Shown here piece by piece: positions 1-64,000 of a stretch of 64,000 nt of DNA; position 1 is the stretch's first letter; the number at the start of each line of letters is the position of its first letter. Source of the stretch: Candidatus Woesearchaeota archaeon. GTDB taxonomy: Archaea > Nanobdellota > Nanobdellia > Woesearchaeales > GW2011-AR9. Where the stretch lies: the NCBI GenBank assembly GCA_018696595.1, contig JABHQW010000008.1:268522-332521 (forward strand). The letters run 5' to 3'. The position numbers were made by a program, and so were the translations under genes. The notes beneath the pieces are model-generated. The model searched no databases. It worked only from the letters and a program-made list of their open reading frames with translations, and had not been told where the DNA came from.

Positions 1-701
1 TTTAATAACATTCTGGCTGCTACTTCTAAATTGGCTTTTCCGCCACTAGATAATTTTTTAAACTTAAAGGCAATCTGTTCAAGAATCTCTTCTGGATCTT
101 CACTATTAATATTATAATGGGCAGTAATTTTTTCTGTCTCATCCTCAATTAATCTTAAGGCAGTAGTTTCTATATCTTTAATCTTACCATAACTTAATGC
201 ACCGGTTTTTGCGTGTTTAGCGGGATCCTTCTCTCTTTTTGGTAATACTCCAGGAGTGTCCAAGACCATGATCTTTGGATCCACCCTGATTTTCTGAAAC
301 CCTTTAGTAAATCCAGATTCAGATGATGTTTTGGCAGAACCTTTTCCTGACAAAGCATTAATTAAGGAACTTTTACCAACGTTTGGATAACCTAAGATAC
401 CTACAACGGTGGGATTTCCTTTAGATAGTTCCATGATTTTCTTTTTTAGAATAGTAGTTCCCAACTTATCTCTGCTAGAAATGAATACACTTGGTTTTAA
501 ACTATGTTTTATCGTTTTTAGCTTCTCTTTACTTGCTAAATCACATTTATTGAAAACGTAAAGCAAGATCTTTTCTTCCTTTTTAACTTTATCTTCTACT
601 TCAAAGTTTCTGGTTTCTTCAACCATTCTAGCATCAAGTACTTCGATAATAATATCTGCTTCCTTGATTACTTTGTTTACATGTTTCCAAAATGATGGCA
701 T
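1..701 (-). CDS. Circularly permuted GTPase (YlqF/RbgA/Nug1-like ribosome-biogenesis GTPase). The C-terminus runs off the window start.
   Basis: Reverse-strand translation starts MPSFWKHVNKVIKEADIII. G4 motif FNKCDL precedes G1 GYPNVGKSSLINAL and G3 DTPGVL, which is the circularly permuted order. Confidence 0.75.
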   Translation of the reverse strand, partial: MPSFWKHVNKVIKEADIIIEVLDARMVEETRNFEVEDKVKKEEKILLYVFNKCDLASKEKLKTIKHSLKPSVFISSRDKLGTTILKKKIMELSKGNPTVVGILGYPNVGKSSLINALSGKGSAKTSSESGFTKGFQKIRVDPKIMVLDTPGVLPKREKDPAKHAKTGALSYGKIKDIETTALRLIEDETEKITAHYNINSEDPEEILEQIAFKFKKLSSGGKANLEVAARMLL

Positions 702-763
702 AAAGACCTTTTCTTTTATTAGTATATAAAAGTTTATATTAGATAACGATTTATTTATTATTT

Positions 764-1879
764 ATGGCCCTTTTTAAGTGGATATTTCACAAGCATATCA
801 ACATTGATGAACTTAAAGGTGAAGTGAAAAAGTTATATTCATTTTTTCAAGAGTATATACTTCTCTTTAATCAAAAGGGAAAAACTTTTTCTGGGATTTT
901 CCACGGAGGTTTAAATACATTAAAATTACTTTTACCTCAAATAGAAAAATCAACTAGACGTTTACTTAATGTTTTGAAGAAAGAAAATCAACTAATTGCT
1001 TTGCTTAAAGATAGAAATGTTCTTACTAATAGAGAAACTGATGAAGTTTTAGAGATTAAAGAAAAAATTAATGCTCTTAAAGATATCCTTCAAGAACAAT
1101 TAGAAATTATGAGTGAAATAAAAGAGAAGATCAATAGAATAAAATGGACTTTTGAAGAACAGGTTAAAATTAGTCCTACCATAGATAAGCTAAAAAAATT
1201 ATTCGATCAAGAACATAAAATACTCTTTTCAGAAGAAGAATTTCTTGAGAGATTGGTTTCTGATATTGTTAAAGATAAAGAGTTCCCCTTCTTGAACCGA
1301 GTTTCTTCTCCTGCAACAGAAGCTGCAATTTTAGCAGACAAGTATTTCTCTTTAATGCTTATGCGGGGAATAAGCGGGGGATATGTGAAATCAATTCCAA
1401 AAGCAATTGCTGAGGAAAAGAAAGGAGTAGCATACTACCCTGGATCTTTTGATGACCCAATCATTATTTTTTGTTTCCCAAACATTAAGTACTATGTTTT
1501 ACAAGATCCTCACAGAAGTGGAAGACAACTAAAAACAAATCTGGAACTATTACAAAGGTTTAATATTCTTCACAATTTAAAAAGAAAAGGAAGAAATTCT
1601 TACACTTTTCTTTTCAATGGCAAACAGAAGCATTTAGTTGCTTATTATGGTGTGAAAGGTGATAGTTCTAAATTTATCCCTCCAGAAATAAGAAGAGGGG
1701 TTAAAGTTTTAATGGCAAAAGCATTTACTGTGGGGCTAGAAACAAAGAAAAGAGTTTTTGATAAAATCTCTCCTTATTTGTTACCTGGATCATTTATCCA
1801 TGAAAGGATTGTTAATGAAGATATTCTTAGGCAAAAAGGATTTAAAAAACTAACAGAAATGTGGTGGATAAAGGAATAA
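764..1879 (+). CDS. Hypothetical protein, 371 aa, with a coiled-coil N-terminal half
   Basis: Long ORF with non-low-complexity sequence. I recognise no family. Confidence 0.45.
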   Translation: MALFKWIFHKHINIDELKGEVKKLYSFFQEYILLFNQKGKTFSGIFHGGLNTLKLLLPQIEKSTRRLLNVLKKENQLIALLKDRNVLTNRETDEVLEIKEKINALKDILQEQLEIMSEIKEKINRIKWTFEEQVKISPTIDKLKKLFDQEHKILFSEEEFLERLVSDIVKDKEFPFLNRVSSPATEAAILADKYFSLMLMRGISGGYVKSIPKAIAEEKKGVAYYPGSFDDPIIIFCFPNIKYYVLQDPHRSGRQLKTNLELLQRFNILHNLKRKGRNSYTFLFNGKQKHLVAYYGVKGDSSKFIPPEIRRGVKVLMAKAFTVGLETKKRVFDKISPYLLPGSFIHERIVNEDILRQKGFKKLTEMWWIKE

Positions 1880-1922
1880 TAGTTACGAAATTATTTTATA
1901 CCAGTTAATTCATCGATTCATA

Positions 1923-2219
1923 ATGGCTTTCAGCAAAACATTTCCAAAAACTGTACCTGGGACTAATTATCCGATTTGGGAAGAAGTTTTTCTTACGGAA
2001 GAAGAAGAAAGGCAAGTTGAAGAAACTTGCAGGAAGAGTAACTTTCAGATAATGGATGTTAGTTTACAAGAAGCGAAGATTTTGGCAATCAAACATGGAA
2101 TGAATGAAGATCATAATCTTGTTCAGATTGCCAGGTCATTATTTGAGAAGAAAGCGTCCCATGTTATTTTCTGGAAAGAATCTAAAGCAAAAGAGAAGTT
2201 TGACCAAAAGAATAAATAA
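1923..2219 (+). CDS. Hypothetical small protein, 98 aa
   Basis: ORF only. Same strand as the upstream gene, 43 nt downstream of it. Confidence 0.35.
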   Translation: MAFSKTFPKTVPGTNYPIWEEVFLTEEEERQVEETCRKSNFQIMDVSLQEAKILAIKHGMNEDHNLVQIARSLFEKKASHVIFWKESKAKEKFDQKNK

Positions 2220-2244
2220 GAAATAAAAAATAAGAAAAAAAGAA

Positions 2245-2895
2245 TTACCGTTTTCTTTTCTTTACTGGCCTTTTCTTAGCAGTTTTCCTTCTTGCTATTT
2301 TCTTTTTAGCTGGTTTTCTTTTAACTGTCTTTTTTTTAGTTGCTTTCTTCTTAACCACTCTTTTTTTCACTGCTTTCTTTTTTACTGTCTTTTTCTTTAC
2401 GGTTTTTTTCTTAGCAACCTTTTTAACCTTAACTTTTACACTTTTGACTGTCTTTACTTTTCTTCCTAAATGTTTTAACAAAAAGTTTTCAAATCTTACA
2501 ATCTCTTGTTTAGTGTTAAAAAATAACGGATGTTTATCTCCCAAGTGAGTTAAGACATATCCACCTAAAAAGAACTTATCTAATTTATGATGTTTAATCT
2601 CATTAAGGGGGATTTTAACTTTTTTTATTTTGTTTTTAGTTGCCCGAGTAATCTCCAAATGTGTTGATGAAAGAGTATATTTCTCTTTTACTTGACGAGA
2701 TTTCTGGATCAGGGCTGAGATCAAAACATAAACTCCTAAAAACAGAACTGTAAAAATTACTGCTAAATACCATCTTTCATAACGTAAGAAAGTCATAAAG
2801 AACACTAATACTGCTAAGAACGCTATTAAAATAGTTTCTATCTTAAGCAAGAATACTTTTTTTACTGGAAAATTCCAAGTTAAATTATTTGTCAT
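2245..2895 (-). CDS. Membrane protein with two TM helices plus a bacterial-PH-like (YdbS/YdbT bPH_2-like) domain, followed by a histone-H1-like lysine-rich C-terminal tail
   Basis: N-terminal TM pair LLKIETILIAFLAVLVFF and WYLAVIFTVLFLGVYVLI, then an approximately 80-aa domain, then a (KKxVKKK)n tail. Confidence 0.45.
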   Translation of the reverse strand: MTNNLTWNFPVKKVFLLKIETILIAFLAVLVFFMTFLRYERWYLAVIFTVLFLGVYVLISALIQKSRQVKEKYTLSSTHLEITRATKNKIKKVKIPLNEIKHHKLDKFFLGGYVLTHLGDKHPLFFNTKQEIVRFENFLLKHLGRKVKTVKSVKVKVKKVAKKKTVKKKTVKKKAVKKRVVKKKATKKKTVKRKPAKKKIARRKTAKKRPVKKRKR

Positions 2896-2936
2896 TTTTA
2901 ATACCTCTTTTTTGATTTATAATTGTTTAATATTTA

Positions 2937-3158
2937 TTAATATTTCTCATTAATTTCTGGTGCTTTAGTCATACTAACAAGTGCTGCAATAAACATTAAT
3001 GCGAATATAAACATAAATGTAACTCCAAAATTGAATGTTTTTGGATAAACATAGTACGCTGAAATGAAAAATCCCAACATTGCACTAGCCATAAAACTAC
3101 CTTTTAACGGAACTGCGTGCCATTTCCTTGGAGCTCTTTTAGATTTTCTTTTAGCCAT
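2937..3158 (-). CDS. Small membrane protein with a basic N-terminus (MAKRKSKRAPRK)
   Basis: Internal ATG is preceded by the SD-like GAGGTGG. Hydrophobic C-terminal segments. Start chosen at MAKRK rather than the ORF-track start. Confidence 0.4.
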   Translation of the reverse strand: MAKRKSKRAPRKWHAVPLKGSFMASAMLGFFISAYYVYPKTFNFGVTFMFIFALMFIAALVSMTKAPEINEKY

Positions 3159-3196
3159 TACGACCACCTCTTTTTTATATTTAATAGTAAACAAAT

Positions 3197-4318
3197 TCAA
3201 TTTAAAAACTTATCTACTAACTTCTCTGCTTTTTTACGTTTCTGTTGATGTTCTTTTAGGAACTTAGTAAGCTTGTCAATCACAATTTGTTTTAGTTCTC
3301 CACTCAGTAATTTTCCAGACTTATAATCATCATAAATCTTTTTTAACTTTTTATCATTTGGTTCTAAGCCATACTTTAACATCTGAAATGGAATATCAAC
3401 CTCTGGGTTGCCTCCTTTCTTACGATGTTCTTCTAAAGTTGGTTGTCCACCAGAAAAGGCATACTTTTTAATTTTTCTTGCTGCTTCTTCAGGAGTATCA
3501 GTTAAAGCGATGTAAGATAATGGATCTGAGGAAGACATTTTACCACTTTTTAATCCTGGTAAGAATTTGTGATAAGTTGAACTTAATTGTTTAAACCTAA
3601 ATGCTTTTATTCTTTGAGAAACGTCTCTAGCTAACCTTAAATGCGGGTCTTGATCGGATCCAACGGGAACAATAATTGGAATTGGTTTACCTTCAAATTC
3701 TTTTAGTTGTGGGTGCAACATATCTGCTGCTTGTAATAATGAAGAGCTCATCTTCCCCGGACTGATTTCTCCATAAATCGCTTTGAACTCATTAAAGGTT
3801 GCATGTCTTGCTAACATATTAGCTAGGCTGTAATAAGCATTAGCTTGTTTTCCATTCTTTGATCTTGCTGATTGAAAATAGAAATCACAATTTTTTAATT
3901 TTAATCCCAGGGCAACATAATTTGTTAGATATTCTTTTATTGCAGTTTCTCGCAATTCTTTCATGTTGGGATTTCTAGAATTATATGCTTCAATATCAGC
4001 AACAGCAATGTAAACTTTTGCACCTAAAGATTGATAGAAAATAATTTGATCAGCAACTAATTTATGGCCAAAATGGAATTTGCCGGACGGCATAAGACCA
4101 GTCATCATTACAAAAGTTTTCTTTTTTTGCACTGCTTCTACTATCTGTTTAAAGTCTCGATGAGCAAAAATGATCTCTCTTCTAAATAAAACATTTTTCT
4201 GAAATGTTTCTGGAAGATGTTGTAACGGTTTTAAGCCGAACTGCTTAATTAATTTATCATAATCAATTTTTCCTTTAACTTCCCAGGGTGTTACTTTTTG
4301 TGTTATTTTTTCTGCCAT
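3197..4318 (-). CDS. trpS: Tryptophan--tRNA ligase (archaeal/eukaryotic-type class I aaRS)
   Basis: N-terminal VTPWEVKGKIDYDKLIKQFG. HIGH-type motif FHFGH. KMSSS motif present twice. Confidence 0.8.
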   Translation of the reverse strand: MAEKITQKVTPWEVKGKIDYDKLIKQFGLKPLQHLPETFQKNVLFRREIIFAHRDFKQIVEAVQKKKTFVMMTGLMPSGKFHFGHKLVADQIIFYQSLGAKVYIAVADIEAYNSRNPNMKELRETAIKEYLTNYVALGLKLKNCDFYFQSARSKNGKQANAYYSLANMLARHATFNEFKAIYGEISPGKMSSSLLQAADMLHPQLKEFEGKPIPIIVPVGSDQDPHLRLARDVSQRIKAFRFKQLSSTYHKFLPGLKSGKMSSSDPLSYIALTDTPEEAARKIKKYAFSGGQPTLEEHRKKGGNPEVDIPFQMLKYGLEPNDKKLKKIYDDYKSGKLLSGELKQIVIDKLTKFLKEHQQKRKKAEKLVDKFLN

Positions 4319-4391
4319 TTTGTTTGTTCTTTAGTTTGTTCTTTATTCATTATTGTTTTATTGTTTATAAGTTTTTAGTCATTCTTTTTCT

Positions 4392-4973
4392 TTATCTGCC
4401 AAAACTTGCTAAATAAGCCTCAAATTTAATAATTTTCTTTGTTGTAGATAATTTGCCCCAAATCAAAGCAAAAATAGTTGAAGAAACTATACTGGTCGAA
4501 AATGTTAATATCAATAAGTTGATTAGTTCTGATGAGAAAACTAATAATACTGTTTGTGATAATAACATTGCAGAAACTAAAAACATGCTTGTAAAACTTA
4601 TTGTTGTCCCAATAATAATATCTAAATGTAATGAAGACAATTCTATCTTAAATATCAAATGAATTACTTCAAAGATTATTATTGCAATCACATAGGTAAT
4701 CACTTTATTCCAATTAAATAATCCCAATTCCGCTAAATTGAAAGTAAACATAGCAACAAAGAACATGAATATTGTCGCAATACCGAAACGTTTCAACATA
4801 TCAACACAAATGTTCATCCCAGCAACTAAAAAAAATAAAGAAATAATAAGCAAAGGAGTGGGTGGCAAATAATAATCTGCTAAATAAAAAAATAATGAAG
4901 TAATAGCAGCTACAAATAGTGTAAAAAACAGTTGCTTTATTTTTATCCCTTGGATAAGTTCTATAGCAAACAT
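4392..4973 (-). CDS. Polytopic membrane protein, 193 aa, hypothetical
   Basis: Five or more hydrophobic helices. No recognisable motifs. Confidence 0.45.
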   Translation of the reverse strand: MFAIELIQGIKIKQLFFTLFVAAITSLFFYLADYYLPPTPLLIISLFFLVAGMNICVDMLKRFGIATIFMFFVAMFTFNLAELGLFNWNKVITYVIAIIIFEVIHLIFKIELSSLHLDIIIGTTISFTSMFLVSAMLLSQTVLLVFSSELINLLILTFSTSIVSSTIFALIWGKLSTTKKIIKFEAYLASFGR

Positions 4974-5033
4974 TCTATTTTCCTCTTACTTAATGTTTCT
5001 TTTAAAATCATTTCATTTCACTTTTATTCCATC

Positions 5034-5495
5034 TTATTTTTTAGATTTTTTTTGTTTCTTTCTAGCTTTATTCTTTTTATTTTTACTCCGTTTAGTATTA
5101 TTTTTGATTTTACTTTCCGTTTTAATTTTACTTTTATTGTCTCTCTTTTTACTTAGAATCTTTTTCTCATTGGGGGTAGTATTTTTTTTCTTGAACGGTT
5201 TTGTAATTAATCCCAAATAAGAAAAACTTTTTCTTTCTAATCTCGCTTTTATAATTGGTTGAGAATGTTTAATCTCTGCAATACGTTCTTCATATTTAAC
5301 AACCCGGTCATGATATGTATCAGTATTTATTTTATGTTGAACAAAACATTCTTTTTGTAAAGATTTGATAAGTTCAAGAGTCTTTTTTAGGTCTAATTTT
5401 AATCCTTCAAGTTTTTTCTTAAGATAAATTTTCCGAGACCATGAAAAGATTATTGGTAAGACTCCAGAACAATTATTTTCTAAAAAAGATGCCAC
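5034..5495 (-). CDS. Hypothetical protein with a lysine-rich C-terminal tail
   Basis: ORF. The N-terminal 80 aa are not low complexity. The K-rich tail mirrors F/L-rich ORFs on the opposite strand. Confidence 0.3.
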   Translation of the reverse strand: MASFLENNCSGVLPIIFSWSRKIYLKKKLEGLKLDLKKTLELIKSLQKECFVQHKINTDTYHDRVVKYEERIAEIKHSQPIIKARLERKSFSYLGLITKPFKKKNTTPNEKKILSKKRDNKSKIKTESKIKNNTKRSKNKKNKARKKQKKSKK

Positions 5496-5583
5496 CCTTA
5501 TTAAGAAAATTGATAATCTTTGTTTTAATGGGAAAACTGTCTCTGAGACTTATCTAACCACCATCGGCGGAAAAGAATGTTAT

Positions 5584-7260
5584 TTGCACACTTCTCAAAG
5601 TTCAATTTATGAAAACGGAAAGGTTAACGGGATTCTCGGTATTGTTCGTGACGTTACGGAAAGAAAGAAAGCAGAAGAAAAATTAAAAGAATCTGAAGAA
5701 AAGTATAGGAAATTGTTTGAATCTGCTCAAGATGGCATTTTAATCATTAATACTGAAACTGGAAGAATAACAGATGCAAACCCTTTCATTGAGAAACTTC
5801 TTGGATATAATAAAAATGAATTTGTTGGAAAACAAATATTTGAAATAAGTCCATTTAAAGATATTGTTCCTAATAAAAATAAGTTTAAAGAGTTACAAAG
5901 AAAGAAGTACGTTAGATATAGTCATTTACCTTTGGAAACAAAAAAAGGAAAAAAGATTTCTGTTGAATTTATCTCTAATGTCTACCCCATTGATCACTCC
6001 CTGGTTATTCAAGCAAATATTAGGGACATAACAGAACAAAAGAAAGCAGAAGAAAAGTTGAAACAATATCAAAATACTTTAGAAAATACTATCAAAAAGC
6101 GAACTCAAGAATTATCAAACAAATTAATTGAATTAAAAGTTAGCCAAAAGAAATATCAAACTTTGTTTATTTCTTCTCAAGATGCGTTGATGACTCTTGC
6201 TCCTCCAACTTGGAAATTTACTGCTGGAAATCCTGCTACTGTAAAGATGTTTAATTGTAAAGATGAAAAACAGTTTATTTCTCTTGGACCTTGGCAAGTT
6301 TCACCAAAGAAACAGCCAGACGGCCAGTTATCTTCTGTAAAAGCAAAGAAGATGATTGAAAAGGCAATGAAAGAAGGTTCAAACTTCTTTGAATGGACTC
6401 ATAAACGTTACAAAGGAGAAGATTTTCCAGTAACTGTACTTTTGAATCGAATTCTTATTAATGGAGACACTTTCTTGCAAGCTACAGTGAGAGATATCAC
6501 CGAACAAAAATTAAATGAATCTCAAATTCAAGAACAGATTGAAGAACTTAAAGAATTAGATCAATTAAAAACTCAATTCCTTTCGTTTGTTTCTCACGAA
6601 TTAAGAACTCCTTTAACTCCGATTCGTTCACAATTACAAAGGTTGTTAGGGAAAAAATGTAAACCTCAAGAGCAACAAGGATCTTTGCAAATGATTTTAA
6701 GAAATACCGTTCGTTTAGACAAATTGATTAATGATGTTTTAGAAATATCTCGATTAGAATCAAAACGAATGCAAATATTCAAAAGATCTGTTAATCTTAA
6801 AAATTTAATTAAAAACACTATCACTACTATGCAACCTTTAGCTGAAGATAAAAATGTAAAGATTTCTACTTTGTTCAAAAGAGTTCCTCCAACAATTTCC
6901 CTTGATGAAGATAGGATTAAACAGGTTTTAATCAATTTGATTGATAATGCTATTAAACATAGTAAAACAAAAGAAATAGCCATTTCTGCTAAAAGAACTA
7001 ATCATCATGTAACTATTTGTGTAGAAGATCAAGGTAAAGGCATTTCAGAAAAAGAAAGAAAACATCTTTTTGAATTGTTTTATGTAGGAAAAGAATCAAA
7101 GTATCTAACTAAAGGCGCTGGTTTAGGATTACCAATTTCTAAAGGGATTGTTAATTTACACGGCGGTAAAATTTGGATTAAAACTAAAATTAAGAAAGGA
7201 ACAACTTTTTGTTTTACATTACCTATTAAAAATAGTGGACAAACAAACAAACAAAAATAA
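5584..7260 (+). CDS. PAS/PAC sensor histidine kinase (3 PAS, HisKA, HATPase_c). Probably 5'-truncated: a TTG start inside a PAS domain, with an in-frame PAS remnant from 5461.
   Basis: Repeated DITEQKKAEEKL PAS junctions. H-box FVSHELRTPLTPI. N-box LIDNAIKHS. G-box GAGLGLPISKGIV. Confidence 0.8.
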   Translation: MHTSQSSIYENGKVNGILGIVRDVTERKKAEEKLKESEEKYRKLFESAQDGILIINTETGRITDANPFIEKLLGYNKNEFVGKQIFEISPFKDIVPNKNKFKELQRKKYVRYSHLPLETKKGKKISVEFISNVYPIDHSLVIQANIRDITEQKKAEEKLKQYQNTLENTIKKRTQELSNKLIELKVSQKKYQTLFISSQDALMTLAPPTWKFTAGNPATVKMFNCKDEKQFISLGPWQVSPKKQPDGQLSSVKAKKMIEKAMKEGSNFFEWTHKRYKGEDFPVTVLLNRILINGDTFLQATVRDITEQKLNESQIQEQIEELKELDQLKTQFLSFVSHELRTPLTPIRSQLQRLLGKKCKPQEQQGSLQMILRNTVRLDKLINDVLEISRLESKRMQIFKRSVNLKNLIKNTITTMQPLAEDKNVKISTLFKRVPPTISLDEDRIKQVLINLIDNAIKHSKTKEIAISAKRTNHHVTICVEDQGKGISEKERKHLFELFYVGKESKYLTKGAGLGLPISKGIVNLHGGKIWIKTKIKKGTTFCFTLPIKNSGQTNKQK

Positions 7261-7299
7261 TATAAATGGCGAAGTATTTACAAGCTAAAAGAGGTTAAA

Positions 7300-7674
7300 A
7301 TGAAAAAAGAATATTTAATCATGTCTGTAGATGATGAGAATGATATCAGAGATTCTATTAAATCCGTTCTTGAAGATGAAGGTTTTAAAGTTGAAACTGC
7401 TAAAGATGGCGCTAGTATGCTTAAAAAGCTAGAAAAAATTAAACCAGACTTAATTCTTTTAGACATTTTAATGCCTGGTTTAACAACTCGAGAAATCATT
7501 ACTGAAGTAAAAAAAAGAAAAATAAAAACTCCTGTTATCTTTTTAACAGTAGTTAGATTAGCAGAAGCTACTAAAAAGCATGTTATTAAGGGTAATATGG
7601 TTGATTACATTGAGAAACCATTTGATAATAAAGATTTGATTAAAAGAGTTAAAAGAGCTCTGAAAACAAAATGA
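7300..7674 (+). CDS. Single-domain response regulator (CheY-like receiver)
   Basis: MSVDDENDIRD with acidic pocket. Phospho-acceptor context LILLDILMPG. Conserved K in IEKPFD. Confidence 0.85.
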   Translation: MKKEYLIMSVDDENDIRDSIKSVLEDEGFKVETAKDGASMLKKLEKIKPDLILLDILMPGLTTREIITEVKKRKIKTPVIFLTVVRLAEATKKHVIKGNMVDYIEKPFDNKDLIKRVKRALKTK

Positions 7675-8201
7675 AGACTACTTTAAAGAAAGAATTAGCT
7701 AAGAATAGCATCATTTTATTGGTAGTGCCAAACAAAGATTATAATAAAATTATTCTGCGAGAAGTTAAGAAACTTAAAGGCAAGAATATTTGTTATGTAA
7801 CCACAAATAAAGGTCATAGTGCTTTAGTAAACGATTTTGAAAAAAATAAGATTGATACCAAGAAATTCTTTTTTATTGATTGTGTAACTTCCACAATTCT
7901 TAAACCAAAAATAACTCCTCCGAATTGTGCTTTAGTATCTTCTCCTCGAGCTTTAACAGAATTAAGTTTGGCTATCAATAAGTTTGTAGATATTCATTTC
8001 CCATTAATCTTTATTGATTCTTTGTCTACTCTTTTAGTTTATCATAGTCCAAAAGTGTTGACTAATTTTGTTCATAGTTTAAGTACTAAAGTTAGAGAAA
8101 CTGGTCATGTGGTTCTAGTGATGACTATTGCCGATAAAGATAAGAAAACAGAATTATATAAAAAGCTACAAGTTTTAGCTGATAAAGTTATCAAAGTATA
8201 A
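7671..8201 (+). CDS. KaiC/RecA-fold protein lacking Walker A (DUF835-like). Start overlaps the receiver gene by 4 nt.
   Basis: Strand/helix pattern IILLVVP...ICYVTT...FFFIDCVTS...LIFIDSLSTLL...HVVLVMT resembles the KaiC/RadA core. No GxxxxGK[ST]. ATGA overlap with the receiver gene. Confidence 0.45.
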   Translation: MKTTLKKELAKNSIILLVVPNKDYNKIILREVKKLKGKNICYVTTNKGHSALVNDFEKNKIDTKKFFFIDCVTSTILKPKITPPNCALVSSPRALTELSLAINKFVDIHFPLIFIDSLSTLLVYHSPKVLTNFVHSLSTKVRETGHVVLVMTIADKDKKTELYKKLQVLADKVIKV

Positions 8202-8328
8202 TTATTTATTTCTTATTTTTGAAGATAATCAGAATTACCTTATTCTCAATAAATTTAAGTTTTTAACCAAAAACTTTATATATCTAAGATGCACACCATA
8301 TGCACAGGGGGTACACCCGGAGGTCAAA

Positions 8329-8583
8329 ATGGTTTATGCAAGAATAACTTTGAATGATTATGCAAATAAAGTACTTAATGTAGTTAAAGCTAAATTTAGC
8401 CTTAATGATAAGTCTGAAGCAATTAATAAATTTGTTGAAATGTATGGTGAAGAAGTAGTGGAGAAAGAAGCTAATGATGAATATGTCAAGAAAGTAATTA
8501 AAATGACTGATGAGCATATCAAAAAATATGGTTACCGAAAAATGAATCTAAAAGAATTAGATAAAATTAGTGGTTTAAATTAA
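8329..8583 (+). CDS. Putative antitoxin of a type II toxin-antitoxin pair
   Basis: 84-aa ORF immediately upstream of a RelE/ParE-like toxin (14-nt gap). Preceded by GGAGGT. Confidence 0.45.
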   Translation: MVYARITLNDYANKVLNVVKAKFSLNDKSEAINKFVEMYGEEVVEKEANDEYVKKVIKMTDEHIKKYGYRKMNLKELDKISGLN

Positions 8584-8596
8584 AGGGGTTTTTTAT

Positions 8597-8869
8597 ATGT
8601 TTGATTTTGATTTGCATGATAAATTAAGTACGATTCTTAGTAAGTTATCTAAAAAGGACAAAAAGAAAGTTGAGATTATCAATAAGAAAATTAAAGAAAT
8701 TATTGCCAATGACCATAAAACAATTGACAGGTATAAAAATCTAAGAACTCCGTTACAACATTTAAAGCGTGTTCATATTGACAAACATTTTGTTTTAACT
8801 TTTAATGTCGATAAAGAAAAAAACTTTATTTTATTCGTGGATTTTGCTCATCATGACACTGTTTATTAA
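8597..8869 (+). CDS. RelE/ParE-family toxin
   Basis: 90 aa. C-terminal HFVLTFNVDKEKNFILFVDFAHHDTVY is typical of RelE/YoeB-fold toxins. Confidence 0.55.
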   Translation: MFDFDLHDKLSTILSKLSKKDKKKVEIINKKIKEIIANDHKTIDRYKNLRTPLQHLKRVHIDKHFVLTFNVDKEKNFILFVDFAHHDTVY

Positions 8870-8886
8870 AGAATTAATTATAATAT

Positions 8887-10095
8887 CTAAGGTCCTTGAA
8901 TCTCGCCGAATACTTCTTGTTCAGGATAAACTGTTACACCTTTCTCACCAATACTCATCGCTACAATCTTGTTCTGATGAGAAGTACCACGTAATTTAAG
9001 GATCTCAATCGCTCTTTCCCTGATGTTGCCACGTTTGATGTTATAGATAACAATAACCCCATCGGCAAGGAACTCTTCAACACCAGTAGTAGAGAAAATC
9101 TTAGGAACTTGTTCAGTTTCCGTAATTAAAAGAGCAGTAGCTTTAATATTTTCAAAGAATCTGAACAACTGTTCAATATAAATTCTGTATGATTCATCTT
9201 TAGCAGTAAAAGCAGAAGCAATCGCAGTTAAAGAGTCAACAACAATAAAGTCCGGTTTGAAACCTTTTGGTAAAATCAACGGATCAACTTCAATCATTAA
9301 CTCACCTTTAGCTTGCATTAGAAGAGCATCTACACTACGAGTAATTTCAAAAGGATTAAATCGTTTAACATAAAATTGTTTCTTCTTAATATACTTTCTA
9401 GGATTCCAACCAAACTGTTCCATGTGTCCAATAAGTTTTTCTTCAGATTCTTCAAAACTCATCATAATACATTTCTTTCCTTCAGCAAGATGATGAAATA
9501 AAGTTTGTAAACAGAAAATAGTTTTTCCTGAACCTGCACCACCAGCAACTAAGATTGAACCGTTTTTTGGAATGCCATTATCAAGTAAGTCATCAAATCC
9601 AGGAACCCCTGTATAAATAAACCCTTCTTTAGCTGCAGTAGCATGGCTTCTTTCAAATTGAGATTTAATTTCTGCTTTTAATGAGCCAAGATCAAATAGT
9701 TTATTTCCTGTCGGTTTAGCTGCTACTGTTTCTTCTGTTGGAATTGTTTCTTTACCTTTCGAATCAACATCTTTTACGGTTTCTTGATCTCCTTTTGGAG
9801 CAATAATCTTATCTTTAATTCCTTTAAGTTGATTTTTGATTTTGTCTTTAATCACTACTTTTGTTTTAACTTGAGAAACTTTTACAGTAGGGATTTTCTT
9901 TCCTTTCTTCAATTTAGGTGTTGCAGTCAATTCTTTGCCTAAATGTTTAACAATTTTCTTACGTTTCTTTCTAATTTCTTGGGTTATAACTTTCTTTCTA
10001 GCAGGACTTACTTGATGGATATACTGCTTTTTCTCTTTATCTACTTTGTGCAGCTTCTTATTTCGAGCAGATTCGGCTTTACTTAATAATCCCAT
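8887..10095 (-). CDS. KaiC-like RecA-superfamily ATPase with a 160-aa lysine-rich N-terminal extension
   Basis: GVPGFDDLLDNGIPKNGSILVAGGAGSGKT (Walker A). FIVVDSLTAI (Walker B region). Single KaiC/RadB-like domain. Confidence 0.8.
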   Translation of the reverse strand: MGLLSKAESARNKKLHKVDKEKKQYIHQVSPARKKVITQEIRKKRKKIVKHLGKELTATPKLKKGKKIPTVKVSQVKTKVVIKDKIKNQLKGIKDKIIAPKGDQETVKDVDSKGKETIPTEETVAAKPTGNKLFDLGSLKAEIKSQFERSHATAAKEGFIYTGVPGFDDLLDNGIPKNGSILVAGGAGSGKTIFCLQTLFHHLAEGKKCIMMSFEESEEKLIGHMEQFGWNPRKYIKKKQFYVKRFNPFEITRSVDALLMQAKGELMIEVDPLILPKGFKPDFIVVDSLTAIASAFTAKDESYRIYIEQLFRFFENIKATALLITETEQVPKIFSTTGVEEFLADGVIVIYNIKRGNIRERAIEILKLRGTSHQNKIVAMSIGEKGVTVYPEQEVFGEIQGP

Positions 10096-10100
10096 TTTAG

Positions 10101-11993
10101 CTATTTAACCCCATACTTATTCATAATCTTTTTATAAGTTTTGAAATCTTTTGATTTTGAAAATGCGTTAATTTCTTTTTTAGGCAATTTTCCAAGTAAA
10201 CCATCAATTTTTCTTAATGCCGGTTTAAGATCTTTATCCACATCAACATTAGATTTAACTTTAACCCTAATACGTTTAATCTCTTTAACAATTCTCGTTT
10301 TGATTTTAACAACTTGTACAATTTTTGTTTTTATTTTAATAATTGGTAATTTCTCATCAATAATTAAATGCAACTTGTGTAGTTCATCTCTTAACTTATT
10401 AGCATCATTAACTCTTTTAATTTTTTCTTTAACAACTTTATTTAAGTTTTTAAGTTGTTTATCCCTATCAGATAATTTTTCTGAAATGGCCTTATAATTA
10501 GCTTTAGTCTTCTCTTGTTTATCCTCTAGCTTTATTTCTTCCTCTCTTAATTTTCGAAGAATGTTCTCGTTATTAGCTGTTTTATTTGATATGTTAGATT
10601 TTCTTTTACGAAGAGTTTTAGCCTTTTCTAATAATTTCAATCTATTAGCAGATAACTCTTTCTTTTTAGTTTCCATTTCATTATCGATTTCAGATTTCCT
10701 TTTCTCTAATTGTTTGGAAGCGCTTCCTTTTTTACGATTAAGAACAACAATTTCTTTATCTAAATCAGCAATCTTTAATCCTGCCTGTTTGTTAGCCCGT
10801 GCTTGTTTAAGTTTAAGCCTTTTCTTTTCATTTTCAAGATTATTTTTTAATTGTACTTTTTTTCTCGTCAAATCGACACTAATTTTTTGTTGTTTAATTT
10901 TTTCTAAAGCAATTTCTTTTTCTACATTTTTGATTTTCTTCCAAGTGTTAGATTTAACTTCATCTTCTAATCGGGCAATATAATTATCTAAACGATCATA
11001 AACTGGTTTCTTTAAGAGTGATTGTTTAATTTTTCTTTCTAATTGGATTTTTTGGACTATTTTTCTTAATAACTGTTCTTCTTCAACTAGACTTTGATGT
11101 TTTCTTTTTTCAGAAGAAATTTGATTGTTAGTAGCAGTTAATGATTTCTTATTTTTATTTAACTTAGTCATAGCAAAGTTTTGTTTTTGGTTAAGAGCTT
11201 TAATTCTTTTACCCACTTCTTCTTTTTTCAAAGCTTGTTTTCGATAAGCTTCTTGTGTTCTCGTTAAATCTTTGGAAATATCTTCAATTTGTTTATTTAA
11301 ATCTAAATGTTTCTTAACAATTTTCTGTTGTTTTTCATTTTGAACTTTACTTTCCTTTCTTACTGATAATAATAATTGTCTTTTTACAGCTGCTAATGAA
11401 GTTTCAATATTATCAAGTAAAGTTTGGTGTTCTTTTTTCTCTTTTAAAACTTTAATTTGTAACTGCTCAATATTTCTCTTCTTAGCTAAAAATTCTTTTT
11501 GTGTAGAAAAAGAGTTATCTTGGAACGAACGTAATTGTCTTTTTTTAAGCAACATTTCTTTCTCTATGTTTTTAAGACTAGTTTTAGCTTTAGATTTTTC
11601 AGCTTTAAAACTATCAATCACTGCTGGCATATCTCCAGAAACCGCTTTAACCGCAGTTAACATCTTTTCAATTTTGTTTAATTTTATTTTTCCTGTTTTT
11701 AATTCATTCTCTTTTTCTTGAATGTCAAGCAAAATCATTTTCGTTTTTGCTTCATTAATACTTTTCCTTTGTAATAATTCTTTTTCCAAATCATTCATTT
11801 CTCTTTTAATTTGGTTTAAAGCTTGGCTATCTCTATTCAGTAAACTTAAAGAGGCTGTTCTTCTTCTTTCCCATGACTTTAATTTATTACTGAAGCTTTT
11901 CTTTTCTTTTTCTAAAACTTTAATTTTCCTTCCAGATTCAGAAAGAATTTTGTTAATCTCCTTCTCCAAATTGAGCAATAATTCTGGCATCAC
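10101..11993 (-). CDS. Long coiled-coil protein (630 aa, K/E/L/Q-rich) with no globular enzymatic domain recognised
   Basis: Continuous heptad-like composition. Ends 5 nt upstream of the KaiC-like gene start, so the two are operonic. Confidence 0.55.
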   Translation of the reverse strand: MMPELLLNLEKEINKILSESGRKIKVLEKEKKSFSNKLKSWERRRTASLSLLNRDSQALNQIKREMNDLEKELLQRKSINEAKTKMILLDIQEKENELKTGKIKLNKIEKMLTAVKAVSGDMPAVIDSFKAEKSKAKTSLKNIEKEMLLKKRQLRSFQDNSFSTQKEFLAKKRNIEQLQIKVLKEKKEHQTLLDNIETSLAAVKRQLLLSVRKESKVQNEKQQKIVKKHLDLNKQIEDISKDLTRTQEAYRKQALKKEEVGKRIKALNQKQNFAMTKLNKNKKSLTATNNQISSEKRKHQSLVEEEQLLRKIVQKIQLERKIKQSLLKKPVYDRLDNYIARLEDEVKSNTWKKIKNVEKEIALEKIKQQKISVDLTRKKVQLKNNLENEKKRLKLKQARANKQAGLKIADLDKEIVVLNRKKGSASKQLEKRKSEIDNEMETKKKELSANRLKLLEKAKTLRKRKSNISNKTANNENILRKLREEEIKLEDKQEKTKANYKAISEKLSDRDKQLKNLNKVVKEKIKRVNDANKLRDELHKLHLIIDEKLPIIKIKTKIVQVVKIKTRIVKEIKRIRVKVKSNVDVDKDLKPALRKIDGLLGKLPKKEINAFSKSKDFKTYKKIMNKYGVK

Positions 11994-12390
11994 CGTAAGT
12001 TCTTAAAATTCTTTTGATTGCACTAGCATTACTTCCTGCTGCAGAAACGAACGTGCTAACTCCTAATTTTGCAAATAATTCTTCATTTTTTGGTTTTCTT
12101 ACTAAAGGAACAACTTTTTGTACTTTCTCTGATTTTCCAATTTGTGAAATCATTAAGTTAGTAGTATCATCACCAGTTGCAACCACTAAAGCATCAACTT
12201 TATCAATTTCTGCTTCTTTTAAAATAGAAATATCTGTACCATCACCATGAATGACTAAAGCGTTAGTTTTTTGCGCTAACTCTTTAGCACGGATTTCATC
12301 TTTTTCAACAAGAGTAACTTCCATTTCCTTTTCAAATAGTTTTGCTAGAGTTAGGCCAGTTTCCCCGCCACCAACAATAATAATTTTCAT
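11953..12390 (-). CDS. TrkA-N (NAD-binding Rossmann, K+ transport regulator) domain protein
   Basis: MKIIIVGGGETGLTLAKLF Rossmann motif. 145 aa. Overlaps the 5' end of the downstream coiled-coil gene. Confidence 0.75.
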   Translation of the reverse strand: MKIIIVGGGETGLTLAKLFEKEMEVTLVEKDEIRAKELAQKTNALVIHGDGTDISILKEAEIDKVDALVVATGDDTTNLMISQIGKSEKVQKVVPLVRKPKNEELFAKLGVSTFVSAAGSNASAIKRILRTYGDARIIAQFGEGD

Positions 12391-12480
12391 TTTCTTAACC
12401 TCTTTTTTAATATGATTTTTTAATAATGTTATATAATCTAAATACTTACCTATATAAAAATCTTGCTTTTCTTTAACTAC

Positions 12481-13221
12481 TTAATGTCCCACATGTAAAT
12501 TTAATTTAAGACTCAATTTCTGATAAACAAACCCGGCAACACTTTTTAAATTCTCAATATCTTCACCATTATACTCCAATAACAAATCCAAATACTCTCG
12601 GTCGCCAGAAGCGTGGAACGCTTTCCATAAGTCAACAGGATTGCCATAAAGATGAGCTGGCCTCCCTAATCCCAGTCTCTTCTCAACTTCTTTCAACCCT
12701 CCAACTAATCCTAAATTAACACAAAGTTGTTTCAAGTCTAGATGAGCAACTTTAACAACAATACCCATTTCCTTTCTTAACTTCGGTAAATCAAACGCAC
12801 CACCATTAAACGTAACAATTAATTTGTACTTCGATAACTCTTTTTCAATTTCTCCTTTTGACAAATTAACTCCTTTGACAAAATAATTACTATTGTAATA
12901 ATCAGAAATGCCTACTACGATAACTTTCCCCACAGAATCAACTTCAATATCCAAGTAACCTGTTTCTTCTTTAAAATAGTCATACAATCTCCAAGTCTCA
13001 ACAGCAGCTAATTTTCCAATAAAATAATTACTCTCCTCATTAACTAAAGCTTCTTTAGCCTCTTTAATTTTCCGATTATAATATTCTTTGCTTCGCACAG
13101 AAATTCCTTTAATCTTATCAACACGAAGAAAATCATTCCAATCTTTAATTCCTGAGTTCCAAATATTTTTCTCCTTACCGGAACCAACTTTCTCCAAAAA
13201 AATAAACGATTTTCTGATCAT
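12481..13221 (-). CDS. RNase H-like 3'-5' exonuclease (YprB/COG3359 RNase_H_2-like)
   Basis: Acidic motifs YLDIEVD, TFNGGAFDLPKL and YNGEDIENL match the DnaQ-like Exo I-III arrangement. Confidence 0.55.
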   Translation of the reverse strand: MIRKSFIFLEKVGSGKEKNIWNSGIKDWNDFLRVDKIKGISVRSKEYYNRKIKEAKEALVNEESNYFIGKLAAVETWRLYDYFKEETGYLDIEVDSVGKVIVVGISDYYNSNYFVKGVNLSKGEIEKELSKYKLIVTFNGGAFDLPKLRKEMGIVVKVAHLDLKQLCVNLGLVGGLKEVEKRLGLGRPAHLYGNPVDLWKAFHASGDREYLDLLLEYNGEDIENLKSVAGFVYQKLSLKLNLHVGH

Positions 13222-13327
13222 AACTATTTCAAGAATAAACTAATTTAAATGTTTATGTTTTTCTACCTCGCAGGGACAGGAAATTTTTATAAACTCCTCG
13301 ACATTCTACTTATTTCCTACTGTTCAC

Positions 13328-13393
13328 GGGAGAATTGATTTCACTTGTTGATGTCTTCGGATTGATGCTTGTGTTTGATGCTTCGGACGTGTT
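13328..13393. repeat. Copy 1 of a tandem duplicated, relatively GC-rich, approximately 65-nt element
   Basis: CGGGAGAATTGATTTCACTTGTTGATGTCTTCGGATTGATGCTTGTGTTTGATGCTTCGGACGTG. Near-identical copy 90 nt downstream. Confidence 0.6.
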
Positions 13394-13417
13394 CAGTTAA
13401 ATCGTTTCAGTTGTTTG

Positions 13418-13482
13418 CGGGAGAATTGATTTCGCTTGTTGACGTCTTCGGATTGATACTTGTGTTTGAAACTTCGGACGTG
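13418..13482. repeat. Copy 2 of the tandem duplicated approximately 65-nt element
   Basis: CGGGAGAATTGATTTCGCTTGTTGACGTCTTCGGATTGATACTTGTGTTTGAAACTTCGGACGTG. Five substitutions relative to copy 1. Confidence 0.6.
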
Positions 13483-13573
13483 AACTGCTGAGAATTTCTT
13501 TTTTTCATTCAATGATAAGTTGAATAATAACAAATTTTATATACTTCTCCGTAACGTGATACTCTATTAATCC

Positions 13574-14356
13574 ATGGGGGTGGAAATTAAAATGGTAAAT
13601 TTATTATTGTTTGGGTTATTGAATCCAATTGTTATTGCCGTAATCTTAATCGTTCTGGCAAGTTTGAAAGTTGTTAAAGAATACGAACGGGGAGTTCGAT
13701 TTACATTAGGAAAATATACGGGGATGATGAAACCAGGATTAAGAATGGTTATTCCAGTAATTCAAAGTTGGGAAAGAGTTGATTTGAGAGTGAAAGCTGT
13801 TGACGTTCCTGATCAAGATTGTATTACTAAAGACAATGTTTCTGTAAGGGTTAATGCAGTTTTATACTTTAAAGTAGCCGAAGCAGAGAAAGCAATCATC
13901 GGAGTAGAAAATTACTTTTATGCAACATCTCAGTTATCACAAACTACTATGCGAGATATTGTGGGGGAAGTTACTTTGGATGAACTTTTAAGAGAAAGAG
14001 ATGAAATCTCAAAGAAGATAAAAATGATTGTTGACAAAGCAACTGATCCTTGGGGAATTAAAGTTGAGTCAGTAGATTTGAAACATGTAGAACTTCCAGA
14101 TAACATGAAAAGAACTATGGCTAAGGAAGCCGAATCTGAGCGAGAAAAGCGAGCAGTAATCATTAAAGCAGAGGGAGAAGTTATGGCTGCTAATAATATG
14201 TCTAAAGCCGCTACAATGCTTGCAAAGGCGCCTGGTGCTTTACATCTGAGAACTTTACAGAGTATTAACGACATGAGTTCAGATCAAAGTAACACGATTG
14301 TCTTTGCTGTACCTTTAGAAATCTTGAAATCATTCGAAGGGTTCGCTAAGAAATAA
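13574..14356 (+). CDS. SPFH/band-7 (stomatin/prohibitin-like) membrane protein
   Basis: N-terminal TM. Core RGVRFTLGKY...PDQDCITKDNVSVRVNAVLYFKV...ELLRERDEIS is typical of stomatin. Confidence 0.85.
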   Translation: MGVEIKMVNLLLFGLLNPIVIAVILIVLASLKVVKEYERGVRFTLGKYTGMMKPGLRMVIPVIQSWERVDLRVKAVDVPDQDCITKDNVSVRVNAVLYFKVAEAEKAIIGVENYFYATSQLSQTTMRDIVGEVTLDELLRERDEISKKIKMIVDKATDPWGIKVESVDLKHVELPDNMKRTMAKEAESEREKRAVIIKAEGEVMAANNMSKAATMLAKAPGALHLRTLQSINDMSSDQSNTIVFAVPLEILKSFEGFAKK

Positions 14357-14399
14357 TTTTTTTTATTTTATTTTTTCTTTTTTATTTTTTTAAGAAAGT

Positions 14400-15491
14400 T
14401 CAAAATTCTAGGAGTATTTTTTTATTCTTCAAATCAATCCCTTTGATCTTCTTAACTTTTTTCAACTCGCTTTCAATCTCTTTCCAATCTTTACCTTCTT
14501 TTCTTGCAGATTTAACAAAATCAATAATCTTTTGTAAGGGTTGGTAGTTCTCATAAACAGTCTCTCCCTTTTGGGTATTTAATACAATCTTATCTTCTTG
14601 TTTCTTAATCGATTTTTTCTGGTTAGAAATTATTCCTTTAGCCGAAATTATTCTTTGTTCATAGGGAGATATAATCTCAAACGGATTAAGAATATTGATT
14701 GCTTCATTATACGTTTCAGTTTTCTTTACTACTTTCTCCTCATTAGTTAATTCAAAAGGGGTTATCTGATTTTCATAAATAAATCCAGAAGGTTTCTCAA
14801 TAACTTTCAATAATGTTTTAATCCCTTTAATAATTTCTTTAATCTCTTTTTCAGTAACATCATTTTGTAATTTGTCTTTATCAACATCAGCTAATCTACA
14901 AATCTCTTCTGCATATAATCCACCAAATCCCACTTCTGTAGCAATTGAAGTAGCCAAATTCTTTTTATCACTCTTTTTCAAAACAGTAGTTAACTCTTTC
15001 TCATTCAACTTTTTCCAATCAATTCCTGGCGTAGGAAAAACATACTTCTCTTTCACTCTGATATTACGATCTTTCCATTTCTTTTGTTCAAGGGCAGCAA
15101 TAATCATATCTTTAGAGTCAGTCAAAATCAAATTTCCACGAGAGAACAATTCAATAATTAGATAATACTTCTCCTTTTTTTCAATTTCAAAAACAATAAT
15201 TCTTTCAGCGCCTTTTTGTTCAATCTTTCTAATAGAAGCGTTATCCAAATATTTCCTTAATTGCATACAGAATGAAGATGGTTTTAGGGGGGTATCTTTC
15301 CGCGAAGTCAAACAAAGAAATTTTCCAGGAACAATTTTCAATAATTGTTTGCCTTCGCCTTTAGCATGTAACTGAAATAATAGCTCCATCTTTTCCTGGT
15401 GGTAAACTTGCGATATTCTTCCATCTACTAAGAACTGTAATTCGTTAATAATCGCTGCTAGTTCAAGTGAAGCTAATCCTTTTTTGTTCAT
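14400..15491 (-). CDS. NFACT-N domain protein (short Rqc2/NEMF/FbpA-like)
   Basis: LASLELAAIINELQFLVDGRISQVYHQ...LFQLHAKG matches the NFACT-N start. At 363 aa it is far shorter than full-length archaeal homologs. Confidence 0.5.
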   Translation of the reverse strand: MNKKGLASLELAAIINELQFLVDGRISQVYHQEKMELLFQLHAKGEGKQLLKIVPGKFLCLTSRKDTPLKPSSFCMQLRKYLDNASIRKIEQKGAERIIVFEIEKKEKYYLIIELFSRGNLILTDSKDMIIAALEQKKWKDRNIRVKEKYVFPTPGIDWKKLNEKELTTVLKKSDKKNLATSIATEVGFGGLYAEEICRLADVDKDKLQNDVTEKEIKEIIKGIKTLLKVIEKPSGFIYENQITPFELTNEEKVVKKTETYNEAINILNPFEIISPYEQRIISAKGIISNQKKSIKKQEDKIVLNTQKGETVYENYQPLQKIIDFVKSARKEGKDWKEIESELKKVKKIKGIDLKNKKILLEF

Positions 15492-15560
15492 AGTGTTAAG
15501 AAATCGTCTGTTTATATAAAAATATTCTTTTCTATAGCTTCATCCAGAATAATAACATTT

Positions 15561-15688
15561 TGTATACTGCCTGCAATAGGCGCATTTTTGGAGTAGGGCA
15601 CGGCACCTTAGATTTTACTCATAAAATTCGTAAAATGTGCCTCCATTGGCGCCACTCCAAAAATCCACGCGCCGGCACGCAGTATACA
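15561..15688. ncRNA. Candidate structured element A. Large GC-rich imperfect hairpin that shares its core motif with element B at 24125-24208.
   Basis: Outer stem TGTATACTGC/GCAGTATACA. Inner stem TTTTTGGAGT/ACTCCAAAAA. Core GCACGGCAC-N25-AAAATGTGCCTCCATTGGC. Confidence 0.3.
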
Positions 15689-15722
15689 AATTCATTTTAT
15701 TCTAGATGAAGTTCTTTTCTAT

Positions 15723-18344
15723 CTATTCAATCTCAAATCGAAGTATAGCAGCAATGCCGCCTAAATCTCTAAGTTGTGCCCCTTCTCTAGTTTCTGTAGA
15801 AATAATCCTAACTTCTGCACCACCTGCTTGTGCCTTCTCTTCCAAATCAAAAATCTTATTTTCAGGAATACTCTCTGAAATTAGTAAAATGTCAACTGCG
15901 GCCATTTCTAAAGCTTTCAATGTTTCTTTCTCCCCATAAGTTGCTTTTTTGGGCGTATCTCTAAGAGTGCCTAAGAATTGTTGCATAATTTTTTTCTCGT
16001 GAGCAATTTCTTCTTCTGATAAAAGGTCTTCAGATTTTTCTAATAATTCTTGCAATCCAAAATCTCCGGTATACGATAAATCTTTAGTACCAATAATTTT
16101 TTTCTTTACATCTCCAGTAATATAATCTTTATTCATAAAATCGTTAATCGTAACACCGGGGCCACCAATAATAATGCCTTTCAAATCTTTTCCAAGAGGT
16201 AAGAATTGATCTTTCATATATTCTGCAATTTTTTTAAAATGATCTTTAGCAGCACCTTCTCTTAGACGAGCGAATCTTTGAGCAGAATTATGAACTATTA
16301 ATCCATTTGCTATGAAGTTTTGATTGCCAACAGAAATGTCAATCATTTCAGTTTCTTCATTTCTTTTTTCAATATTAGCAATCTTAACCGGCAAAATGGG
16401 GCTATTATAAACTTCTTCTAATTGTGTATATAATTTCTTATCTTTAACACAAGACAAGATAGAACTCTTAAATGTTTGTTTACTCATCATTCTCTCATTT
16501 CTAAAGAAGTTTGTTACTTTTGGAAATTGGTTTGTGTTGTAACCAGCGTTTTCAATTATCTTTCTGATTTTCGAACCAGAAGCAATAATTTGTCTGACAT
16601 TACTCTTATTTGATCTTAAATCAATACTCTTTTCTAATTTTTGTGATTTTTTATTACAAGTAAATCCAATTTGTTCTTTAAATAATTCTAAAGATTTCTT
16701 TTCTGTAATGTCAATTGTAAAGCGAGGATTATCACTTAGTGGATTTCTTCTATTGTCATATTCATGTAAAGAAGAAATGATTCCAAATCTTAACAAAGCC
16801 ATTTGTATTTGTTGTGCCAATATTTTGTTATTTATTCCAAATGCAGCCTGTTTTCTTTGAGAAACATAACCTTCTGCATCAAAAAATCCTTTCACAAAAC
16901 TTGCAAGAATTTTATTTGGAGAATTTAATATTTTTTCGGGAATTAAAGAATCTCTTGCTTTTTTTATTTCTGGAAATTCTGTTTGAATTAATCTAACTAA
17001 TGGTCTACTTGTAAATCTTAACTGGTGGTAATTCTTACTTTCTCTAAATTTATAACTACAATTCAGATCAAAGTGTTGATCAAACAATTCTTTATAATGT
17101 AAAGCAAGATCTTTACTTTGTTCAAAGAAAGTAATTCTATCTTTTTCTATACAACCATCACCCATTAGATAACCTAAAAATTGAGCGAGATTTGCTTCAA
17201 GAAGAACCGGCAATTTGATGTTTTTGTATAGTTCAGGAGTAGTATAGTTATTTAGGAAATCATAAAAATCAATTTCTAAGGCCGCACAAAGCTTTTGCAA
17301 AGGAATTCTTCCAATATTTCTTTTTCCTTTTTCGTAAGTTGATATTGCTGTTTGGGTAAGCCCAGTAAGTTTTGCAACATCTCTCTGAAATAAACTTTTT
17401 TCTTCTCGTTTTCTCTTGATTTGGTTTTGTCCTTCTTTATTTATTTTGAAAGAATTATAATATTGAACTGCTTTGATGGTTTGAAGTTTACCTTCTACTT
17501 CTATTTTTTCAGGCATAATTAGAAAATCTCCTTCTTGAAGTTCTTCAGCGGCTTTTTCTTTGATTCCATTCTCAGTTTTCACAAAGAAAATATGGTCTTT
17601 AGAAGATTCTACTTGTAGTCTTGGATATTTTGTTGTGATCTTGTAAACTTCATGTTTTTTGGCATTCCATTTATCTGTAATTGGTGAATCTTTAATTGAG
17701 TGACTTTCCATAACCATACTCTTGAGCACAATTGGGTTATGGGAATTTTCAATTTTTAAGATGTCTCCCTGAGTGGATTGAATTAATGTTCCTTTCATAC
17801 AACATTGTCCACCTGCTTTAGTTTTTCCAGGAACTTCCGAATGTGTTTTTTGCATTGGGACAATAGATTTTCCTTTCAACAGAGCAATGGTTGCATCCCT
17901 TCTATCCATAACAACAAGACCATAAACTTCTTTGTTAACCATCATTTCTTCTAATAAATCAGTTACAAAGTTTTTATCACAACGATAAATACGTGTGTTT
18001 AATTGGATTGGTGGTTCAATACTCCAAACTCGAACATCTTGTTTACCTTCTCCTGCGGCAACGTTTCCAGAAAAAACCGCAAAACCATTTTCTGGTGTGT
18101 TACCAATAGTTCTTAAATGTTGAATCATTTTTTCCAAAGCATTCTGGACATTCTTTCTAGTAGCAGCAGATTTAATGTTTGAAGCGGTTCCTTGCTCTTC
18201 TGCTAGATGTTGAATAATTTTTGTCATATCATAACCAGAAGGGATGTAAACTGTAACAAACTCTGTATGTGGAGCCTTATGGCTACGTAACTCACTTACT
18301 ATTTTTTTCAGTTTCAGTTTCTCTTGTGCGGTTATCGCTGCCAT
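15723..18344 (-). CDS. prf1: Peptide chain release factor aRF1 (eRF1 homolog) interrupted by an intein
   Basis: Exteins together are about 367 aa, with NIKS-like region and KTKAGGQ|SAQRFARLRE. The C-terminus GGIAAILRFEIE is eRF1-like. Confidence 0.9.
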   Translation of the reverse strand: MAAITAQEKLKLKKIVSELRSHKAPHTEFVTVYIPSGYDMTKIIQHLAEEQGTASNIKSAATRKNVQNALEKMIQHLRTIGNTPENGFAVFSGNVAAGEGKQDVRVWSIEPPIQLNTRIYRCDKNFVTDLLEEMMVNKEVYGLVVMDRRDATIALLKGKSIVPMQKTHSEVPGKTKAGGQCCMKGTLIQSTQGDILKIENSHNPIVLKSMVMESHSIKDSPITDKWNAKKHEVYKITTKYPRLQVESSKDHIFFVKTENGIKEKAAEELQEGDFLIMPEKIEVEGKLQTIKAVQYYNSFKINKEGQNQIKRKREEKSLFQRDVAKLTGLTQTAISTYEKGKRNIGRIPLQKLCAALEIDFYDFLNNYTTPELYKNIKLPVLLEANLAQFLGYLMGDGCIEKDRITFFEQSKDLALHYKELFDQHFDLNCSYKFRESKNYHQLRFTSRPLVRLIQTEFPEIKKARDSLIPEKILNSPNKILASFVKGFFDAEGYVSQRKQAAFGINNKILAQQIQMALLRFGIISSLHEYDNRRNPLSDNPRFTIDITEKKSLELFKEQIGFTCNKKSQKLEKSIDLRSNKSNVRQIIASGSKIRKIIENAGYNTNQFPKVTNFFRNERMMSKQTFKSSILSCVKDKKLYTQLEEVYNSPILPVKIANIEKRNEETEMIDISVGNQNFIANGLIVHNSAQRFARLREGAAKDHFKKIAEYMKDQFLPLGKDLKGIIIGGPGVTINDFMNKDYITGDVKKKIIGTKDLSYTGDFGLQELLEKSEDLLSEEEIAHEKKIMQQFLGTLRDTPKKATYGEKETLKALEMAAVDILLISESIPENKIFDLEEKAQAGGAEVRIISTETREGAQLRDLGGIAAILRFEIE
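16287..17804 (-). mobile_element. Intein (506 aa) inserted between GGQ and S of aRF1. Contains a LAGLIDADG homing endonuclease and an XRE-type HTH.
   Basis: Starts with Cys directly after GGQ. Ends ...NQNFIANGLIVHN followed by the Ser +1 residue. LAGLIDADG motifs LGYLMGDG and GFFDAEG. HTH LFQRDVAKLTGLTQTAISTYEKG. Confidence 0.85.
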
Positions 18345-18368
18345 GTTTATGTTAGAAATGGAGTGTGT

Positions 18369-18845
18369 TTATAAGAATTTTGCAATCTTTTTAATTAACT
18401 CTCCCTTGCCAAACCTTTTACCAGTATCAATCGTAATAATCTTGTGTTTTCTTTCTTTAGATTCATTTAAACAGATTTGAAAAATCTCTGCATCTAAGTT
18501 CTCACGAACCTTTTTCTTAGAATATTTTCTGTCTTGCAATCTTTTCTCAAGTTTTTTCAAATCAGAACAAGTTAAAACAATACATAAATCTACTTTCTTC
18601 AACAAATGAGAAATGTGAGAATCAACAATAAGATTCTCTCCTTTAGACTTCTCTTTAACTAACTTCTCCAACTTTTTCAAATCAATGTCATAACATTGTT
18701 TACTTCTATCGTAACCAGTAGAAATTTGTTTGTAATAATGGTGTAAGTCTAATCTAGCAAATTTTAACTTTTTCTCTAAGTATTTCGTAAGTGTGGATTT
18801 GCCAGTACCAGGCGTTCCAGTGATTGCAATAACTTTCATAGACAT
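18369..18845 (-). CDS. P-loop kinase, putative adenylate kinase of the Fap7/AK6-like type
   Basis: MKVIAITGTPGTGKSTLTKYL Walker A. Size of 158 aa is typical of archaeal AK6/Fap7. Confidence 0.5.
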   Translation of the reverse strand: MSMKVIAITGTPGTGKSTLTKYLEKKLKFARLDLHHYYKQISTGYDRSKQCYDIDLKKLEKLVKEKSKGENLIVDSHISHLLKKVDLCIVLTCSDLKKLEKRLQDRKYSKKKVRENLDAEIFQICLNESKERKHKIITIDTGKRFGKGELIKKIAKFL

Positions 18846-18879
18846 AATAAAACTAAAGAAGAATATAAATGTTTAGTTA

Positions 18880-20598
18880 TCAAGCATCTTTCTTATTCTT
18901 TTTATCTTTCTGTACATGAGCTCGATGATGGTGCCTCATAAAGCGGTTAACCAAATGCTTATGCAAGATTGATTCCACAATCATGATAACAATAAATAGA
19001 ACTAAAGCATATCCAATTAAGATTACTAAATCTAACCAAACATCTCCTAAAGAACCATGAAAGATAAATACTTCTCTAACTAATTTTTCACCAATTACAA
19101 ACGGATTAAAATAAGTTATTTGTCTTAACCAAGAAGCAATTCCTTCTAACGGAAAAATTGTTCCTGAGAAGAATAATAAAATACTTCCTAAAGAGATTGA
19201 TGCAAGCACAGCAGTTTCTTCAGAGTTAAAGATATAACCAATAACCATGCCTAAGAATGTAAACACAGATGCTACAATGAACAAGACTAATGCCACTGCT
19301 GGTAAGTCTGGCCAAGAATCTTTTAAGAAAATCATTGAAATGCCTAAAATAACGACTATTTGAACAAGAATCAAAACTAAGTTTGTTAAGTATGTTGAAA
19401 TCACAAAAGTTGCTTTCTTAATTGGTAAGAAAAAGTTACGTAAAAATGCTGGACTAGTTTTTTCCATCATTACTAATGTTGTTCCTAATAACAAAGAACT
19501 AAACATAAGTACTAAAATTAAGATTGAGGGGAATAAGTAACCTAAGAATGTGTTGTCTTCACTTACTTTTTCAATTTTAGTTGTTAAGGGATTAGTAATT
19601 GTATTTGCGTCAGTAATCTTCTGTCCTTCAATTGTGTTAATGACCTCATTTAATCCCGCTTGTACGCTATCAATTGTTGTTGCACTTTCACTTAATGCAC
19701 TTGTAACAGAAGCTAAATTAGAGTTTGTACTGTCTACTGCAGAGGCAGCAGCAGTTAATTTTTCTTTTGCAGCAGTTAAGTCTGCTTGCATAGCAGTAAC
19801 CATAGCACCAATTCCTACACTATCACTTACATTTGATCCAGACAATTCGTCCAAAGCATCTTGTAATGGTTTCTTGATTGCAGTTTTACTTGAAGTGATG
19901 TTAGCATTATCTACCGCAGTAATTGCTTTTTCAATTTTAGTGACTGCTGTACTAAGACTGGTACTAATTCCTGCAATTGCAGTTGTATCATACACTCCTA
20001 CCGGGGCATTTAAATCTAAACCAGACAAACTAGATTTTGCAGCTGCTGCTGTTGAAGATGCAGAAGATGTTTTTTCTTTCAAAGCATCAACTTCAGTTTT
20101 CTTAGCAGCAATTGTGTTTTTAGTACTTGTAATTCTTGTAAGAACATCTTGAGTAAGTTCTTGAGAGATTTCTTGTGCTTTAATGTTAAATTTACTTTTT
20201 ACTGTTTCCTGAATCATCCACACTAAATTAACTTTACTTGGATCAATATGGAACGTAACTTCTTTTTGTTCATTTCCAGTTGGCTGTAAGCTTTCAGGAA
20301 GAGAAATACATGTATGGAGTGTACCTTTTTTAACATCATCAATACAATTTTCTAATGAAGACTCATACTTACTAATGCTAAACTCTTCTTCTTGTAACAC
20401 TGCGATAAATGAATTTACATCTTCAGTATAAGAGGGGGCATAAATTCCAATGTTTAATCCATATTGTTCAGAAGTGTTGTAAGATAATCCTAATAATAAA
20501 ATAATAATCAGTGGAGCAAAAATAATAATCAGGGCTGACGCTTTAGATCGGACTAATAGTTTAATATTCTTTTTAGTCAATAACCATAACGATCTCAT
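18880..20598 (-). CDS. ABC-2 type transporter permease with a large extracytoplasmic domain (YhgE/Pip-like architecture)
   Basis: N-terminal TM, a 330-aa S/T/A-rich extracellular region, then 5 C-terminal TM helices. Adjacent to the ABC ATPase gene. Confidence 0.65.
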   Translation of the reverse strand: MRSLWLLTKKNIKLLVRSKASALIIIFAPLIIILLLGLSYNTSEQYGLNIGIYAPSYTEDVNSFIAVLQEEEFSISKYESSLENCIDDVKKGTLHTCISLPESLQPTGNEQKEVTFHIDPSKVNLVWMIQETVKSKFNIKAQEISQELTQDVLTRITSTKNTIAAKKTEVDALKEKTSSASSTAAAAKSSLSGLDLNAPVGVYDTTAIAGISTSLSTAVTKIEKAITAVDNANITSSKTAIKKPLQDALDELSGSNVSDSVGIGAMVTAMQADLTAAKEKLTAAASAVDSTNSNLASVTSALSESATTIDSVQAGLNEVINTIEGQKITDANTITNPLTTKIEKVSEDNTFLGYLFPSILILVLMFSSLLLGTTLVMMEKTSPAFLRNFFLPIKKATFVISTYLTNLVLILVQIVVILGISMIFLKDSWPDLPAVALVLFIVASVFTFLGMVIGYIFNSEETAVLASISLGSILLFFSGTIFPLEGIASWLRQITYFNPFVIGEKLVREVFIFHGSLGDVWLDLVILIGYALVLFIVIMIVESILHKHLVNRFMRHHHRAHVQKDKKNKKDA

Positions 20599-20638
20599 AG
20601 TGCCTACCTCTTTTTTTAAATGAAATTAATTGGGAATT

Positions 20639-21598
20639 TTATTCTCCAATTACATCTTCTTCTTGAGCAATTTTTTCAAATACTTCATGCAAAGATGGTT
20701 TACGTAAATCTAAATCATGTAAATTTAAATTGTCTTCTTTAATCACGCTCATTAAACTATCCATAGTTTTTCCTAAAGTTTCTGGATAAATTACTAAACT
20801 ATGTCCCTTATCAACAATTTTCTTGAAGTGAAGGTCTTTAATTTTTTCTAAAAGTTGTTCTTTTTCTTTTCCAGACTGAACGTTAATAGTAAGGTGATCT
20901 TTTAGATAAGGTTTTTTAACATCTTCAATCAGGCCGTGACTATGAACTTTTCCTTTGTGGACAATCGCGACTTTGTTACAAATTTTCTCAATGTTTCCTA
21001 AATTATGAGATGCAATAACAATTGTAACTCCTTGTCGGCTAACTTCATCAAGAAGACGAAGAATTTCTTTTTGTAAGATCGGATCTAAATCTGCAGTTGG
21101 CTCATCTAAAACTAACAATTTTGGTTTATGAACTAAACTACAAGAAATATCTAGTCGTTTTTGCATTCCTCCGGAAAGATGTTCTGCTAATTTCTTCTTG
21201 TGATGACTTAACTTAGTGAACTCTAATAAATTATTAATGTTATGTTCCAATGTTTTTTTATCAATTTTGTAAAGTTTCCCGAAATGGATTAAGTTTTCTT
21301 TAACTGTTAATTTTGGATAAAAAGAATTGTGTTGCGGTGTAAAACCAAAATGCCTTTTAATTCTATGCAAATTGTCATTCAGATCTTTTTCTTTTCCTTC
21401 CACTTTAGAAAAATAAACCACTTCACCTTTACTGGGTTCAATGAAACCAATAATAAGATTTAATAATGTTGTTTTTCCACTTCCGGATTGGCCAATAACT
21501 CCTAGAACATCTCCCGCTTCTAAAGTTAGATTTACATCTCTGAGAATATTTTTCTTCTTGTACTGCTTGGTCACCCCTTTTAATCTTATTAATTCCAC
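20639..21598 (-). CDS. ABC transporter ATP-binding protein
   Basis: Walker A GQSGSGKTT. Signature LSGGMQKRL. Walker B LLVLDEPT. H-loop. Confidence 0.9.
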   Translation of the reverse strand: MELIRLKGVTKQYKKKNILRDVNLTLEAGDVLGVIGQSGSGKTTLLNLIIGFIEPSKGEVVYFSKVEGKEKDLNDNLHRIKRHFGFTPQHNSFYPKLTVKENLIHFGKLYKIDKKTLEHNINNLLEFTKLSHHKKKLAEHLSGGMQKRLDISCSLVHKPKLLVLDEPTADLDPILQKEILRLLDEVSRQGVTIVIASHNLGNIEKICNKVAIVHKGKVHSHGLIEDVKKPYLKDHLTINVQSGKEKEQLLEKIKDLHFKKIVDKGHSLVIYPETLGKTMDSLMSVIKEDNLNLHDLDLRKPSLHEVFEKIAQEEDVIGE

Positions 21599-21663
21599 AG
21601 CATAAAAGAATAATTATTAGTATATAAATGTTTTCTTCAATTAAACTTACTTAATCGTATCCA

Positions 21664-21942
21664 CTAAACTTTATGTTCTTTTCTTAGTGCATGGATATAA
21701 GCAATCTGGTGCGCTTTTAATTTTATTAGAACTTTGTTATGTTTTTTCATTAAACTATGGATGTCTTCTGTGGTTTTAGTATGTTTCTTCTTATGTTTGG
21801 AACGAGCACCTTCTGTTTCTGCTTTAGTATGTTTATCAACATGTTTTTTTGCTTTCTTACTTAAACGTTTAATTCTTTTATTTAAAACAAGCAATTCTTT
21901 AGAATGAACATACAAATAACCCGCTTCATTAACTAAACCCAT
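21664..21942 (-). CDS. Small basic K/H-rich hypothetical protein
   Basis: ORF only. Confidence 0.3.
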   Translation of the reverse strand: MGLVNEAGYLYVHSKELLVLNKRIKRLSKKAKKHVDKHTKAETEGARSKHKKKHTKTTEDIHSLMKKHNKVLIKLKAHQIAYIHALRKEHKV

Positions 21943-22003
21943 ACAGAAAGAATTCTTTTAATGTTTATAAATTTAATTATAGTTACAATATTTTACCATT
22001 TAC

Positions 22004-22699
22004 TTACTTTTTAATAATGATCATACAGTGATCTTTCTCCAGCGGGTCAAGAGTTTTGTAATCAATAACCGTAAATATTTTGTCAAGCGCTGTTCGAATC
22101 TTAACAAAAATGTCTTCTGGTCTTCTTTTAACGTCAATACTTCTGGCTTTTACTGCTAACAAACCATAACCGCCTTTTTTCAAATACATGTTACAATTTC
22201 TTACAAAAATGTCCATTTGATTCTTCTGAGCAATATCTTGGTAAACAATATCTGCTTGACAAACTCTTTCAATATATTCTTCTGGGTGGTTTGCGTCTGC
22301 TAAAACTGGAATTAAGTTTTTTCTTTGTTCTGCCAAGAAAACAAAATCTCTCATTACTCTCGGAGCAGGATCAACTCCAAAGATTAATCCTTCTTCTCCA
22401 ACAATATCAGAAACAAAACTAGGTGTGTAACCATGGGAACTTCCTAAATATAAAACCACATCATTCTTTCTGATTCCAATGTTAGTGCAACCTTTCATAA
22501 TCATTGCTGCTAACTTACTTCTTTGTGGATCAAACTCTCTGTACTCATCTTTTCCATCTCTTGAAGTTCTTTCTTCGAAATGTGTTTTTCTAGGAAGAAT
22601 AGATTTAGTGAAGATTCTTTTACCTCGAGCTTCCTGATAAATTTCAAATAGTTTATGTTCTTTTATTCTTCTACTCATTTTTATTATAATGCTCCTCAA
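22004..22699 (-). CDS. flpA: Fibrillarin-like rRNA/tRNA 2'-O-methyltransferase
   Basis: KHKLFEIY, EYREFDPQRSKLAA, VLYLGSSHGYTPSFVSDIVGEEG, IPVLADANHP. These are classic fibrillarin blocks. Confidence 0.9.
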   Translation of the reverse strand: MRSIIIKMSRRIKEHKLFEIYQEARGKRIFTKSILPRKTHFEERTSRDGKDEYREFDPQRSKLAAMIMKGCTNIGIRKNDVVLYLGSSHGYTPSFVSDIVGEEGLIFGVDPAPRVMRDFVFLAEQRKNLIPVLADANHPEEYIERVCQADIVYQDIAQKNQMDIFVRNCNMYLKKGGYGLLAVKARSIDVKRRPEDIFVKIRTALDKIFTVIDYKTLDPLEKDHCMIIIKK

Positions 22700-23186
22700 C
22701 TTCTAAATAGCCCCAACCAATTGTTTGTTCCATTGTAAACCCAAGCTTTTCAACATATTCTTTAACTTCTTCTGCGGTTGGTGCTTCAATTTCTAAAAAG
22801 TGTGGGATCTTTTTCCAATTATCAATTTCAAACCGAACTTTTCCAATCGTATAAGATTCTCTGTGTTTTTTACCTTCATGAATTTTTTTCAATCCGCTTC
22901 TTTCTAATATTTCAATAGTATCTGCAAAATTGCTTGTATTAACTTCTATCTCTTCTCTCGACTTGAATACTGAACCTCTATTTGGGCCTTTAAAACAAAG
23001 TTCAACAGTTTCTCCTACCTTTCTTACTCGGATAAAACTGTCTTTCTGATATAATCTCATGTCTGGATGATCGAAAGCAAGTGCATGTATTTCTCCATCA
23101 AAAACTTTCTCTGCCCCTAAATCTAATAGTTTCTTTCTGATCTCTTCAAGATCAATGTCCAAGATTTTCACTTCAATTTCTTTCAT
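22671..23186 (-). CDS. CYTH-domain protein (class IV adenylyl cyclase/triphosphatase fold)
   Basis: N-terminal EIEVKILDID (ExExK motif). 171 aa. Acidic residues alternate on beta strands. Confidence 0.65.
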   Translation of the reverse strand: MKEIEVKILDIDLEEIRKKLLDLGAEKVFDGEIHALAFDHPDMRLYQKDSFIRVRKVGETVELCFKGPNRGSVFKSREEIEVNTSNFADTIEILERSGLKKIHEGKKHRESYTIGKVRFEIDNWKKIPHFLEIEAPTAEEVKEYVEKLGFTMEQTIGWGYLEVEEHYNKNE

Positions 23187-23188
23187 TT

Positions 23189-24073
23189 TTACAACTTAAC
23201 ATCTAACTTTTTTTCTAATTCTTTACGATATTCTTTAGCTTTAAACTCACCTTTAAAGAAGTCTAAGCGAGTACATAACGATAATTTGTCAGCAAGCATT
23301 CTAGCAGCTCTACCTTTTTTTCTTCGTTCAGATCTTTGAATTAATGGGTGGTTTATGATTACTCCATATTTGGGACTTCGAGAACCTGTTTTAATATGTC
23401 TGAATAAAGCTTTCTCTGCTCCCAATAATTGAATTGTGGATGAGGGTAAAAGAGCTAAACGTTTTAAACTTCGGCCAAGTTCAATCAATTTAGCGCCAAT
23501 AGTTGCGCCCGCTAATTCTAATAAGTTTGGACAAAACTTTTTCATTACTCCTTCCAAATAAGTTTCATGTTTCTTACGTAATCCTTGTAATTCACGAATC
23601 TGTTTAGCTAATATTAACATTTCATTAACATCTTCTTTTTTTAGGTCTGCACCCATAGTTTCTTTCAACTTTAATTCTTTCATCAAATCTTCCTTACTCT
23701 CACTAATAACCATCTCAACAAACTTTTCTTGGTTGTTCATAACATTTTCAAACTCTGGTAAATATAAAGAGAACCACTCACGAAGCCTTTTAATTAGTAT
23801 ATTATTTACTTTATCTAATTCGTTAACGTTAGCAATTGCTTGGATAATTAACATATCTTCTGATACAGAAGCTTTGATTCCTTTCTTAGTCAATGCTAAA
23901 TTTTTCTCATAAAACTGAGTATAGTTTTCTCTATCTTTGAATTTTGACAGGACTTCATTTACTTTATTTTTAGGCAATTGTTCAAGTTTCTCACTAGATT
24001 TAGCTTTTTCAATGCTCTTACTTTTAACATCGTAAACAAACTTCCCTAATATATTAGTAAAGGAATATCTCAT
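23189..24073 (-). CDS. nop5: Nop5 (Nop56/58) C/D box RNP protein, short form
   Basis: Nop domain GAKLIELGRSLKRLALLPSSTIQLLGAEKALFRHIKTGSRSPKYGVIINHP. At 294 aa it has a reduced N-terminus and coiled-coil. Confidence 0.8.
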   Translation of the reverse strand: MRYSFTNILGKFVYDVKSKSIEKAKSSEKLEQLPKNKVNEVLSKFKDRENYTQFYEKNLALTKKGIKASVSEDMLIIQAIANVNELDKVNNILIKRLREWFSLYLPEFENVMNNQEKFVEMVISESKEDLMKELKLKETMGADLKKEDVNEMLILAKQIRELQGLRKKHETYLEGVMKKFCPNLLELAGATIGAKLIELGRSLKRLALLPSSTIQLLGAEKALFRHIKTGSRSPKYGVIINHPLIQRSERRKKGRAARMLADKLSLCTRLDFFKGEFKAKEYRKELEKKLDVKL

Positions 24074-24124
24074 GGAAACTCTACAGAAACGTAAGCTATA
24101 TAAACTTTCGCTTAAAAAGTATGA

Positions 24125-24208
24125 GTTTAGTTAGCTTTGCCAATGGAGGCACATTTTTTTCCATTGTTTGAAAAAAATAATCGTGCCGTGCAAGCTTAAC
24201 TAAACACA
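24125..24208 (+). ncRNA. Candidate structured element B, a hairpin with an ACA trinucleotide immediately 3' of the lower stem (H/ACA-like geometry). It shares the core motif with element A in inverted orientation.
   Basis: Lower stem GTTTAGTTAGCTTTGC/GCAAGCTTAACTAAAC, followed by ACA. Core CCAATGGAGGCACATTTT...GTGCCGTGC. Confidence 0.3.
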
Positions 24209-24232
24209 TTCCTTAAAATCGAGGGTTTTATA

Positions 24233-24514
24233 ATGCATTTAGATAAAGTTGTTGATGGTCTGAAGAGAGGAGGCAAATTAGTTTGCCATCGTTGTAACGT
24301 TGAGTTAGATCAAGAAAAGTGGACTTCTGAATGGGATTCTAGTAATCCTAACCACCATTACAAATCTGCAATATGTGAATGTGGTAAAAAGAATTGGGTC
24401 CAAGTAGATTTTCATGGTTCTGGACATGATCGGCATTTACAAGACCCAGATAAAGTAATTGAATCTGCAATTAAGAAAGTCGCAGATGATCTGCCTAAGA
24501 CACTTGGGAAATGA
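24233..24514 (+). CDS. Small Cys-rich (zinc-ribbon-like) hypothetical protein
   Basis: CHRC...CECGKKNW pairs of cysteines. 93 aa. Confidence 0.4.
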   Translation: MHLDKVVDGLKRGGKLVCHRCNVELDQEKWTSEWDSSNPNHHYKSAICECGKKNWVQVDFHGSGHDRHLQDPDKVIESAIKKVADDLPKTLGK

Positions 24515-24533
24515 AGCTTCTAATGCCGAAACC

Positions 24534-24541
24534 TTTATAAA
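24534..24541 (+). promoter_or_regulatory. Putative TATA box (CTTTATAAAC) about 155 nt upstream of rpl3
   Basis: An identical 10-mer CTTTATAAAC is also found upstream of rpl34e at 41268. Confidence 0.4.
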
Positions 24542-24696
24542 CAAACTCGTTCCCAAGAGAGAAACACGATTATAATCAAACTACTTTCCTGAGAAAGTAA
24601 GTGATTATAGTTATGATTAGCCTGAAAAGGTGACCAACACCGAATACCGTTCTTTGTTGGAAACCAGTTAAAGGCAATTTAGGAAGTATAAACAAT

Positions 24697-25662
24697 ATGG
24701 GAAAACCACATAATCCAAGACGAGGAAGTATGCAATTTTGGCCTAGAAAAAGGTCTAGACACTCTTTAGCTAGAATTAGATCTTGGGCTGAAGAAGGCAA
24801 AACTAAACCTCTGGGTTTTATTGGTTATAAAGCAGGAATGACTCATTTGTTGGTTAATGACAACCGGCCGAAATCGTCCACAAAAGGAGAAAAGATTTCT
24901 ATGCCTGTAACTGTTATTGAATGCCCACCAATGATTATGATTGGAGTTTCTTTCTACAAAAAATCTTTATTTGGAGTTCAAAAATCAACTTCTGTTTTGG
25001 CTACAAAAATACCTAAAGAAGTTTCCAGAAAAATTCAATTACCTAAAAAAATCACTAAAAAATTCGACGAAATCAAAGAATTTGACGATTTACGATTATT
25101 ATTTGTATCCACTCCAAATTTAACTGGAACCGGAACGAAGAAACCCAAATTATTAGAAATTGCTTTAGGCGGTTCTAATGAAGACAAATTAGCTTTTGCT
25201 AAAGAGAATCTTGGTAAGGAAGTTAAAGTTGCAGATGTTTTTGACAGCGGTAAACAAGTAGATGTTCATGGAATTACTAAGGGAAAAGGTTTCCAAGGAA
25301 CTGTTAAAAGATTTGGTGTTCCTATTAGACAACACAAATCCGAGAAAACTAAACGAGGAATTGGTAACTTGGGAGCTTGGACACCTAAAAGAGTTGACTT
25401 TAGAGTGCCTCAACCAGGTAAAATGGGATTCCACCTAAGAACCGAATATAATAAACAAATCATTAAAGTTGATAATAATGCAGCGGAAGTTAATCCTACT
25501 GGTGGATTTCAACAATATGGCTTAATCAAAAATGACTATCTATTATTAAAGGGATCTGTATCAGGTCCTAGGAAAGGTGCAATTGTATTAACAGCATCAA
25601 TCCGTGCAAACAAAAAAATAACTAAAGAAGCACCAGGAGTTGCTTACATCCATAAAAAATGA
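24697..25662 (+). CDS. rpl3: Ribosomal protein uL3
   Basis: MGKPHNPRRGSMQFWPRKRS and conserved L3 core. Confidence 0.95.
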   Translation: MGKPHNPRRGSMQFWPRKRSRHSLARIRSWAEEGKTKPLGFIGYKAGMTHLLVNDNRPKSSTKGEKISMPVTVIECPPMIMIGVSFYKKSLFGVQKSTSVLATKIPKEVSRKIQLPKKITKKFDEIKEFDDLRLLFVSTPNLTGTGTKKPKLLEIALGGSNEDKLAFAKENLGKEVKVADVFDSGKQVDVHGITKGKGFQGTVKRFGVPIRQHKSEKTKRGIGNLGAWTPKRVDFRVPQPGKMGFHLRTEYNKQIIKVDNNAAEVNPTGGFQQYGLIKNDYLLLKGSVSGPRKGAIVLTASIRANKKITKEAPGVAYIHKK

Positions 25663-26465
25663 AAATACCAATCTTAAGTCTGGATCAGAAAAAAACAAGT
25701 GAGAAAGAATTACCTAATCAGTTCTCCGAATCTTATCGTCCAGATCTAATTAAAAGAGCAGTTCACGCTTTACAATCAGCGGCTAGACAAGCTTACGGAG
25801 CTAAACCTGACGCAGGTATGAGACATTCTTCTGATTTAAGTAAAAGAAGAAGAAAATATCGGGGCTGTTACGGATTTGGAATCAGTAGAGTTAATCGAAA
25901 GATCTTAAGCCGAAGAGGAACTCGAATGCATTGGGTTGGAACATTTTCCCCACAAACTGTTGGTGGAAGAAGATCTCACCCTCCTAAAGCTGATAAGATT
26001 TTTGAAAAAGATATTAATAAAAAAGAAAACAGAAAAGCAATTCGATCAGCAATCGCTGCTACAATTGATAAAGAGCTTGTTCAAGGACGAGGTCATAAAG
26101 TACCTGAAAGTTATCCATTCATTATTGATTCATCTCTAGAAAAAACAGACAAAACCAAAGATGTTCAAACAATCTTGTTAAATCTTGGTTTTAAAGATGA
26201 ATTATCTCGATCATTAATTAAAAAAGTAAGAGCAGGACTTGGAAAAGTTCGAGGAAGAAAATATCAAAGAAAGAAAGGAATCTTGATTGTTGTAGGGGAA
26301 GATTGTTCTTTACTAAAGGCTGCTAATAATATATCTGGAATAGATGTAGTTAAGGTTAATGCTTTGAATGCAGAATTATTAGCTCCTGGGGCAATGCCTG
26401 GAAGAGTAACTTTATGGACTGAAAACGCAATCAATATCTTAGAAAAAGATAAACTATTCAACTAA
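25659..26465 (+). CDS. rpl4: Ribosomal protein uL4
   Basis: Archaeal L4/L1e blocks. Position after L3. Confidence 0.9.
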   Translation: MKIPILSLDQKKTSEKELPNQFSESYRPDLIKRAVHALQSAARQAYGAKPDAGMRHSSDLSKRRRKYRGCYGFGISRVNRKILSRRGTRMHWVGTFSPQTVGGRRSHPPKADKIFEKDINKKENRKAIRSAIAATIDKELVQGRGHKVPESYPFIIDSSLEKTDKTKDVQTILLNLGFKDELSRSLIKKVRAGLGKVRGRKYQRKKGILIVVGEDCSLLKAANNISGIDVVKVNALNAELLAPGAMPGRVTLWTENAINILEKDKLFN

Positions 26466-26485
26466 TCAAATAAATTCAAACAAAA

Positions 26486-26818
26486 ATGGCAAAAAAAACC
26501 GAAATCAAAGGAACTGAAACTCAAGAAGTGAAGGAGAATGTTAAGGCAGTTAAAGACTTTAACCCTCATGAGATTATCAAATATCCTTTATCTACTGAAA
26601 GAAGTATTCGTCAAATTGAGTTTGAAAATAGATTATCTTTTGTTGTTCATTCAAGAGCAACTAAAGGAGATATTAAAAGAGCGGTTGAAGAATTGTTCAA
26701 AGTAAGAGTTGTTAAAATTAATGTTCAAAATTCATTCACTGGGGAAAAGAAAGCTTACGTTAAACTAGGGCCAGAAAGTGTGGCTGCTGATGTAAGTGCA
26801 GACTTAGGATTAATTTAG
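26486..26818 (+). CDS. rpl23: Ribosomal protein uL23
   Basis: KGDIKRAVEELFKVRVVKINV is L23-like. Operon position. Confidence 0.9.
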   Translation: MAKKTEIKGTETQEVKENVKAVKDFNPHEIIKYPLSTERSIRQIEFENRLSFVVHSRATKGDIKRAVEELFKVRVVKINVQNSFTGEKKAYVKLGPESVAADVSADLGLI

Positions 26819-26826
26819 GTATAAAA

Positions 26827-27528
26827 ATGGGTAAACGAATCATACAACAAAGGCGAGGAAGAGGAACTGGCGCATATCGTGCACCTAGTTTTAATTACCA
26901 AGGTAAAGTTGTCCATAATAATTTAGACACTTCCGGTACTGTTGTAGATATTATTCATTGTGCTGGTCATAGTGCTCCATTAATAGAAGTACAATATTTG
27001 ACTGGAAATAAAAGTTTAGCCTTTGCTCCTGAAAAAATTAAAGTTGGAGATTCAATTATTGTTGGTGGCGAAGAAATTAAGTCTGGAAACGTATTACGAT
27101 TAAAAAATGTTCCCGAAGGAACTTTAGTTCATAATTTAGAATTAAGACCTGGAGACGGTGGAAAATTAGTTCGAGCAAGTGGAAGTTTTGCTAAAGTTGT
27201 AGCAAAGACTGAAAAAGCTATCAGAGTTAAATTACCTTCAAATAAAGAAAAATTATTTTTACCTGAATGTCGAGCATCTATTGGAATTATTGCTGGTGGT
27301 GGAAGATTAGAAAAACCTTTAATGAAAGCAGGAAACAGATTCCATAAAATGAAGGCAAGAAACAAATTATATCCGAAAGTATGCGGAATCTCTATGAATG
27401 CGGTGGACCATCCATTTGGTGGATGTCACAGTACTCATAAAGGAAGACCTACTTTATCTCCAAGAAGCGCACCACCTGGAAGAAAGGTTGGTAAGATTGC
27501 TCCTAGAAGAACAGGTAGGAGAAAATAA
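26827..27528 (+). CDS. rpl2: Ribosomal protein uL2
   Basis: L2 core with SAPLIEVQY, GGGRLEKPLMKAGN and HKGRP. Confidence 0.95.
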   Translation: MGKRIIQQRRGRGTGAYRAPSFNYQGKVVHNNLDTSGTVVDIIHCAGHSAPLIEVQYLTGNKSLAFAPEKIKVGDSIIVGGEEIKSGNVLRLKNVPEGTLVHNLELRPGDGGKLVRASGSFAKVVAKTEKAIRVKLPSNKEKLFLPECRASIGIIAGGGRLEKPLMKAGNRFHKMKARNKLYPKVCGISMNAVDHPFGGCHSTHKGRPTLSPRSAPPGRKVGKIAPRRTGRRK

Positions 27529-27573
27529 AATAAAAATAAAATAATATTAAAATATAAACTAAAAAAATAAAAA

Positions 27574-27954
27574 ATGGCAAAAGAATTAACTTGGCACGGA
27601 AAAAGTGAACAGGAAGTAAAGGAAATGGACATTAAGGAGTTCATGAAAGTAATTCCTACTAGACAAAGAAGATCTTTGAAAAGAGGATTTACTGACGCAC
27701 AAAAAGCTTTAATGAAACTTATTGAAGCTGATAGTCAGAATATTAAAACCCATTGCCGAGATTTGGTAATTATGCCAATCATGTTAGGAAAAATGATTAA
27801 AGTGTATAATGGAAAAGACTTTTTCCCGGTTACAGTTACATTAGAAATGTTAGGACATTATTTGGGGGAATTTTCACAAACCCGAAAGAGTGTAACTCAT
27901 AGTTCGGCTGGAGTTGGAGCAACAAGATCAAGTAAAGCTGTTTCAGCAAGATAA
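27574..27954 (+). CDS. rps19: Ribosomal protein uS19
   Basis: GKMIKVYNGKDFFPVTVTLEMLGHYLGEFSQTRK is the S19 signature. Confidence 0.9.
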   Translation: MAKELTWHGKSEQEVKEMDIKEFMKVIPTRQRRSLKRGFTDAQKALMKLIEADSQNIKTHCRDLVIMPIMLGKMIKVYNGKDFFPVTVTLEMLGHYLGEFSQTRKSVTHSSAGVGATRSSKAVSAR

Positions 27955-27977
27955 ATATAAAAAATAAAGATACAAAA

Positions 27978-28640
27978 ATGACACAAAAAACAAAAGTAGA
28001 AAAAAGTGAACACGTTGCTCGGGCTAAAGTAATTAGTGCGTCAATCTCTACTAAGCATTGTGTTGAAATTTGTAAATTTTTACGATACAAAAATACTGAT
28101 TTTGCTAAAGATTACTTAGAAAGTGTAATTGATTTGAAAAAACCAATTCCTTTCAAGAAGTTCAATAAAGATACTGGACATAAAGCAGGAATGGCTGCGG
28201 GAAGATTCCCTCAGAAAGCTGCTAAAGAGTTTTTGAAATTAATTAAGTCTGCTGAAGCTAATGCTCAGTTTAAAGGATTAAATACATCTGGATTAAAAAT
28301 CACTAAAATTTTAGCTAATAAGGCATCAATTCCGGCTACTGGCGGTCGACATAGAAGAGGAACAAAAAGATCTCATGTAGAAATGGAAGTTGAAGAAGTT
28401 GCTGTTAAAAAGAAGGAAGTTAAAAAGAAATCTTCAAAACCTGTTGCGAAGGAAGTAAAAGAAGAGAAGCAACCAGAAACTAAAGTAGAAGAGAAAGTTG
28501 CGGAAGTTAAAACTGAAGAAGTAGCAAAAGTTGAAGAAAAAGTTGAACTACCTAAAGAAGAAATTAAAGAAACTAATAATCAAGAAAATCAAGAAGCAAC
28601 TAAAGAAGCTGAAAAAGAAGTTGAGGAACAAAAAAAATGA
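27978..28640 (+). CDS. rpl22: Ribosomal protein uL22 with a K/E-rich C-terminal extension
   Basis: L22 core AKVISASISTKHCVEICKFL. Approximately 80-aa KEE tail. Confidence 0.9.
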   Translation: MTQKTKVEKSEHVARAKVISASISTKHCVEICKFLRYKNTDFAKDYLESVIDLKKPIPFKKFNKDTGHKAGMAAGRFPQKAAKEFLKLIKSAEANAQFKGLNTSGLKITKILANKASIPATGGRHRRGTKRSHVEMEVEEVAVKKKEVKKKSSKPVAKEVKEEKQPETKVEEKVAEVKTEEVAKVEEKVELPKEEIKETNNQENQEATKEAEKEVEEQKK

Positions 28641-29575
28641 TTGAGAGAGAATTCATCGCCCAAAAGACGAAAGAGTACTACATCAAGAAGCATATTGAGT
28701 CTAAGTTAGACAAAGTTGGAATTTCCTCAATCAAATTAAAAAAGATTCCTTTGGGAGAAAAGATTATTATTGAAACTAGTAGGCCTAGTTTAATTGTTGG
28801 ATCTAAAGGTTCTAACATCAGAGAACTTACTAAAACATTAAAGAAACAATTCAAATTAGAAAATCCACAAATTGAAATTAATGAAGTAAAAGACATTTTC
28901 CTTGACCCTCATATTGTTGCAGAAAGAATCTCTTCATCTTTAGAAAGATTTGGAGCAGCAAGATTCAAAGGTGTTGGTCATAAAACTATGGAGAATGTAA
29001 TGAACGCTGGCGCATTAGGTGTTGAAATAATTATTTCCGGAAAAATTCCAAGTTCTAGGGCAAAGAATTGGAGATTTTATTTAGGTTACTTAAAAAAGTG
29101 CGGAGACATTGCTATTCACGGAGTAAAGAGGGCACAAACTGTTGCTTTATTGAAAAGTGGAATTATTGGAATTAAGGTTGCAATTATGCCTTCCGATTTA
29201 GTATTACCTGATCATATTGAAATCTTAGACGAACCTCAACAAATTGTTGAAGAAACAGAAGTTGAGAAAAAACCAGCTAAGAAGAAAGCTACAAAGAAAA
29301 AAACTGCTACTAAAAAGAAACCAGCTAAGAAAAAAGAAGCTAAGGTTGAAGAAGTTGCAAAAGTAGAAGAGAAAGTTGAAGAAAAAACTGAAGCGGTTGC
29401 AACTAAAGAAGTTAAAGAACCTGTTGTTGAAGAAACAGAAACAAAAACAAAAGAAGAAGTTACTGAAAAAACTCCTAATCAAGAAACCGTTCCTGAAGAA
29501 TCTGAGAAGAAAGAAACAGAACAAAAAGAAGAAACTAAAGAAGAAACTAAAGAAGAGGAACCTAAGCAAGAATGA
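28637..29575 (+). CDS. rps3: Ribosomal protein uS3 with a long K/E-rich C-terminal tail
   Basis: KH domain LIVGSKGSNIRELTK. S3 C-domain. Approximately 110-aa tail. Confidence 0.9.
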   Translation: MIEREFIAQKTKEYYIKKHIESKLDKVGISSIKLKKIPLGEKIIIETSRPSLIVGSKGSNIRELTKTLKKQFKLENPQIEINEVKDIFLDPHIVAERISSSLERFGAARFKGVGHKTMENVMNAGALGVEIIISGKIPSSRAKNWRFYLGYLKKCGDIAIHGVKRAQTVALLKSGIIGIKVAIMPSDLVLPDHIEILDEPQQIVEETEVEKKPAKKKATKKKTATKKKPAKKKEAKVEEVAKVEEKVEEKTEAVATKEVKEPVVEETETKTKEEVTEKTPNQETVPEESEKKETEQKEETKEETKEEEPKQE

Positions 29576-29775
29576 AAATCACTAAAGAATTAAGGGAATT
29601 ATCTCCTGAAGAACTGAACACAAGAATGGCTGAGTTTAGAACAGAATTACTTAAGTTAAGTGTTGAAGTTGCTAGTGGAGCAAACCCTTCCAGTCCTGGA
29701 AAGATCAAGCAAGTGAAAAAGAATGTTGCAAGAATATTAACCTTACTCAAAGAGAAAGAGAAGGGGGTTAACTAA
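29572..29775 (+). CDS. rpl29: Ribosomal protein uL29
   Basis: LRELSPEELNTRMAEFRTELLKL is an L29 motif. Confidence 0.9.
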   Translation: MKITKELRELSPEELNTRMAEFRTELLKLSVEVASGANPSSPGKIKQVKKNVARILTLLKEKEKGVN

Positions 29776-29781
29776 AAAAAT

Positions 29782-30087
29782 ATGGTAGGTGTATGTAATC
29801 AATGTGGGCTACCACAAGACCTTTGCGTTTGTGAAACAATCGCACGGGAACAACAAAAAATCAAAGTGTTTATCGAGAAAAGAAAATTTGGCAAGAAGTA
29901 TACCATCATCACTGGGGTTGGCAAGGAAGCTAACATTGATGAAATACTTAAAACCTTAAAAACCAAGTTTGCTTGTGGCGGGACTGCTAAAAACGGTCAA
30001 ATGGAACTACAAGGCAACCACAAGTTGAGAATCAAACAAACTTTAGTGGATCTGGGTTTTGCTGAAGAAACAATCGAGATTGCTTAA
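29782..30087 (+). CDS. Translation initiation factor SUI1 (aSUI1/eIF1)
   Basis: SUI1 fold motifs KRKFGKKYTIITGV...FACGGT. Expected position in the archaeal cluster. Confidence 0.85.
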   Translation: MVGVCNQCGLPQDLCVCETIAREQQKIKVFIEKRKFGKKYTIITGVGKEANIDEILKTLKTKFACGGTAKNGQMELQGNHKLRIKQTLVDLGFAEETIEIA

Positions 30088-30091
30088 TCAG

Positions 30092-30343
30092 ATGAAAAAA
30101 ACAATTTATCCTAACGAACTGGTTGGGGAAGAAATTGAAATCATTGAAGCAAAAAACACTTACAACTTATCAATCAAAGGCAAGGTTGTTGACGAAACAA
30201 AAACAACTTTGAAAGTTGAACAAAACGGTAAGTTTAAAACGTTATTGAAAAATAACATCACAATCAAGTTGATCAAGTCTGGAAAAATCATCTCCGGGCA
30301 AGAGATTGCTAAGCGACCAGAAGAACGGTTGAAAGGCAGATAA
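30092..30343 (+). CDS. rnp1: RNase P protein subunit Rpp29 (Pop4)
   Basis: ELVGEEIEIIEAKNTYNLSIKGKVVDETKTTL matches the Rpp29 Sm-like core. Start moved to the ATG after the SUI1 stop. Confidence 0.75.
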   Translation: MKKTIYPNELVGEEIEIIEAKNTYNLSIKGKVVDETKTTLKVEQNGKFKTLLKNNITIKLIKSGKIISGQEIAKRPEERLKGR

Positions 30344-30369
30344 AAACAATCAAAAAACTGAAACGAAAA

Positions 30370-30717
30370 ATGAAAAAAGAAATACTTGGTGCAAAAGCAC
30401 CTGGAAAGGAATGTACTGACCAAAAATGTCCATTTCATGGGCAGATTAATGTAAAGAATGAACTATTCAAAGGAACAGTTGTTAAGAAAGACATTAATCA
30501 CTCTGCTACAATTGAATGGAGTAGACAACATTATGTTCCTAAATTTGAAAGATATGAAGTTAGGCGTAGTAGAATGAGAGTTCATAACCCTGCTTGTATC
30601 GATGCAAATATTGGTCAAACCGTTTTAGTTGCCAAAACTCGACCAATCAGTAAGACAAAAAATCATGTTATTATCAAAATCATTGAAGCTGAAGAATCTA
30701 AGGGGACTAAGAAATAA
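30370..30717 (+). CDS. rps17: Ribosomal protein uS17
   Basis: S17 OB-fold motifs. Position. Confidence 0.9.
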   Translation: MKKEILGAKAPGKECTDQKCPFHGQINVKNELFKGTVVKKDINHSATIEWSRQHYVPKFERYEVRRSRMRVHNPACIDANIGQTVLVAKTRPISKTKNHVIIKIIEAEESKGTKK

Positions 30718-30719
30718 AA

Positions 30720-31121
30720 ATGAAAGCACTAAGCAGTAAAATAACAAAAGCACTACCTTCACAATGTCAATTAGGTACTTGTGATAACTCTGGTGCTAAG
30801 TTAATAAAAATAATTGCAGTAAAAGGACATAAGACTGTTAAAGGTAGAATTCCTGCTGCTGGTGTTGGCGATTTAGTTTTTGCTTCAGTTAAGAAAGGAA
30901 AATTAGAAATGAGAAAAACTGTTGTTCCTGCGGTAATTGTTAGACAAAAGAAAGAATACCGAAGAGCTGACGGAACTCGAATTAAATTTGAAGATAATGC
31001 AGCAGTTGTGTTAAAAGATCTTAAAGGAAACCCAAAGGGAACAATCTTTAAAGGTCCAATTGCTAAAGAAGCGGCAGAAAGATGGCCAGCAGTAGCTAAA
31101 GTGGCTAAAATAATTGTTTAA
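30720..31121 (+). CDS. rpl14: Ribosomal protein uL14
   Basis: CDNSGAKLIKII...GVGDLV is L14-like. Confidence 0.9.
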   Translation: MKALSSKITKALPSQCQLGTCDNSGAKLIKIIAVKGHKTVKGRIPAAGVGDLVFASVKKGKLEMRKTVVPAVIVRQKKEYRRADGTRIKFEDNAAVVLKDLKGNPKGTIFKGPIAKEAAERWPAVAKVAKIIV

Positions 31122-31130
31122 GGTTAAAAA

Positions 31131-31586
31131 ATGGTAAAAACAAGTTTTGCAAAAACATGGAATAAAAGTACTCAACCTAGAAAGCAACGTAAGTATAGGT
31201 ATAATGCTCCATTACATGTTAAACAAAAAATGGTACATGTTCATTTATCTACAGAATTAAGAAAGAAGTACAGTTTCAGAAATGTACAACTTAAAGCTGG
31301 AGATAAAATTAAAGTTTTACGTGGTAAGTTTGCTAAGAAAGAAGGTAAAGTGGACAAAATCAGTTTAAAAAATGAAAAAGTTTACGTGGCTGGTATTGAA
31401 ACTATCAAGAAGGAAGGAACAAAATTACCTATTGCATTAAATGCAACCAACTTAATGATTATTGAATTAGACTTGAGTGATAAAAAAAGAAAACAGAAAT
31501 TAGAAAGCAAAGGTAAGACTGAACCTAAAGCTGAAGTTAAATCTGAATCAAAAAAAGTAGAATCAAAAGTAGAGGAAAAGAAATAA
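31131..31586 (+). CDS. rpl24: Ribosomal protein uL24 (KOW) with a K-rich tail
   Basis: KOW GDKIKVLRGKFAKKEGKV. Confidence 0.9.
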   Translation: MVKTSFAKTWNKSTQPRKQRKYRYNAPLHVKQKMVHVHLSTELRKKYSFRNVQLKAGDKIKVLRGKFAKKEGKVDKISLKNEKVYVAGIETIKKEGTKLPIALNATNLMIIELDLSDKKRKQKLESKGKTEPKAEVKSESKKVESKVEEKK

Positions 31587-31587
31587 A

Positions 31588-32274
31588 ATGAAAAATCACT
31601 TGAAAAGAATCGCATCCCCTCATACCTGGGTTATTGATCGGAAAAGTTCCGTTTTTATTACTAGGCCTAAACCTGGAGCTCATAAAATGGGTAGTGGTTT
31701 ACCACTTGGTGTTATTTTAAGAGACTTTTTAGGATTATCTACTACTATGAATGAATCAAAGAAAGTGCTTAACAATAATGATATCTTAGTTGATGGAAAA
31801 AGAAGAAAAGATTATCGTTACATTGTTGGTTTATTTGATGTGATTACTATTCCAATTCAAAAGAAATCTTTCAGATTAATGTTTAATAAGAAAAAACAAA
31901 TTGTTATCAACGAAATTAGTGATACAGAAAGTTTAATTAAACCTTGTAAAGTTGTAGGTAAGACCATCTTAACAAAAGGAAAGATACAATTAAACTTACA
32001 TGATGGTAAGAATATCATTAGTGATACTAAAGTTAAAGTTGGGGATACCTTATTATTATCATTACCAAAATTAGAAGTTAAAGAAGTGTTACCTCTTGAA
32101 AAAGAAAGTACAGTTTACTTAATTGATGGAAAACATTGCGGTGATGTTGGATTATTCAAAGAAATTAGAAAAGAAGAAGCAATTTATACTAAAGATAAAA
32201 AAGATATCGAAACTGCAAAAGAATATTTATTTGTAGTGGGCAAAAAAAAATCAATGATTGAAATTAAAAATTAA
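31588..32274 (+). CDS. rps4e: Ribosomal protein eS4
   Basis: MKNHLKRIASPHTWVIDRKSSVFITRPKPGAH is S4e-like. Confidence 0.9.
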   Translation: MKNHLKRIASPHTWVIDRKSSVFITRPKPGAHKMGSGLPLGVILRDFLGLSTTMNESKKVLNNNDILVDGKRRKDYRYIVGLFDVITIPIQKKSFRLMFNKKKQIVINEISDTESLIKPCKVVGKTILTKGKIQLNLHDGKNIISDTKVKVGDTLLLSLPKLEVKEVLPLEKESTVYLIDGKHCGDVGLFKEIRKEEAIYTKDKKDIETAKEYLFVVGKKKSMIEIKN

Positions 32275-32282
32275 CTGAAAAA

Positions 32283-32798
32283 ATGGAAAAAAACAATAAC
32301 CCAATGATGGAAATTAGAATTAGCAAAGTTACCTTAAATATTGGTGCAGGTAAGAACGAAGATTTGCTAAAGAAAGGTATTGTTTTACTGAAAAAGTTAT
32401 CACCTTTAACTCCTGTTAAAACTTTTACTCAGAAAAGAATTCCTGGTTGGGGATTAAGACCTGGCTTAGCAATTGGTTGTAAAGTAACTGTTCGTAAAAA
32501 CACTGAAGAATTACTTAAAAGATTGTTAGTGGCTAAAGAAAATATATTAAAAGAAAAATGTTTTGATAATAATGGAAACTTTTCTTTTGGAGTTCCCGAA
32601 TATATTGATATTGAAGGATTAGAATACGACCCAGATTTAAAGATTCTGGGCTTAGAAGCAGCAGTAACTTTGGAAAGACCAGGATTTAGAATTAAGAAAA
32701 GAAAAATTTCCAATAAAGCAGTTGGTAAAGATCATTTAATCACTAAAGAAGAAGCAATCGAGTTTGTGAAGAGCAAACTTGGTGTGGAGGTTGAGTAA
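32283..32798 (+). CDS. rpl5: Ribosomal protein uL5
   Basis: L5 blocks. Position. Confidence 0.9.
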
Positions 32799-32803
32799 AC
32801 AAA

Positions 32804-33034
32804 ATGACTACTAGTGACTATAAAAAAGCATTCAAACAACTGAACGCTAAACCAATTAAAAAATTAAAGTATATCAAGTTTAATCAACCTAAAGAGCGAT
32901 CTTGTGGAAGAGCTTTGAGAAAATGTCGGAACTGTGGCCGGAATGGTGGCCATATTAACAAATATGGTTTACATTTGTGTCGACAATGTTTCCGAGAAAT
33001 GGCTTTAGGATTAGGTTTCAAAAAATACAGTTAA
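32804..33034 (+). CDS. rps14: Ribosomal protein uS14 (zinc-binding type)
   Basis: [25 protein letters not shown]. Confidence 0.85.
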
Positions 33035-33057
33035 GAATAAGAGGATAAATTAAGAAA

Positions 33058-33447
33058 ATGTTAAACGACCCATTGGCAGCAACGTTAGCGAAAATAATGA
33101 ACGCAGAGAAAGTAGGAAAGAAGAATGTAGTTGTTAAACCGGCCTCTAAGATAATTAAAAAGATCTTGGCAATGATGAACGAGAATAATTACACTGGCGA
33201 AGCTACAGAAATTACTTCAGAGCGAGGTGGAGAACTGAATGTTAACCTATTAGGCAACCTTAATGGTTGTGGTGTAATCAAACCAAGATTTTCAACTAAA
33301 CAAAATGGATTTGAGAAATGGGAGAAACGTTACTTACCAGCTAATAACTTTGGATTACTTTTTGTTTCAACCCCAAAAGGAATCATGACTCAAGATCAAG
33401 CTAAAGAGAAAAAGATGGGCGGAAAACTATTAGCCTATTGTTATTAA
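33058..33447 (+). CDS. rps8: Ribosomal protein uS8
   Basis: MLNDPLAATLAKIMNAEKVGKK is S8-like. Confidence 0.9.
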   Translation: MLNDPLAATLAKIMNAEKVGKKNVVVKPASKIIKKILAMMNENNYTGEATEITSERGGELNVNLLGNLNGCGVIKPRFSTKQNGFEKWEKRYLPANNFGLLFVSTPKGIMTQDQAKEKKMGGKLLAYCY

Positions 33448-33469
33448 TCATACTAAACAGAAAACAAAA

Positions 33470-34015
33470 ATGAAAGCAGACTTAAAAAAAGAAATTGAAC
33501 TTCCTGACGGAGTGACTGTACAGTTGAATGGGGCAGTTTTAACTATAAAAGGAGCTAAAGGAGAAGTTAATAGGGATTTTATTCATCCTAAAGCAAATAT
33601 TTTAGTTGAACAAAATAAAATTGTTTTGTCTGCTTTGAAAGCAACTAAAAGAGAAAAAACATTATTAGGAACAATGGTCTCTCATATTAAGAATATGATT
33701 ACTGGTGTACAAGAACCTTTTACTTACAAAGTTAAAATTTGTTCTGGTCACTTTCCAATGAATGTAAGTGTTTCAGGTAAAGATTTAGTTGTTAAAAACT
33801 TTTTGGGAGAAAGTGTCCCTAGAAAAGTTGAATTAATTGAAGGAACAAATGTTAAAGTTAACGGTGATGAGATTGTTATTGTTGGCGTAGATAAAGAAAA
33901 AGCTGGACAAATGGCAGCAAGAATTGAAAACCTATGTCGAATTACTAATCGTGATACTAGAATATTCCAAGATGGATGTTATATCACCCATAAAGCTGGA
34001 AAAGATTTAAACTAA
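33470..34015 (+). CDS. rpl6: Ribosomal protein uL6
   Basis: Two-domain L6 pattern. Position. Confidence 0.9.
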   Translation: MKADLKKEIELPDGVTVQLNGAVLTIKGAKGEVNRDFIHPKANILVEQNKIVLSALKATKREKTLLGTMVSHIKNMITGVQEPFTYKVKICSGHFPMNVSVSGKDLVVKNFLGESVPRKVELIEGTNVKVNGDEIVIVGVDKEKAGQMAARIENLCRITNRDTRIFQDGCYITHKAGKDLN

Positions 34016-34045
34016 ACATAATAAAGATATAATAAAGGCAATAAG

Positions 34046-34666
34046 ATGGAAACTAAAAAAATGTTAGAAGTACGGGAAAAAATTCGGAAAACTAGACCTA
34101 AATTCGTAGTTAAGGAATCTAAGTTTTCAGCGCGAGTAAAGAGTAGATGGCGTTTCCCTAGGGGTAAACATTCAAAAGTTAGACAAATGCATAAAGGAAG
34201 ACCATTATTAGTTAATGTTGGAAGTAGATCTCCTCGACTTGTAAGAGGATTAAACAAAGTGGGATTAGAAATTGTTGCTGTTAGTAATAAAAATGAATTG
34301 TTAAGTTTGAATAAAGAAAAACAATCTGCTTTGTTAACAAACATTGGTAATAAAAAAAGATTAGAATTATTAGAATTAGCTAAAGAAAACAAGATCCATT
34401 TATCTAATGTTAAAGATATTGAAAAAACTGTTGAGAAAATCAAATCTAGCTTCGATGCAAGAAAAAAGTTGAAATCAGACAAATCTCAGGCGAAGAATAA
34501 AAAAGAAACAGAAAAGAAGAAGAACGCTGAAGAGAAAAAGAAAAAGGAAGAAGAAGAGAAAATAAAAGCTGAAAAGAAATCTATCGAAGAAACTGTTGAA
34601 GATAAAAAGGAAAAGATTAAAGAAGAGAAGAAAGAGTCGGAAAAGACCATCATTAAAAAACAATAA
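34046..34666 (+). CDS. rpl32e: Ribosomal protein eL32 with a K/E-rich tail
   Basis: RPKFVVKESKFSARVKSRWRFPRGKHSKVR is L32e-like. Approximately 70-aa tail. Confidence 0.9.
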   Translation: METKKMLEVREKIRKTRPKFVVKESKFSARVKSRWRFPRGKHSKVRQMHKGRPLLVNVGSRSPRLVRGLNKVGLEIVAVSNKNELLSLNKEKQSALLTNIGNKKRLELLELAKENKIHLSNVKDIEKTVEKIKSSFDARKKLKSDKSQAKNKKETEKKKNAEEKKKKEEEEKIKAEKKSIEETVEDKKEKIKEEKKESEKTIIKKQ

Positions 34667-34699
34667 TCAAAAATATAATAACTAAACATAACGATAAAA

Positions 34700-35149
34700 A
34701 TGAAAAGCAAAAAAAGACTGGCTGGAGAAATCCTGAAAGTATCACCAAAGAAGATTAGTTTTGTAGCTGATGCTTTAGAAGATATTAAGAAAGCAATTAC
34801 TCGGTCAGATTTAAGAGGATTAATTGCTATTAAGAAGATTGTTAAAAGTAGAAAAAATCAACAATCTCGTGCAAGAGCAAGAAAAATAGCAACTCAGAAA
34901 AGAAAAGGTCGACAAAAGGGTCAAGGTAGCAAAAAAGGAGCTAAACATGCAACCGTAACCAAGAAAGAAAAATGGATGGCTAAAGTAAGAATTCAAAGAA
35001 GACTGTTAAAAGAATTAAGAGATAAGAAATTAATTTCAACCGGTAATTACCGATTACTTTATCGTAAAGTTAAAGGTGGTTTTTTTAGAAATAAGAGACA
35101 CATTAAACTTTATTTAACTGAATATCATTTGATTGAGGAAAAAAAATAA
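34700..35149 (+). CDS. rpl19e: Ribosomal protein eL19
   Basis: MKSKKRLAGEILKVSPKKISF...RKGRQKGQG is L19e-like. Confidence 0.9.
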   Translation: MKSKKRLAGEILKVSPKKISFVADALEDIKKAITRSDLRGLIAIKKIVKSRKNQQSRARARKIATQKRKGRQKGQGSKKGAKHATVTKKEKWMAKVRIQRRLLKELRDKKLISTGNYRLLYRKVKGGFFRNKRHIKLYLTEYHLIEEKK

Positions 35150-35156
35150 TTAAACA

Positions 35157-35663
35157 ATGGCAACTAAAAAACCAAAAACAATTCCTTATAGAAGGAAAAG
35201 AGAAGGAAAAACTAACTATACCAAAAGGTTAAAGTTATTACTTTCAAAGAAACCAAGATTGGTTGTAAGATTAACAAATACTCAGGTTATTGCTCAGTTA
35301 ATAGAATTCTCTAGTGAAGGAGACAAAGTTTTAGTTAGTGTTGATTCTTCTACATTAAAGAACATGGGTTGGAATCATTCTTTTAAGAATCGATCTGCTG
35401 CTTATTTGGCTGGTCTTTTATTAGGAAAGAAAGCTGTAGAAAAGAAATTGGAAGGAGCAGTTTTAGACACAGGATTCAAATTATTAATGAAGAAAGGCAA
35501 GTTAACTGCTTTCCTTAAGGGAGTAATTGATTCAGGATTTACTGTTCCTTACGGAAGTGAAGAAATCTTCCCTGATGAAGAAACTATTGCAGGTAAACAT
35601 ATTATTAATCAAGAAAAGATTACTGAAGAATTTAATCAAGTTAAAGCAAAGATAATGGGATAA
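35157..35663 (+). CDS. rpl18: Ribosomal protein uL18
   Basis: PYRRKREGKTNYTKRLKLL...RLVVRLTNTQVIAQL is L18/L5e-like. Confidence 0.9.
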   Translation: MATKKPKTIPYRRKREGKTNYTKRLKLLLSKKPRLVVRLTNTQVIAQLIEFSSEGDKVLVSVDSSTLKNMGWNHSFKNRSAAYLAGLLLGKKAVEKKLEGAVLDTGFKLLMKKGKLTAFLKGVIDSGFTVPYGSEEIFPDEETIAGKHIINQEKITEEFNQVKAKIMG

Positions 35664-35671
35664 TACTAAAA

Positions 35672-36718
35672 ATGGCTGAAGAAAAAACAAAATCTGCTGG
35701 AAATGCAAGAAATACAGGGAATGCAAGAAATGCTGGAAATGCAAGAAACGCAAGAAATCCTAGGAATTCAAGAAATACAAAGAATGCACGGTATTCTAGA
35801 CCCAGAGAAGAACCTCGGCCACTTTCAGAAACTTGGACACCTAAGACTCAATTAGGAATCGAAGTAAAGAAGGGCGAAGTTACAGATATTGAACAGATTT
35901 TTGCTCAAGGAAAAATGATTCTGGAAGCAGAGATTGTTGATATGCTTTTACCAAACCTGGAAGACGAGTTATTATTAGTTGGACAAGCTAAAGGTAAATT
36001 TGGCGGTGGTCAAAGAAGAATTTTTAGACAAACCCAAAAGAAAACTAAAGAAGGAAATAAAATTCACTTTTTAACTTATGCAGCTGTTGGAAACAAAAAT
36101 GGCTATGTTGGCGTTGGAACAGGAAAAAGTAAAGAAACAGTTCCCGCAAGAGACAAATCAAAACGTAAAGCTAAATTAAATTTAATGAGAGTTAGAAGAG
36201 GATGTGGAAGTTGGGAATGTAATTGTAAACAACCGCATTCAGTTCCATTTGCTAGCAGTGGTAAGTGTGGTTCCGTTGAAGTTACTTTAATGCCCGCTCC
36301 GAAAGGAAAAGGACTTTGTGTAGAAAAAGAATGTGCAAAGATTTTAGAGTTAGCTGGGATCAAAGATGTTTGGAGTAGAACATCTGGACAAACTAAAGTT
36401 AAAGTTAATCTAATTGCGGCATTAATGGATGCTATTAAGAATTTATCTCAAGTTAAACTTAAACCAGGTGATATTGAAAAGTTAGGAATTGTTGAAGGTA
36501 AAATGAAATCTGACGACGAAGAACTCCCTACTGTTGCTGTTGAAGCGGACTCAGAAACCGAAGTGGCTGAAGAGAAAACTGAAGAAGTTGCTGTTGAAGA
36601 AGCAAAAGAAGAAGAGAAGGTAGAAGTTAAAGAAGAAAAGACTCCTGATCAAGCTGAACTAACTGAAGCGGAAGCAGATTCAGAAGCAAGTGAAGAAGAG
36701 AAAGAGGAATCAAGTTAA
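35672..36718 (+). CDS. rps5: Ribosomal protein uS5 with an N-terminal GNARN tandem repeat and an acidic C-terminal tail
   Basis: S5 dsRBD and C-domain, with GKFGGGQRR and VGVGTGKSKETVPA. Cys cluster GCGSWECNCKQPH. Confidence 0.9.
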   Translation: MAEEKTKSAGNARNTGNARNAGNARNARNPRNSRNTKNARYSRPREEPRPLSETWTPKTQLGIEVKKGEVTDIEQIFAQGKMILEAEIVDMLLPNLEDELLLVGQAKGKFGGGQRRIFRQTQKKTKEGNKIHFLTYAAVGNKNGYVGVGTGKSKETVPARDKSKRKAKLNLMRVRRGCGSWECNCKQPHSVPFASSGKCGSVEVTLMPAPKGKGLCVEKECAKILELAGIKDVWSRTSGQTKVKVNLIAALMDAIKNLSQVKLKPGDIEKLGIVEGKMKSDDEELPTVAVEADSETEVAEEKTEEVAVEEAKEEEKVEVKEEKTPDQAELTEAEADSEASEEEKEESS

Positions 36719-36719
36719 A

Positions 36720-37244
36720 ATGACTCAAGAAGAAAAAGTTCAAACAACTGAACCTAAGACTGAAGTTAAAACTGAAGTTAAGAAAGAAGCTAGTGTTAAG
36801 GAGACTCCTAAAAATACTAGTGGAAAGATAGCAATAGTTTTAGTTCGTGGAATTGTTGGATTACCTCAACCAGTTAAAGACACATTATTTTTACTTAATA
36901 TAAACAGAAAAAATCATTGCGTTGTTGTTAAAAACAGTCCCGTTAATTTGGGTATGATCAAGAAAGTAAAAGATTATGTTACTTGGGGAGAAATCTCTGA
37001 TGATGTATATAATCAGTTAGTTGAGAAACGTGGAGAAGAATACGAAGGAAGATTATCTGATAGCAAAAAGAAGTATAATTATAAAACGTTAGACATCAAT
37101 GGTAAAAAATATAAAAGATATTTCAGATTAAATCCGCCAAGAAAAGGTTTCGGCCGAAAAGGTATAAAGATTGCTTTCAAAGTTGGTGGAGGATTAGGAG
37201 ATAGAAAGGAAAAGATGAATGATCTGATCCTAAGAATGTTATAA
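36720..37244 (+). CDS. rpl30: Ribosomal protein uL30
   Basis: IAIVLVRGIVGLPQPVKDTLFLLNINRKNHCVVV is L30/L7e-like. Start placed at the ATG after the rps5 stop. Confidence 0.85.
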   Translation: MTQEEKVQTTEPKTEVKTEVKKEASVKETPKNTSGKIAIVLVRGIVGLPQPVKDTLFLLNINRKNHCVVVKNSPVNLGMIKKVKDYVTWGEISDDVYNQLVEKRGEEYEGRLSDSKKKYNYKTLDINGKKYKRYFRLNPPRKGFGRKGIKIAFKVGGGLGDRKEKMNDLILRML

Positions 37245-37264
37245 TTATTTAAGGAAATAAAAAA

Positions 37265-37750
37265 ATGGTAACTAATAAAGCAAAAAAAGTAACTAAGTAC
37301 AGAAGTCATACTACTCATGGCGGCGGTCATCGTAAGAAAAGACGTGGCGCTGGTTCCCGAGGAGGAAGAGGAAATGCAGGTACTGGTAAAAGAGCAGGAC
37401 AGAAGAAAGCAGGTATCTCTCGAAAGTTAGGGAAACATGGATTTACTAGTAAAAGTAGAACTAGAGTAAGATCTATTAATGTTAACTATTTTACTGAAAA
37501 AGTTATGGAAAAGTTGGTTGCTAATAACAAAGTTAAAAAAGAGGGAGAACTTTACATTATTAATCTGGCCGATTTAGGTTATCAGAAACTACTTGGAACG
37601 GGTCAAACTAAATTTAAACTTAAGTTATCTGTTGCTAAGTTCACCGCAAAGGCAGAAGAAAAAATCAAATCTGCAGGTGGAGAAATAGTTTTTGGTACCG
37701 TTGAAGAAACTAAAAAAGCAATTAAAGAAGAAAACAAAACTCAATCTTAA
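37265..37750 (+). CDS. rpl15: Ribosomal protein uL15
   Basis: HTTHGGGHRKKRRGAGSRGGRGNAGTGKR is L15-like. Confidence 0.9.
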   Translation: MVTNKAKKVTKYRSHTTHGGGHRKKRRGAGSRGGRGNAGTGKRAGQKKAGISRKLGKHGFTSKSRTRVRSINVNYFTEKVMEKLVANNKVKKEGELYIINLADLGYQKLLGTGQTKFKLKLSVAKFTAKAEEKIKSAGGEIVFGTVEETKKAIKEENKTQS

Positions 37751-37752
37751 AA

Positions 37753-39177
37753 ATGTCTATCTTAGATACAATTAGTAGGTACTTACCAGAGGTAAGAGGA
37801 CCGAAACAAAAAAGATTACCATTTAAAGAGAAACTAAAATGGACTTTGGTTGTTCTGGTTATTTTTTATGTGATGGGAATGATTCCATTATTTGGGTTAG
37901 GTAAAAACGCTTTATCTCAATTTGAATTTTTATCAATTATTTTAGGTGCATCTTTTGGAAGTATTATTTCTTTAGGAATTGGTCCGATTGTTACTGCATC
38001 TATTGTATTACAATTATTGTCGGGAACGGGAATATTAAACATGGACATGACTACTACTGAAGGTAGGCAAAGGTTCCAAGGGTTACAAAAGATTTTGGCA
38101 ATCTTCTTTATTGTTTTTGAAGCAATAATTTATGTCGCTATGGGTGGTTTAGCTCCTAGTGATGCTTTCATGGGGACACCAATATTTTTTCAGTTAGAAA
38201 TGTTGTTAATGTTCCAGTTAATTCTAGGTGGAATTGTAATTATGTTTTTGGACGAAGTTATTAGTAAATGGGGTTTTGGTTCTGGTATTTCGTTATTTAT
38301 TGCGGGTGGAGTAGCTCAGCAAATTTTAATTAGGTTACTTAGTCCTTTCACTGCTAGTGGAATTCAAGGAGGAGCAGTTGGATTGGGATACCCTTTTGGG
38401 ATAGAACCAGCTTCTGGAAAGATCTGGGAAATATTTTATGCTTTAAGTCAGAATGATTTACAATTGTTTGGATTGGCATTCGCTTCTATATTAGCTACGG
38501 TGATTGTATTCTTAATTTGCGTTTATGGGCAAGCAATGAAAGTTGAGATCCCGTTATCTTTTGGAAAAGTACGTGGTTACGGAATGAGATGGCCATTAAA
38601 TTTCTTTTATACATCTAACATTCCGGTTATTTTAGTTGCTGCACTGATGGCAAACATACAATTAGTAGCTAGTTTACTGGAGAAGTGGGGTCATCCTTGG
38701 TTTGGAACTTTTTCTGGAAACACGCCAGTTAGTGGTTTAGTTTATTGGGTACATTCTCCTGACATTTTACAGAATGTTATTAAAGGAAGTTTTGTTTGGA
38801 GTATGTTGGGACAAGCAGCAATTTATATTATCATTTTTATTTTAGGTTCAGTGTTGTTTTCTGTATTTTGGATGCAGACTGCTAACATGGATGCTAAGAG
38901 TCAAGCTAAACAGATATTATCTTCTGGTTTACAGATCCCTGGTTTTAGAAGGGATGAACGGGTTTTGGAAAGGATTCTGAAAAGGTACATTTGGCCATTA
39001 ACTATTGTCGGTGGAGCAGCTATTGGATTATTAGCAGCACTTGCTGATTTGACTGGTGCATTATCGCGAGGAACTGGTATTTTATTAGCTGTTATGATTG
39101 TCTATAAGTTGTATGAAGAAATTGCTAAGCAACATATGATGGACATGCATCCTGCTATGAGAAAGTTCATGGAGTGA
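37753..39177 (+). CDS. secY: Preprotein translocase SecY
   Basis: 10-TM topology. SecY motifs. Position after rpl15. Confidence 0.95.
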   Translation: MSILDTISRYLPEVRGPKQKRLPFKEKLKWTLVVLVIFYVMGMIPLFGLGKNALSQFEFLSIILGASFGSIISLGIGPIVTASIVLQLLSGTGILNMDMTTTEGRQRFQGLQKILAIFFIVFEAIIYVAMGGLAPSDAFMGTPIFFQLEMLLMFQLILGGIVIMFLDEVISKWGFGSGISLFIAGGVAQQILIRLLSPFTASGIQGGAVGLGYPFGIEPASGKIWEIFYALSQNDLQLFGLAFASILATVIVFLICVYGQAMKVEIPLSFGKVRGYGMRWPLNFFYTSNIPVILVAALMANIQLVASLLEKWGHPWFGTFSGNTPVSGLVYWVHSPDILQNVIKGSFVWSMLGQAAIYIIIFILGSVLFSVFWMQTANMDAKSQAKQILSSGLQIPGFRRDERVLERILKRYIWPLTIVGGAAIGLLAALADLTGALSRGTGILLAVMIVYKLYEEIAKQHMMDMHPAMRKFME

Positions 39178-39246
39178 GGTTTAATTCTATTAGAAACGCA
39201 GCAAATCCATAACCTTTATATATAATCCTTTAATAAAAACTATAAA

Positions 39247-40047
39247 ATGGCTTTTGAAAATGTATTAGATCCGGTGTTTAATCCGATACTACAACCTTTA
39301 CTAAATAAGAGTCCGTTCTTGGCAATCTTAATCTTGGCTGTAGTAATTTCTGTAGTAATTGTTATTGTTTACAAATTAATGACCGATCAAGTCAAAATGA
39401 AAGAAATGAAAGATCAGCAGAAAGAATCTCAAAAGAAGATGAAAGAACTTAAAGATAATCCTGCTGAGATGATGAAAGTTCAGAAAGAAGCAATGAAAAT
39501 GAACATGGAATATATGAAAAAGTCTTTCAAACCAACATTAGTTACTATGATCCCTATCTTATTAATCTTTGGCTGGATGGCTGGTCACTTTAGTTATGAT
39601 CCTATTCTTCCTGGTGAAACTTTTAATATTACCGCAGATTTCTTGGAAGGTATCAAGGGAGAAGCCGAACTTATCCCGGATGCTGGGATGGAACTGATTA
39701 GTGAAGCCAAACAAGAAGTATCTGGGGCTAAAGTGAATTGGAAACTGAAAAGCACGGCCGGAGAGCATGCCATTAAAGTTAAAGTCGGTGATTCGATCGA
39801 AGAAAAAGAAATTTTAATTACAACAGAAGTTAAGGTTGCTCCCATATCTAAAGCGTATGAACATTCAGACATTAAATCTATTACAATTAATTACGATCAG
39901 TTAAAACCATTAAATCATTTATTTAGTGATGGTGAAAAACAAGCTAGTTTGTCTATCTTTGGCTGGCAACCTGGTTGGTTAGCTCTTTACATCATATTTT
40001 CATTGATCTTTAGTATGGGATTAAGAAAATTATTAAAGATTTACTGA
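39247..40047 (+). CDS. Archaeal Oxa1/YidC-superfamily insertase (DUF106/EMC3-like) with a C-terminal extension
   Basis: TM, K-rich coiled coil, then TM PTLVTMIPILLIFGWM. It occupies the conserved position downstream of secY. Confidence 0.65.
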   Translation: MAFENVLDPVFNPILQPLLNKSPFLAILILAVVISVVIVIVYKLMTDQVKMKEMKDQQKESQKKMKELKDNPAEMMKVQKEAMKMNMEYMKKSFKPTLVTMIPILLIFGWMAGHFSYDPILPGETFNITADFLEGIKGEAELIPDAGMELISEAKQEVSGAKVNWKLKSTAGEHAIKVKVGDSIEEKEILITTEVKVAPISKAYEHSDIKSITINYDQLKPLNHLFSDGEKQASLSIFGWQPGWLALYIIFSLIFSMGLRKLLKIY

Positions 40048-40097
40048 TTTATTTTTTTAAATATTTAATTTAATATTTAACTTAAGGGAGGGGAAAA

Positions 40098-41234
40098 ATG
40101 ACACATTTTGAGAAGAAAGAAGAAAGTGATTCAACAAGTCACGAAAATAAAAATCATCATGAACACAGTAAACACCATGAACATCATGAACCTAAAACGG
40201 AAGTTTATCACGATCATAAACACAAATCCGAGGTTCATAAACCACATGGCGAGAAAAAGAAAAAAAGTATGAAAGTTAATTTATGGAAAGTTTTTACGGG
40301 AGTATTAGCAATATTATTATTAGTTTCGTTATACTTTAATTTTAGTGGAACTGCTTTTTCTTCAGAAGAAACAGTTGCAACTGAAACTCTTGGATTTGTT
40401 AATAGTGTACTATTACAAGGACAATCAGCAGCAAAGTTGCTAACTATTGAAGAAAAGTCCGGTTTGTATAACATGAAATTAAGCCTTTCTGGACAAGAGA
40501 TTGACAGTTACGTTACTAAAGATGGAGAAATATTCTTCCCACAAGGTTTAATGACTAATGAGGAAGTTGAAACTTCTGATGCTTCTGCTCAGGCAGCCGC
40601 AACTGTTGATGTTCCTAAAACTGATAAGCCAGTAGTCGATTTATTTGTAATGTCACATTGTCCTTACGGAACTCAAGCAGAGAAAGGAATCTTACCAATC
40701 GTAAATTTATTGGGAGATAAAGTTGACTTTGAGTTGAAGTTTGTTAATTATGCAATGCATGGTAAGAAAGAACTTGACGAACAGCTTAACCAATATTGTA
40801 TCCAGAAAGAACAAAATGATAAGTTTAATGCTTATTTGGAATGTTTCTTAGGTGCTGGAGATGGTGAAAGTTGTTTAACTTCTACTGAAGTTGATGTGGC
40901 TAAAATGAAATCTTGCGTTGATAAGGCTGATAAAGAATTTAAGATCTCTGAACTTTTTGCTGATCAAACATCTTGGCAAGGGGGAAAGTTTCCTCAGTTT
41001 AACACCCACGATCAAGAAAATGAGTTGTATGGCGTTCAAGGAAGTCCAACTTTGATTATTAATGGTGTTAAGGTTTCTTCCGCTAGGAGTCCAGCTGCTT
41101 ATTTAGACACCGTTTGTGGTGCTTTCTCAGAGCAGCCTGTTGAGTGTACTGAATCAACTGGGGTAAGCACAGAAACTTACCAACCTGGATTTGGTTACGA
41201 AGCAGGAACAGCTACAGCAGCAAGTTGTGGTTAG
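40098..41234 (+). CDS. Membrane-anchored thioredoxin-fold (DsbA-like) protein with a His-rich N-terminus
   Basis: N-terminal HHEHSKHHEHHE. One TM. CxxC-like SHCPYG. GSPTLIINGVKV is thioredoxin-like. Confidence 0.5.
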   Translation: MTHFEKKEESDSTSHENKNHHEHSKHHEHHEPKTEVYHDHKHKSEVHKPHGEKKKKSMKVNLWKVFTGVLAILLLVSLYFNFSGTAFSSEETVATETLGFVNSVLLQGQSAAKLLTIEEKSGLYNMKLSLSGQEIDSYVTKDGEIFFPQGLMTNEEVETSDASAQAAATVDVPKTDKPVVDLFVMSHCPYGTQAEKGILPIVNLLGDKVDFELKFVNYAMHGKKELDEQLNQYCIQKEQNDKFNAYLECFLGAGDGESCLTSTEVDVAKMKSCVDKADKEFKISELFADQTSWQGGKFPQFNTHDQENELYGVQGSPTLIINGVKVSSARSPAAYLDTVCGAFSEQPVECTESTGVSTETYQPGFGYEAGTATAASCG

Positions 41235-41268
41235 TTTTTTATTTTTTCTTTCTTTTTTCTTAGTAAAC

Positions 41269-41276
41269 TTTATAAA
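41269..41276 (+). promoter_or_regulatory. Putative TATA box (CTTTATAAAC) about 110 nt upstream of rpl34e
   Basis: Same 10-mer as the rpl3 promoter. Followed by a leader carrying the GC-rich palindrome GACTCGAGTC (41325-41334). Confidence 0.4.
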
Positions 41277-41384
41277 CCACATTCTTTCTGGGTATAATAA
41301 GTCCCAAGTGGACGATTCGGAGGCGACTCGAGTCATATATTGATTCTAATTAGCTTCTTAAAATAACATAAAGGTGAAATAAAC

Positions 41385-41660
41385 ATGCCAAGAGGAATGC
41401 ATAAATCGAGAACATTAAGACAAGTATTCGTTAAAACTCCCGGTGGAAAGACTGTAAAACATTTCAGAAGAAGAAAACCATCTAAGACAATTTGCGGATC
41501 TTGTAAAAAAGAATTAAAGGGAGTACCTAAAGATATCCCTTCAAAAGTGAGAGCAATACCAAAATCTGCAAGACGACCAGAGCGACCTTATGGTGGCGTA
41601 TTTTGTTCAGCTTGTACTAGAAAGTTATTACAACAAAAGGCTAGGGAGGGAGAAAAATGA
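41385..41660 (+). CDS. rpl34e: Ribosomal protein eL34
   Basis: MPRGMHKSRTLRQVFVKTPGGK...CGSC is L34e-like. Confidence 0.9.
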   Translation: MPRGMHKSRTLRQVFVKTPGGKTVKHFRRRKPSKTICGSCKKELKGVPKDIPSKVRAIPKSARRPERPYGGVFCSACTRKLLQQKAREGEK

Positions 41661-42088
41661 GTTTATTCCAAGTAGGACGATTAGCAGTGAAAATCGCAGG
41701 CCGTGACGCAGGAAGAAAGTGCGTAATTGTTGAACTAATTGATCAGAATTTTGCAGTTATTGATGGTGATGTAAGAAGGAAAAAAGTTAACCTTAGACAT
41801 TTAGAACCGTTAACACAAACTGTTGATCTTAAAGACAAAGCTTCTCATGATGAAGTTAAGAAAGCTTTTGAAAAGTTGGAATTACCGGTTTGGGAAAAGA
41901 AAAGTAAAACTCCAGCCCCAAGAGTAAAGAAGACTAAAAAAGTTAAGGCAAAACCCGCTACAGAGAAAAAGGTTAAGAAAGAAACTAAGAAAGAAGAGAA
42001 AACTGTAGAAAAGAAGGAAGTGCCTAAGACCGAAGAGAAGCCTGTTGAGAAGCCAGTAGAAGAAAAAGCTGCAGAGAAGAAAGAGTAA
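41657..42088 (+). CDS. rpl14e: Ribosomal protein eL14 (KOW) with a K/E-rich tail
   Basis: VGRLAVKIAGRDAGRKCVIVELID is L14e-like. Confidence 0.85.
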   Translation: MSLFQVGRLAVKIAGRDAGRKCVIVELIDQNFAVIDGDVRRKKVNLRHLEPLTQTVDLKDKASHDEVKKAFEKLELPVWEKKSKTPAPRVKKTKKVKAKPATEKKVKKETKKEEKTVEKKEVPKTEEKPVEKPVEEKAAEKKE

Positions 42089-42106
42089 TTTCTTTTATTT
42101 ATTTTT

Positions 42107-43762
42107 TTATTTTTTATTTTCTTTTAAAACTTCAAACAATTTCTCAAGATCCAATTCCATTCCAACAACTGGAACAACTAATTCCCAATTGTTAAGAACT
42201 TTTGGAGACAATTCTCCGATAAAGCCAACAATAATATCTTTAATAATAATTTCACCAACCCTACCCAATATAAAACTAGGATGCGAAGTTTCTTTTACAG
42301 AAAATTCTAATCCTAAAGAACCCATTAAAGCAGCTAAGATTTGCCTAACCTCAGTAAAGTCAGTTTTCTCATGACAAATAGTAATCCCTAAGTGCTCAGT
42401 TTCAACAACTTTCGTTTCAGTATCTCCTGAAACAAAAGTTCTTCCAATCTCAAAAATGTTTTGTGGATATTCGTGATGCTGATTATCTTTTAAATTTAAT
42501 AATAAGCTTGGTAAAATCCAATTTCTGAGATGGTTATGTTCACCTAATGCATTCTTTAAAGGAATAATCTCATTTTCTAAAAGCATTTTCTCATTAAGGT
42601 TTTCTTTAGTAATCAAATGATAATTCTTAACTTCTAATAATTTTAATCCTACTAAGATCTCTCTAATTTTTTTAGAAAACTTTTCCAAAGGATCTTCTTC
42701 TGCTACAGTTGCAACGTTGGGAATTGTTTCTTCAAAGTTTTCATAACCATAAGCAATAGCAATATCTTCAGCTAGGTCTACTTGGTGTAAAATGTCTGAA
42801 CGATAAGCTGGAATCATCACAATTCCATTTTCATAACCGTAACCCATTTTTTCAAGTTGGGTTTTAGCTTCTTCCTCAGAAAGATTCAACCCTAACCACT
42901 TGTTGATATATCTTAAATCTAATTTCATCTTTTCTGGAGTTAAATCTGGACTTGTTTTTTTACTGTCTGGGTAATCTAATTCTAATGAATAAATTTCACC
43001 ACCCATCTCTGCAAAAGCAGTAACGACCATATTCAAACATTTACTTAACACTTCATAATCAAATCCAGAACATTCAATAAAAACTTCTTTAGTTTCTTCA
43101 GTAATCTTTCCTAGATTATCTGAATTAATAATTGGGGGCATACTTAGAACCTGATTATTATTATCTACAAAAATTGGGAACTTATCTTGTCCTTCTAACA
43201 AATGGCCAAATTCTCTTCCAGTTTTATGTTGAGATAATATTTGCAAACCAGTCATTTCTTTATTTGCTTCTAAAGGTTGAAACTTAATCTTATTTGGGTC
43301 TTCTGCTTTGTAGGTTATTGGGAAACCAATCTTTTCCATTGGATACACACCAAGGGCCATCTTCTTTCTATTTCTGCCATAAGTGATATGTAACTTTTCT
43401 TGGATCTGAATTATTTCTTTTATTTTCTCATCATCAAAATTAATATTCTTTATAATTGCACAAGCAGTATAGGGACGAACTACTTTGACAGATTCCTCAA
43501 CAATTACTTTTTGTCCTGAGCTTTTAATGTCATAATATTTTAATCCGACTTTTTCTCCAATGAAACTAGAGAATGCTCTAGCGAACCCTTGAACTGATAA
43601 TAGGTCCGGCCGGTTAGGAAATATTTCTACAGTAATTTCATTACCTTCAATAGATTCTAAATCCGTTCCTAACATACTAATTCTATCTTTAAGTTCTTCT
43701 AGTGGGAGTTCTTTTCCTACTAGTTGTTCAAATACTTTCTTGTTTAGTGTTATAGTTGGCAT
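42107..43762 (-). CDS. pheT: Phenylalanine--tRNA ligase beta subunit (archaeal type)
   Basis: MPTITLNKKVFEQLVGK...FPNRPDLLSVQGFARA is the archaeal PheT N-terminus. B3/4 and B5 regions. Confidence 0.9.
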   Translation of the reverse strand: MPTITLNKKVFEQLVGKELPLEELKDRISMLGTDLESIEGNEITVEIFPNRPDLLSVQGFARAFSSFIGEKVGLKYYDIKSSGQKVIVEESVKVVRPYTACAIIKNINFDDEKIKEIIQIQEKLHITYGRNRKKMALGVYPMEKIGFPITYKAEDPNKIKFQPLEANKEMTGLQILSQHKTGREFGHLLEGQDKFPIFVDNNNQVLSMPPIINSDNLGKITEETKEVFIECSGFDYEVLSKCLNMVVTAFAEMGGEIYSLELDYPDSKKTSPDLTPEKMKLDLRYINKWLGLNLSEEEAKTQLEKMGYGYENGIVMIPAYRSDILHQVDLAEDIAIAYGYENFEETIPNVATVAEEDPLEKFSKKIREILVGLKLLEVKNYHLITKENLNEKMLLENEIIPLKNALGEHNHLRNWILPSLLLNLKDNQHHEYPQNIFEIGRTFVSGDTETKVVETEHLGITICHEKTDFTEVRQILAALMGSLGLEFSVKETSHPSFILGRVGEIIIKDIIVGFIGELSPKVLNNWELVVPVVGMELDLEKLFEVLKENKK

Positions 43763-43791
43763 TTTGTTTTTCTCTGTTCTTGGTGATTATT

Positions 43792-44538
43792 TTAAACTAA
43801 TGTTGGTACATCGATAAATTCTACTTCAACATTAAACTTTTCTTTTAACAAAGGCATTAAAGCTTTAACTCCAAACACTTCTGTTTCATAATGTCCACCA
43901 AAGATTACATTAATTTTATTTTCTTTAGCTAAGTGATGTAAATATTGTGAAGATTCTCCAGTAATATAAAGATCTACACCTTTTTGAATTGCTTCAAATG
44001 TATTTTCTGCTGCTCCTCCAGAAATGATGGCAACAGTTTTTATTTCTTTTTTTCCAAAATCTAGACTTCTTGTTTTCATTCCATTTTCTTCTAATGCTTT
44101 TTTAACATCTTCTAATGTTCCAGAAAATTCTCCTTGATATCCAATTGTTTGGTTGTGATGTTCTCCAAATGGTTTAATTTTTTTTAACTTTAGAATATTT
44201 ACAATTTGAATGTTGTTGCCATGGATTGGATGTGCATCTAATGGTAAATGTGCACAATAAACAGCAATATTATTTTCAATTAAGAACTTAACTCTTTCAT
44301 AATGGTGTCCATTAATATGTGTTAATCCTTTATACATCATTCCGTGATGTGTGATTAACATTTGACAGCCAGCTTCTTTAGCTTTTTCAAATGTTTCTAG
44401 GCTTGCATCTACTGAAAAACCAATCTTTTTGATTTCTTCTGTATTTTCTACTTGTAAACCATTATTGGCATAATCCTCAAAGTCTTTGGTCTTCAATTCT
44501 TCGTTTAAAAATCCGCTTATTTCTTTTGCATTTACCAT
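43792..44538 (-). CDS. NIF3-family dinuclear metal centre protein
   Basis: QMLITHHG...HLPLDAHP...DLYITGE are NIF3 metal-binding blocks. Confidence 0.8.
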   Translation of the reverse strand: MVNAKEISGFLNEELKTKDFEDYANNGLQVENTEEIKKIGFSVDASLETFEKAKEAGCQMLITHHGMMYKGLTHINGHHYERVKFLIENNIAVYCAHLPLDAHPIHGNNIQIVNILKLKKIKPFGEHHNQTIGYQGEFSGTLEDVKKALEENGMKTRSLDFGKKEIKTVAIISGGAAENTFEAIQKGVDLYITGESSQYLHHLAKENKINVIFGGHYETEVFGVKALMPLLKEKFNVEVEFIDVPTLV

Positions 44539-44540
44539 TT

Positions 44541-44939
44541 TTATTCTATTACCAACTCCTTAAAATTTGTTTCTTCATCAAGTTTACGACAGAATCTTAA
44601 TGATTCCTCTTCGCCAATGATTAATTCTGCAGTTGTGTAAATTACGCATCCTTCTTTAAGATGTCCCCCAATAACATTTCCTTCTTTATCAGATAAAGAA
44701 ATATGTAGGTGTAAACCATCTTGTGATAAAGTCCCCACTAATGAAACAATTTCAAACTTTTCATTGTACTCTTTTATAACTTCTTCATCTGCTAATCTTA
44801 ACTTTGCTTTCTTTAAACTTCCAACACAGCTGACAATAAAACCCGCAGAAATGTTTTTTTCTTTAGTGAGTAGATTTAATTCTTTCTTTAGATCCATTTC
44901 TGGTTTTAATCTTAATGCATAACTTTTCATTTTAACCAT
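44541..44939 (-). CDS. PPC (DUF296) domain protein
   Basis: YALRLKPEMDLKKEL...GFIVSCVGSL...EIVSLVGTL...HLHISL...GGHL is the PPC pattern. Confidence 0.65.
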   Translation of the reverse strand: MVKMKSYALRLKPEMDLKKELNLLTKEKNISAGFIVSCVGSLKKAKLRLADEEVIKEYNEKFEIVSLVGTLSQDGLHLHISLSDKEGNVIGGHLKEGCVIYTTAELIIGEEESLRFCRKLDEETNFKELVIE

Positions 44940-46447
44940 ACCTTCATTTCTCTAATTTGTTTTAAATCGTTTTTATATAATTCTCTAATATCCATTATTT
45001 TCCAATATTCTGAAATGATTCTGCCCATTCCCTGTCCCCAAGCTAAAACAGGGCATTCAAATCCTAATAATGGTTTAACAACTTCTGGCCGGAAAATTCC
45101 TGCTCCACCTAATTCGACCCATTCTTTCTTTACAGGATGAAACACATCCACTTCTACACTTGGTTCTGTATAAGGAAAATGTGCTGGTCTCATTCTTACT
45201 TTTGAGAACCCCATCTTTTGATAAAACTCTTTTAAGTATCCTTTCAGATGTTTCAAATTAGCATTTGGATCAATTACAATCCCTTCAACTTGATAAAACT
45301 CAAATAAATGTTTCCAATCAAGAGCTTCGTTTCTAAAAACCTTATTCACAGAAAAGAATTTTGCAGGAAGGTCTTCTTTTTTAAGTCCAGCAATAGTTTG
45401 TGCAGATAAAACTGTGGTGTGTGTTCTCAACATAATTTTTTCTGCTTCTTCTTTTGAATATTTACTTTGCCATCCTTTACTATTAGTTTCTCCACCGGTT
45501 TCATGGACTTCTTTAATTTTCTCCCAGAATTCTGGCAGCTTAGCTTTTCCATTTAGATAAAACGTATCTTGCATTTCTCTTGCTGGATGATCTTGTGGAA
45601 CAAACAATGCGTCTAAATCCCAGAAAGCAGATTGAACATAATTTCCAGTCATTTCTTTAAAACCAAGGTCCATCCAAATTTGTTTAATATAATCAACTGC
45701 ATCATTAACAAAATGTTTTTTTCCCATTTGAACTTTAGGAACATTAATCTCAACATCATAGGCCCGGAATTGTTTATCTTTCCAACTACCTGTTTTTAAC
45801 ATTCCAGTTGTTAATCTGTTAACAAATTCTCCCGACAAATCCTCGTTTGCTAACTCTTTTCCTAATTCTGTTAGTTCAATAGTTAATTTCTTTTCATCTT
45901 CAACTTTAAGAAAACTTTTCCTTTTCTTTAACTCATCAAAAGCTAGTTTTTCAACATCTTTGACAGAAGACAAATCAAGCGGAAATTCTTTTTCCAAAAA
46001 CTTTTCTTCATAAGTTCCTTCTTTAAGAATTTTTTCTGCTTGTGATCCTAATTTAATCATTAATTCTTCTTCTTTTTTAACTTCAATTGCTAGTTTTCTT
46101 TTTAATAAACCAATACAGGCATTAAGTTCTTCTCGTTCTAATTTGGTTTTTTCAGCAACAACTGTTAATGATTGAAATTCTTCAGATAATGATTCTAAGA
46201 ACTTTCTTTCTGGGAATCCTTCCTCTTTATACTTTAAGCCATTTGAATCTAAAATCACAATCTTTTTCTCTTCCTTGTTAACTTTAACAACTTCTTTATT
46301 CTCTAACCATTGCAAAGCTCGCATGACTTCAATTTCTTGCAATTTAGAGGCTTTAACAATTGCAGATAATTCAGTATTCTCTTTTAAAACAGGTAATACT
46401 TTTCTCTCTAAATCGTGCAATTTTGAGATTATTGGTTTTAAGTCCAT
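44927..46447 (-). CDS. pheS: Phenylalanine--tRNA ligase alpha subunit (archaeal type)
   Basis: Class II motifs FVPQDHPAREMQDTFY, FSVNKVFRNE and GAGIFRPEV. Confidence 0.9.
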   Translation of the reverse strand: MDLKPIISKLHDLERKVLPVLKENTELSAIVKASKLQEIEVMRALQWLENKEVVKVNKEEKKIVILDSNGLKYKEEGFPERKFLESLSEEFQSLTVVAEKTKLEREELNACIGLLKRKLAIEVKKEEELMIKLGSQAEKILKEGTYEEKFLEKEFPLDLSSVKDVEKLAFDELKKRKSFLKVEDEKKLTIELTELGKELANEDLSGEFVNRLTTGMLKTGSWKDKQFRAYDVEINVPKVQMGKKHFVNDAVDYIKQIWMDLGFKEMTGNYVQSAFWDLDALFVPQDHPAREMQDTFYLNGKAKLPEFWEKIKEVHETGGETNSKGWQSKYSKEEAEKIMLRTHTTVLSAQTIAGLKKEDLPAKFFSVNKVFRNEALDWKHLFEFYQVEGIVIDPNANLKHLKGYLKEFYQKMGFSKVRMRPAHFPYTEPSVEVDVFHPVKKEWVELGGAGIFRPEVVKPLLGFECPVLAWGQGMGRIISEYWKIMDIRELYKNDLKQIREMKVWLK

Positions 46448-46539
46448 ATTAGAAAATGTGAAGGGCTATTTATTTATAAAATCTTCTTTAAAATAGACTA
46501 GATATTAAAATAAAAGAGAAAAAAGAAAAAGGTAAAAAT

Positions 46540-47334
46540 TTACTTCTTGTTCCAAGAGTCAGTAAACATTTGATCCATTGCAGTTGCGAAGTAAGGTGTT
46601 TTAACCCAAACGCCCAAATCATAAGAAGGATGTACTTCTTGATCATTTAGCATCATGAAAACTAAGTCTTTACTATCTACTGTAACAAATCTGGATTTAA
46701 CTTTGTCGTTATGTTTAACTTCTGCTAATCCTTTTAGACTATCTGCAAATACTTTATTTTCTTTGTTTAGTGGTGCAGCAATTCTAACCTTTACTCCTCT
46801 TTTCTTAGCAACTTCTAAATTTGCCCGCAATCCTTCAACCTTTCTAATAAATCCTTTGTCAGAAGTCATGATATTAACACTTTTCTTAGCATCCTTAATT
46901 AACAAGTCTAGGTGGTTATAAATATTATTTCTGCCTCTTAAGCATCCACTTAATTCAGATGGGTCTACCAAACTAATACCATTAGTGTGCAAACTTTCTA
47001 ACTCTACTAATAATGGTGATGTCTTAATGCCATCTAATCTTTTAACTTTTTCTTGCGCTTCGTTGTGCATATTCTTTTTAACTCTGTCAACAACTTCGCT
47101 TGGTGGAATCGCAATATATTTAATTGGCTTACCCAATTTCATAACAACAAAACCTTTCTTTTCCAAACTTTCTAAAACATCATAACTTCTAGATCTTGGA
47201 ACATCAGCAATATCTGATAATTCTCCTGCTGTTGAAACGCCTCGACTTAACAAAGCAGCCCATAACTTAACTTCATACAAATTCAGATCAAAGTAGCGTC
47301 TTAGCTTACTCAATAATTCTTCTTTTACAATCAT
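46540..47334 (-). CDS. TrmB-family transcriptional regulator
   Basis: N-terminal wHTH LYEVKLWAALLSRGVSTAGELSDIADVPRSRSYDVLESLEKKGFV. C-terminal TrmB sensor-like region. Confidence 0.8.
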   Translation of the reverse strand: MIVKEELLSKLRRYFDLNLYEVKLWAALLSRGVSTAGELSDIADVPRSRSYDVLESLEKKGFVVMKLGKPIKYIAIPPSEVVDRVKKNMHNEAQEKVKRLDGIKTSPLLVELESLHTNGISLVDPSELSGCLRGRNNIYNHLDLLIKDAKKSVNIMTSDKGFIRKVEGLRANLEVAKKRGVKVRIAAPLNKENKVFADSLKGLAEVKHNDKVKSRFVTVDSKDLVFMMLNDQEVHPSYDLGVWVKTPYFATAMDQMFTDSWNKK

Positions 47335-47533
47335 TTTTTCAAAACCCCTCCTTTTTCACGAAAATAAAAATCCCTCCATTATGATTCCAGGAATTTTTAA
47401 TCTTGCCTAACAAGCAAGAAATTAATTTTCATTACTTGGTTATCAGTAAAACAAACTACTATTAAAAGGTTGTGGTTTTCCAAAGTATAGCTTGACTTGT
47501 TTTAGTAGTAACAATATCTAGTTTGCGGTTTTA

Positions 47534-48589
47534 CTACCACTCTAATTTGTAACGTAGAATTGCGGCAATTCCCCCTAGGCCGTCTAACTTTTGCCCGGTT
47601 TCTTGTTTAGAAGAAAGAATGTTAATTTGTCCTTTTAGTACATCAATCTGTTTCATCAACTTGTCTAGTTCTATGTAATGGCCTTCTTCTCTCTTTTGTT
47701 GAATGAAATCATCTGTTAACAATAATTTACTAACCGCTCCTGCATCAATTGCTTTTTTTACTTCTCCCCAAGCATATACTGCCAGTCCATTTTTGTTGAT
47801 TTCGCTTAACAGTTCATCCATTAATATTTTTTCTGTTCTTGCCCTAGAAGATTGTAATGTTTTTTCTAATTCTTTACTTCCTAACACTTCGTCAATAGAT
47901 CTTTCACTAACATCAGAACAATTAACCAAAACTATTTTCTTTTTTACTTCTGGATCAGAAATTTTCTTTAACAAATTTTCTTTCCAAAAAGCAGGAGAGG
48001 CAAGAATTATTTTTTCTGGCAAATGCCTTTCATTGTAAGTATTAATTGTTTTAATAATTTCTTGTTGAAAATCTGTTTTGATTTCTACGGTCTTGGCTTT
48101 TTTAGGAACGTCACCTTTTATTTTTAGAATAACTTGGTAGCCAAACTTTTTAGTTAATGCAAACAATGATTCCTCCCGGTCAAAAATTATAATTAAGAAA
48201 TTATGTTTCTTTTGAGCAGATTCTTCCAACTTTTGTTTTTGAAATTCCATCCAGCCAACTTTTTCTAAAACAAATTCGCTACCTTCCTCTAAAGGAATTG
48301 CTTGATAACTATCTTTTGGAACTTCCTCTGGCCCTTCCTTAATTTTACCGTTAACTCTTAAAATGTCTCCCGACTGATCAAAATCTATGGTTTCTGCTTC
48401 GATTTTTAAGAAATAAGTTTTTTTAACAGTTTTAGCATTATCTCCATCACCAATTTTAATTTTTCTAGTAGTTTTCCCTTTAACAAAATCTCCCGGATCA
48501 ATCAAATGGCTTAGGTACCATAAGTCTTCAGGATCTGTTATTCTTAGTTTTACGTCTCCTTTCTTAAAATCTGCATGGATTATGTTCAT
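47534..48589 (-). CDS. pelA: Pelota (Dom34 homolog), mRNA surveillance factor
   Basis: Pelota N-domain. C-terminal eRF1-like domain ending GGIAAILRYKLEW. Confidence 0.85.
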   Translation of the reverse strand: MNIIHADFKKGDVKLRITDPEDLWYLSHLIDPGDFVKGKTTRKIKIGDGDNAKTVKKTYFLKIEAETIDFDQSGDILRVNGKIKEGPEEVPKDSYQAIPLEEGSEFVLEKVGWMEFQKQKLEESAQKKHNFLIIIFDREESLFALTKKFGYQVILKIKGDVPKKAKTVEIKTDFQQEIIKTINTYNERHLPEKIILASPAFWKENLLKKISDPEVKKKIVLVNCSDVSERSIDEVLGSKELEKTLQSSRARTEKILMDELLSEINKNGLAVYAWGEVKKAIDAGAVSKLLLTDDFIQQKREEGHYIELDKLMKQIDVLKGQINILSSKQETGQKLDGLGGIAAILRYKLEW

Positions 48590-48696
48590 GTTGGTAAGAA
48601 AAAGGTTAAGATATAATAAGTTTTGTGTTTGTGCTTAATCAACCCCTTTACAAAACAGAATACTTTATATATAAAAAGTATTTCTTTTATAGTAAA

Positions 48697-49908
48697 ATGG
48701 TTACACTAAATAAAAGAGGTCAAGCTGCTGGCGCAGCTGTTTTTCTGGCAGTAGTTGCCGGTTTACTAATTGGATTTATTATTTTAATTCCTCCCGCTGA
48801 GAGGGCAGAACTTTTAGGAGAAGATATTGATGTTATTGATAATAGTGATTCTAGCAGTTCTGATGACGAAATAGAAGAAGCAGTTCCAGAAGCTAATCTG
48901 TTAACTGTTTCTCCAGGAAGAATTGATTATCTTTCGCAGAAAGAGATAGAACATCCCTTGCCCGTTGTCAATATTTATACTAAAACTGAAAGTAAGATTC
49001 TAGCACAAAAAAATGTTGCTTATGCTAAAAATGGTGCATTTTCTAATGAACAAGGCGTGTTTAAGTTTAATGTTCCCGATTTAGACAATACTCAAGATTT
49101 CTTGCTAAATTTTAAAGTAAATGAGATTAAAGGAGACTTAACTGTTGATTTAAATGGTGAAAGTGTTTACAAATCTGCAGTTACTAGTGGTGAATCCTTA
49201 ACAGTAAGTTTTCCTGAAAACTTAATTCAAGAAGAAAATGAACTTATTTTTAGTGCTTCTTCAATCGGGGTTGCATTTTGGGCAACTAACGAAGTTAATT
49301 TAGAAGGACTTAAAGTTGTAGCTGATGTGACTAGTGTTGAAGCACAATCTTCAAAAAATATTTTCTTAGTTTCTGAAGTTGAGAAAAAGAATCTTGAAAA
49401 AGTTGTATTAAGATTTCAACCTGAATGTCAGTACACTGAAGTTGGTAAGTTAGAAATTCTGATTAACGGCAAAGAAATTTACTCTGCGGTTCCCGATTGT
49501 GAATTAGCAATGATTCCGATTGAGTTTTCTTCAGATATGGTTTTCCAAGGAGAGAACGAGATTATCTTTAGAACAAACAGCGGAACTTATATCTTATCGC
49601 ATGTAACAATTGAATCTGAATTGAAAGAATTAGAATATCCAACATATTATTTCGATGTTTCTTACGAACAGTATGAAGATGTAATGTCTGAAAAGAGAAG
49701 AATTCGATTAGAAATGGAATTTGTTGATGTTGTTGTAAGTAAATATGGTGAAGTTGTTTTCAATGGTCACACTAAACATTTTGATACTAAAGAAGTTGAT
49801 TATGTGATTGATCTGAGTGATGATTTAGTACAAGGAACAAATGCATTGAAAGTCAAACCAAAGAAGACGTTAGACATGAGAGAAATTAAGATTGATTTGG
49901 TAAAGTAA
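48697..49908 (+). CDS. Secreted/surface protein with an archaeal class III (type IV prepilin-like) signal peptide
   Basis: MVTLNKRGQAAGAAVFLAVVAGLLIGFIIL: a basic KRG, then Q+1, then a hydrophobic helix. Large beta-rich domain. Start chosen at an internal ATG behind an A/T-rich promoter. Confidence 0.55.
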   Translation: MVTLNKRGQAAGAAVFLAVVAGLLIGFIILIPPAERAELLGEDIDVIDNSDSSSSDDEIEEAVPEANLLTVSPGRIDYLSQKEIEHPLPVVNIYTKTESKILAQKNVAYAKNGAFSNEQGVFKFNVPDLDNTQDFLLNFKVNEIKGDLTVDLNGESVYKSAVTSGESLTVSFPENLIQEENELIFSASSIGVAFWATNEVNLEGLKVVADVTSVEAQSSKNIFLVSEVEKKNLEKVVLRFQPECQYTEVGKLEILINGKEIYSAVPDCELAMIPIEFSSDMVFQGENEIIFRTNSGTYILSHVTIESELKELEYPTYYFDVSYEQYEDVMSEKRRIRLEMEFVDVVVSKYGEVVFNGHTKHFDTKEVDYVIDLSDDLVQGTNALKVKPKKTLDMREIKIDLVK

Positions 49909-49956
49909 AATTTTTTATTTTATTTTTTTATTTATAATTTAACAAAAAAGAGGTTA

Positions 49957-51921
49957 ATGATGGGAAAAGCAGCGGCGATAGGTGGAGCATTAAAGAGCGC
50001 AGGGTCTAAAGTTACTCCTGGATTAACAGGTGCTGGTGCCGGTGCAACAGCTGTAGCAACACAAAGTGCAGCTAAGTCTTTCAGAAACAAAGGTTTCCCA
50101 TTGTTTTTAGCAGCAGTAATTATTTTTATCATTTCACAGGTTCTTGGTCTTTCCGACTTTTATGGTTATGCTTCAGTATTGTTTATGGTCTATTGTGCAT
50201 ATGCTGTTTTTGAAGGACGGGGCGCGTACATCGTAACTATTTTTTGTGTTTGGTATTTCTTATTAGGGAGAGCTAGCTTAGAAAGTGTTTTATACTATGT
50301 TGTGCCAATTGCTTTAATTGGTTCAATAATTCACGGGTTATTGGGAAAATTTAAAAGCAAAGATACTTTTGCTCATGGTTTTACTGAAGAGATTCTTTAC
50401 GGTCTTGGCGCAATATTAATTTTCTTTCTGGATATTGGTCTGGTTGAAATGGTCTCTCAAGGAGTCGTAAATTTACCTTACATTCTTACTGAAATCTTAA
50501 GGTTAATTCCTTTGTGGGGGTATGTGGGTTTGTTTGTGATGATTCAAGACGAAGAGAAAGGAGAAAAAAGTTTCTTTATTACAGTCGCAAAGTGGCTTGG
50601 GATTGCATACCTCGTTTCTATTATTATCTTCGCTTCTAGTATTGCTTCAGGGGCTGAAGGGGAAGAATTACTTCCAGGTATAGAACAATTTATTGAGGCA
50701 AAGGAAACTGCTCAAGGTAAATTTGCGAAGACAGAGAACCCTGCTTATTCTAACCTTAAATGTGTGGTCCAAGGAAGATTTAACGATCTGCCGGTTTGTA
50801 TAAAAGATCGTCAAGATGATTCTAAAAGAAAAGTGGCTTGTGAAGCAGAAGGTTTCCCAGAAGGAACTACTAGTTTTAATGAATGTACTGCCGAGTTAAA
50901 AGAACTTGATAATAAGAATATCAATGTTGTTGGTTTTAACGATAAAACAATTAAAGAACCAATTACTGCAGAATTAATTCCTAAAGAGGCAAAGAAGTAC
51001 GATTTACTTCACGAGAAAGGACAAGCAATTAAAATTCCAATAGATTTGGAAATAAAGAATCCTCGTTTAGATCCATTTGAAGTTTATGTTTCATGTAACA
51101 TTACCACCCAGAGAAGGAAAACTTCTATTGGCGAAGCAGAAATTGTGGGCTTTGAAAATAAGGGGGAAAATAATGAGAAAGGAAGCAAATGGAAACATTT
51201 TACCATTTATAAAACAGAATCATCTATTCCTTTAATTTGTCAACCTACTAAGTTAGATTACGAATTAAATGAAGAAACGAGAATATTTAATGGTTCTTAT
51301 AATGTTGTTTTTTATGTTGAATTTAAAGGAGTAAACACAACTTCTAGATTAGAAAGAAGTTTTTTCAATGACTTAAAGATTTACGATGAAATTAATAAAA
51401 TTAAAGACTTAACATCTGAACAAGAACAAGAATTAAGGGGAAAAGCCAGAAAAGATTTTGAAGAAGAGATGAAAGAATTCCTTAACCTTAAATATTCTTC
51501 AATAGAAAGTCGTCATTCTACTGGTCCTGAAGATTTCGCTAGAATCGATTTTTCTTTTGGTCCTTCAGAAGGAGAACCGATTATTGAAACTTCAGATTCC
51601 ATTTCTTTTGAAGCAGATGTGGATAATTTAGGTAATGGAAAAATAACAAACATCAATAGTTATAATTTTATTGGTTTTAATGGGGTGACTTTTTCTGGTT
51701 CTGGTTGTAGTCTAAGTGGATCTTTAAATGTCCCTCAGAAATTTATGAAATCTTCAGGAATCCCCATACATCTCTGTTGGGTTGACAATCTTCCTGAAGA
51801 AATGGCTAACCCTGCTTTGGGAGACGAAACAGTTGAATTCCGAGCAGAATTGGAGTACGATTACTTAATTGAAAGAGAAGTGGGAATAACTGCGGGAGTG
51901 ATTGATGATAAAAGCAAATAA
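49957..51921 (+). CDS. Large membrane protein with about 7 N-terminal TM helices and a 450-aa Cys-containing extracellular domain
   Basis: Hydropathy profile. No known motifs. Co-oriented with, and 49 nt downstream of, the pilin-like gene. Confidence 0.55.
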   Translation: MMGKAAAIGGALKSAGSKVTPGLTGAGAGATAVATQSAAKSFRNKGFPLFLAAVIIFIISQVLGLSDFYGYASVLFMVYCAYAVFEGRGAYIVTIFCVWYFLLGRASLESVLYYVVPIALIGSIIHGLLGKFKSKDTFAHGFTEEILYGLGAILIFFLDIGLVEMVSQGVVNLPYILTEILRLIPLWGYVGLFVMIQDEEKGEKSFFITVAKWLGIAYLVSIIIFASSIASGAEGEELLPGIEQFIEAKETAQGKFAKTENPAYSNLKCVVQGRFNDLPVCIKDRQDDSKRKVACEAEGFPEGTTSFNECTAELKELDNKNINVVGFNDKTIKEPITAELIPKEAKKYDLLHEKGQAIKIPIDLEIKNPRLDPFEVYVSCNITTQRRKTSIGEAEIVGFENKGENNEKGSKWKHFTIYKTESSIPLICQPTKLDYELNEETRIFNGSYNVVFYVEFKGVNTTSRLERSFFNDLKIYDEINKIKDLTSEQEQELRGKARKDFEEEMKEFLNLKYSSIESRHSTGPEDFARIDFSFGPSEGEPIIETSDSISFEADVDNLGNGKITNINSYNFIGFNGVTFSGSGCSLSGSLNVPQKFMKSSGIPIHLCWVDNLPEEMANPALGDETVEFRAELEYDYLIEREVGITAGVIDDKSK

Positions 51922-52774
51922 AATTATTGGGATTGTACTTCTTTCCTTATTTCTATTAGGTTGTGGTTCTGGTGGTGGAACAAAACAAATAGATTATAAT
52001 TTTAAGCAAGGCACTTCTGGATTACAAGTAAGTTTTATGGATAATGCTCCTCCAAAAAAGATTTACGAAAACTCTAATTTTAATGTTATTCTTAAAATGG
52101 AGAATAAAGCTGCTTATGATTTGGTTAATGGCCAAATAACTTTATCTGGGATTAATCCTCAATATTTTGTTTTTGAAAAAAAGACTGAAACCTTTTCTAT
52201 TTTAGAAGGACGGAACTTATATCTTCCAGATGGAGGGGTCTCTTATATTGAATTTCCTGCAAAATCCGAGAAATTATTTTTAAATGCAGAAAGTTATCAA
52301 GGAAAGTATTTTCTAAACATTGATTTTGATTCAACAATGGAATTTGTTGATACTATTTGCATTAATCCCAACTTATATTCAGTATACGATGCAGGGTGTC
52401 AAATTGAAGATCGAAAATCTTATTCTGGTCAAGGTGCTCCTCTTGCAGTTGTTGAAGTTGAAGAAATAATTCATCCTGAAACTGTTGGTGGGCAAGTCGA
52501 GTTTAGATTTTTGTTAAGAAATAGAGGCCAAGGAGAAGTTGAATATATTGAACTAACTAAGGCTATGCTCGGTAGCAGTGAATTTGATGAATGTAAGTTT
52601 AAAGAAGGATACTTTGATAGTAAAAAAGTATTACTGACAAAACAGAACCAAGAAGCATTATTAGTTTGTAAAACACATTTAAAAGAACAGGGTTCTTATA
52701 CTACAACTGTATTGCTTGATTTTAATTATCATTATGAAATGCAAGAAGTTCATAATCTAATGCTTTATGAATAA
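51905..52774 (+). CDS. Putative lipoprotein/secreted protein (LLGC lipobox-like signal)
   Basis: MIKANKIIGIVLLSLFLLGCGSGGG. Overlaps the upstream gene end by 17 nt. Confidence 0.5.
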   Translation: MIKANKIIGIVLLSLFLLGCGSGGGTKQIDYNFKQGTSGLQVSFMDNAPPKKIYENSNFNVILKMENKAAYDLVNGQITLSGINPQYFVFEKKTETFSILEGRNLYLPDGGVSYIEFPAKSEKLFLNAESYQGKYFLNIDFDSTMEFVDTICINPNLYSVYDAGCQIEDRKSYSGQGAPLAVVEVEEIIHPETVGGQVEFRFLLRNRGQGEVEYIELTKAMLGSSEFDECKFKEGYFDSKKVLLTKQNQEALLVCKTHLKEQGSYTTTVLLDFNYHYEMQEVHNLMLYE

Positions 52775-52829
52775 TTTTTAGTTCTCTAGAATCAGAAAGA
52801 ATTTAAATGATTACTTTTTCTGAGATGGG

Positions 52830-53336
52830 ATGGTGATGGGGAAAACAACATTCTTAGTAGTTTTATTGTTATCATTCAGTTTTGTGCAAGCTGGATTTTA
52901 TGATGGTTTCTTTGATCGGTTTGATGATCCTACATTAAATGTTAAATTGGAACAGCAACTATTATTTTCTTCTCCATTTGATTCTCTTGATGTTCCTGTT
53001 GTTGCTGAGAAAGTCGTAGTTCCGGTTACTAAGAAAATTATTGTTCCAGTTACTAAAGTGAAAAAGGTAGAAATAACACTTCCCCCTATCATTAAAATAA
53101 CTGATTCTGGGTTTGAACCAAAAGAAGTTAAGATTCAGAAAGGTCAGACTGTTGTCTGGAAAAATGAAAGGAAGAGGGTTAATTCTTTGGTTTACGGTTT
53201 AAGAGAGATTGTTGACATGAAAAGCGAATTTATTCAACCAGGGGATGATTTCAGTTGGACTTTTGAAGAGAAAGGAGAGTTCACTTATATTGATGCAGTA
53301 GTTATCGGTAGGGTTGGCAAGGTTATTGTTGAATAG
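52830..53336 (+). CDS. Small secreted protein with a cupredoxin-like beta-sandwich signature but no Cu ligands
   Basis: Signal peptide MVMGKTTFLVVLLLSFSFVQA. KEVKIQKGQTVVWKNE and FSWTFEEKGEFTY resemble cupredoxin strands, but the His/Cys/Met ligands are absent. Confidence 0.45.
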   Translation: MVMGKTTFLVVLLLSFSFVQAGFYDGFFDRFDDPTLNVKLEQQLLFSSPFDSLDVPVVAEKVVVPVTKKIIVPVTKVKKVEITLPPIIKITDSGFEPKEVKIQKGQTVVWKNERKRVNSLVYGLREIVDMKSEFIQPGDDFSWTFEEKGEFTYIDAVVIGRVGKVIVE

Positions 53337-53376
53337 AATCACAATTATTTTAAACTCTAACTAATTCTTAACAAAC

Positions 53377-54321
53377 ATGAAAATCGCAATCTTAGGTGGG
53401 GGAAGTTGGGGTACAGCTTTAGCAGTACACTTAGCTAAAAATGATAATGGTATTAAAGTCTGGGAATTCTTTGAAGAACAGGCTAAAGAAATGCAAGAAG
53501 GAAGAGTTTGCAAATTACTCCCAGAAGCAAAGTTGCCAGAGAACATCTTTGTTTCTCATAAAATTGAAGAAGTGTTATCTGATTTTGAATTATTGTTATT
53601 AGTGGTTCCTTCAAATCATGTTGAGAAAACAATTGAACAAGCTAAAGAGTTTATTCAAGAACAAGCAGTAATTATTTGTTCAAAAGGATTTGGTTCAGAT
53701 TTAAAATTCTTAAGTGATGTTGTCAAAGAAAAAATTTCTGGAGAAGTTTATTGTTTATATGGTCCAACTCATGCGGAAGAAGTTTGTAAAGACATGTATT
53801 CTGGAATTGTGTTGGCTGGTGGAAAAGGTAAAGAAGGACTTCAGAAAGTTATTGCATCTGACAGTTTGAAAGTAGATTTAACTGATGATCTAATTGGCGT
53901 GCAAGTTGCTGCTGCTTTGAAAAATATTTTAGCAGTATTTGTTGGCGTACTTGACGGCATGGGTTTAGGAGATAACGCTAAGGCTTACATCATGACTCGT
54001 GGCTTGCAAGAGATTAAGGATGTTGGTGTTGCTCTAGGAGCGAAAGAAGAAACGTTCTACGGTCTTGCAGGCATTGGTGACATGATTGTAACATCTACAA
54101 GTCCACATTCTAGAAATAGGTCTGTGGGGGTAGAAGTTGGTAAAGGTCGTAAATTACAAGAAGTAATCGATGAAATGGCAATGGTTGCAGAAGGAGTAAC
54201 AACGTTGAAAGAAGCCATTGGTCTGAAAGAGAAGACGGGATTGGAATTACCTTTGATTTCTGGTTTGTATGAAATTTTGTTTGAAGGAAAAGATCCGCAG
54301 GAAATACTGAAAGGAATTTGA
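53377..54321 (+). CDS. gpsA: NAD(P)H-dependent glycerol-3-phosphate dehydrogenase (bacterial-type GpsA)
   Basis: MKIAILGGGSWGTALA Rossmann. GPTHAEEV. SPHSRNRSVG signature. Confidence 0.85.
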   Translation: MKIAILGGGSWGTALAVHLAKNDNGIKVWEFFEEQAKEMQEGRVCKLLPEAKLPENIFVSHKIEEVLSDFELLLLVVPSNHVEKTIEQAKEFIQEQAVIICSKGFGSDLKFLSDVVKEKISGEVYCLYGPTHAEEVCKDMYSGIVLAGGKGKEGLQKVIASDSLKVDLTDDLIGVQVAAALKNILAVFVGVLDGMGLGDNAKAYIMTRGLQEIKDVGVALGAKEETFYGLAGIGDMIVTSTSPHSRNRSVGVEVGKGRKLQEVIDEMAMVAEGVTTLKEAIGLKEKTGLELPLISGLYEILFEGKDPQEILKGI

Positions 54322-54323
54322 GT

Positions 54324-54608
54324 TTATTCCTCTTTCAAAGCTGCTTCTAATTTCTTTTCTTCAAAGCCAACAACTACATTTTCTTTAACCAATGTTTTTA
54401 TGATTTCTCCATCTTCTTCTTTCTCTTCAAAGAATTTGACAATAGTTACAGGTGTAGCCATTTGATGAGATTTTTCAATCATTTCATCTCTAGCAGAATC
54501 ACTTTCAGTAAGATCATGTTCGATAAAAGAAATCTTTTTCTTTTTCATCCATGTTTTTAATTTTTCGCACCAAGCGCACGTTGGTATTGAATAAACATTA
54601 ACTTCCAT
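54324..54608 (-). CDS. Glutaredoxin/NrdH-like thiol-disulfide protein
   Basis: MEVNVYSIPTCAWCEKLKTWM CxxC. TPV cis-Pro region ATPVTIV. Start at a leaderless ATG right after TTTATAAAA. Confidence 0.75.
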   Translation of the reverse strand: MEVNVYSIPTCAWCEKLKTWMKKKKISFIEHDLTESDSARDEMIEKSHQMATPVTIVKFFEEKEEDGEIIKTLVKENVVVGFEEKKLEAALKEE

Positions 54609-54683
54609 TTTTATAAACCTCAAATCGTTTTCTAACACTAAATAAAGATAACTTTTATATATAGTTTTTCTTTTATTTAGTTT

Positions 54684-55034
54684 ATGAATGATAAAATCTG
54701 GGCTACGATGAATGTTTCTCTAGTTTTGGTAGCATTGATTTTAACTTTAACTTTGTTTGAAGTAGAACTGCCTACGTTAGGGCAAGCGAAATATGCTTTA
54801 GACAAATCAGAACCTTTATGCATAGTTAATTGGCAAGATTCTTACAATGAATGGAATGATCTAGATTCTTGTTGTGTTGAAGCAAGGAAACAGTTAGATT
54901 GTTCTGAAGGAGAATGGTATTATCAAGACAAAACCGTAGAGTGGCAATGTAAAACCGGTTCTGGAAATGTATTAAAGTACTGGTTGAATGATAAAGCTTA
55001 CAATTATTGCAGACAATTGAATATTTGGAGATAA
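54684..55034 (+). CDS. Small TM-anchored Cys/Trp-rich extracellular protein, hypothetical
   Basis: TM VSLVLVALILTLTLF, then 8 Cys. Confidence 0.4.
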   Translation: MNDKIWATMNVSLVLVALILTLTLFEVELPTLGQAKYALDKSEPLCIVNWQDSYNEWNDLDSCCVEARKQLDCSEGEWYYQDKTVEWQCKTGSGNVLKYWLNDKAYNYCRQLNIWR

Positions 55035-56135
55035 ATGGCTAAGAAAAAACAAAAAAAGAGTAGGTGGAGTTTACAGCAGAAAGTTTTCCTAGTTCTAATT
55101 ATCATTGTTTTAACTTTAGGGAGTTTAAATGTTGCTAAAGCTAAAGGTTGGCTAATTCCTGAACAACCAGAAATCATAATTGTCGATAATACTATTTTAT
55201 TAGATTCATTAACTTTAGAACAAAAAATTGGTCAGATGGTTATTGTTCACGGAGGGTTATGGAATTTAAAACCATGGCAAGATATGCAACTTGGTGGCAT
55301 ACATCACTTCGCGATGCAAACTCCTGAATTATTTCAAGATATAACTGCAAAGTTTCAAGAAGATATGCAAATCCCATTCTTTGTTACTGCAGACTTAGAA
55401 GGTTGTTGGAGTCCTTTTTCTAATTTCAAACAGTTTGTTCCTGTTAATGAAATCAACACAACTGGTGAAGCTTTTGAGAAAGGTTCGATTGAAGGAAAAT
55501 ATTTGAAAGAACTTGGATTTAATTTTAATTTTGCTCCTGTTGTTGATTTAGATGACCAAATTTGGAACTGCCGTGCTTTCCTTGGCAATGAAACTCAAAT
55601 AACTCAATTAGCAGAAGCTTATGCTATTGGATTACAAAACGAAGGTATTATTGCTACTGCAAAACATTATCCTGGAAACACTTTAGTGGCGAATGATCCA
55701 CATAAAGGATTAGTTATAGCGGAGATTAGTTCAGAAGATCAATATCCTTACAATTACTTTTCGGAGAAAGGAAATATTCAAGCAGTTATGGTGACCCACA
55801 TAATCGCTTTTGGTGAAGTAGATTCTAAGGGGGTCCCTTCTGTGGTTTCTGAAGAAGCTGTTGGACAACTTAAGGATGAATATTCTGGGTTAATCGTTAC
55901 TGATGATACAATGATGTTGGGGTTAAGAAATTTTTTCCCTTCCACCGAGGATATGTATGTTGCTGTGTTTAAGGCTGGGAATGATTTAATTATTAACTTT
56001 GATGAAGATCCCAATGAAATTAAACACATGATTGAAGTTGTTCAGGGGGCGGTTCTTGCTGGAGAAATTCCTCAAGAACAAATTGATGATTCTGTAAAAA
56101 GAATTTTGGAAGCGAAAGGCTTTATTGTTGGGTAA
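55035..56135 (+). CDS. Glycoside hydrolase family 3 N-terminal domain protein (NagZ-like beta-hexosaminidase), membrane-anchored
   Basis: KHYPGNTL...DPHKG and GLIVTDDTMMLG match the GH3 catalytic blocks. N-terminal TM. Confidence 0.6.
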   Translation: MAKKKQKKSRWSLQQKVFLVLIIIVLTLGSLNVAKAKGWLIPEQPEIIIVDNTILLDSLTLEQKIGQMVIVHGGLWNLKPWQDMQLGGIHHFAMQTPELFQDITAKFQEDMQIPFFVTADLEGCWSPFSNFKQFVPVNEINTTGEAFEKGSIEGKYLKELGFNFNFAPVVDLDDQIWNCRAFLGNETQITQLAEAYAIGLQNEGIIATAKHYPGNTLVANDPHKGLVIAEISSEDQYPYNYFSEKGNIQAVMVTHIIAFGEVDSKGVPSVVSEEAVGQLKDEYSGLIVTDDTMMLGLRNFFPSTEDMYVAVFKAGNDLIINFDEDPNEIKHMIEVVQGAVLAGEIPQEQIDDSVKRILEAKGFIVG

Positions 56136-56190
56136 AAATAGATGGTGTTTTTATATTATTTAGATTTGGTCTCTTTGGGTACCCTCATAT

Positions 56191-56913
56191 TCATTTCTTA
56201 TTAGTTTTTAAGTGTAATGTTTTATTATCTATCTCTATTATTTCTTCTTGTTTTATTTTCTGCCATTCTATGTTTGGTAATTGCGGCAATTCTTCTGAAC
56301 TCACAATCAAAAAATCTTTTTTCTTTCCCATTTTCATTTGGTAATACTTTGGTTGGTTATTCTTTTTAATGAACACATAAGATTTATTTCTATTAGCTAG
56401 GATAAAATTTATTCCAGTGTAATTTTGATATTTGTTAAGATTATTTCTAATGGCTTCTATTATATTTTTTTCTTTTTTATTCTCTGTTAGAATCGAACCA
56501 AACAAATGTTCGGAATCTGTGTCTCCTTTAACCGTAAATTTAGAATCATAATAAATTTTATCTCTAACAGTGCCATTATGGCAGAAAATAAATTCATTAA
56601 GTTGGAATGGGTGTGTATTTTCCATCGAAATTTTCCCAATTGTCACTTTTCTAGCATGTAATATCACTAAATTTGTTTTTACGTTTCTGAATTTATTAAC
56701 TTTGGGATCTTTGAAAATAGGTTTTGTTGATTTTTCTACTATCCACCTATTATTCTCTAAATAAGCAATCCCCCAACCTCCGTCATGTTTCCAGTTGCCA
56801 TTCTTGTTTTGATTTCTTTCGTGTTTTTCATTTTCGTCATTGGCCATAGTGACCAAACCATCTAGAAGTAGATTAACATTTACATTTCCAACCGCAATTA
56901 ACATCCGACACAT
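56191..56913 (-). CDS. Class II (Ntn) glutamine amidotransferase-like protein (YafJ/EgtC-type)
   Basis: N-terminal MCRMLIAVG (Cys2 nucleophile). LHARKVTIGKISMENTHPF. FCHNGTV. Confidence 0.7.
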   Translation of the reverse strand: MCRMLIAVGNVNVNLLLDGLVTMANDENEKHERNQNKNGNWKHDGGWGIAYLENNRWIVEKSTKPIFKDPKVNKFRNVKTNLVILHARKVTIGKISMENTHPFQLNEFIFCHNGTVRDKIYYDSKFTVKGDTDSEHLFGSILTENKKEKNIIEAIRNNLNKYQNYTGINFILANRNKSYVFIKKNNQPKYYQMKMGKKKDFLIVSSEELPQLPNIEWQKIKQEEIIEIDNKTLHLKTNKK

Positions 56914-58124
56914 TGTTCAAGGTAACTTTGTTGTTTGTGGGGTTGGTAATCTAAACTTTTTAAATATTCCTGTCTCATAAACAATTGGCCCTGGGCTGCG
57001 GCTTTCTCTGGGTTGGGGTACGGTCCTTTTTCTTTTAAATGTTCCATGATTTTATTTGATGGGTTCATTCTTGTTTGGATCATACCAAAAATTGGTGTTA
57101 AGTACGGAAGATCTTCTTCTGGCAAACCTTCGGATGAGAATTTTAATGTGTCTGATAAATATTGAGCAACATTATTTGACATTAACCCATATTTGATAGC
57201 TTCTGTTTCAAGGGCTTTAAGCGTTGTATAATTTGGTAACACTACTTCTTTATTATCAAATGAATAAACCCCATCTGTTCCTGATATTCTAACTGGGATG
57301 TCTTCTTTTGTTATTCTGTCATTACATCCTTTATACAATGCAATCATGCCTAAAGAGATATCCAAAGGGGTTGTATCAAAACTTCTAATTTCCCACGTGC
57401 CGGTTTCTCCAATTGAATCTCTTTTTCTAATTGGGTGATATCCTGTGCTTTCTGGTTTGAAAAGTTCTTTGAATGCCTCCCTGTCTGTACCTGGTGCGTT
57501 CAACCATTGGTTGAATCTAATGTTATCTCTTATATTAATTTCTTCAATTGATTGAACATAAGGCTGAAGTTGAGCATGTAATGGATAATCCATAAACATT
57601 TGATTTCGTGTCGCATTGATCCTGTGGCAATTAACTCCTTCATTAATTCCATTTAACATTGGTGAGGTTGATGTAGTAGCATAAGATAATGGGTCTAATG
57701 CTGTGAATAACCACATTTGTTCTAAAAGATGATTTGGTGATTGTGAGAAATGGCCATGTATTCCTGATATTCTTCTTTTTAAATCGTTGGCTTCCTGGCC
57801 AATTATTGGGATATAAAGACTCCACTTTTCTTTGTCGTGTCTTTGTTGACTTTCCCCTCCTCCTAATTCACTAACTGTACTAACAGAAATATCATGTTTA
57901 TCACAAATCTCTTCTAATAAATTGAGTTTTGGAAGAATTCCCCTATGTAATTCTTTAACTGTGTTTGCTGGATCTGAGTTCACTTCTACTCTGGCATGGT
58001 TGGATTCATCTACAATTGATCCATCATTTAAAGGATCTTCAATTATTTCTTTTGCCCTATTGGCTAAATAACCTTGCTCATCAATTAAAGCAAATTCATA
58101 TTCTATCCCTGTTGTTGAACTCAT
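56898..58124 (-). CDS. Carboxylate-amine ligase, GCS2 (glutamate-cysteine ligase family 2, YbdK-like)
   Basis: N-terminal TTGIEYEFALID is the GCS2 hallmark. About 400 aa. Overlaps the downstream amidotransferase gene by 16 nt. Confidence 0.6.
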   Translation of the reverse strand: MSSTTGIEYEFALIDEQGYLANRAKEIIEDPLNDGSIVDESNHARVEVNSDPANTVKELHRGILPKLNLLEEICDKHDISVSTVSELGGGESQQRHDKEKWSLYIPIIGQEANDLKRRISGIHGHFSQSPNHLLEQMWLFTALDPLSYATTSTSPMLNGINEGVNCHRINATRNQMFMDYPLHAQLQPYVQSIEEINIRDNIRFNQWLNAPGTDREAFKELFKPESTGYHPIRKRDSIGETGTWEIRSFDTTPLDISLGMIALYKGCNDRITKEDIPVRISGTDGVYSFDNKEVVLPNYTTLKALETEAIKYGLMSNNVAQYLSDTLKFSSEGLPEEDLPYLTPIFGMIQTRMNPSNKIMEHLKEKGPYPNPEKAAAQGQLFMRQEYLKSLDYQPHKQQSYLEQCVGC

Positions 58125-58346
58125 CTTATCATAATTTTTTTATTTTATACTTTTGATTTTTCTTATCTTTTAGTATAGGTAATAGTACACTAATATATAA
58201 ATATTTCTGCAATGGAGTGCTTAAATGGTCTCTTAATCTATTTATTGGTTAATAAAATGGCCAATCCTTAATTCTAAAGAATAATTATTATATGGATTGG
58301 ATTTAAAAGCTAAAAATTGCCTTTATTTGTATTTTGGCAGTCATAA

Positions 58347-58946
58347 TTAAGAGAATTCAATCATTCGGTGATCACGAAATTTTTTTGTTTCCAAAGTATA
58401 AAACGCTTCTTCCATCAATTTTTCGGGTACAGATATACCACCTAAAGCAGGGTCAAAAATATGATAATAATGATTGGAATGTCCAAAAACAACAATAAAA
58501 TTGGAGGTATTTCTTTTTTCATTTCTAATTGGTTTAGTATTTACTCTAAGAAGAAGAATCTTATTTTGATTTAATTTACTTTTAATGTTTACAAGATTGA
58601 TGGTTTTCTCCTCGATTTTAACACCTTGTCTTTCTGCTTCTTTAAGGTGTTGTTTGGAAGAAAACTTTGCTTCTTCAATCTCTTCTTTTTTATATCTATA
58701 AAAACGATAATCTGGGAAGTTATACTCTTTTTTTTCTACAATTACTTTTAGGTTTAATCCTTGTTCTTTTGCATAAGTGGCTAAAGCAAAAATAGAAGAA
58801 CCTCTTGTGGGTAAATTAACTGTTTTTCTCCAAATCTCAAACTCTTTTTCTTTAGTTGCTTTTATTCTTGAATCTAAAGTGGCAAGGATAGTAAGTAATG
58901 AAGAAGCTGCTGTTGTGAAGGGTGTTGTTTGATTGTGGGTTTGCAT
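58347..58946 (-). CDS. Peptidase C39-like/papain-fold domain protein with the catalytic Cys replaced (Q...TTAASS), His/Asp retained
   Basis: QTTPFTTAASSLLTILATL aligns to the C39 Q...CGxAAL block. VVFGHSNHYYHIFDPA aligns to the His/Asp block. Confidence 0.35.
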   Translation of the reverse strand: MQTHNQTTPFTTAASSLLTILATLDSRIKATKEKEFEIWRKTVNLPTRGSSIFALATYAKEQGLNLKVIVEKKEYNFPDYRFYRYKKEEIEEAKFSSKQHLKEAERQGVKIEEKTINLVNIKSKLNQNKILLLRVNTKPIRNEKRNTSNFIVVFGHSNHYYHIFDPALGGISVPEKLMEEAFYTLETKKFRDHRMIEFS

Positions 58947-59047
58947 TTAATATGAGAAAACATTACTATTATAAGAATTTTTGTGAAAACCTTTTTAAAT
59001 AACTGCAATAATAGATATAAAAATAGGGTATCTAAGGAGATTTAAAC

Positions 59048-59785
59048 ATGGCACAGAAAAGTAAAAAGAAAGTAAGTAAAATCAAAGTTAAAAAGAAAGT
59101 ATGGTACAAAGTTATTGCTCCTAAAATATTTGGAAACAAAGAAATCGGAGAATCTTATTTACAAGCTCCTGAGAATTCTATTGGTAGAAAGTTAACAGCT
59201 AACCTAAAAGATTTGACTGGAAATGTTAAAGATCAAAACGTTCATATTGGATTACAAATCAACAAAGTTGATGGAAGCACTCTAAGGACTTCAATTGTTA
59301 GTTACAAATTATCTTCTCAATATGTTAAAAGATGTGTGAGAAAGAACTGTAACAAATTAGATCATTATTTTACTTCAAAAACTAAAGGCGGTAAGAATGT
59401 GATTGTTAAATGTTTAATGGTTACTGTGGGTAAAACTCAAAGTTCTACAAGAACTTCTTTAAGACATGAATTACAGAAGAACTTAGAAGAAAGTATTACT
59501 AAATCTGACTTCGCAACATTTATTTCTGGACTAGTTAGTAGAAGAACTCAAATGGACTTGAAAAAGAAACTGAAAAAGATTTATCCAGTAAAAGAAGTTT
59601 CTGTAAGGATGCTTAAACTTAACGAGAAAGGAATTGCGACTGAAGAAACAACAGTGGAAGATAAAACTAAAAAACCTGAAGTTAAAGAAGCTCCAAAGGA
59701 AGTTCCAAAAGAAGTTACAAAAGAAGCTAAAGAAGAAGCTAAAGAGACTCTAAAGGAAACTCCTAAAGAAACAAAAGAAGAATAA
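59048..59785 (+). CDS. rps3ae: Ribosomal protein eS1 (S3Ae) with a K/E-rich tail
   Basis: KKKVWYKVIAPKIFGNKEIGESYLQAPENSIGRKL is S3Ae-like. Confidence 0.85.
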   Translation: MAQKSKKKVSKIKVKKKVWYKVIAPKIFGNKEIGESYLQAPENSIGRKLTANLKDLTGNVKDQNVHIGLQINKVDGSTLRTSIVSYKLSSQYVKRCVRKNCNKLDHYFTSKTKGGKNVIVKCLMVTVGKTQSSTRTSLRHELQKNLEESITKSDFATFISGLVSRRTQMDLKKKLKKIYPVKEVSVRMLKLNEKGIATEETTVEDKTKKPEVKEAPKEVPKEVTKEAKEEAKETLKETPKETKEE

Positions 59786-59817
59786 ACTCTTCTTTCTTTT
59801 TTTAATCTATACTAAAA

Positions 59818-60414
59818 ATGAAATTTTTAACATTCGTAGATTTACATGAAGATAAAAAATATCTGAAAGAACTAATTAAACGAGCTTCGCAAGATGATAT
59901 AGACTTTGTCGTTTGTGCTGGTGATATAACTCTATTTGGTAGGGGCTTACGTTATATTCTCAAACAATTAAATAATCTTAATAAGAAAATATATATTATT
60001 CCCGGAAATCATGAAAGTGATCGAATGTTTAAAGAAGTAATTTCTGATTATCCAAATTGTATCAACTTTAATCGTAAAGTCATTAAGAAAGATGGCTATG
60101 TTTTCTTAGGTTACGGGGGTGGCGGATTTTCTGCTCAAGACCCAGAATTCAGAAAAATATCTCGTGATTGGTACAGCAAGTATCAAGATGATAAAGTTGT
60201 TTTGGTAACTCACGGTCCGCCAGCAAACACAACACTAGATCTCTTAGAAAAAAGGCATGTTGGCAATATGGACTATCGTAAATTTGTGGAGAGAATGAAA
60301 CCTAAATTAATGATTTGTGGTCATTTACATGAGAATGTTGGTATGCAAGACAAGATTGGTAAAACCATTGTTATTCACCCTGGTTGGGAAGGAATGGTAA
60401 TAGAATTAAGTTAA
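59818..60414 (+). CDS. Calcineurin-like metallophosphoesterase
   Basis: DLHED, GDITLFG, GNHES, VTHGPP and GHLHEN metal-binding blocks. Confidence 0.8.
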   Translation: MKFLTFVDLHEDKKYLKELIKRASQDDIDFVVCAGDITLFGRGLRYILKQLNNLNKKIYIIPGNHESDRMFKEVISDYPNCINFNRKVIKKDGYVFLGYGGGGFSAQDPEFRKISRDWYSKYQDDKVVLVTHGPPANTTLDLLEKRHVGNMDYRKFVERMKPKLMICGHLHENVGMQDKIGKTIVIHPGWEGMVIELS

Positions 60415-62138
60415 GCTGCTTTTTGATAAGCAGTAGTTTTCATTGCTTCTTTATATGCTGCTCCCGCTTGGGCATTAGCTTTTTGTAACTGTTCTCCAAA
60501 CTTACTTGCTTCGCCCATATATTTTTTATCCATGCCTAACTTCTTGTGCATCATTGTTCCCATAGAATCGGCTAGATGTTTTGATTGTAATTTATGTAAT
60601 GTTTCGTTTTCATCAATCTTATCTTCTTCTTTTTCAATTAATTCATTCAGTCTTTTAAATGTAAACATTGTTTCTTGTTCAGTTCTTTGGTTTAATGCTG
60701 CAAGATATTTATCCATTCTTTTTTCATCTTCCAATACTCCAGAACTTGCTTGTATTGCTTCTGCTTGGTCTTTCAAAGTTCCTGCAACATCTTGAGTGTA
60801 CATTATAGCAACTAATTTCAGAACAGCAGCAACACCTGCATTTAATGCTTCTTCAGACTGATCTAATGCAGGTAATAACTTAACAAAAGCTTCCATTTTT
60901 CTTTGAGTCATTAAGTTTTGTTCAAGAATTTCTTTTAATTTTTCTTCAAAAGCAAGATCTCCTTTCAATGCTTTAATGTAGTAAGTAAAATATTCATTGA
61001 TACTAGAAGAAGCAGATAAAACCATTCCATGCAATTTTTCACTTCCAGAATTGTCTTCAATACTTTTTTCTAAGGCTCTCTGTTTTTTCTCAACTTTATC
61101 TAATCTATTACTTAATATTTTTTCTCTACTTTTTAATCCTTTACCATATTTACGCTGACTTTTTCCAATCTTAATTACATTTTGTAAGATAGCTCTTAAT
61201 TGTTTAATCTCTAATTCAATGATTTCATTTGCTTTAACAACCTGTTTATGAATTACTTCTAATTCTGCAGAATTTCTTTTTAACATAGAAATTTCCTTCT
61301 TTAATTGAGCAATTAATGCAGGGTCAGCATTATCTCCTTTAGCTTCTTCAGCAATTAACTTATTTCTTTTTTTCCTGATTGCTTTTTTTAATTTTGAAAA
61401 TTCTTTCTTAAAATCTTTTCTTTCTTTCCTTTCTTTTTTCTTAATTCCTTTTAATTCTTTTTTAGCGCGTCTAGCAATTGGAATAAAATCAGCAATTGCT
61501 TTCCTCAACTTTTTAACAAGTTCTTTTTGATGTTCAGAATTTTGTTCTTCATAACTTACTTGATCTTTTAAGTTCTTAGCCAACGCTTCTAATGATTCTT
61601 TAACAAATTCAGCAGTTTTACTATCAATTTGATCAAAATTTCTTAATCCGCGAATCTTATTTTCCAATACTTCTAACTTAGCAACTTCTATTTCTTGTAT
61701 TTTTTCCATCTTAGATTTTTGTTCAACTTCATCTAAGATTGCTCTTGTAGAGTTTTCTAAGTCTGCGGCCATTGCAGCAGTGGTTTGTTCTAACTCTGTG
61801 GTCTTTTCTTCTAACGCTTCAGTATCTCCAGCAACTTTAGCTGCACCTTTGCCTGCTTTCTCTGTTGCACTAGAAACATCATCACCTTTTGGTTTTTTTG
61901 TTACTAACTTTTGGTAAGCTTTTTGTTTTTTCTTATATCCAGCAAAACGCTTATACACTCTCCAAAATGTCGAACCTGCGGATTTTGCTTCTCTTCTTTC
62001 TTTACCGCCTTCTGTTTTACTACGAACAAAAAAAATTAAAATGATCATAACAATAATTACTCCACCTATGGGTAAAGCTTTTGTTCCAAGGTTTGAGAAT
62101 ATATCTCCCAAGTTTGAAAAAACATCTAATATTGCCAT
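60411..62138 (-). CDS. Membrane-anchored coiled-coil protein, 575 aa, hypothetical
   Basis: N-terminal TM GGVIIVMIILIFFV, then a long K/E-rich coiled coil. Confidence 0.5.
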   Translation of the reverse strand: MAILDVFSNLGDIFSNLGTKALPIGGVIIVMIILIFFVRSKTEGGKERREAKSAGSTFWRVYKRFAGYKKKQKAYQKLVTKKPKGDDVSSATEKAGKGAAKVAGDTEALEEKTTELEQTTAAMAADLENSTRAILDEVEQKSKMEKIQEIEVAKLEVLENKIRGLRNFDQIDSKTAEFVKESLEALAKNLKDQVSYEEQNSEHQKELVKKLRKAIADFIPIARRAKKELKGIKKKERKERKDFKKEFSKLKKAIRKKRNKLIAEEAKGDNADPALIAQLKKEISMLKRNSAELEVIHKQVVKANEIIELEIKQLRAILQNVIKIGKSQRKYGKGLKSREKILSNRLDKVEKKQRALEKSIEDNSGSEKLHGMVLSASSSINEYFTYYIKALKGDLAFEEKLKEILEQNLMTQRKMEAFVKLLPALDQSEEALNAGVAAVLKLVAIMYTQDVAGTLKDQAEAIQASSGVLEDEKRMDKYLAALNQRTEQETMFTFKRLNELIEKEEDKIDENETLHKLQSKHLADSMGTMMHKKLGMDKKYMGEASKFGEQLQKANAQAGAAYKEAMKTTAYQKAA

Positions 62139-62172
62139 ATCTCAATTAGAATTATTTGTGCTTATATAAAGT

Positions 62173-63111
62173 TTATTCAAAAGCTTCCATAAACACTTTC
62201 TTAACATCAACAGCTAAACCTTTATCTTTCATGTTTACTTCTACTGCTGACATTAAAGCTTCACCAATCGCAACAAGCTCACCTTTCAAAGTTACAATGG
62301 CAACAAATTCACCTTTCTTAAAATTTTCTAACTTACTAATCCCTGGAATCCCTAAATCTCTACCATGGGTTAAACTTTTAATTGTGGTGTCAAAGATCCA
62401 ACATTTAGCTAAATGCCTTAACGCATTCTCAATCGGTTGAATACAATGGCGTAAGAATTTGTCATTCTTTTCTTCTTTATAATAATGAATTGCGTCATTT
62501 AAATCGTTTAATGTTACTAAGTTATCTTCTTCTCCAAATGGTCCTGCTTGGGTTCTTCTTAGTTCAACCATATGTGCTCCAGTGTTTAATTCTTGTCCAA
62601 TATCGTGGCAAAGTTTTCTAATATAAGTTCCTGCTTGACATTTAACTCTGAAAAGAACATCCCTATCTTTAATTTCTAGAATTTCAAAATCATAAATTTC
62701 TCTGGTACGAACTTGCCTTTTTACTGCTGACTTAATTGGAGGGAGTTGTTGAATCTTCCCCACAAATTTTGTAATAGTTTCCCGAAATACTTTTTCTTCC
62801 ACATTCTTATGTAAATACATCAAACAAATGTACTCTTTTGGTGCTGTAAGAAAGAAATGCGTGATTCTTGTGGCTCTACCTATAGCAATCGGTTGTACTC
62901 CTGTAACGGCCGGATCAAGGGTTCCTGAATGACCTGCTTTCTTAACAGGAATAATTTTTTTCACATAATCTGCTGTTTGGTGTGAAGTTGGACCTTTTAG
63001 TTTATCAATATTAATAATTCCGTACTTCAGCAAAGTTTCTGTTGTTTTCTCTTCTGGACTGATTCCAAATTCTCCTTCTACTTTTTTCTTCACAAAGATC
63101 TGTTTTGTCAT
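62173..63111 (-). CDS. cbf5: tRNA/rRNA pseudouridine synthase Cbf5 (TruB family, H/ACA RNP) with PUA domain
   Basis: KGPTSHQTADYVKKI...GHSGTLDPAVTGV catalytic Asp block. C-terminal PUA. Confidence 0.9.
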   Translation of the reverse strand: MTKQIFVKKKVEGEFGISPEEKTTETLLKYGIINIDKLKGPTSHQTADYVKKIIPVKKAGHSGTLDPAVTGVQPIAIGRATRITHFFLTAPKEYICLMYLHKNVEEKVFRETITKFVGKIQQLPPIKSAVKRQVRTREIYDFEILEIKDRDVLFRVKCQAGTYIRKLCHDIGQELNTGAHMVELRRTQAGPFGEEDNLVTLNDLNDAIHYYKEEKNDKFLRHCIQPIENALRHLAKCWIFDTTIKSLTHGRDLGIPGISKLENFKKGEFVAIVTLKGELVAIGEALMSAVEVNMKDKGLAVDVKKVFMEAFE

Positions 63112-63231
63112 TATTATTGTTTTTCAACTTTGTTGAAATGCTTAAAAACTATTGTTTTTATTGTTTTTACTTGCTGTTTTTAAATAGTTTACTACAAAAC
63201 TTTATAAATGACTCCACGAATTAACATTTAA

Positions 63232-63549
63232 ATGGCATATACCCCACCCGAACAACCAATGATTAGAGTGCGTTTACCGCAAGGCAAAGAAGTTCTAGGA
63301 ATTGTTCAACAAAGAGTGGGTGGTAGCAGAATGAAAGTTCTTTGTTTAGATGGGAAAGAAAGAATGTGCAGAATCCCAGGAAGATTAAGAAGAGGGTTAT
63401 GGGTAAGAGAAAATGATGTTATTATTGTTGAACCTTGGGAACTTGGTGGAGACACTAAGGGTGATGTGATTTATAAATATCGAAGTAAAGCAGAAGTATC
63501 ATTCTTAAAGAAGAAAGGTTTATTGAAAAGTATTGAAGAAGAATTTTAA
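63232..63549 (+). CDS. eif1a: Translation initiation factor 1A (aIF1A/eIF1A)
   Basis: OB-fold IRVRLPQGKEVLGIVQQRVGGSRMKVLCLDGKERMCRIPGRLRR. Confidence 0.9.
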   Translation: MAYTPPEQPMIRVRLPQGKEVLGIVQQRVGGSRMKVLCLDGKERMCRIPGRLRRGLWVRENDVIIVEPWELGGDTKGDVIYKYRSKAEVSFLKKKGLLKSIEEEF

Positions 63550-63726
63550 ACATTATTTCTAATCATATTCAATCCACTATAGAAATACTTATAACTATTT
63601 TTACTCTAAATTAATGGATGGTAGAAGAAAAAAGTAAAGGAAAACTATTTATTTACGCAATCATCACTGTTTTATTGTTTTTTGGTTTGATAAGATTGTT
63701 TATTAATTCTAATGGGAATTTTTTCA

Positions 63727-64000
63727 TGTTAGAGTTAGTTGGGACATTATTTTTGTTGTTGTTAACACTTATTGGTTTTATTGGTTACAACAAATGTTGG
63801 GGAGAGAGGGTATTATTTTTTGTTTACTTGACGTATTTAGTAAACTTAGTTATGATTTGGTTTTACGATGGAAGATTGTCATTGATTTTGTTGTTCCTAA
63901 CTTTGTTAGCGTTCTTAATGGCAGTACCTAAGCGAGCATGTTGCGGTTCTAGTTGTCAAGCTACAGAAAAACCTTCTGAGGAACCACATAGTGAAGTGTT
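63727..64000 (+). CDS. Membrane protein, N-terminal fragment that runs off the window end
   Basis: Hydrophobic ORF MLELVGTLFLLLLTLIGF..., open to the end of the window. Confidence 0.3.

Follow-up and report, generated by a model that had tools for sequence, protein, structure and literature searches.

At the core of the 'lipid divide' lies the stereochemistry of the lipid backbone: archaea use sn-glycerol-1-phosphate (G1P), bacteria and eukaryotes sn-glycerol-3-phosphate (G3P). The G3P-forming dehydrogenase GpsA has been reported from Woesearchaeota three times (Yokobori 2016, PMC5059525; Coleman 2019, PMC6431249; Castelle 2021, PMC8204110), and the very protein described here is annotated at NCBI, where a 100% identical entry is named 'NAD(P)-dependent glycerol-3-phosphate dehydrogenase [Candidatus Woesearchaeota archaeon]', GpsA; the occurrence of the enzyme in this lineage is therefore already known. 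DPANN archaea have been described as lacking EgsA (PMC5059525), and Woesearchaeota as lacking GGGPS, DGGGPS and electron-transport chains and as mostly fermentative (PMC8421398). Some Woesearchaeota encode bacterial FabG/I/Z, a cyclopropane-fatty-acyl-phospholipid synthase and homologues of bacterial genes for ether and membrane-spanning lipids (PMC10936187, PMC11868695).

What the G3P is for has been discussed before. The distribution of PlsC and PlsY across DPANN bins is patchy, and a part for archaeal GpsA in lipids seemed unlikely to Coleman et al. (PMC6431249). A lipid hypothesis for such GpsA proteins has nevertheless been published (PMC8204110, PMC11868695), in one case as remodelling of host lipids (PMC11868695), an idea for which we found no experimental test in the literature. 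In CPR bacteria that lack fatty-acid synthesis, G3P dehydrogenase, PlsY and PlsC are kept, and these organisms are believed to rebuild lipids that they scavenge (PMC7242380).

Results

A bacterial-type GpsA with an intact active site

The window, by which we mean the whole 64-kb stretch of DNA analysed, carries an intact gpsA reading frame of 314 aa that opens with ATG (Table 1). An earlier note on this DNA, made from the letters and their translations, had called the product a clear GpsA on the strength of two motifs, GGGSWGTALA and SPHSRNRSVG, while allowing that it might group with a different NAD-dependent dehydrogenase family. Both motifs are present, at residues 7-16 and 242-251 (the latter at nt 54100-54129), and Pfam, NCBIfam and PDB searches agree on GpsA and not on another such family. 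In Pfam, three models match far above their gathering scores: NAD_Gly3P_dh_N (PF01210; E = 2.9e-36, residues 2-147), NAD_Gly3P_dh_C (PF07479; E = 4.8e-52, profile positions 1-141 of 142) and, for the bacterial C-terminal sub-domain, GPD_NAD_C_bact (PF20618; E = 4.6e-18). The protein passes the NCBIfam subfamily cut-offs of NF000942 (311.2 against 257 bits) and NF000940 (268.9 against 202) and reaches none of the lineage-specific 'equivalog' cut-offs (best NF000941, 313 against 423), as is expected of a divergent clade. The best match in the PDB is Thermotoga maritima GpsA (1z82; E = 1.2e-51, 179 bits, residues 1-311), followed by the Coxiella (3k96) and Leishmania (1evy) enzymes; the match to the Archaeoglobus enzyme (1txg) is much weaker (E = 4e-33, 118 bits). 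By all criteria that can be applied to a sequence, assignment to the bacterial GpsA family is secure.

Table 1. Features of the gpsA gene and its upstream region (positions in the window)
Feature	Position	Strand	Basis
gpsA CDS, NAD(P)H-dependent sn-glycerol-3-phosphate dehydrogenase	53377..54321	+	ORF, Pfam, NCBIfam, PDB, identical NCBI protein
Rossmann dinucleotide-binding motif GGGSWGTALA, aa 7-16	53395..53424	+	Aligned to GAGSWGT of 1z82 and 3k96
Lys103 codon (SKG)	53683..53685	+	Aligned with active-site K of SKG/TKG/IKG in 1z82/3k96/1evy/1txg/2pla
Lys182-Asn183 codons (ALKN), substrate-binding/catalytic pair	53920..53925	+	ALKN/SVKN/AVKN in 5/5 solved homologues
Asp235...Thr239...Ser-Arg246-Asn-Arg248 segment GIGDMIVTSTSPHSRNRSVG, phosphate-/substrate-binding loop	54079..54129	+	Alignment to solved GPDHs
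TATA-box-like hexamer TTTAAA, start 28 nt upstream of ATG	53349..53354	+	Conserved upstream alignment
BRE-like purine-rich element CACAATT, directly upstream of TATA-like box	53340..53346	+	Conserved CAyAA pattern

The residues expected of a working enzyme are in place. GGGSWG at residues 7-12 conforms to GxGxxG, and the longer motif around it is kept across the DPANN clade. In an alignment with 1z82, 3k96, 1evy, 1txg and 2pla, K103, K182, N183, D235, T239 and R246 fall on the residues that bind substrate or take part in catalysis, which in human GPD1 are Lys120, Lys204, Asn205, Asp260, Thr264 and Arg269. The GIGD and SRNR segments match those of 1z82 and 3k96, with a counterpart in human GPD1L (2pla) that reads GVAD...GGRNR. 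After strand beta-2 lies the sequence VWEFF, whose Trp-Glu pair is invariant within the DPANN clade; an acidic residue at this place often accompanies a preference for NADH. In the predicted enzyme, NAD(P)H would be bound by the N-terminal Rossmann domain and dihydroxyacetone phosphate (DHAP) would be held by the C-terminal helical domain through Lys103, Lys182/Asn183, Asp235, Thr239 and Arg246, so that hydride transfer would give sn-G3P. The reductive direction, DHAP to sn-G3P, is the one favoured by thermodynamics. Because the catalytic residues are all intact and the gene is under purifying selection (below), the step that the earlier note took from GpsA to G3P formation is a reasonable one, and G3P synthesis by this predicted enzyme is very likely.

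We also weighed whether the GpsA fold might here serve a changed substrate, such as another 2-oxo or hydroxy phosphate ester, or the other stereoisomer, in which case no sn-G3P would be supplied. The protein passes NCBIfam models at the subfamily level and not at the equivalog level, and the clade stands apart as a short form (308-322 aa), both of which could be read in this way. However, all substrate-binding and catalytic residues of characterized GPDHs are kept, the alignment to solved GPDH structures, GpsA among them, runs end to end, and native T. maritima GpsA equals the short form in length to within a few residues. A change of substrate is thus very improbable.

gpsA resides in a conserved archaeal housekeeping block

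The chromosome is that of a DPANN/Woesearchaeota archaeon, and the archaeal context that the earlier note had supposed is borne out by ribosomal and housekeeping markers within the window. A ribosomal protein operon contains S4e, L32e and L19e, which are specific to archaea and eukaryotes, together with a Sec61-type SecY, and further archaeal markers include fibrillarin, Nop56/58, aRF1, NFACT, Pelota, PheRS, S3Ae, Cbf5, TrmB and eIF-1A. The aRF1 gene is split by an intein. Within these 64 kb, gpsA sits mid-window with archaeal markers on either side, and GC content is even along the window, at about 0.28-0.36. Scans for tRNAs and Rfam families over the window and six loci gave no matches.

The arrangement recurs widely. 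An identical GpsA is found on at least 24 contigs, up to 496 kb long, with the same neighbours and from independent assemblies of many samples. In species-representative genomes our scan found 40 loci, of which about 25 are from DPANN; the DPANN proteins are 57-88% identical to the window protein, and identity drops to 31-40% at the bacterial loci. The DPANN loci are labelled Woesearchaeota, Nanoarchaeota or, in TPA bins, 'uncultured Methanosarcinales', the last of which is probably wrong since these bins share the DPANN synteny. In 12-18 DPANN loci, the shared block runs from PheRS beta/alpha, TrmB and Pelota to gpsA, a convergent glutaredoxin gene and, further on, S3Ae, a metallophosphoesterase and Cbf5, with three membrane or secreted proteins of unknown function and then a cupredoxin-like ORF between Pelota and gpsA. 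The same synteny around gpsA is seen in about 20 DPANN genomes, and the recurrent neighbours identified across the clade are L31e and S19e, the others being proteins of unknown function. As to the cupredoxin-like ORF upstream, we considered whether it corresponds to the CuA 'nosZ-like' protein of ODZ DPANN (PMC10936187), which is ruled out as it has no Cys/His. Against six orthologues, gpsA shows a dN/dS of 0.06-0.12, indicating strong purifying selection.

Upstream of gpsA, TTTAWA begins at -31 to -28 in 22 of 25 orthologous DPANN loci, against a background of 2% for randomly chosen positions and 23% for the regions preceding other ORFs (≥150 aa). In the upstream alignment, T28 to A33 are invariant or nearly so, and the CAyAA element that precedes them has an invariant A22 and A23 and a C19 that hardly varies. 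The box is absent upstream of gpsA at the bacterial locus L024, described below. From this spacing we infer an archaeal BRE/TATA promoter giving a leaderless mRNA, with a BRE-like function ascribed to the purine-rich element by analogy with known archaeal BRE/TATA architecture; gpsA would then be transcribed alone, from a start predicted to fall at 53377 or no more than a few nt from it.

Because the gene is bacterial in type and MAG labels are unreliable here, with many orthologous loci tagged 'uncultured Methanosarcinales', it might be taken for a contaminant from bacteria, the product of a chimeric assembly or part of a mis-binned contig. We give such an artefact almost no credence. Archaeal markers flank gpsA on both sides, GC is uniform, an archaeal-type promoter element lies upstream, and contamination or mis-binning is refuted outright by an arrangement assembled independently in many samples and retained across about 20 species-level genomes. 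Synteny, promoter element and purifying selection together show an old, vertically inherited and domesticated gene, which is neither contamination nor a recent transfer. It now behaves as an ordinary resident of a conserved archaeal housekeeping block, maintained by strong purifying selection.

Phylogeny points to a bacterial origin

A simple distance tree (neighbour-joining, Kimura distances, 90 sequences, 316 columns, 100 bootstraps) supplies the phylogeny that the earlier note had proposed as a check for horizontal transfer, and places the DPANN copies with bacterial GpsA, far from Archaeoglobus. The 24 DPANN sequences are monophyletic with 65% bootstrap support, join L024 and four cluster representatives in a 91% clade, and sit with these inside a 78% clade of short forms (308-322 aa); A. 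fulgidus GpsA (1txg) falls outside this 78% clade. Deeper nodes of the tree have support of 20-33%.

The closest outgroup, L024, probably comes from a CPR bacterium, as indicated by one marker gene, for peptide deformylase, and the Saccharibacteria label of its record. The L024 gpsA is part of a glycolysis cluster that also holds genes for TIM, aldolase, a 2-hydroxyacid dehydrogenase, PFK, PGK and GAPDH. When the cluster representatives at 50% identity were searched exhaustively and the hits named by look-up, the nearest named bacterial relatives proved to be Firmicutes, at 42-47% identity. They include Fenollaria and Clostridium grantii at 42-44%, and a representative at 47% belongs to a spore-former with the canonical der-plsY-gpsA-spoIVA arrangement. 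These comparisons suggest a donor that was either CPR-like or Firmicute-like; bootstrap support at the deeper nodes is at most 33%, and the nearest named clusters are Firmicutes only. On our reading, gpsA entered the ancestry of these Woesearchaeales (DPANN) in the distant past from a bacterium related to CPR or Firmicutes and was passed on vertically thereafter. Taking the identity of the enzyme (bacterial-type GpsA, EC 1.1.1.94) and this evolutionary history of its gene as a joint claim, we hold it with considerable confidence.

Lipid and glycerol genes around gpsA

The earlier note had gone on to suggest that GpsA could support bacterial-type lipids or the scavenging and remodelling of host lipids. 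This part finds no local support: no lipid-backbone or acyltransferase genes were detected in the window and its flanks. Our Pfam scan took in every window ORF of 100 aa or more that we regarded as a real gene, leaving out opposite-strand ORFs nested in larger genes. Neither plsX, plsY, plsC, CdsA and PgsA nor egsA, GGGPS and DGGGPS were found in the 64-kb window plus 10 kb on each side, from a genome of about 1 Mb; PF02660 and PF01553 had no match in the window ORFs or flanks, and CarS was absent from the scanned window ORFs and 10-kb flanks. A bacterial phosphatidic-acid module (GpsA with PlsX/PlsY or PlsB, and PlsC) is accordingly not recognizable at the gpsA locus. Among the recurrent gpsA neighbours identified across the DPANN clade, none is a lipid gene.

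A tblastn search with two PlsY queries over the window and 26 loci (about 0.43 Mb, of which about 0.37 Mb is orthologous DPANN sequence) gave nothing below E = 0.17, while PlsY was recovered beside gpsA in four bacterial loci that served as positive controls (L037, L038, L045 and L046). Since the search was negative and its controls positive, we conclude that the bacterial der-plsY-gpsA linkage has been lost in DPANN.

Possible uses of the G3P

According to the literature, the organism would be fermentative, with neither an electron-transport chain nor archaeal lipid synthesis, and GpsA would tap DHAP at the triose-phosphate node. The reading that we prefer, tentatively and with real doubt, is that the G3P serves as the backbone on which lipids are re-assembled or remodelled using scavenged acyl chains of a bacterial partner. 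Here the Mollicutes and CPR bacteria would be the model for rebuilding lipids on a G3P backbone, and re-oxidation of NADH would come as a side benefit. A hint of such a partner comes from a membrane-anchored, NagZ-like GH3 enzyme encoded in the window.

GpsA could instead act as a redox valve that re-oxidizes glycolytic NADH during fermentation and has no lipid role; by analogy with yeast GPD/GPP, the G3P may be dephosphorylated to glycerol and excreted. The invariant Trp-Glu pair would fit a preference for NADH, no acyltransferase lies near gpsA, and the nearest outgroup, L024, has its gpsA among glycolytic genes and not with plsY. Moreover, in one Woesearchaeota locus (L020), gpsA is directly followed by a HAD-family hydrolase gene, and Woesearchaeota have no electron-transport chains and rely on fermentation (PMC8421398). 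However, the HAD neighbour occurs in that one locus only, the glycolytic linkage belongs to the bacterial relative and not to the DPANN loci, and the reported fermentative sink of Woesearchaeota is lactate dehydrogenase (PMC8421398, PMC10936187). Diversion of DHAP would also lower ATP yield, which is hard on an energy-poor symbiont. We consider a pure redox valve possible, if somewhat unlikely.

A further alternative is that the enzyme runs in reverse, feeding G3P into glycolysis as DHAP, with the G3P drawn from host glycerophosphodiesters or phospholipid head groups, or from glycerol by way of GlpK. Thermodynamics disfavours the oxidation of G3P with NAD, and in catabolism this step normally falls to the quinone-linked GlpD/GlpA. 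An envelope-degrading symbiont, as the GH3 enzyme suggests this one to be, would meet G3P-containing compounds, GlpK has been reported from some Woesearchaeota (PMC6431249), and by the account of Nishihara 1999 relayed in PMC6431249, G3P dehydrogenase and GlpK serve glycerol metabolism and not lipid synthesis in several archaea. Against this, glpK, glpQ/ugpQ and a G3P transporter are absent from the window, its 10-kb flanks and the recurrent gpsA neighbours, and the protein groups with biosynthetic bacterial GpsA. Catabolic use is therefore unlikely.

A bolder extension of the remodelling reading is that bacterial-type glycerolipids based on sn-G3P, assembled or repaired with GpsA and acyl chains from a bacterial partner, stand in the place of any archaeal lipid pathway, possibly with bacterial-style lipidation of lipobox proteins. 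Upstream of gpsA, at a remove of two genes, lies a lipobox ORF (51902), and there is an LspA homologue just beyond the window. We regard this version as improbable; if true, these would be archaea with a largely G3P-based membrane and a natural crossing of the lipid divide.

Discussion

What is new in our analysis is modest and consists of the clade-wide synteny around gpsA, the archaeal promoter element, the dN/dS values, a CPR-like sister in a glycolytic context and the lost linkage to plsY. These points strengthen the case for a functional and old gene; they do not settle the use of its G3P. Nevertheless, an archaeal lineage that has lost the G1P route and in which a bacterial G3P-forming enzyme is kept under strong selection in many species offers a natural test case of whether bacterial-type or mixed membranes can sustain an archaeon, and may also help to identify the hosts of Woesearchaeota.

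EgsA, the G1P dehydrogenase, likewise uses NAD(P)H to reduce DHAP, yielding a glycerol phosphate for the lipid backbone, but is not homologous to GpsA, having an Fe-ADH/DHQS-like fold and the opposite stereochemistry; no EgsA domain was found in this GpsA or elsewhere in the window. The characterized archaeal GpsA, the NAD(P)-dependent G3P dehydrogenase of A. fulgidus (1TXG), shares fold and family with the window protein and also comes from an archaeon, yet is far more distant from it than the T. maritima enzyme. As it branches away from the DPANN clade, the two are best seen as independent acquisitions or lineages.

Biosynthetic GpsA proteins of bacteria (T. maritima 1Z82, Coxiella 3K96 and the Firmicute enzymes) have the same two domains, motifs and catalytic residues, at 40-47% identity. 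Their hosts differ from the Woesearchaeota host, for which the literature gives no known fatty-acid or phospholipid pathway. In the Firmicute der-plsY-gpsA operon, gpsA is coupled to der and plsY, whereas the DPANN copy lacks this coupling and carries an archaeal-type promoter element.

Reduced-genome bacteria that scavenge lipids (L024 and, among Mollicutes/Tenericutes, L033) hold the closest relatives of the DPANN proteins in the tree, L024 sharing their 91% clade, and are alike in lifestyle, being ultrasmall, low in GC and auxotrophic for lipids (PMC7242380). The difference is that these hosts are bacteria, which use G3P lipids and keep PlsY and PlsC (PMC7242380), and that the gpsA of L024 lies among glycolytic genes.

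The closest counterparts of all are the GpsA proteins already published from Woesearchaeota (PMC5059525, PMC6431249, PMC8204110). Some of the genomes of Castelle et al. have gpsA beside MEP-pathway or UbiA genes, whereas the loci of the clade studied here do not, no such genes being seen beside gpsA in the window, its flanks or the clade's recurrent neighbours. Gene family, lineage and the reading of a bacterial origin are the same throughout, and in nothing essential do the published proteins differ from the product of the window gene.

Membrane or secreted proteins upstream of gpsA

The run of three membrane or secreted proteins that lies ahead of gpsA, the gene for the bacterial-type glycerol-3-phosphate dehydrogenase, is kept in 13-19 DPANN loci, and its 654- and 290-aa ORFs overlap by 20 nt; together the three may form a cell-surface complex. 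The lipobox ORF at the end of this stretch begins with a Sec signal followed by a textbook lipobox (...LSLFLLGC/GSGGG), and a gene for an LspA-type signal peptidase II occurs in the same contig family. The window and its flanks, 84 kb in all, showed no Lgt. Because bacterial-style lipoprotein maturation takes a G3P-based lipid as its donor, a link between lipoprotein maturation, as represented by the lipobox ORF and LspA, and GpsA is possible.

The cupredoxin-like protein encoded next to gpsA is conserved in 7 related loci and matches its Pfam family at 3e-5, which is under the gathering score. It contains neither cysteine nor histidine, and copper binding is therefore not possible. For the same reason we rejected its identification with the CuA 'nosZ-like' protein reported for ODZ DPANN (PMC10936187).

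Features discussed in the text, with positions in the window unless another sequence is named
Feature	Position	Strand	Description
Membrane/secreted proteins	48625..52774	+	Three large proteins (427, 654 and 290 aa); no Pfam match
Lipobox ORF	51902..52774	+	Two genes upstream of gpsA; Sec signal and lipobox at start
Cupredoxin-like protein	52830..53336	+	Secreted; immediately 5' of gpsA; Pfam Cupredoxin_1
Cys-rich protein and GH3	54684..56135	+	Secreted/membrane protein (116 aa); membrane-anchored GH3
GATase_4, GCS2 and peptidase	56191..58946	-	Peptidase is C39-like/DUF3335
Lipoprotein signal peptidase II	L048 7936-8418		Peptidase_A8/LspA-type; about 1-2 kb past the window's right end
aRF1 with intein	15723..18344	-	Peptide chain release factor
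Signalling genes	5584..10095		Histidine kinase, response regulator, two KaiC-like ATPases
Glycolysis cluster	L024 9106-19305		Compact; includes gpsA

Genes downstream of gpsA

Downstream, the stop of the Cys-rich ORF and the start of the GH3 gene are adjacent (55034/55035), and the pair is common to 8 DPANN loci. The GH3 protein is a NagZ-like beta-N-acetylhexosaminidase, and the pair suggests that sugars from bacterial cell walls are processed, in keeping with a bacterial partner. Beyond it, the genes for a class-II amidotransferase and a glutamate-cysteine-ligase-like protein overlap and are followed by that for the peptidase; this order, partially conserved among related loci, may be tied to small thiol or peptide metabolism.

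Other features of the window

With its intein, which contains an HTH_3 domain as well as a LAGLIDADG homing-endonuclease domain, the aRF1 product reaches 873 aa, where a normal aRF1 has about 410. Elsewhere, a PAS-HisKA-HATPase kinase and a single-domain response regulator, a bacterial-type two-component system, sit beside KaiC homologues, a notable arrangement for a reduced DPANN genome. Across the window and the DPANN loci, about 23% of the ORFs that are 150 aa or longer have TTTAWA beginning 26-34 nt 5' of the predicted start codon. The rate at random positions is 2%, and the excess suggests widespread leaderless transcription in this genome and its DPANN relatives.

Related loci

Public TPA MAG loci labelled 'uncultured Methanosarcinales archaeon' (L001, L002, L006, L007, L009-L011, L014, L017-L019, L021 and L039) resemble the window: their gene order is of the Woesearchaeales type and their GpsA is 45-88% identical. 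These labels are probably wrong. In L024, the CPR-labelled (Saccharibacteria) locus with the nearest GpsA relative of the DPANN clade, gpsA is grouped with genes for a DEAD helicase, TIM, a DeoC/LacD aldolase, a 2-hydroxyacid dehydrogenase, PFK, PGK, GAPDH and PfkB, a glycolysis cluster, unlike the der-plsY-gpsA setting that is usual in bacteria.

What the first reader, a model, noticed from the sequence alone, without database searches (positions are those of the whole stretch)
56191..58946. Candidate gamma-glutamyl ligation/trimming module: GCS2 ligase + class II amidotransferase + Cys-less C39-like protein
The GCS2/YbdK-type carboxylate-amine ligase (GIEYEFALID) overlaps a YafJ/EgtC-type Ntn amidotransferase (N-terminal MCR) by 16 nt, so the two are co-translated. 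This is the same enzyme pairing as EgtA/EgtC, which adds and then removes gamma-glutamyl groups. Immediately upstream on the same strand lies a 199-aa papain/C39-fold protein. Its catalytic Cys position reads TTAASS, while the His/Asp block is retained. This is either a Ser/Thr-dependent variant or a substrate-binding pseudo-peptidase, and it recalls BtrH-type gamma-glutamyl transferases. Together the three genes suggest an uncharacterised small-molecule or peptide modification pathway using gamma-glutamyl protection.
Basis: partly seen in the sequence, partly recalled or inferred. Interest (0 to 1): 0.6.

Follow-up and report, generated by a model that had tools for sequence, protein, structure and literature searches.

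The report
Archaeal ligase–amidase pair with dead peptidase
A small DPANN archaeon carries an amide-bond-making enzyme coupled to an amide-bond-cutting enzyme, next to a highly conserved peptidase look-alike that has lost its catalytic residues. Together they form the commonest version of a variable, uncharacterised locus for small-peptide or amino-acid chemistry.

Summary
The three genes are real and the domain calls hold: a DUF3335/C39-fold protein (58347-58946), a YbdK-type GCS2 carboxylate-amine ligase (56898-58124) and a stand-alone class-II Ntn amidotransferase (56191-56913). All are on the minus strand, and the last two overlap by 16 nt.

One correction. The C39-like protein lacks the catalytic His (Asn149) as well as the Cys (Thr12). 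None of 121 orthologues has both residues, while wider DUF3335 relatives keep Q/C/H/D. So it is a pseudo-peptidase. It is nevertheless the most conserved of the three proteins.

The genes lie in a Woesearchaeota-specific variable island between S3Ae and GH3/glutaredoxin:
- At least four diverged GCS2 subtypes are each followed directly by a GATase_4 (gaps of -16 to +69 nt).
- The island also shuffles in ATP-grasp ligases, racemases, an aminomutase, deacylases and true C39 peptidases.

Most likely the ligase makes a gamma-glutamyl-type amide, the Ntn enzyme hydrolyses such amides (as EgtC and Dug3 do), and the dead peptidase acts as a binding or partner subunit. The substrates are unknown, and membership of EgtA, EgtC and BtrH fails. 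This is a new variant of a gene association already predicted in 2008, and of moderate interest.

The parts
58347..58946 (-). 199-aa DUF3335/C39-fold pseudo-peptidase. Slots are Q6 (oxyanion Gln kept), T12 (Cys slot), N149 (His slot) and D165 (Asp kept). The protein is basic (pI 9.6) and has no Cys.
58305..58316 (-). Oligo-T runs (T5 and T4) 31-44 nt after the C39-like stop codon. Candidate archaeal transcription terminator.
   Evidence: Read directly from the sequence. This is an inference and was not tested.
58194..58208 (-). BRE/TATA-like element (AGAAATA-TTTATATA) about 74 nt upstream of the ligase ATG. Likely the ligase-GATase operon's own promoter.
   Evidence: Sequence. A similar A-rich/TATA block aligns upstream of the ligase in L006, L011, L010 and L004. 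The spacer has no conserved small ORF and no Rfam match.
56898..58124 (-). 408-aa divergent YbdK/GCS2-type ATP-dependent carboxylate-amine ligase.
   Evidence: PF04107 at 30.7 bits against a cutoff of 21. GhExE signature G6-I-E8-Y-E10. Invariant E8, E10, E40, E47, H125, R233, E245, R247 in 22 homologues. Model pLDDT 92.2. Foldseek best hits are YbdK 1r8g and 1tt4 (target TM 0.77-0.80), then gamma-glutamylcysteine ligases.
56898..56913 (-). 16-nt overlap between the ligase stop and the GATase start, consistent with translational coupling.
   Evidence: In 20 adjacent GCS2-GATase_4 pairs from relatives the spacing runs from -16 to +69 nt.
56191..56913 (-). 240-aa stand-alone class-II (Ntn) glutamine-amidotransferase-type amidohydrolase of the YafJ/EgtC/Dug3 kind.
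   Evidence: PF13230 at 74.7 bits. Closest solved relative is 1te5 (PA1307), E=1.1e-8. C2, R88, N113-G114 and D133 are present in at least 93% of 32 distinct island copies, and all 32 start MCRM.
54324..54638 (-). YruB-type glutaredoxin-like protein (CAWC motif) on the same strand. Only a possible peripheral member of the system.
   Evidence: TIGR02196 at 63.4 bits, below its cutoff of 88.55. In some relatives it follows GATase_4 directly (4-nt gap in L015). It is also present in islands that lack both the ligase and the GATase, so the linkage may simply be conserved gene order.

Best explanation
The region is the minimal three-gene form of a Woesearchaeota-specific variable island devoted to amide-bond chemistry on amino acids or small peptides.

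1. The GCS2 enzyme uses ATP to phosphorylate a carboxylate and joins it to an amine. The carboxylate is most probably the gamma-carboxylate of L-glutamate, as in every characterised enzyme of this fold.
2. The GATase_4 protein is translated from the same message. It is a self-sufficient Ntn amidohydrolase. Its N-terminal Cys2 attacks a gamma-glutamyl amide, while Arg88 and Asp133 hold the glutamyl alpha-carboxylate and alpha-amino groups. This releases glutamate from the ligase's product or from a derivative of it, as EgtC and fungal Dug3 do.
3. The DUF3335 protein descends from a real cysteine peptidase that partners with amide ligases. It has lost the Cys/His dyad and now acts non-catalytically, as a ligand-binding, specificity or partner subunit. 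The inactive C39-like domain of HlyB is a precedent.

Shown here (computationally): folds, catalytic-residue status, operon structure, linkage and purifying selection. Inferred: the substrates, the direction of flux, and any physical complex.
For: Folds and active sites:
- Ligase and GATase domain calls and active-site residues.

Ligase-GATase coupling beyond inherited gene order:
- All 20 complete islands that have a GCS2 also have a GATase_4.
- Spacing is -16 to +69 nt in 20 adjacent pairs.
- At least four mutually distant GCS2 subtypes (0-31% identity to the window ligase) are each directly followed by a GATase_4: the main clade, L015 (537 aa), L031/L063 (516-519 aa) and L056.
- L063 carries two such pairs.

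Hydrolase rather than ammonia donor:
- GATase_4 persists with the C39-like gene in islands with no ligase at all (L040, L042).
- Its bacterial relatives are solitary.
- Both characterised stand-alone class-II GATases remove gamma-glutamyl groups (EgtC, PMC5790434; Dug3, PMC12653102).

Pseudo-peptidase:
- Catalytic-slot mapping and census.
- Wider DUF3335 keeps QCHD (56 QCHD plus 10 QCHN).
- It is the most conserved gene of the trio.

Ligase partnership is a family trait of DUF3335:
- Bacterial GNAT-DUF3335 fusions sit between RLAN-RimK and AstE/AspA.
- There is a DUF3335-AstE/AspA fusion.
- A Woesearchaeal island pairs the C39-like gene with AstE/AspA (L045).
- Where DUF3335 is missing, a true Cys-containing C39 protein (L008, L014) or an ATP-grasp (L005) takes its place next to the ligase.

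Prior prediction of the kind:
- Carboxylate-amine ligases next to GATase-like thiol peptidases were proposed to make glutathione-like peptide metabolites (PMC2588565).
Against: - No substrate is identified.
- The ligase falls far below every curated glutamate-cysteine-ligase or EgtA cutoff, so even glutamate as the acyl donor rests on superfamily-level inference.
- Co-expressing an enzyme that makes an amide with one that cleaves it would be a futile cycle, unless a modification, transfer or export step intervenes. None is encoded in this window.
- All loci with the C39-like gene were found either in one syntenic chromosomal block or by searching with that gene itself, so its 'linkage' is partly ascertainment and inherited gene order.
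- The C39-like gene has its own promoter-like and terminator-like signals, and it occurs in islands lacking both enzymes (L019/L020, L036, L045).
- No physical interaction was tested.
Confidence: 0.5

Rival explanations
1. Two-subunit glutamine-dependent amidotransferase. GATase_4 hydrolyses free glutamine and passes ammonia to the GCS2 ligase, which amidates a carboxylate (R-COOH to R-CONH2). This involves no futile cycle.
For: - The GATase keeps the full glutamine-binding set: C2, R88, N113-G114, D133.
- The 16-nt overlap and the 2-3 nt gaps in relatives fit stoichiometric co-production of two subunits.
- The ligase fold is that of glutamine synthetase, which uses ammonia (PMC2588565).
- Split class-II glutaminase subunits exist in archaeal glutamate synthases (my own knowledge, not tested here).
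- This model removes the futile-cycle objection to the main explanation.
Against: - GATase_4 persists in islands without any ligase (L040, L042).
- It also occurs with ATP-grasp ligases instead of GCS2 (L016, L022).
- Its bacterial relatives are solitary.
- L022 carries a separate class-I GATase as well.
- As far as I know, the characterised stand-alone members of this family are hydrolases and not ammonia donors (PMC5790434, PMC12653102).
Confidence: 0.15
2. A specific sub-case of the main explanation: a low-molecular-weight thiol system. The ligase would be a gamma-glutamylcysteine ligase (as in haloarchaea), GATase_4 a Dug3-like gamma-Glu-Cys hydrolase controlling thiol and cysteine levels, and the nearby glutaredoxin would use the thiol.
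For: - The nearest non-DPANN homologue is a haloarchaeal GCS2 protein (P0030, 28% identity).
- The best curated hits are glutamate-cysteine-ligase models, though weak.
- Some islands add a GshB-like ATP-grasp (L018: glutathione synthase NF003573 at 126.5 bits; L005).
- A glutaredoxin-like gene lies on the same strand and in L015 starts 4 nt after the GATase.
Against: - All GCL and GshB scores are far below their curated cutoffs.
- The glutaredoxin is YruB-type and not a classical glutathione-dependent glutaredoxin.
- The glutaredoxin stays in islands that lack the ligase and GATase, so its adjacency looks like conserved gene order.
- The accessory genes (racemases, D-aminopeptidase, 2,3-aminomutase, SbnA-like PLP enzyme) point to varied non-thiol amino-acid substrates.
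Confidence: 0.12
3. The C39-like gene is not part of the module. It is a conserved stand-alone gene, perhaps a binding protein with an unrelated cellular role, that marks one edge of a recombination-prone island. Only the ligase and GATase form a functional unit.
For: - It has a separate promoter-like element and terminator-like T-runs.
- The family is far larger (147 hits at E<=0.001, the best 120 at >=50% identity) than the ligase family (29 close homologues).
- It is present in islands with neither ligase nor GATase (L019/L020, L036, L045).
- It is more conserved than the enzymes and than S3Ae.
- Residue 12 (T or C) shows no correlation with island content.
Against: - Gene order around it is shuffled, yet it stays inside the island among ligases and amidases.
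- In L063 it sits between two ligase-GATase pairs.
- Where it is absent, a true C39 peptidase occupies the equivalent position next to the ligase (L008, L014).
- Intact DUF3335 relatives in bacteria are fused or adjacent to ligases and deacylases.
- The islands lacking GCS2 and GATase_4 still place it beside AstE/AspA or RimK/GshB-like enzymes.
Confidence: 0.2
4. A protein-tagging system. The GCS2 ligase would conjugate glutamate or a peptide to a protein (Pup-like or RimK-like), perhaps a ribosomal protein such as the neighbouring S3Ae. The Ntn enzyme would be the deconjugase and the dead peptidase the adaptor.
For: - PafA and Dop share the fold (Foldseek hits 4bjr and 4b0r; PMC2588565).
- DUF3335 relatives accompany RimK, which glutamylates ribosomal protein S6 (PMC10375531).
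- S3Ae is always adjacent and ends in a K/E-rich tail, …KETKEE.
Against: - There is no Pup-like small ORF in or near the module.
- Structural similarity to PafA/Dop (query TM 0.42-0.49) is much weaker than to YbdK or GCL.
- Class-II GATases bind a free glutamyl alpha-amino and alpha-carboxylate group, which suits small molecules.
- The S3Ae adjacency is shared by islands with completely different content.
Confidence: 0.04

Closest known systems
EgtA/EgtC of actinobacterial ergothioneine biosynthesis
   Same: A GCS2-family gamma-glutamyl ligase is paired with a stand-alone class-II Ntn amidohydrolase that later removes the glutamate (PMC5790434). The EgtC model is the best NCBIfam hit for the GATase.
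   Different: Scores are far below the equivalog cutoffs (EgtC 58.5 against 218.65; EgtA has no hit for the window ligase). No egtB, egtD or egtE was detected nearby. The lineage is archaeal DPANN. There is an additional pseudo-peptidase partner.
Uncharacterised carboxylate-amine ligase plus 'glutamine amidotransferase-like thiol peptidase' neighbourhoods (Iyer, Burroughs and Aravind 2008, PMC2588565)
   Same: The same logic: a GCS2-sized ligase next to a GATase-like peptidase, no Pup-like ORF, and a predicted role in making glutathione-like peptide metabolites.
   Different: Those were described in proteobacteria and firmicutes with a different ligase family. Here the setting is a Woesearchaeota-specific island with a class-II Ntn GATase, several GCS2 subtypes and a DUF3335 pseudo-peptidase. 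I could not check the 2009 follow-up paper because it is not held.
Bacterial GNAT-DUF3335 / RLAN-RimK / AstE-AspA clusters
   Same: The same DUF3335 family sits next to ATP-dependent amide ligases and glutamyl/aspartyl-amide hydrolases. L045 keeps the AstE/AspA partner.
   Different: The bacterial DUF3335 domains keep Q/C/H/D and are fused to GNAT. The window protein is stand-alone, is T/N/D, and is partnered with GCS2 and GATase_4.
Inactive C39-like domain (CLD) of HlyB-type ABC transporters (PDB 3zua)
   Different: The CLD is an N-terminal domain of a transporter and binds an RTX toxin. The window protein is a soluble stand-alone protein with a DUF3335-specific insertion (invariant FPDYRFYRY, residues 77-85), and it lacks the His as well.
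Yeast Dug2-Dug3 glutathione-degrading complex
   Same: A stand-alone class-II GATase-like protein (Dug3) that hydrolyses a gamma-glutamyl bond and works within a complex (PMC12653102). That Dug2 is a peptidase homologue is my own knowledge.
   Different: Dug2 is an M20/WD40 protein and not a papain-fold protein. This is an analogy only.
YbdK (E. coli; PDB 1r8g, 1tt4)
   Same: The closest solved fold and family for the ligase. YbdK has only weak gamma-glutamyl:cysteine ligase activity, as cited in PMC2588565. That its physiological substrate is still unknown is my own knowledge.
   Different: Only 13-16% identity. The window ligase belongs to a DPANN-restricted clade and is operonic with a GATase_4.

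Membership tests
GCS2 / YbdK carboxylate-amine ligase (PF04107) | Profile score above the Pfam gathering threshold | tested here: met
   30.7 bits against a cutoff of 21. The match covers residues 6-207 only.
GCS2 / YbdK carboxylate-amine ligase (PF04107) | GhExE Mg/ATP signature and conserved acidic, His and Arg active-site residues (PMC2588565) | tested here: met
   G6-I-E8-Y-E10. E8, E10, E40, E47, H125, R233, E245 and R247 are invariant in 22 homologues.
GCS2 / YbdK carboxylate-amine ligase (PF04107) | Glutamine-synthetase-type fold closest to YbdK or GCL | tested here: met
   Model pLDDT 92.2. Foldseek 1r8g E=1e-12 and 1tt4, target TM 0.77-0.80.
Glutamate-cysteine ligase proper (GshA, plant GCL, EgtA equivalogs) | Score above the curated equivalog cutoff | tested here: not met
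   Best is 23.6 bits against cutoffs of 371-463. EgtA TIGR03444 does not hit the window protein.
Glutamate-cysteine ligase proper (GshA, plant GCL, EgtA equivalogs) | Glu plus Cys ligase activity | not testable with these tools
   Needs an enzyme assay.
Class-II (Ntn) glutamine amidotransferase, GATase_4 (PF13230) | Profile score above the cutoff | tested here: met
   74.7 bits against 23. Closest PDB entry is 1te5, E=1.1e-8.
Class-II (Ntn) glutamine amidotransferase, GATase_4 (PF13230) | Nucleophilic Cys directly after the initiator Met, plus Arg, Asn-Gly and Asp glutamyl-binding residues | tested here: met
   All 32 distinct island copies start MCRM. C2, R88, N113-G114 and D133 are conserved in at least 93% of them.
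EgtC (ergothioneine amidohydrolase, TIGR03442) | Equivalog score and an egtB/egtD/egtE genomic context | tested here: not met
   58.5 bits against 218.65. Neighbours within about 5 kb are GH3, a Cys-rich protein, glutaredoxin, S3Ae and a metallophosphoesterase.
Peptidase C39 (active double-glycine cysteine peptidase) | C39 / papain-like fold | tested here: met
Peptidase C39 (active double-glycine cysteine peptidase) | Catalytic Cys at the N-terminus of helix 1 | tested here: not met
   Thr12 occupies the slot. Across the family it is T in 95 and C in 21 of 121.
Peptidase C39 (active double-glycine cysteine peptidase) | Catalytic His | tested here: not met
   Asn149 occupies the slot. Across the family it is N 106, Q 5, H 5, S 3. 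No member combines Cys and His.
Peptidase C39 (active double-glycine cysteine peptidase) | Fusion to, or neighbourhood with, an ABC exporter and a double-glycine leader peptide gene | tested here: not met
   No ABC transporter and no small conserved ORF in the window locus or in the related islands.
DUF3335 (PF11814) | Profile score above the cutoff | tested here: met
   67.3 bits against 25, over residues 4-169.
DUF3335 (PF11814) | Q/C/H/D catalytic set typical of the wider family | tested here: not met
   56 QCHD plus 10 QCHN among distant relatives, against T/N/D here.
BtrH-type acyltransferase (BtrH_N, PF14399) | Profile match and a catalytic Cys/His for acyl transfer | tested here: not met
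Pup ligase / depupylase (PafA/Dop) | Close fold match and a Pup-like small ORF nearby | tested here: not met
   Query TM 0.42-0.49, below YbdK or GCL. No conserved small ORF.
NAGGN synthetase Ngg (TIGR03103) | DUF3335 as part of the Ngg architecture (a recollection I tested) | tested here: not met
   Bacterial GNAT-DUF3335 proteins hit TIGR03103 only in the GNAT part, 18-24 bits against a cutoff of 569.
Dug2/Dug3 complex | Sequence orthology to Dug3, and a peptidase-homologue partner forming a complex | not tested

The most novel reading that the evidence does not exclude
The DUF3335 pseudo-peptidase is an obligate non-catalytic specificity or activator subunit of the Ntn amidohydrolase (and/or of the ligase). 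Together they would form a new type of heteromeric gamma-glutamyl-peptide amidase or transferase. On this reading the variable island encodes a DPANN-specific family of small gamma-glutamyl, D-amino-acid or beta-amino-acid peptides, made, exported or recycled for the archaeon's host-dependent lifestyle.
Probability: 0.15. Interest if true: 0.65.

Novelty: new variant of a known kind. Interest (0 to 1): 0.45.

Why it matters
DPANN archaea have tiny genomes and few biosynthetic pathways. Even so, this lineage keeps a fixed chromosomal slot that is always filled with amide-bond ligases and amidases, plus a dead peptidase that is more conserved than a ribosomal protein. Working out the product would have three benefits:
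- It would assign a physiological substrate to a YbdK-type ligase. To my knowledge that family still has no agreed function.
- It would add a third characterised role for stand-alone class-II GATases, after EgtC and Dug3.
- It would give a clean natural example of a peptidase converted into a non-catalytic subunit.

It could also reveal a small-peptide metabolite relevant to the interactions between DPANN archaea and their hosts. None of this overturns current concepts. The general pairing of a ligase with a GATase-like peptidase was predicted in 2008.

Tried and rejected
1. **Precursor peptide or riboswitch in the 222-nt spacer upstream of the ligase.** No conserved small ORF, no Rfam hit at E<=1 and only a TATA-like block conserved. 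Rejected.
2. **NAGGN/Ngg connection (my recollection that Ngg contains DUF3335).** Only the GNAT part matches, far below cutoff. Rejected.
3. **Ergothioneine pathway membership.** Fails the equivalog scores and the genomic context.
4. **BtrH-like transferase.** No profile hit and a weaker fold match than C39.
5. **A second ligase or accessory enzyme elsewhere in the 64-kb window.** A tblastn search with island ATP-grasp, AstE, racemase, amidohydrolase and short-C39 seeds found nothing at E<=0.01.
6. **Correlation between the residue at slot 12 or 149 and island content.** None.
7. **Independent linkage test outside the archaeal syntenic block.** The bacterial relatives of the GATase are solitary. 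This shows the linkage is clade-specific. It also means there is no cross-phylum confirmation.
8. **The 2009 Iyer et al. amidoligase survey.** It could not be read, so I cannot exclude that this exact archaeal arrangement is mentioned there.
9. **Promoter/terminator scanner.** The sigma-70 tool was not used because the organism is archaeal.
10. **Three-dimensional residue mapping.** Mapping the invariant basic and aromatic residues of the C39-like protein onto the model was not possible, because coordinates are not exposed.

Full report
**What is there**

The window has low GC (about 31%). Its genes include S3Ae, Cbf5 and eIF-1A homologues. Homologues of the three proteins come almost entirely from Woesearchaeota and Nanoarchaeota metagenome bins, so this is a DPANN archaeon.

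On the minus strand lie three ORFs:
- a 199-aa ORF at 58347-58946;
- a 222-nt spacer;
- a 408-aa ORF at 56898-58124;
- a 240-aa ORF at 56191-56913, overlapping the previous one by 16 nt (…CAATGTGTCGGATGTTAA).

Pfam assigns them as follows:
- DUF3335, the 'Peptidase_C39 like family' (67.3 bits), plus a partial Peptidase_C39 match;
- GCS2 (30.7 bits, weak but above the cutoff of 21);
- GATase_4 (74.7 bits).

**The ligase**

It carries the GhExE signature of carboxylate-amine ligases (G6-I-E8-Y-E10; the signature is defined in PMC2588565). Its acidic, His and Arg positions are invariant across 22 homologues.

A high-confidence model (pLDDT 92.2) matches YbdK best (1r8g and 1tt4, target TM 0.77-0.80). 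Next come plant and bacterial gamma-glutamylcysteine ligases, with glutamine synthetases and PafA/Dop further away.

It does not reach any curated glutamate-cysteine-ligase or EgtA cutoff. Its clade has only about 29 close members in a 5.8-billion-protein index, and the next relative is a haloarchaeal GCS2 at 28% identity. It belongs to the GCS2 fold and family, but its substrate is unknown.

**The GATase**

Every island copy begins Met-Cys, and Arg88, Asn113-Gly114 and Asp133 are conserved. This is the class-II Ntn machinery that binds a glutamyl moiety and cleaves its gamma-amide.

Its closest solved relative is PA1307 (1te5), a YafJ-type protein of unknown function. The EgtC model is its best NCBIfam hit, but at 58.5 bits against a cutoff of 218.65.

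The two characterised stand-alone enzymes of this type both remove glutamate from gamma-glutamyl-cysteine derivatives (EgtC, PMC5790434; Dug3, PMC12653102).

**The C39-like protein**

Profile alignments to 6mpz and to a genuine short C39 protein from a related locus map the catalytic slots:

| Slot | Window residue | Status |
|---|---|---|
| Oxyanion Gln | Gln6 | kept |
| Catalytic Cys | Thr12 | lost |
| Catalytic His | Asn149 | lost |
| Catalytic Asp | Asp165 | kept |

Across 121 orthologues the combinations are T-N-D 76, C-N-D 21, T-H-D 5, T-Q-D 5 and T-S-D 3. No member combines Cys with His.

An exhaustive profile search of 1.8 billion representatives found 207 relatives. The distant ones, including bacterial GNAT-DUF3335 fusions, mostly keep Q/C/H/D (56 QCHD plus 10 QCHN). 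The Woesearchaeal clade is therefore a catalytically degenerate offshoot of a genuine cysteine-peptidase family.

It is not decaying:
- 27 columns are invariant in 35 sequences.
- Its median identity to the window orthologue is 57.6%. That compares with 52.7% for S3Ae, 47.3% for the GATase and 41.0% for the ligase in the same genomes.
- The invariant set is rich in Arg, Lys and Tyr: P46-T47-R48, FPDYRFYRY at 77-85, R134, N136, K138, N146 and S148.
- The protein is basic (pI 9.6).

This would suit binding an acidic ligand or partner, but that is inference.

**Linkage**

I gathered 14 loci through the ligase and 51 through the C39-like gene, and annotated them with iterated profiles.

All lie in one syntenic block: Cbf5, metallophosphoesterase, S3Ae, then the island, then GH3, a Cys-rich protein, glutaredoxin and GPDH. 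Conservation alone could therefore just be inherited gene order.

Several observations go beyond that:
- **Internal order is shuffled.** Arrangements include C39L-GCS2-GAT4; GCS2-C39L-(opposite-strand 251-aa gene)-GAT4; GCS2-GAT4-C39L; and GCS2-GAT4-C39L-GCS2-GAT4 in L063.
- **GCS2 always brings a GATase_4.** All 20 complete islands with a GCS2 also have a GATase_4. In 20 adjacent pairs the spacing is -16 to +69 nt.
- **Several GCS2 subtypes pair with GATase_4.** At least four mutually distant subtypes (0-31% identity to the window ligase) are each followed directly by a GATase_4. A fifth subtype (L018) has a GshB-like ATP-grasp and the C39-like gene in between.
- **A papain-fold partner recurs.** Among 12 distinct ligase-anchored loci, 7 carry the DUF3335 protein and 2 carry a short genuine Cys-containing C39 peptidase right after the ligase (L008, L014). 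One has an ATP-grasp in that position (L005).

In the 27 complete islands found through the C39-like gene (about 22 after collapsing duplicates), 23 have GATase_4, 20 have both enzymes and 4 have neither.

Limits on this evidence:
- The C39-like gene's ubiquity is partly ascertainment, because many loci were found by searching with it.
- It appears to be transcribed separately. There are oligo-T runs after its stop codon and a conserved BRE/TATA-like element about 74 nt upstream of the ligase.
- Bacterial relatives of the GATase are solitary, so no cross-phylum confirmation exists.

**What the island is about**

Accessory genes in other versions of the island include the following:
- GshB-, RimK- and Ddl-type ATP-grasp ligases;
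- Asp/Glu racemases and a DppA-type D-aminopeptidase;
- a KamA-family 2,3-aminomutase (lysine or glutamate type);
- AlaDH-like dehydrogenases;
- an SbnA-family PLP enzyme;
- Amidohydro_2 and Amidohydro_3 proteins, and an AstE/AspA deacylase;
- a class-I GATase;
- an MFS transporter;
- an Lrp/AsnC-type regulator.

This is the toolkit for making and breaking amide bonds between acidic or non-proteinogenic amino acids.

Intact DUF3335 proteins in bacteria sit between an RLAN-RimK glutamate ligase and an AstE/AspA deacylase, or are fused to AstE/AspA. One Woesearchaeal island keeps that AstE/AspA partner (L045). Association with amide ligases and glutamyl/aspartyl-amide hydrolases is therefore a trait of the whole DUF3335 family. 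The papain-superfamily survey also notes GNAT fusions that may act as peptide ligases (PMC10318531).

**Mechanism**

The best-supported reading has three parts:
1. The ligase forms a gamma-glutamyl-type amide.
2. The co-translated Ntn enzyme hydrolyses such an amide.
3. The dead peptidase serves as a binding or partner subunit.

I favour a hydrolase over an ammonia-donating glutaminase subunit for three reasons. GATase_4 persists with the C39-like gene where no ligase is present (L040, L042). It accompanies ATP-grasp ligases as well as GCS2. Its bacterial relatives are solitary.

The main weakness is the futile-cycle problem. The window's minimal form encodes no step between ligation and hydrolysis, and no extra ligase was found anywhere in the 64 kb. 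The amidotransferase rival solves that problem and stays open at about 0.15.

A thiol (gamma-Glu-Cys) sub-case is suggested by the weak GCL and GshB similarities and by the nearby glutaredoxin. Against it, the glutaredoxin is YruB-type and stays in islands that lack the enzymes.

A protein-tagging reading is unlikely. There is no Pup-like ORF and the fold match to PafA/Dop is weaker.

**Comparison and novelty**

[quoted passage not shown] EgtA/EgtC is a characterised instance.

Four things are new here:
- the archaeal, DPANN-restricted setting;
- the fixed chromosomal slot with modular content;
- the several GCS2 subtypes each coupled to a GATase_4;
- the highly conserved DUF3335 pseudo-peptidase.

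Full-text searches found no description of this locus. The 2009 amidoligase survey could not be read.

I rate it a new variant of a known kind, with moderate interest (0.45).

Noticed in passing
window 54684-55034 (+) and 55035-56135 (+): A 116-aa Cys-rich protein (6 Cys, N-terminal hydrophobic segment, no Pfam or NCBIfam hit) ends exactly where a membrane-anchored or secreted GH3 protein begins. The GH3 is a NagZ-like beta-N-acetylhexosaminidase (NF003740 at 79.9 bits, below its cutoff). The pair is conserved in about 26 related loci. A NagZ-like enzyme is unexpected in a DPANN archaeon and may point to scavenging of host cell-wall sugars.
   Followed up: partly
window 59048-59785 (+): Ribosomal protein S3Ae has a long K/E/P-rich C-terminal tail ending …KETKEE. 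It is divergently transcribed from the C39-like gene across only 101 nt. Since DUF3335 relatives accompany RimK, which glutamylates ribosomal protein S6, the adjacency is curious. However, islands of any content share it.
   Followed up: no
window 60411-62138 (-): A 575-aa protein with an N-terminal hydrophobic segment and a long charged, coiled-coil-like body has no credible Pfam match. The gene at the same position in relatives varies widely in length (about 257-621 aa).
   Followed up: no
L001 7922-8677 (-), also L007, L009, L023, L049, L053, L057: A 251-aa ORF with no family match lies on the opposite strand between the C39-like gene and GATase_4 in the 'GCS2-C39L-…-GAT4' arrangement. It is conserved at about 50% identity between loci and is absent from the window.
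   Followed up: partly
L017 4674-5975 (+), also L025, L028, L032: A 433-aa protein with no Pfam hit even at E<=1 recurs immediately upstream of the C39-like gene. It may be an unrecognised island component, possibly a ligase.
   Followed up: partly
L063 (whole island): A duplicated module: GCS2 (516 aa)-GATase_4-C39L-GCS2 (419 aa)-GATase_4, using two unrelated GCS2 subtypes. This is the clearest single piece of evidence that the ligase and the GATase travel as a unit.
   Followed up: partly
L048 4895-7969 (+): An island version containing a KamA-family 2,3-aminomutase (lysine type 434 bits, glutamate type 414 bits, both below their cutoffs) followed by two AlaDH/PNT-like dehydrogenases. This suggests a beta-amino-acid building block.
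   Followed up: partly
window 1-64000: ARAGORN detects no tRNA gene anywhere in the 64 kb.
   Followed up: no
L006, L010, L011, L012, L014 (record titles): Several public MAG records that carry this Woesearchaeota-type syntenic block are titled 'uncultured Methanosarcinales archaeon'. This is probably a taxonomic mislabel in the deposited assemblies.
   Followed up: no
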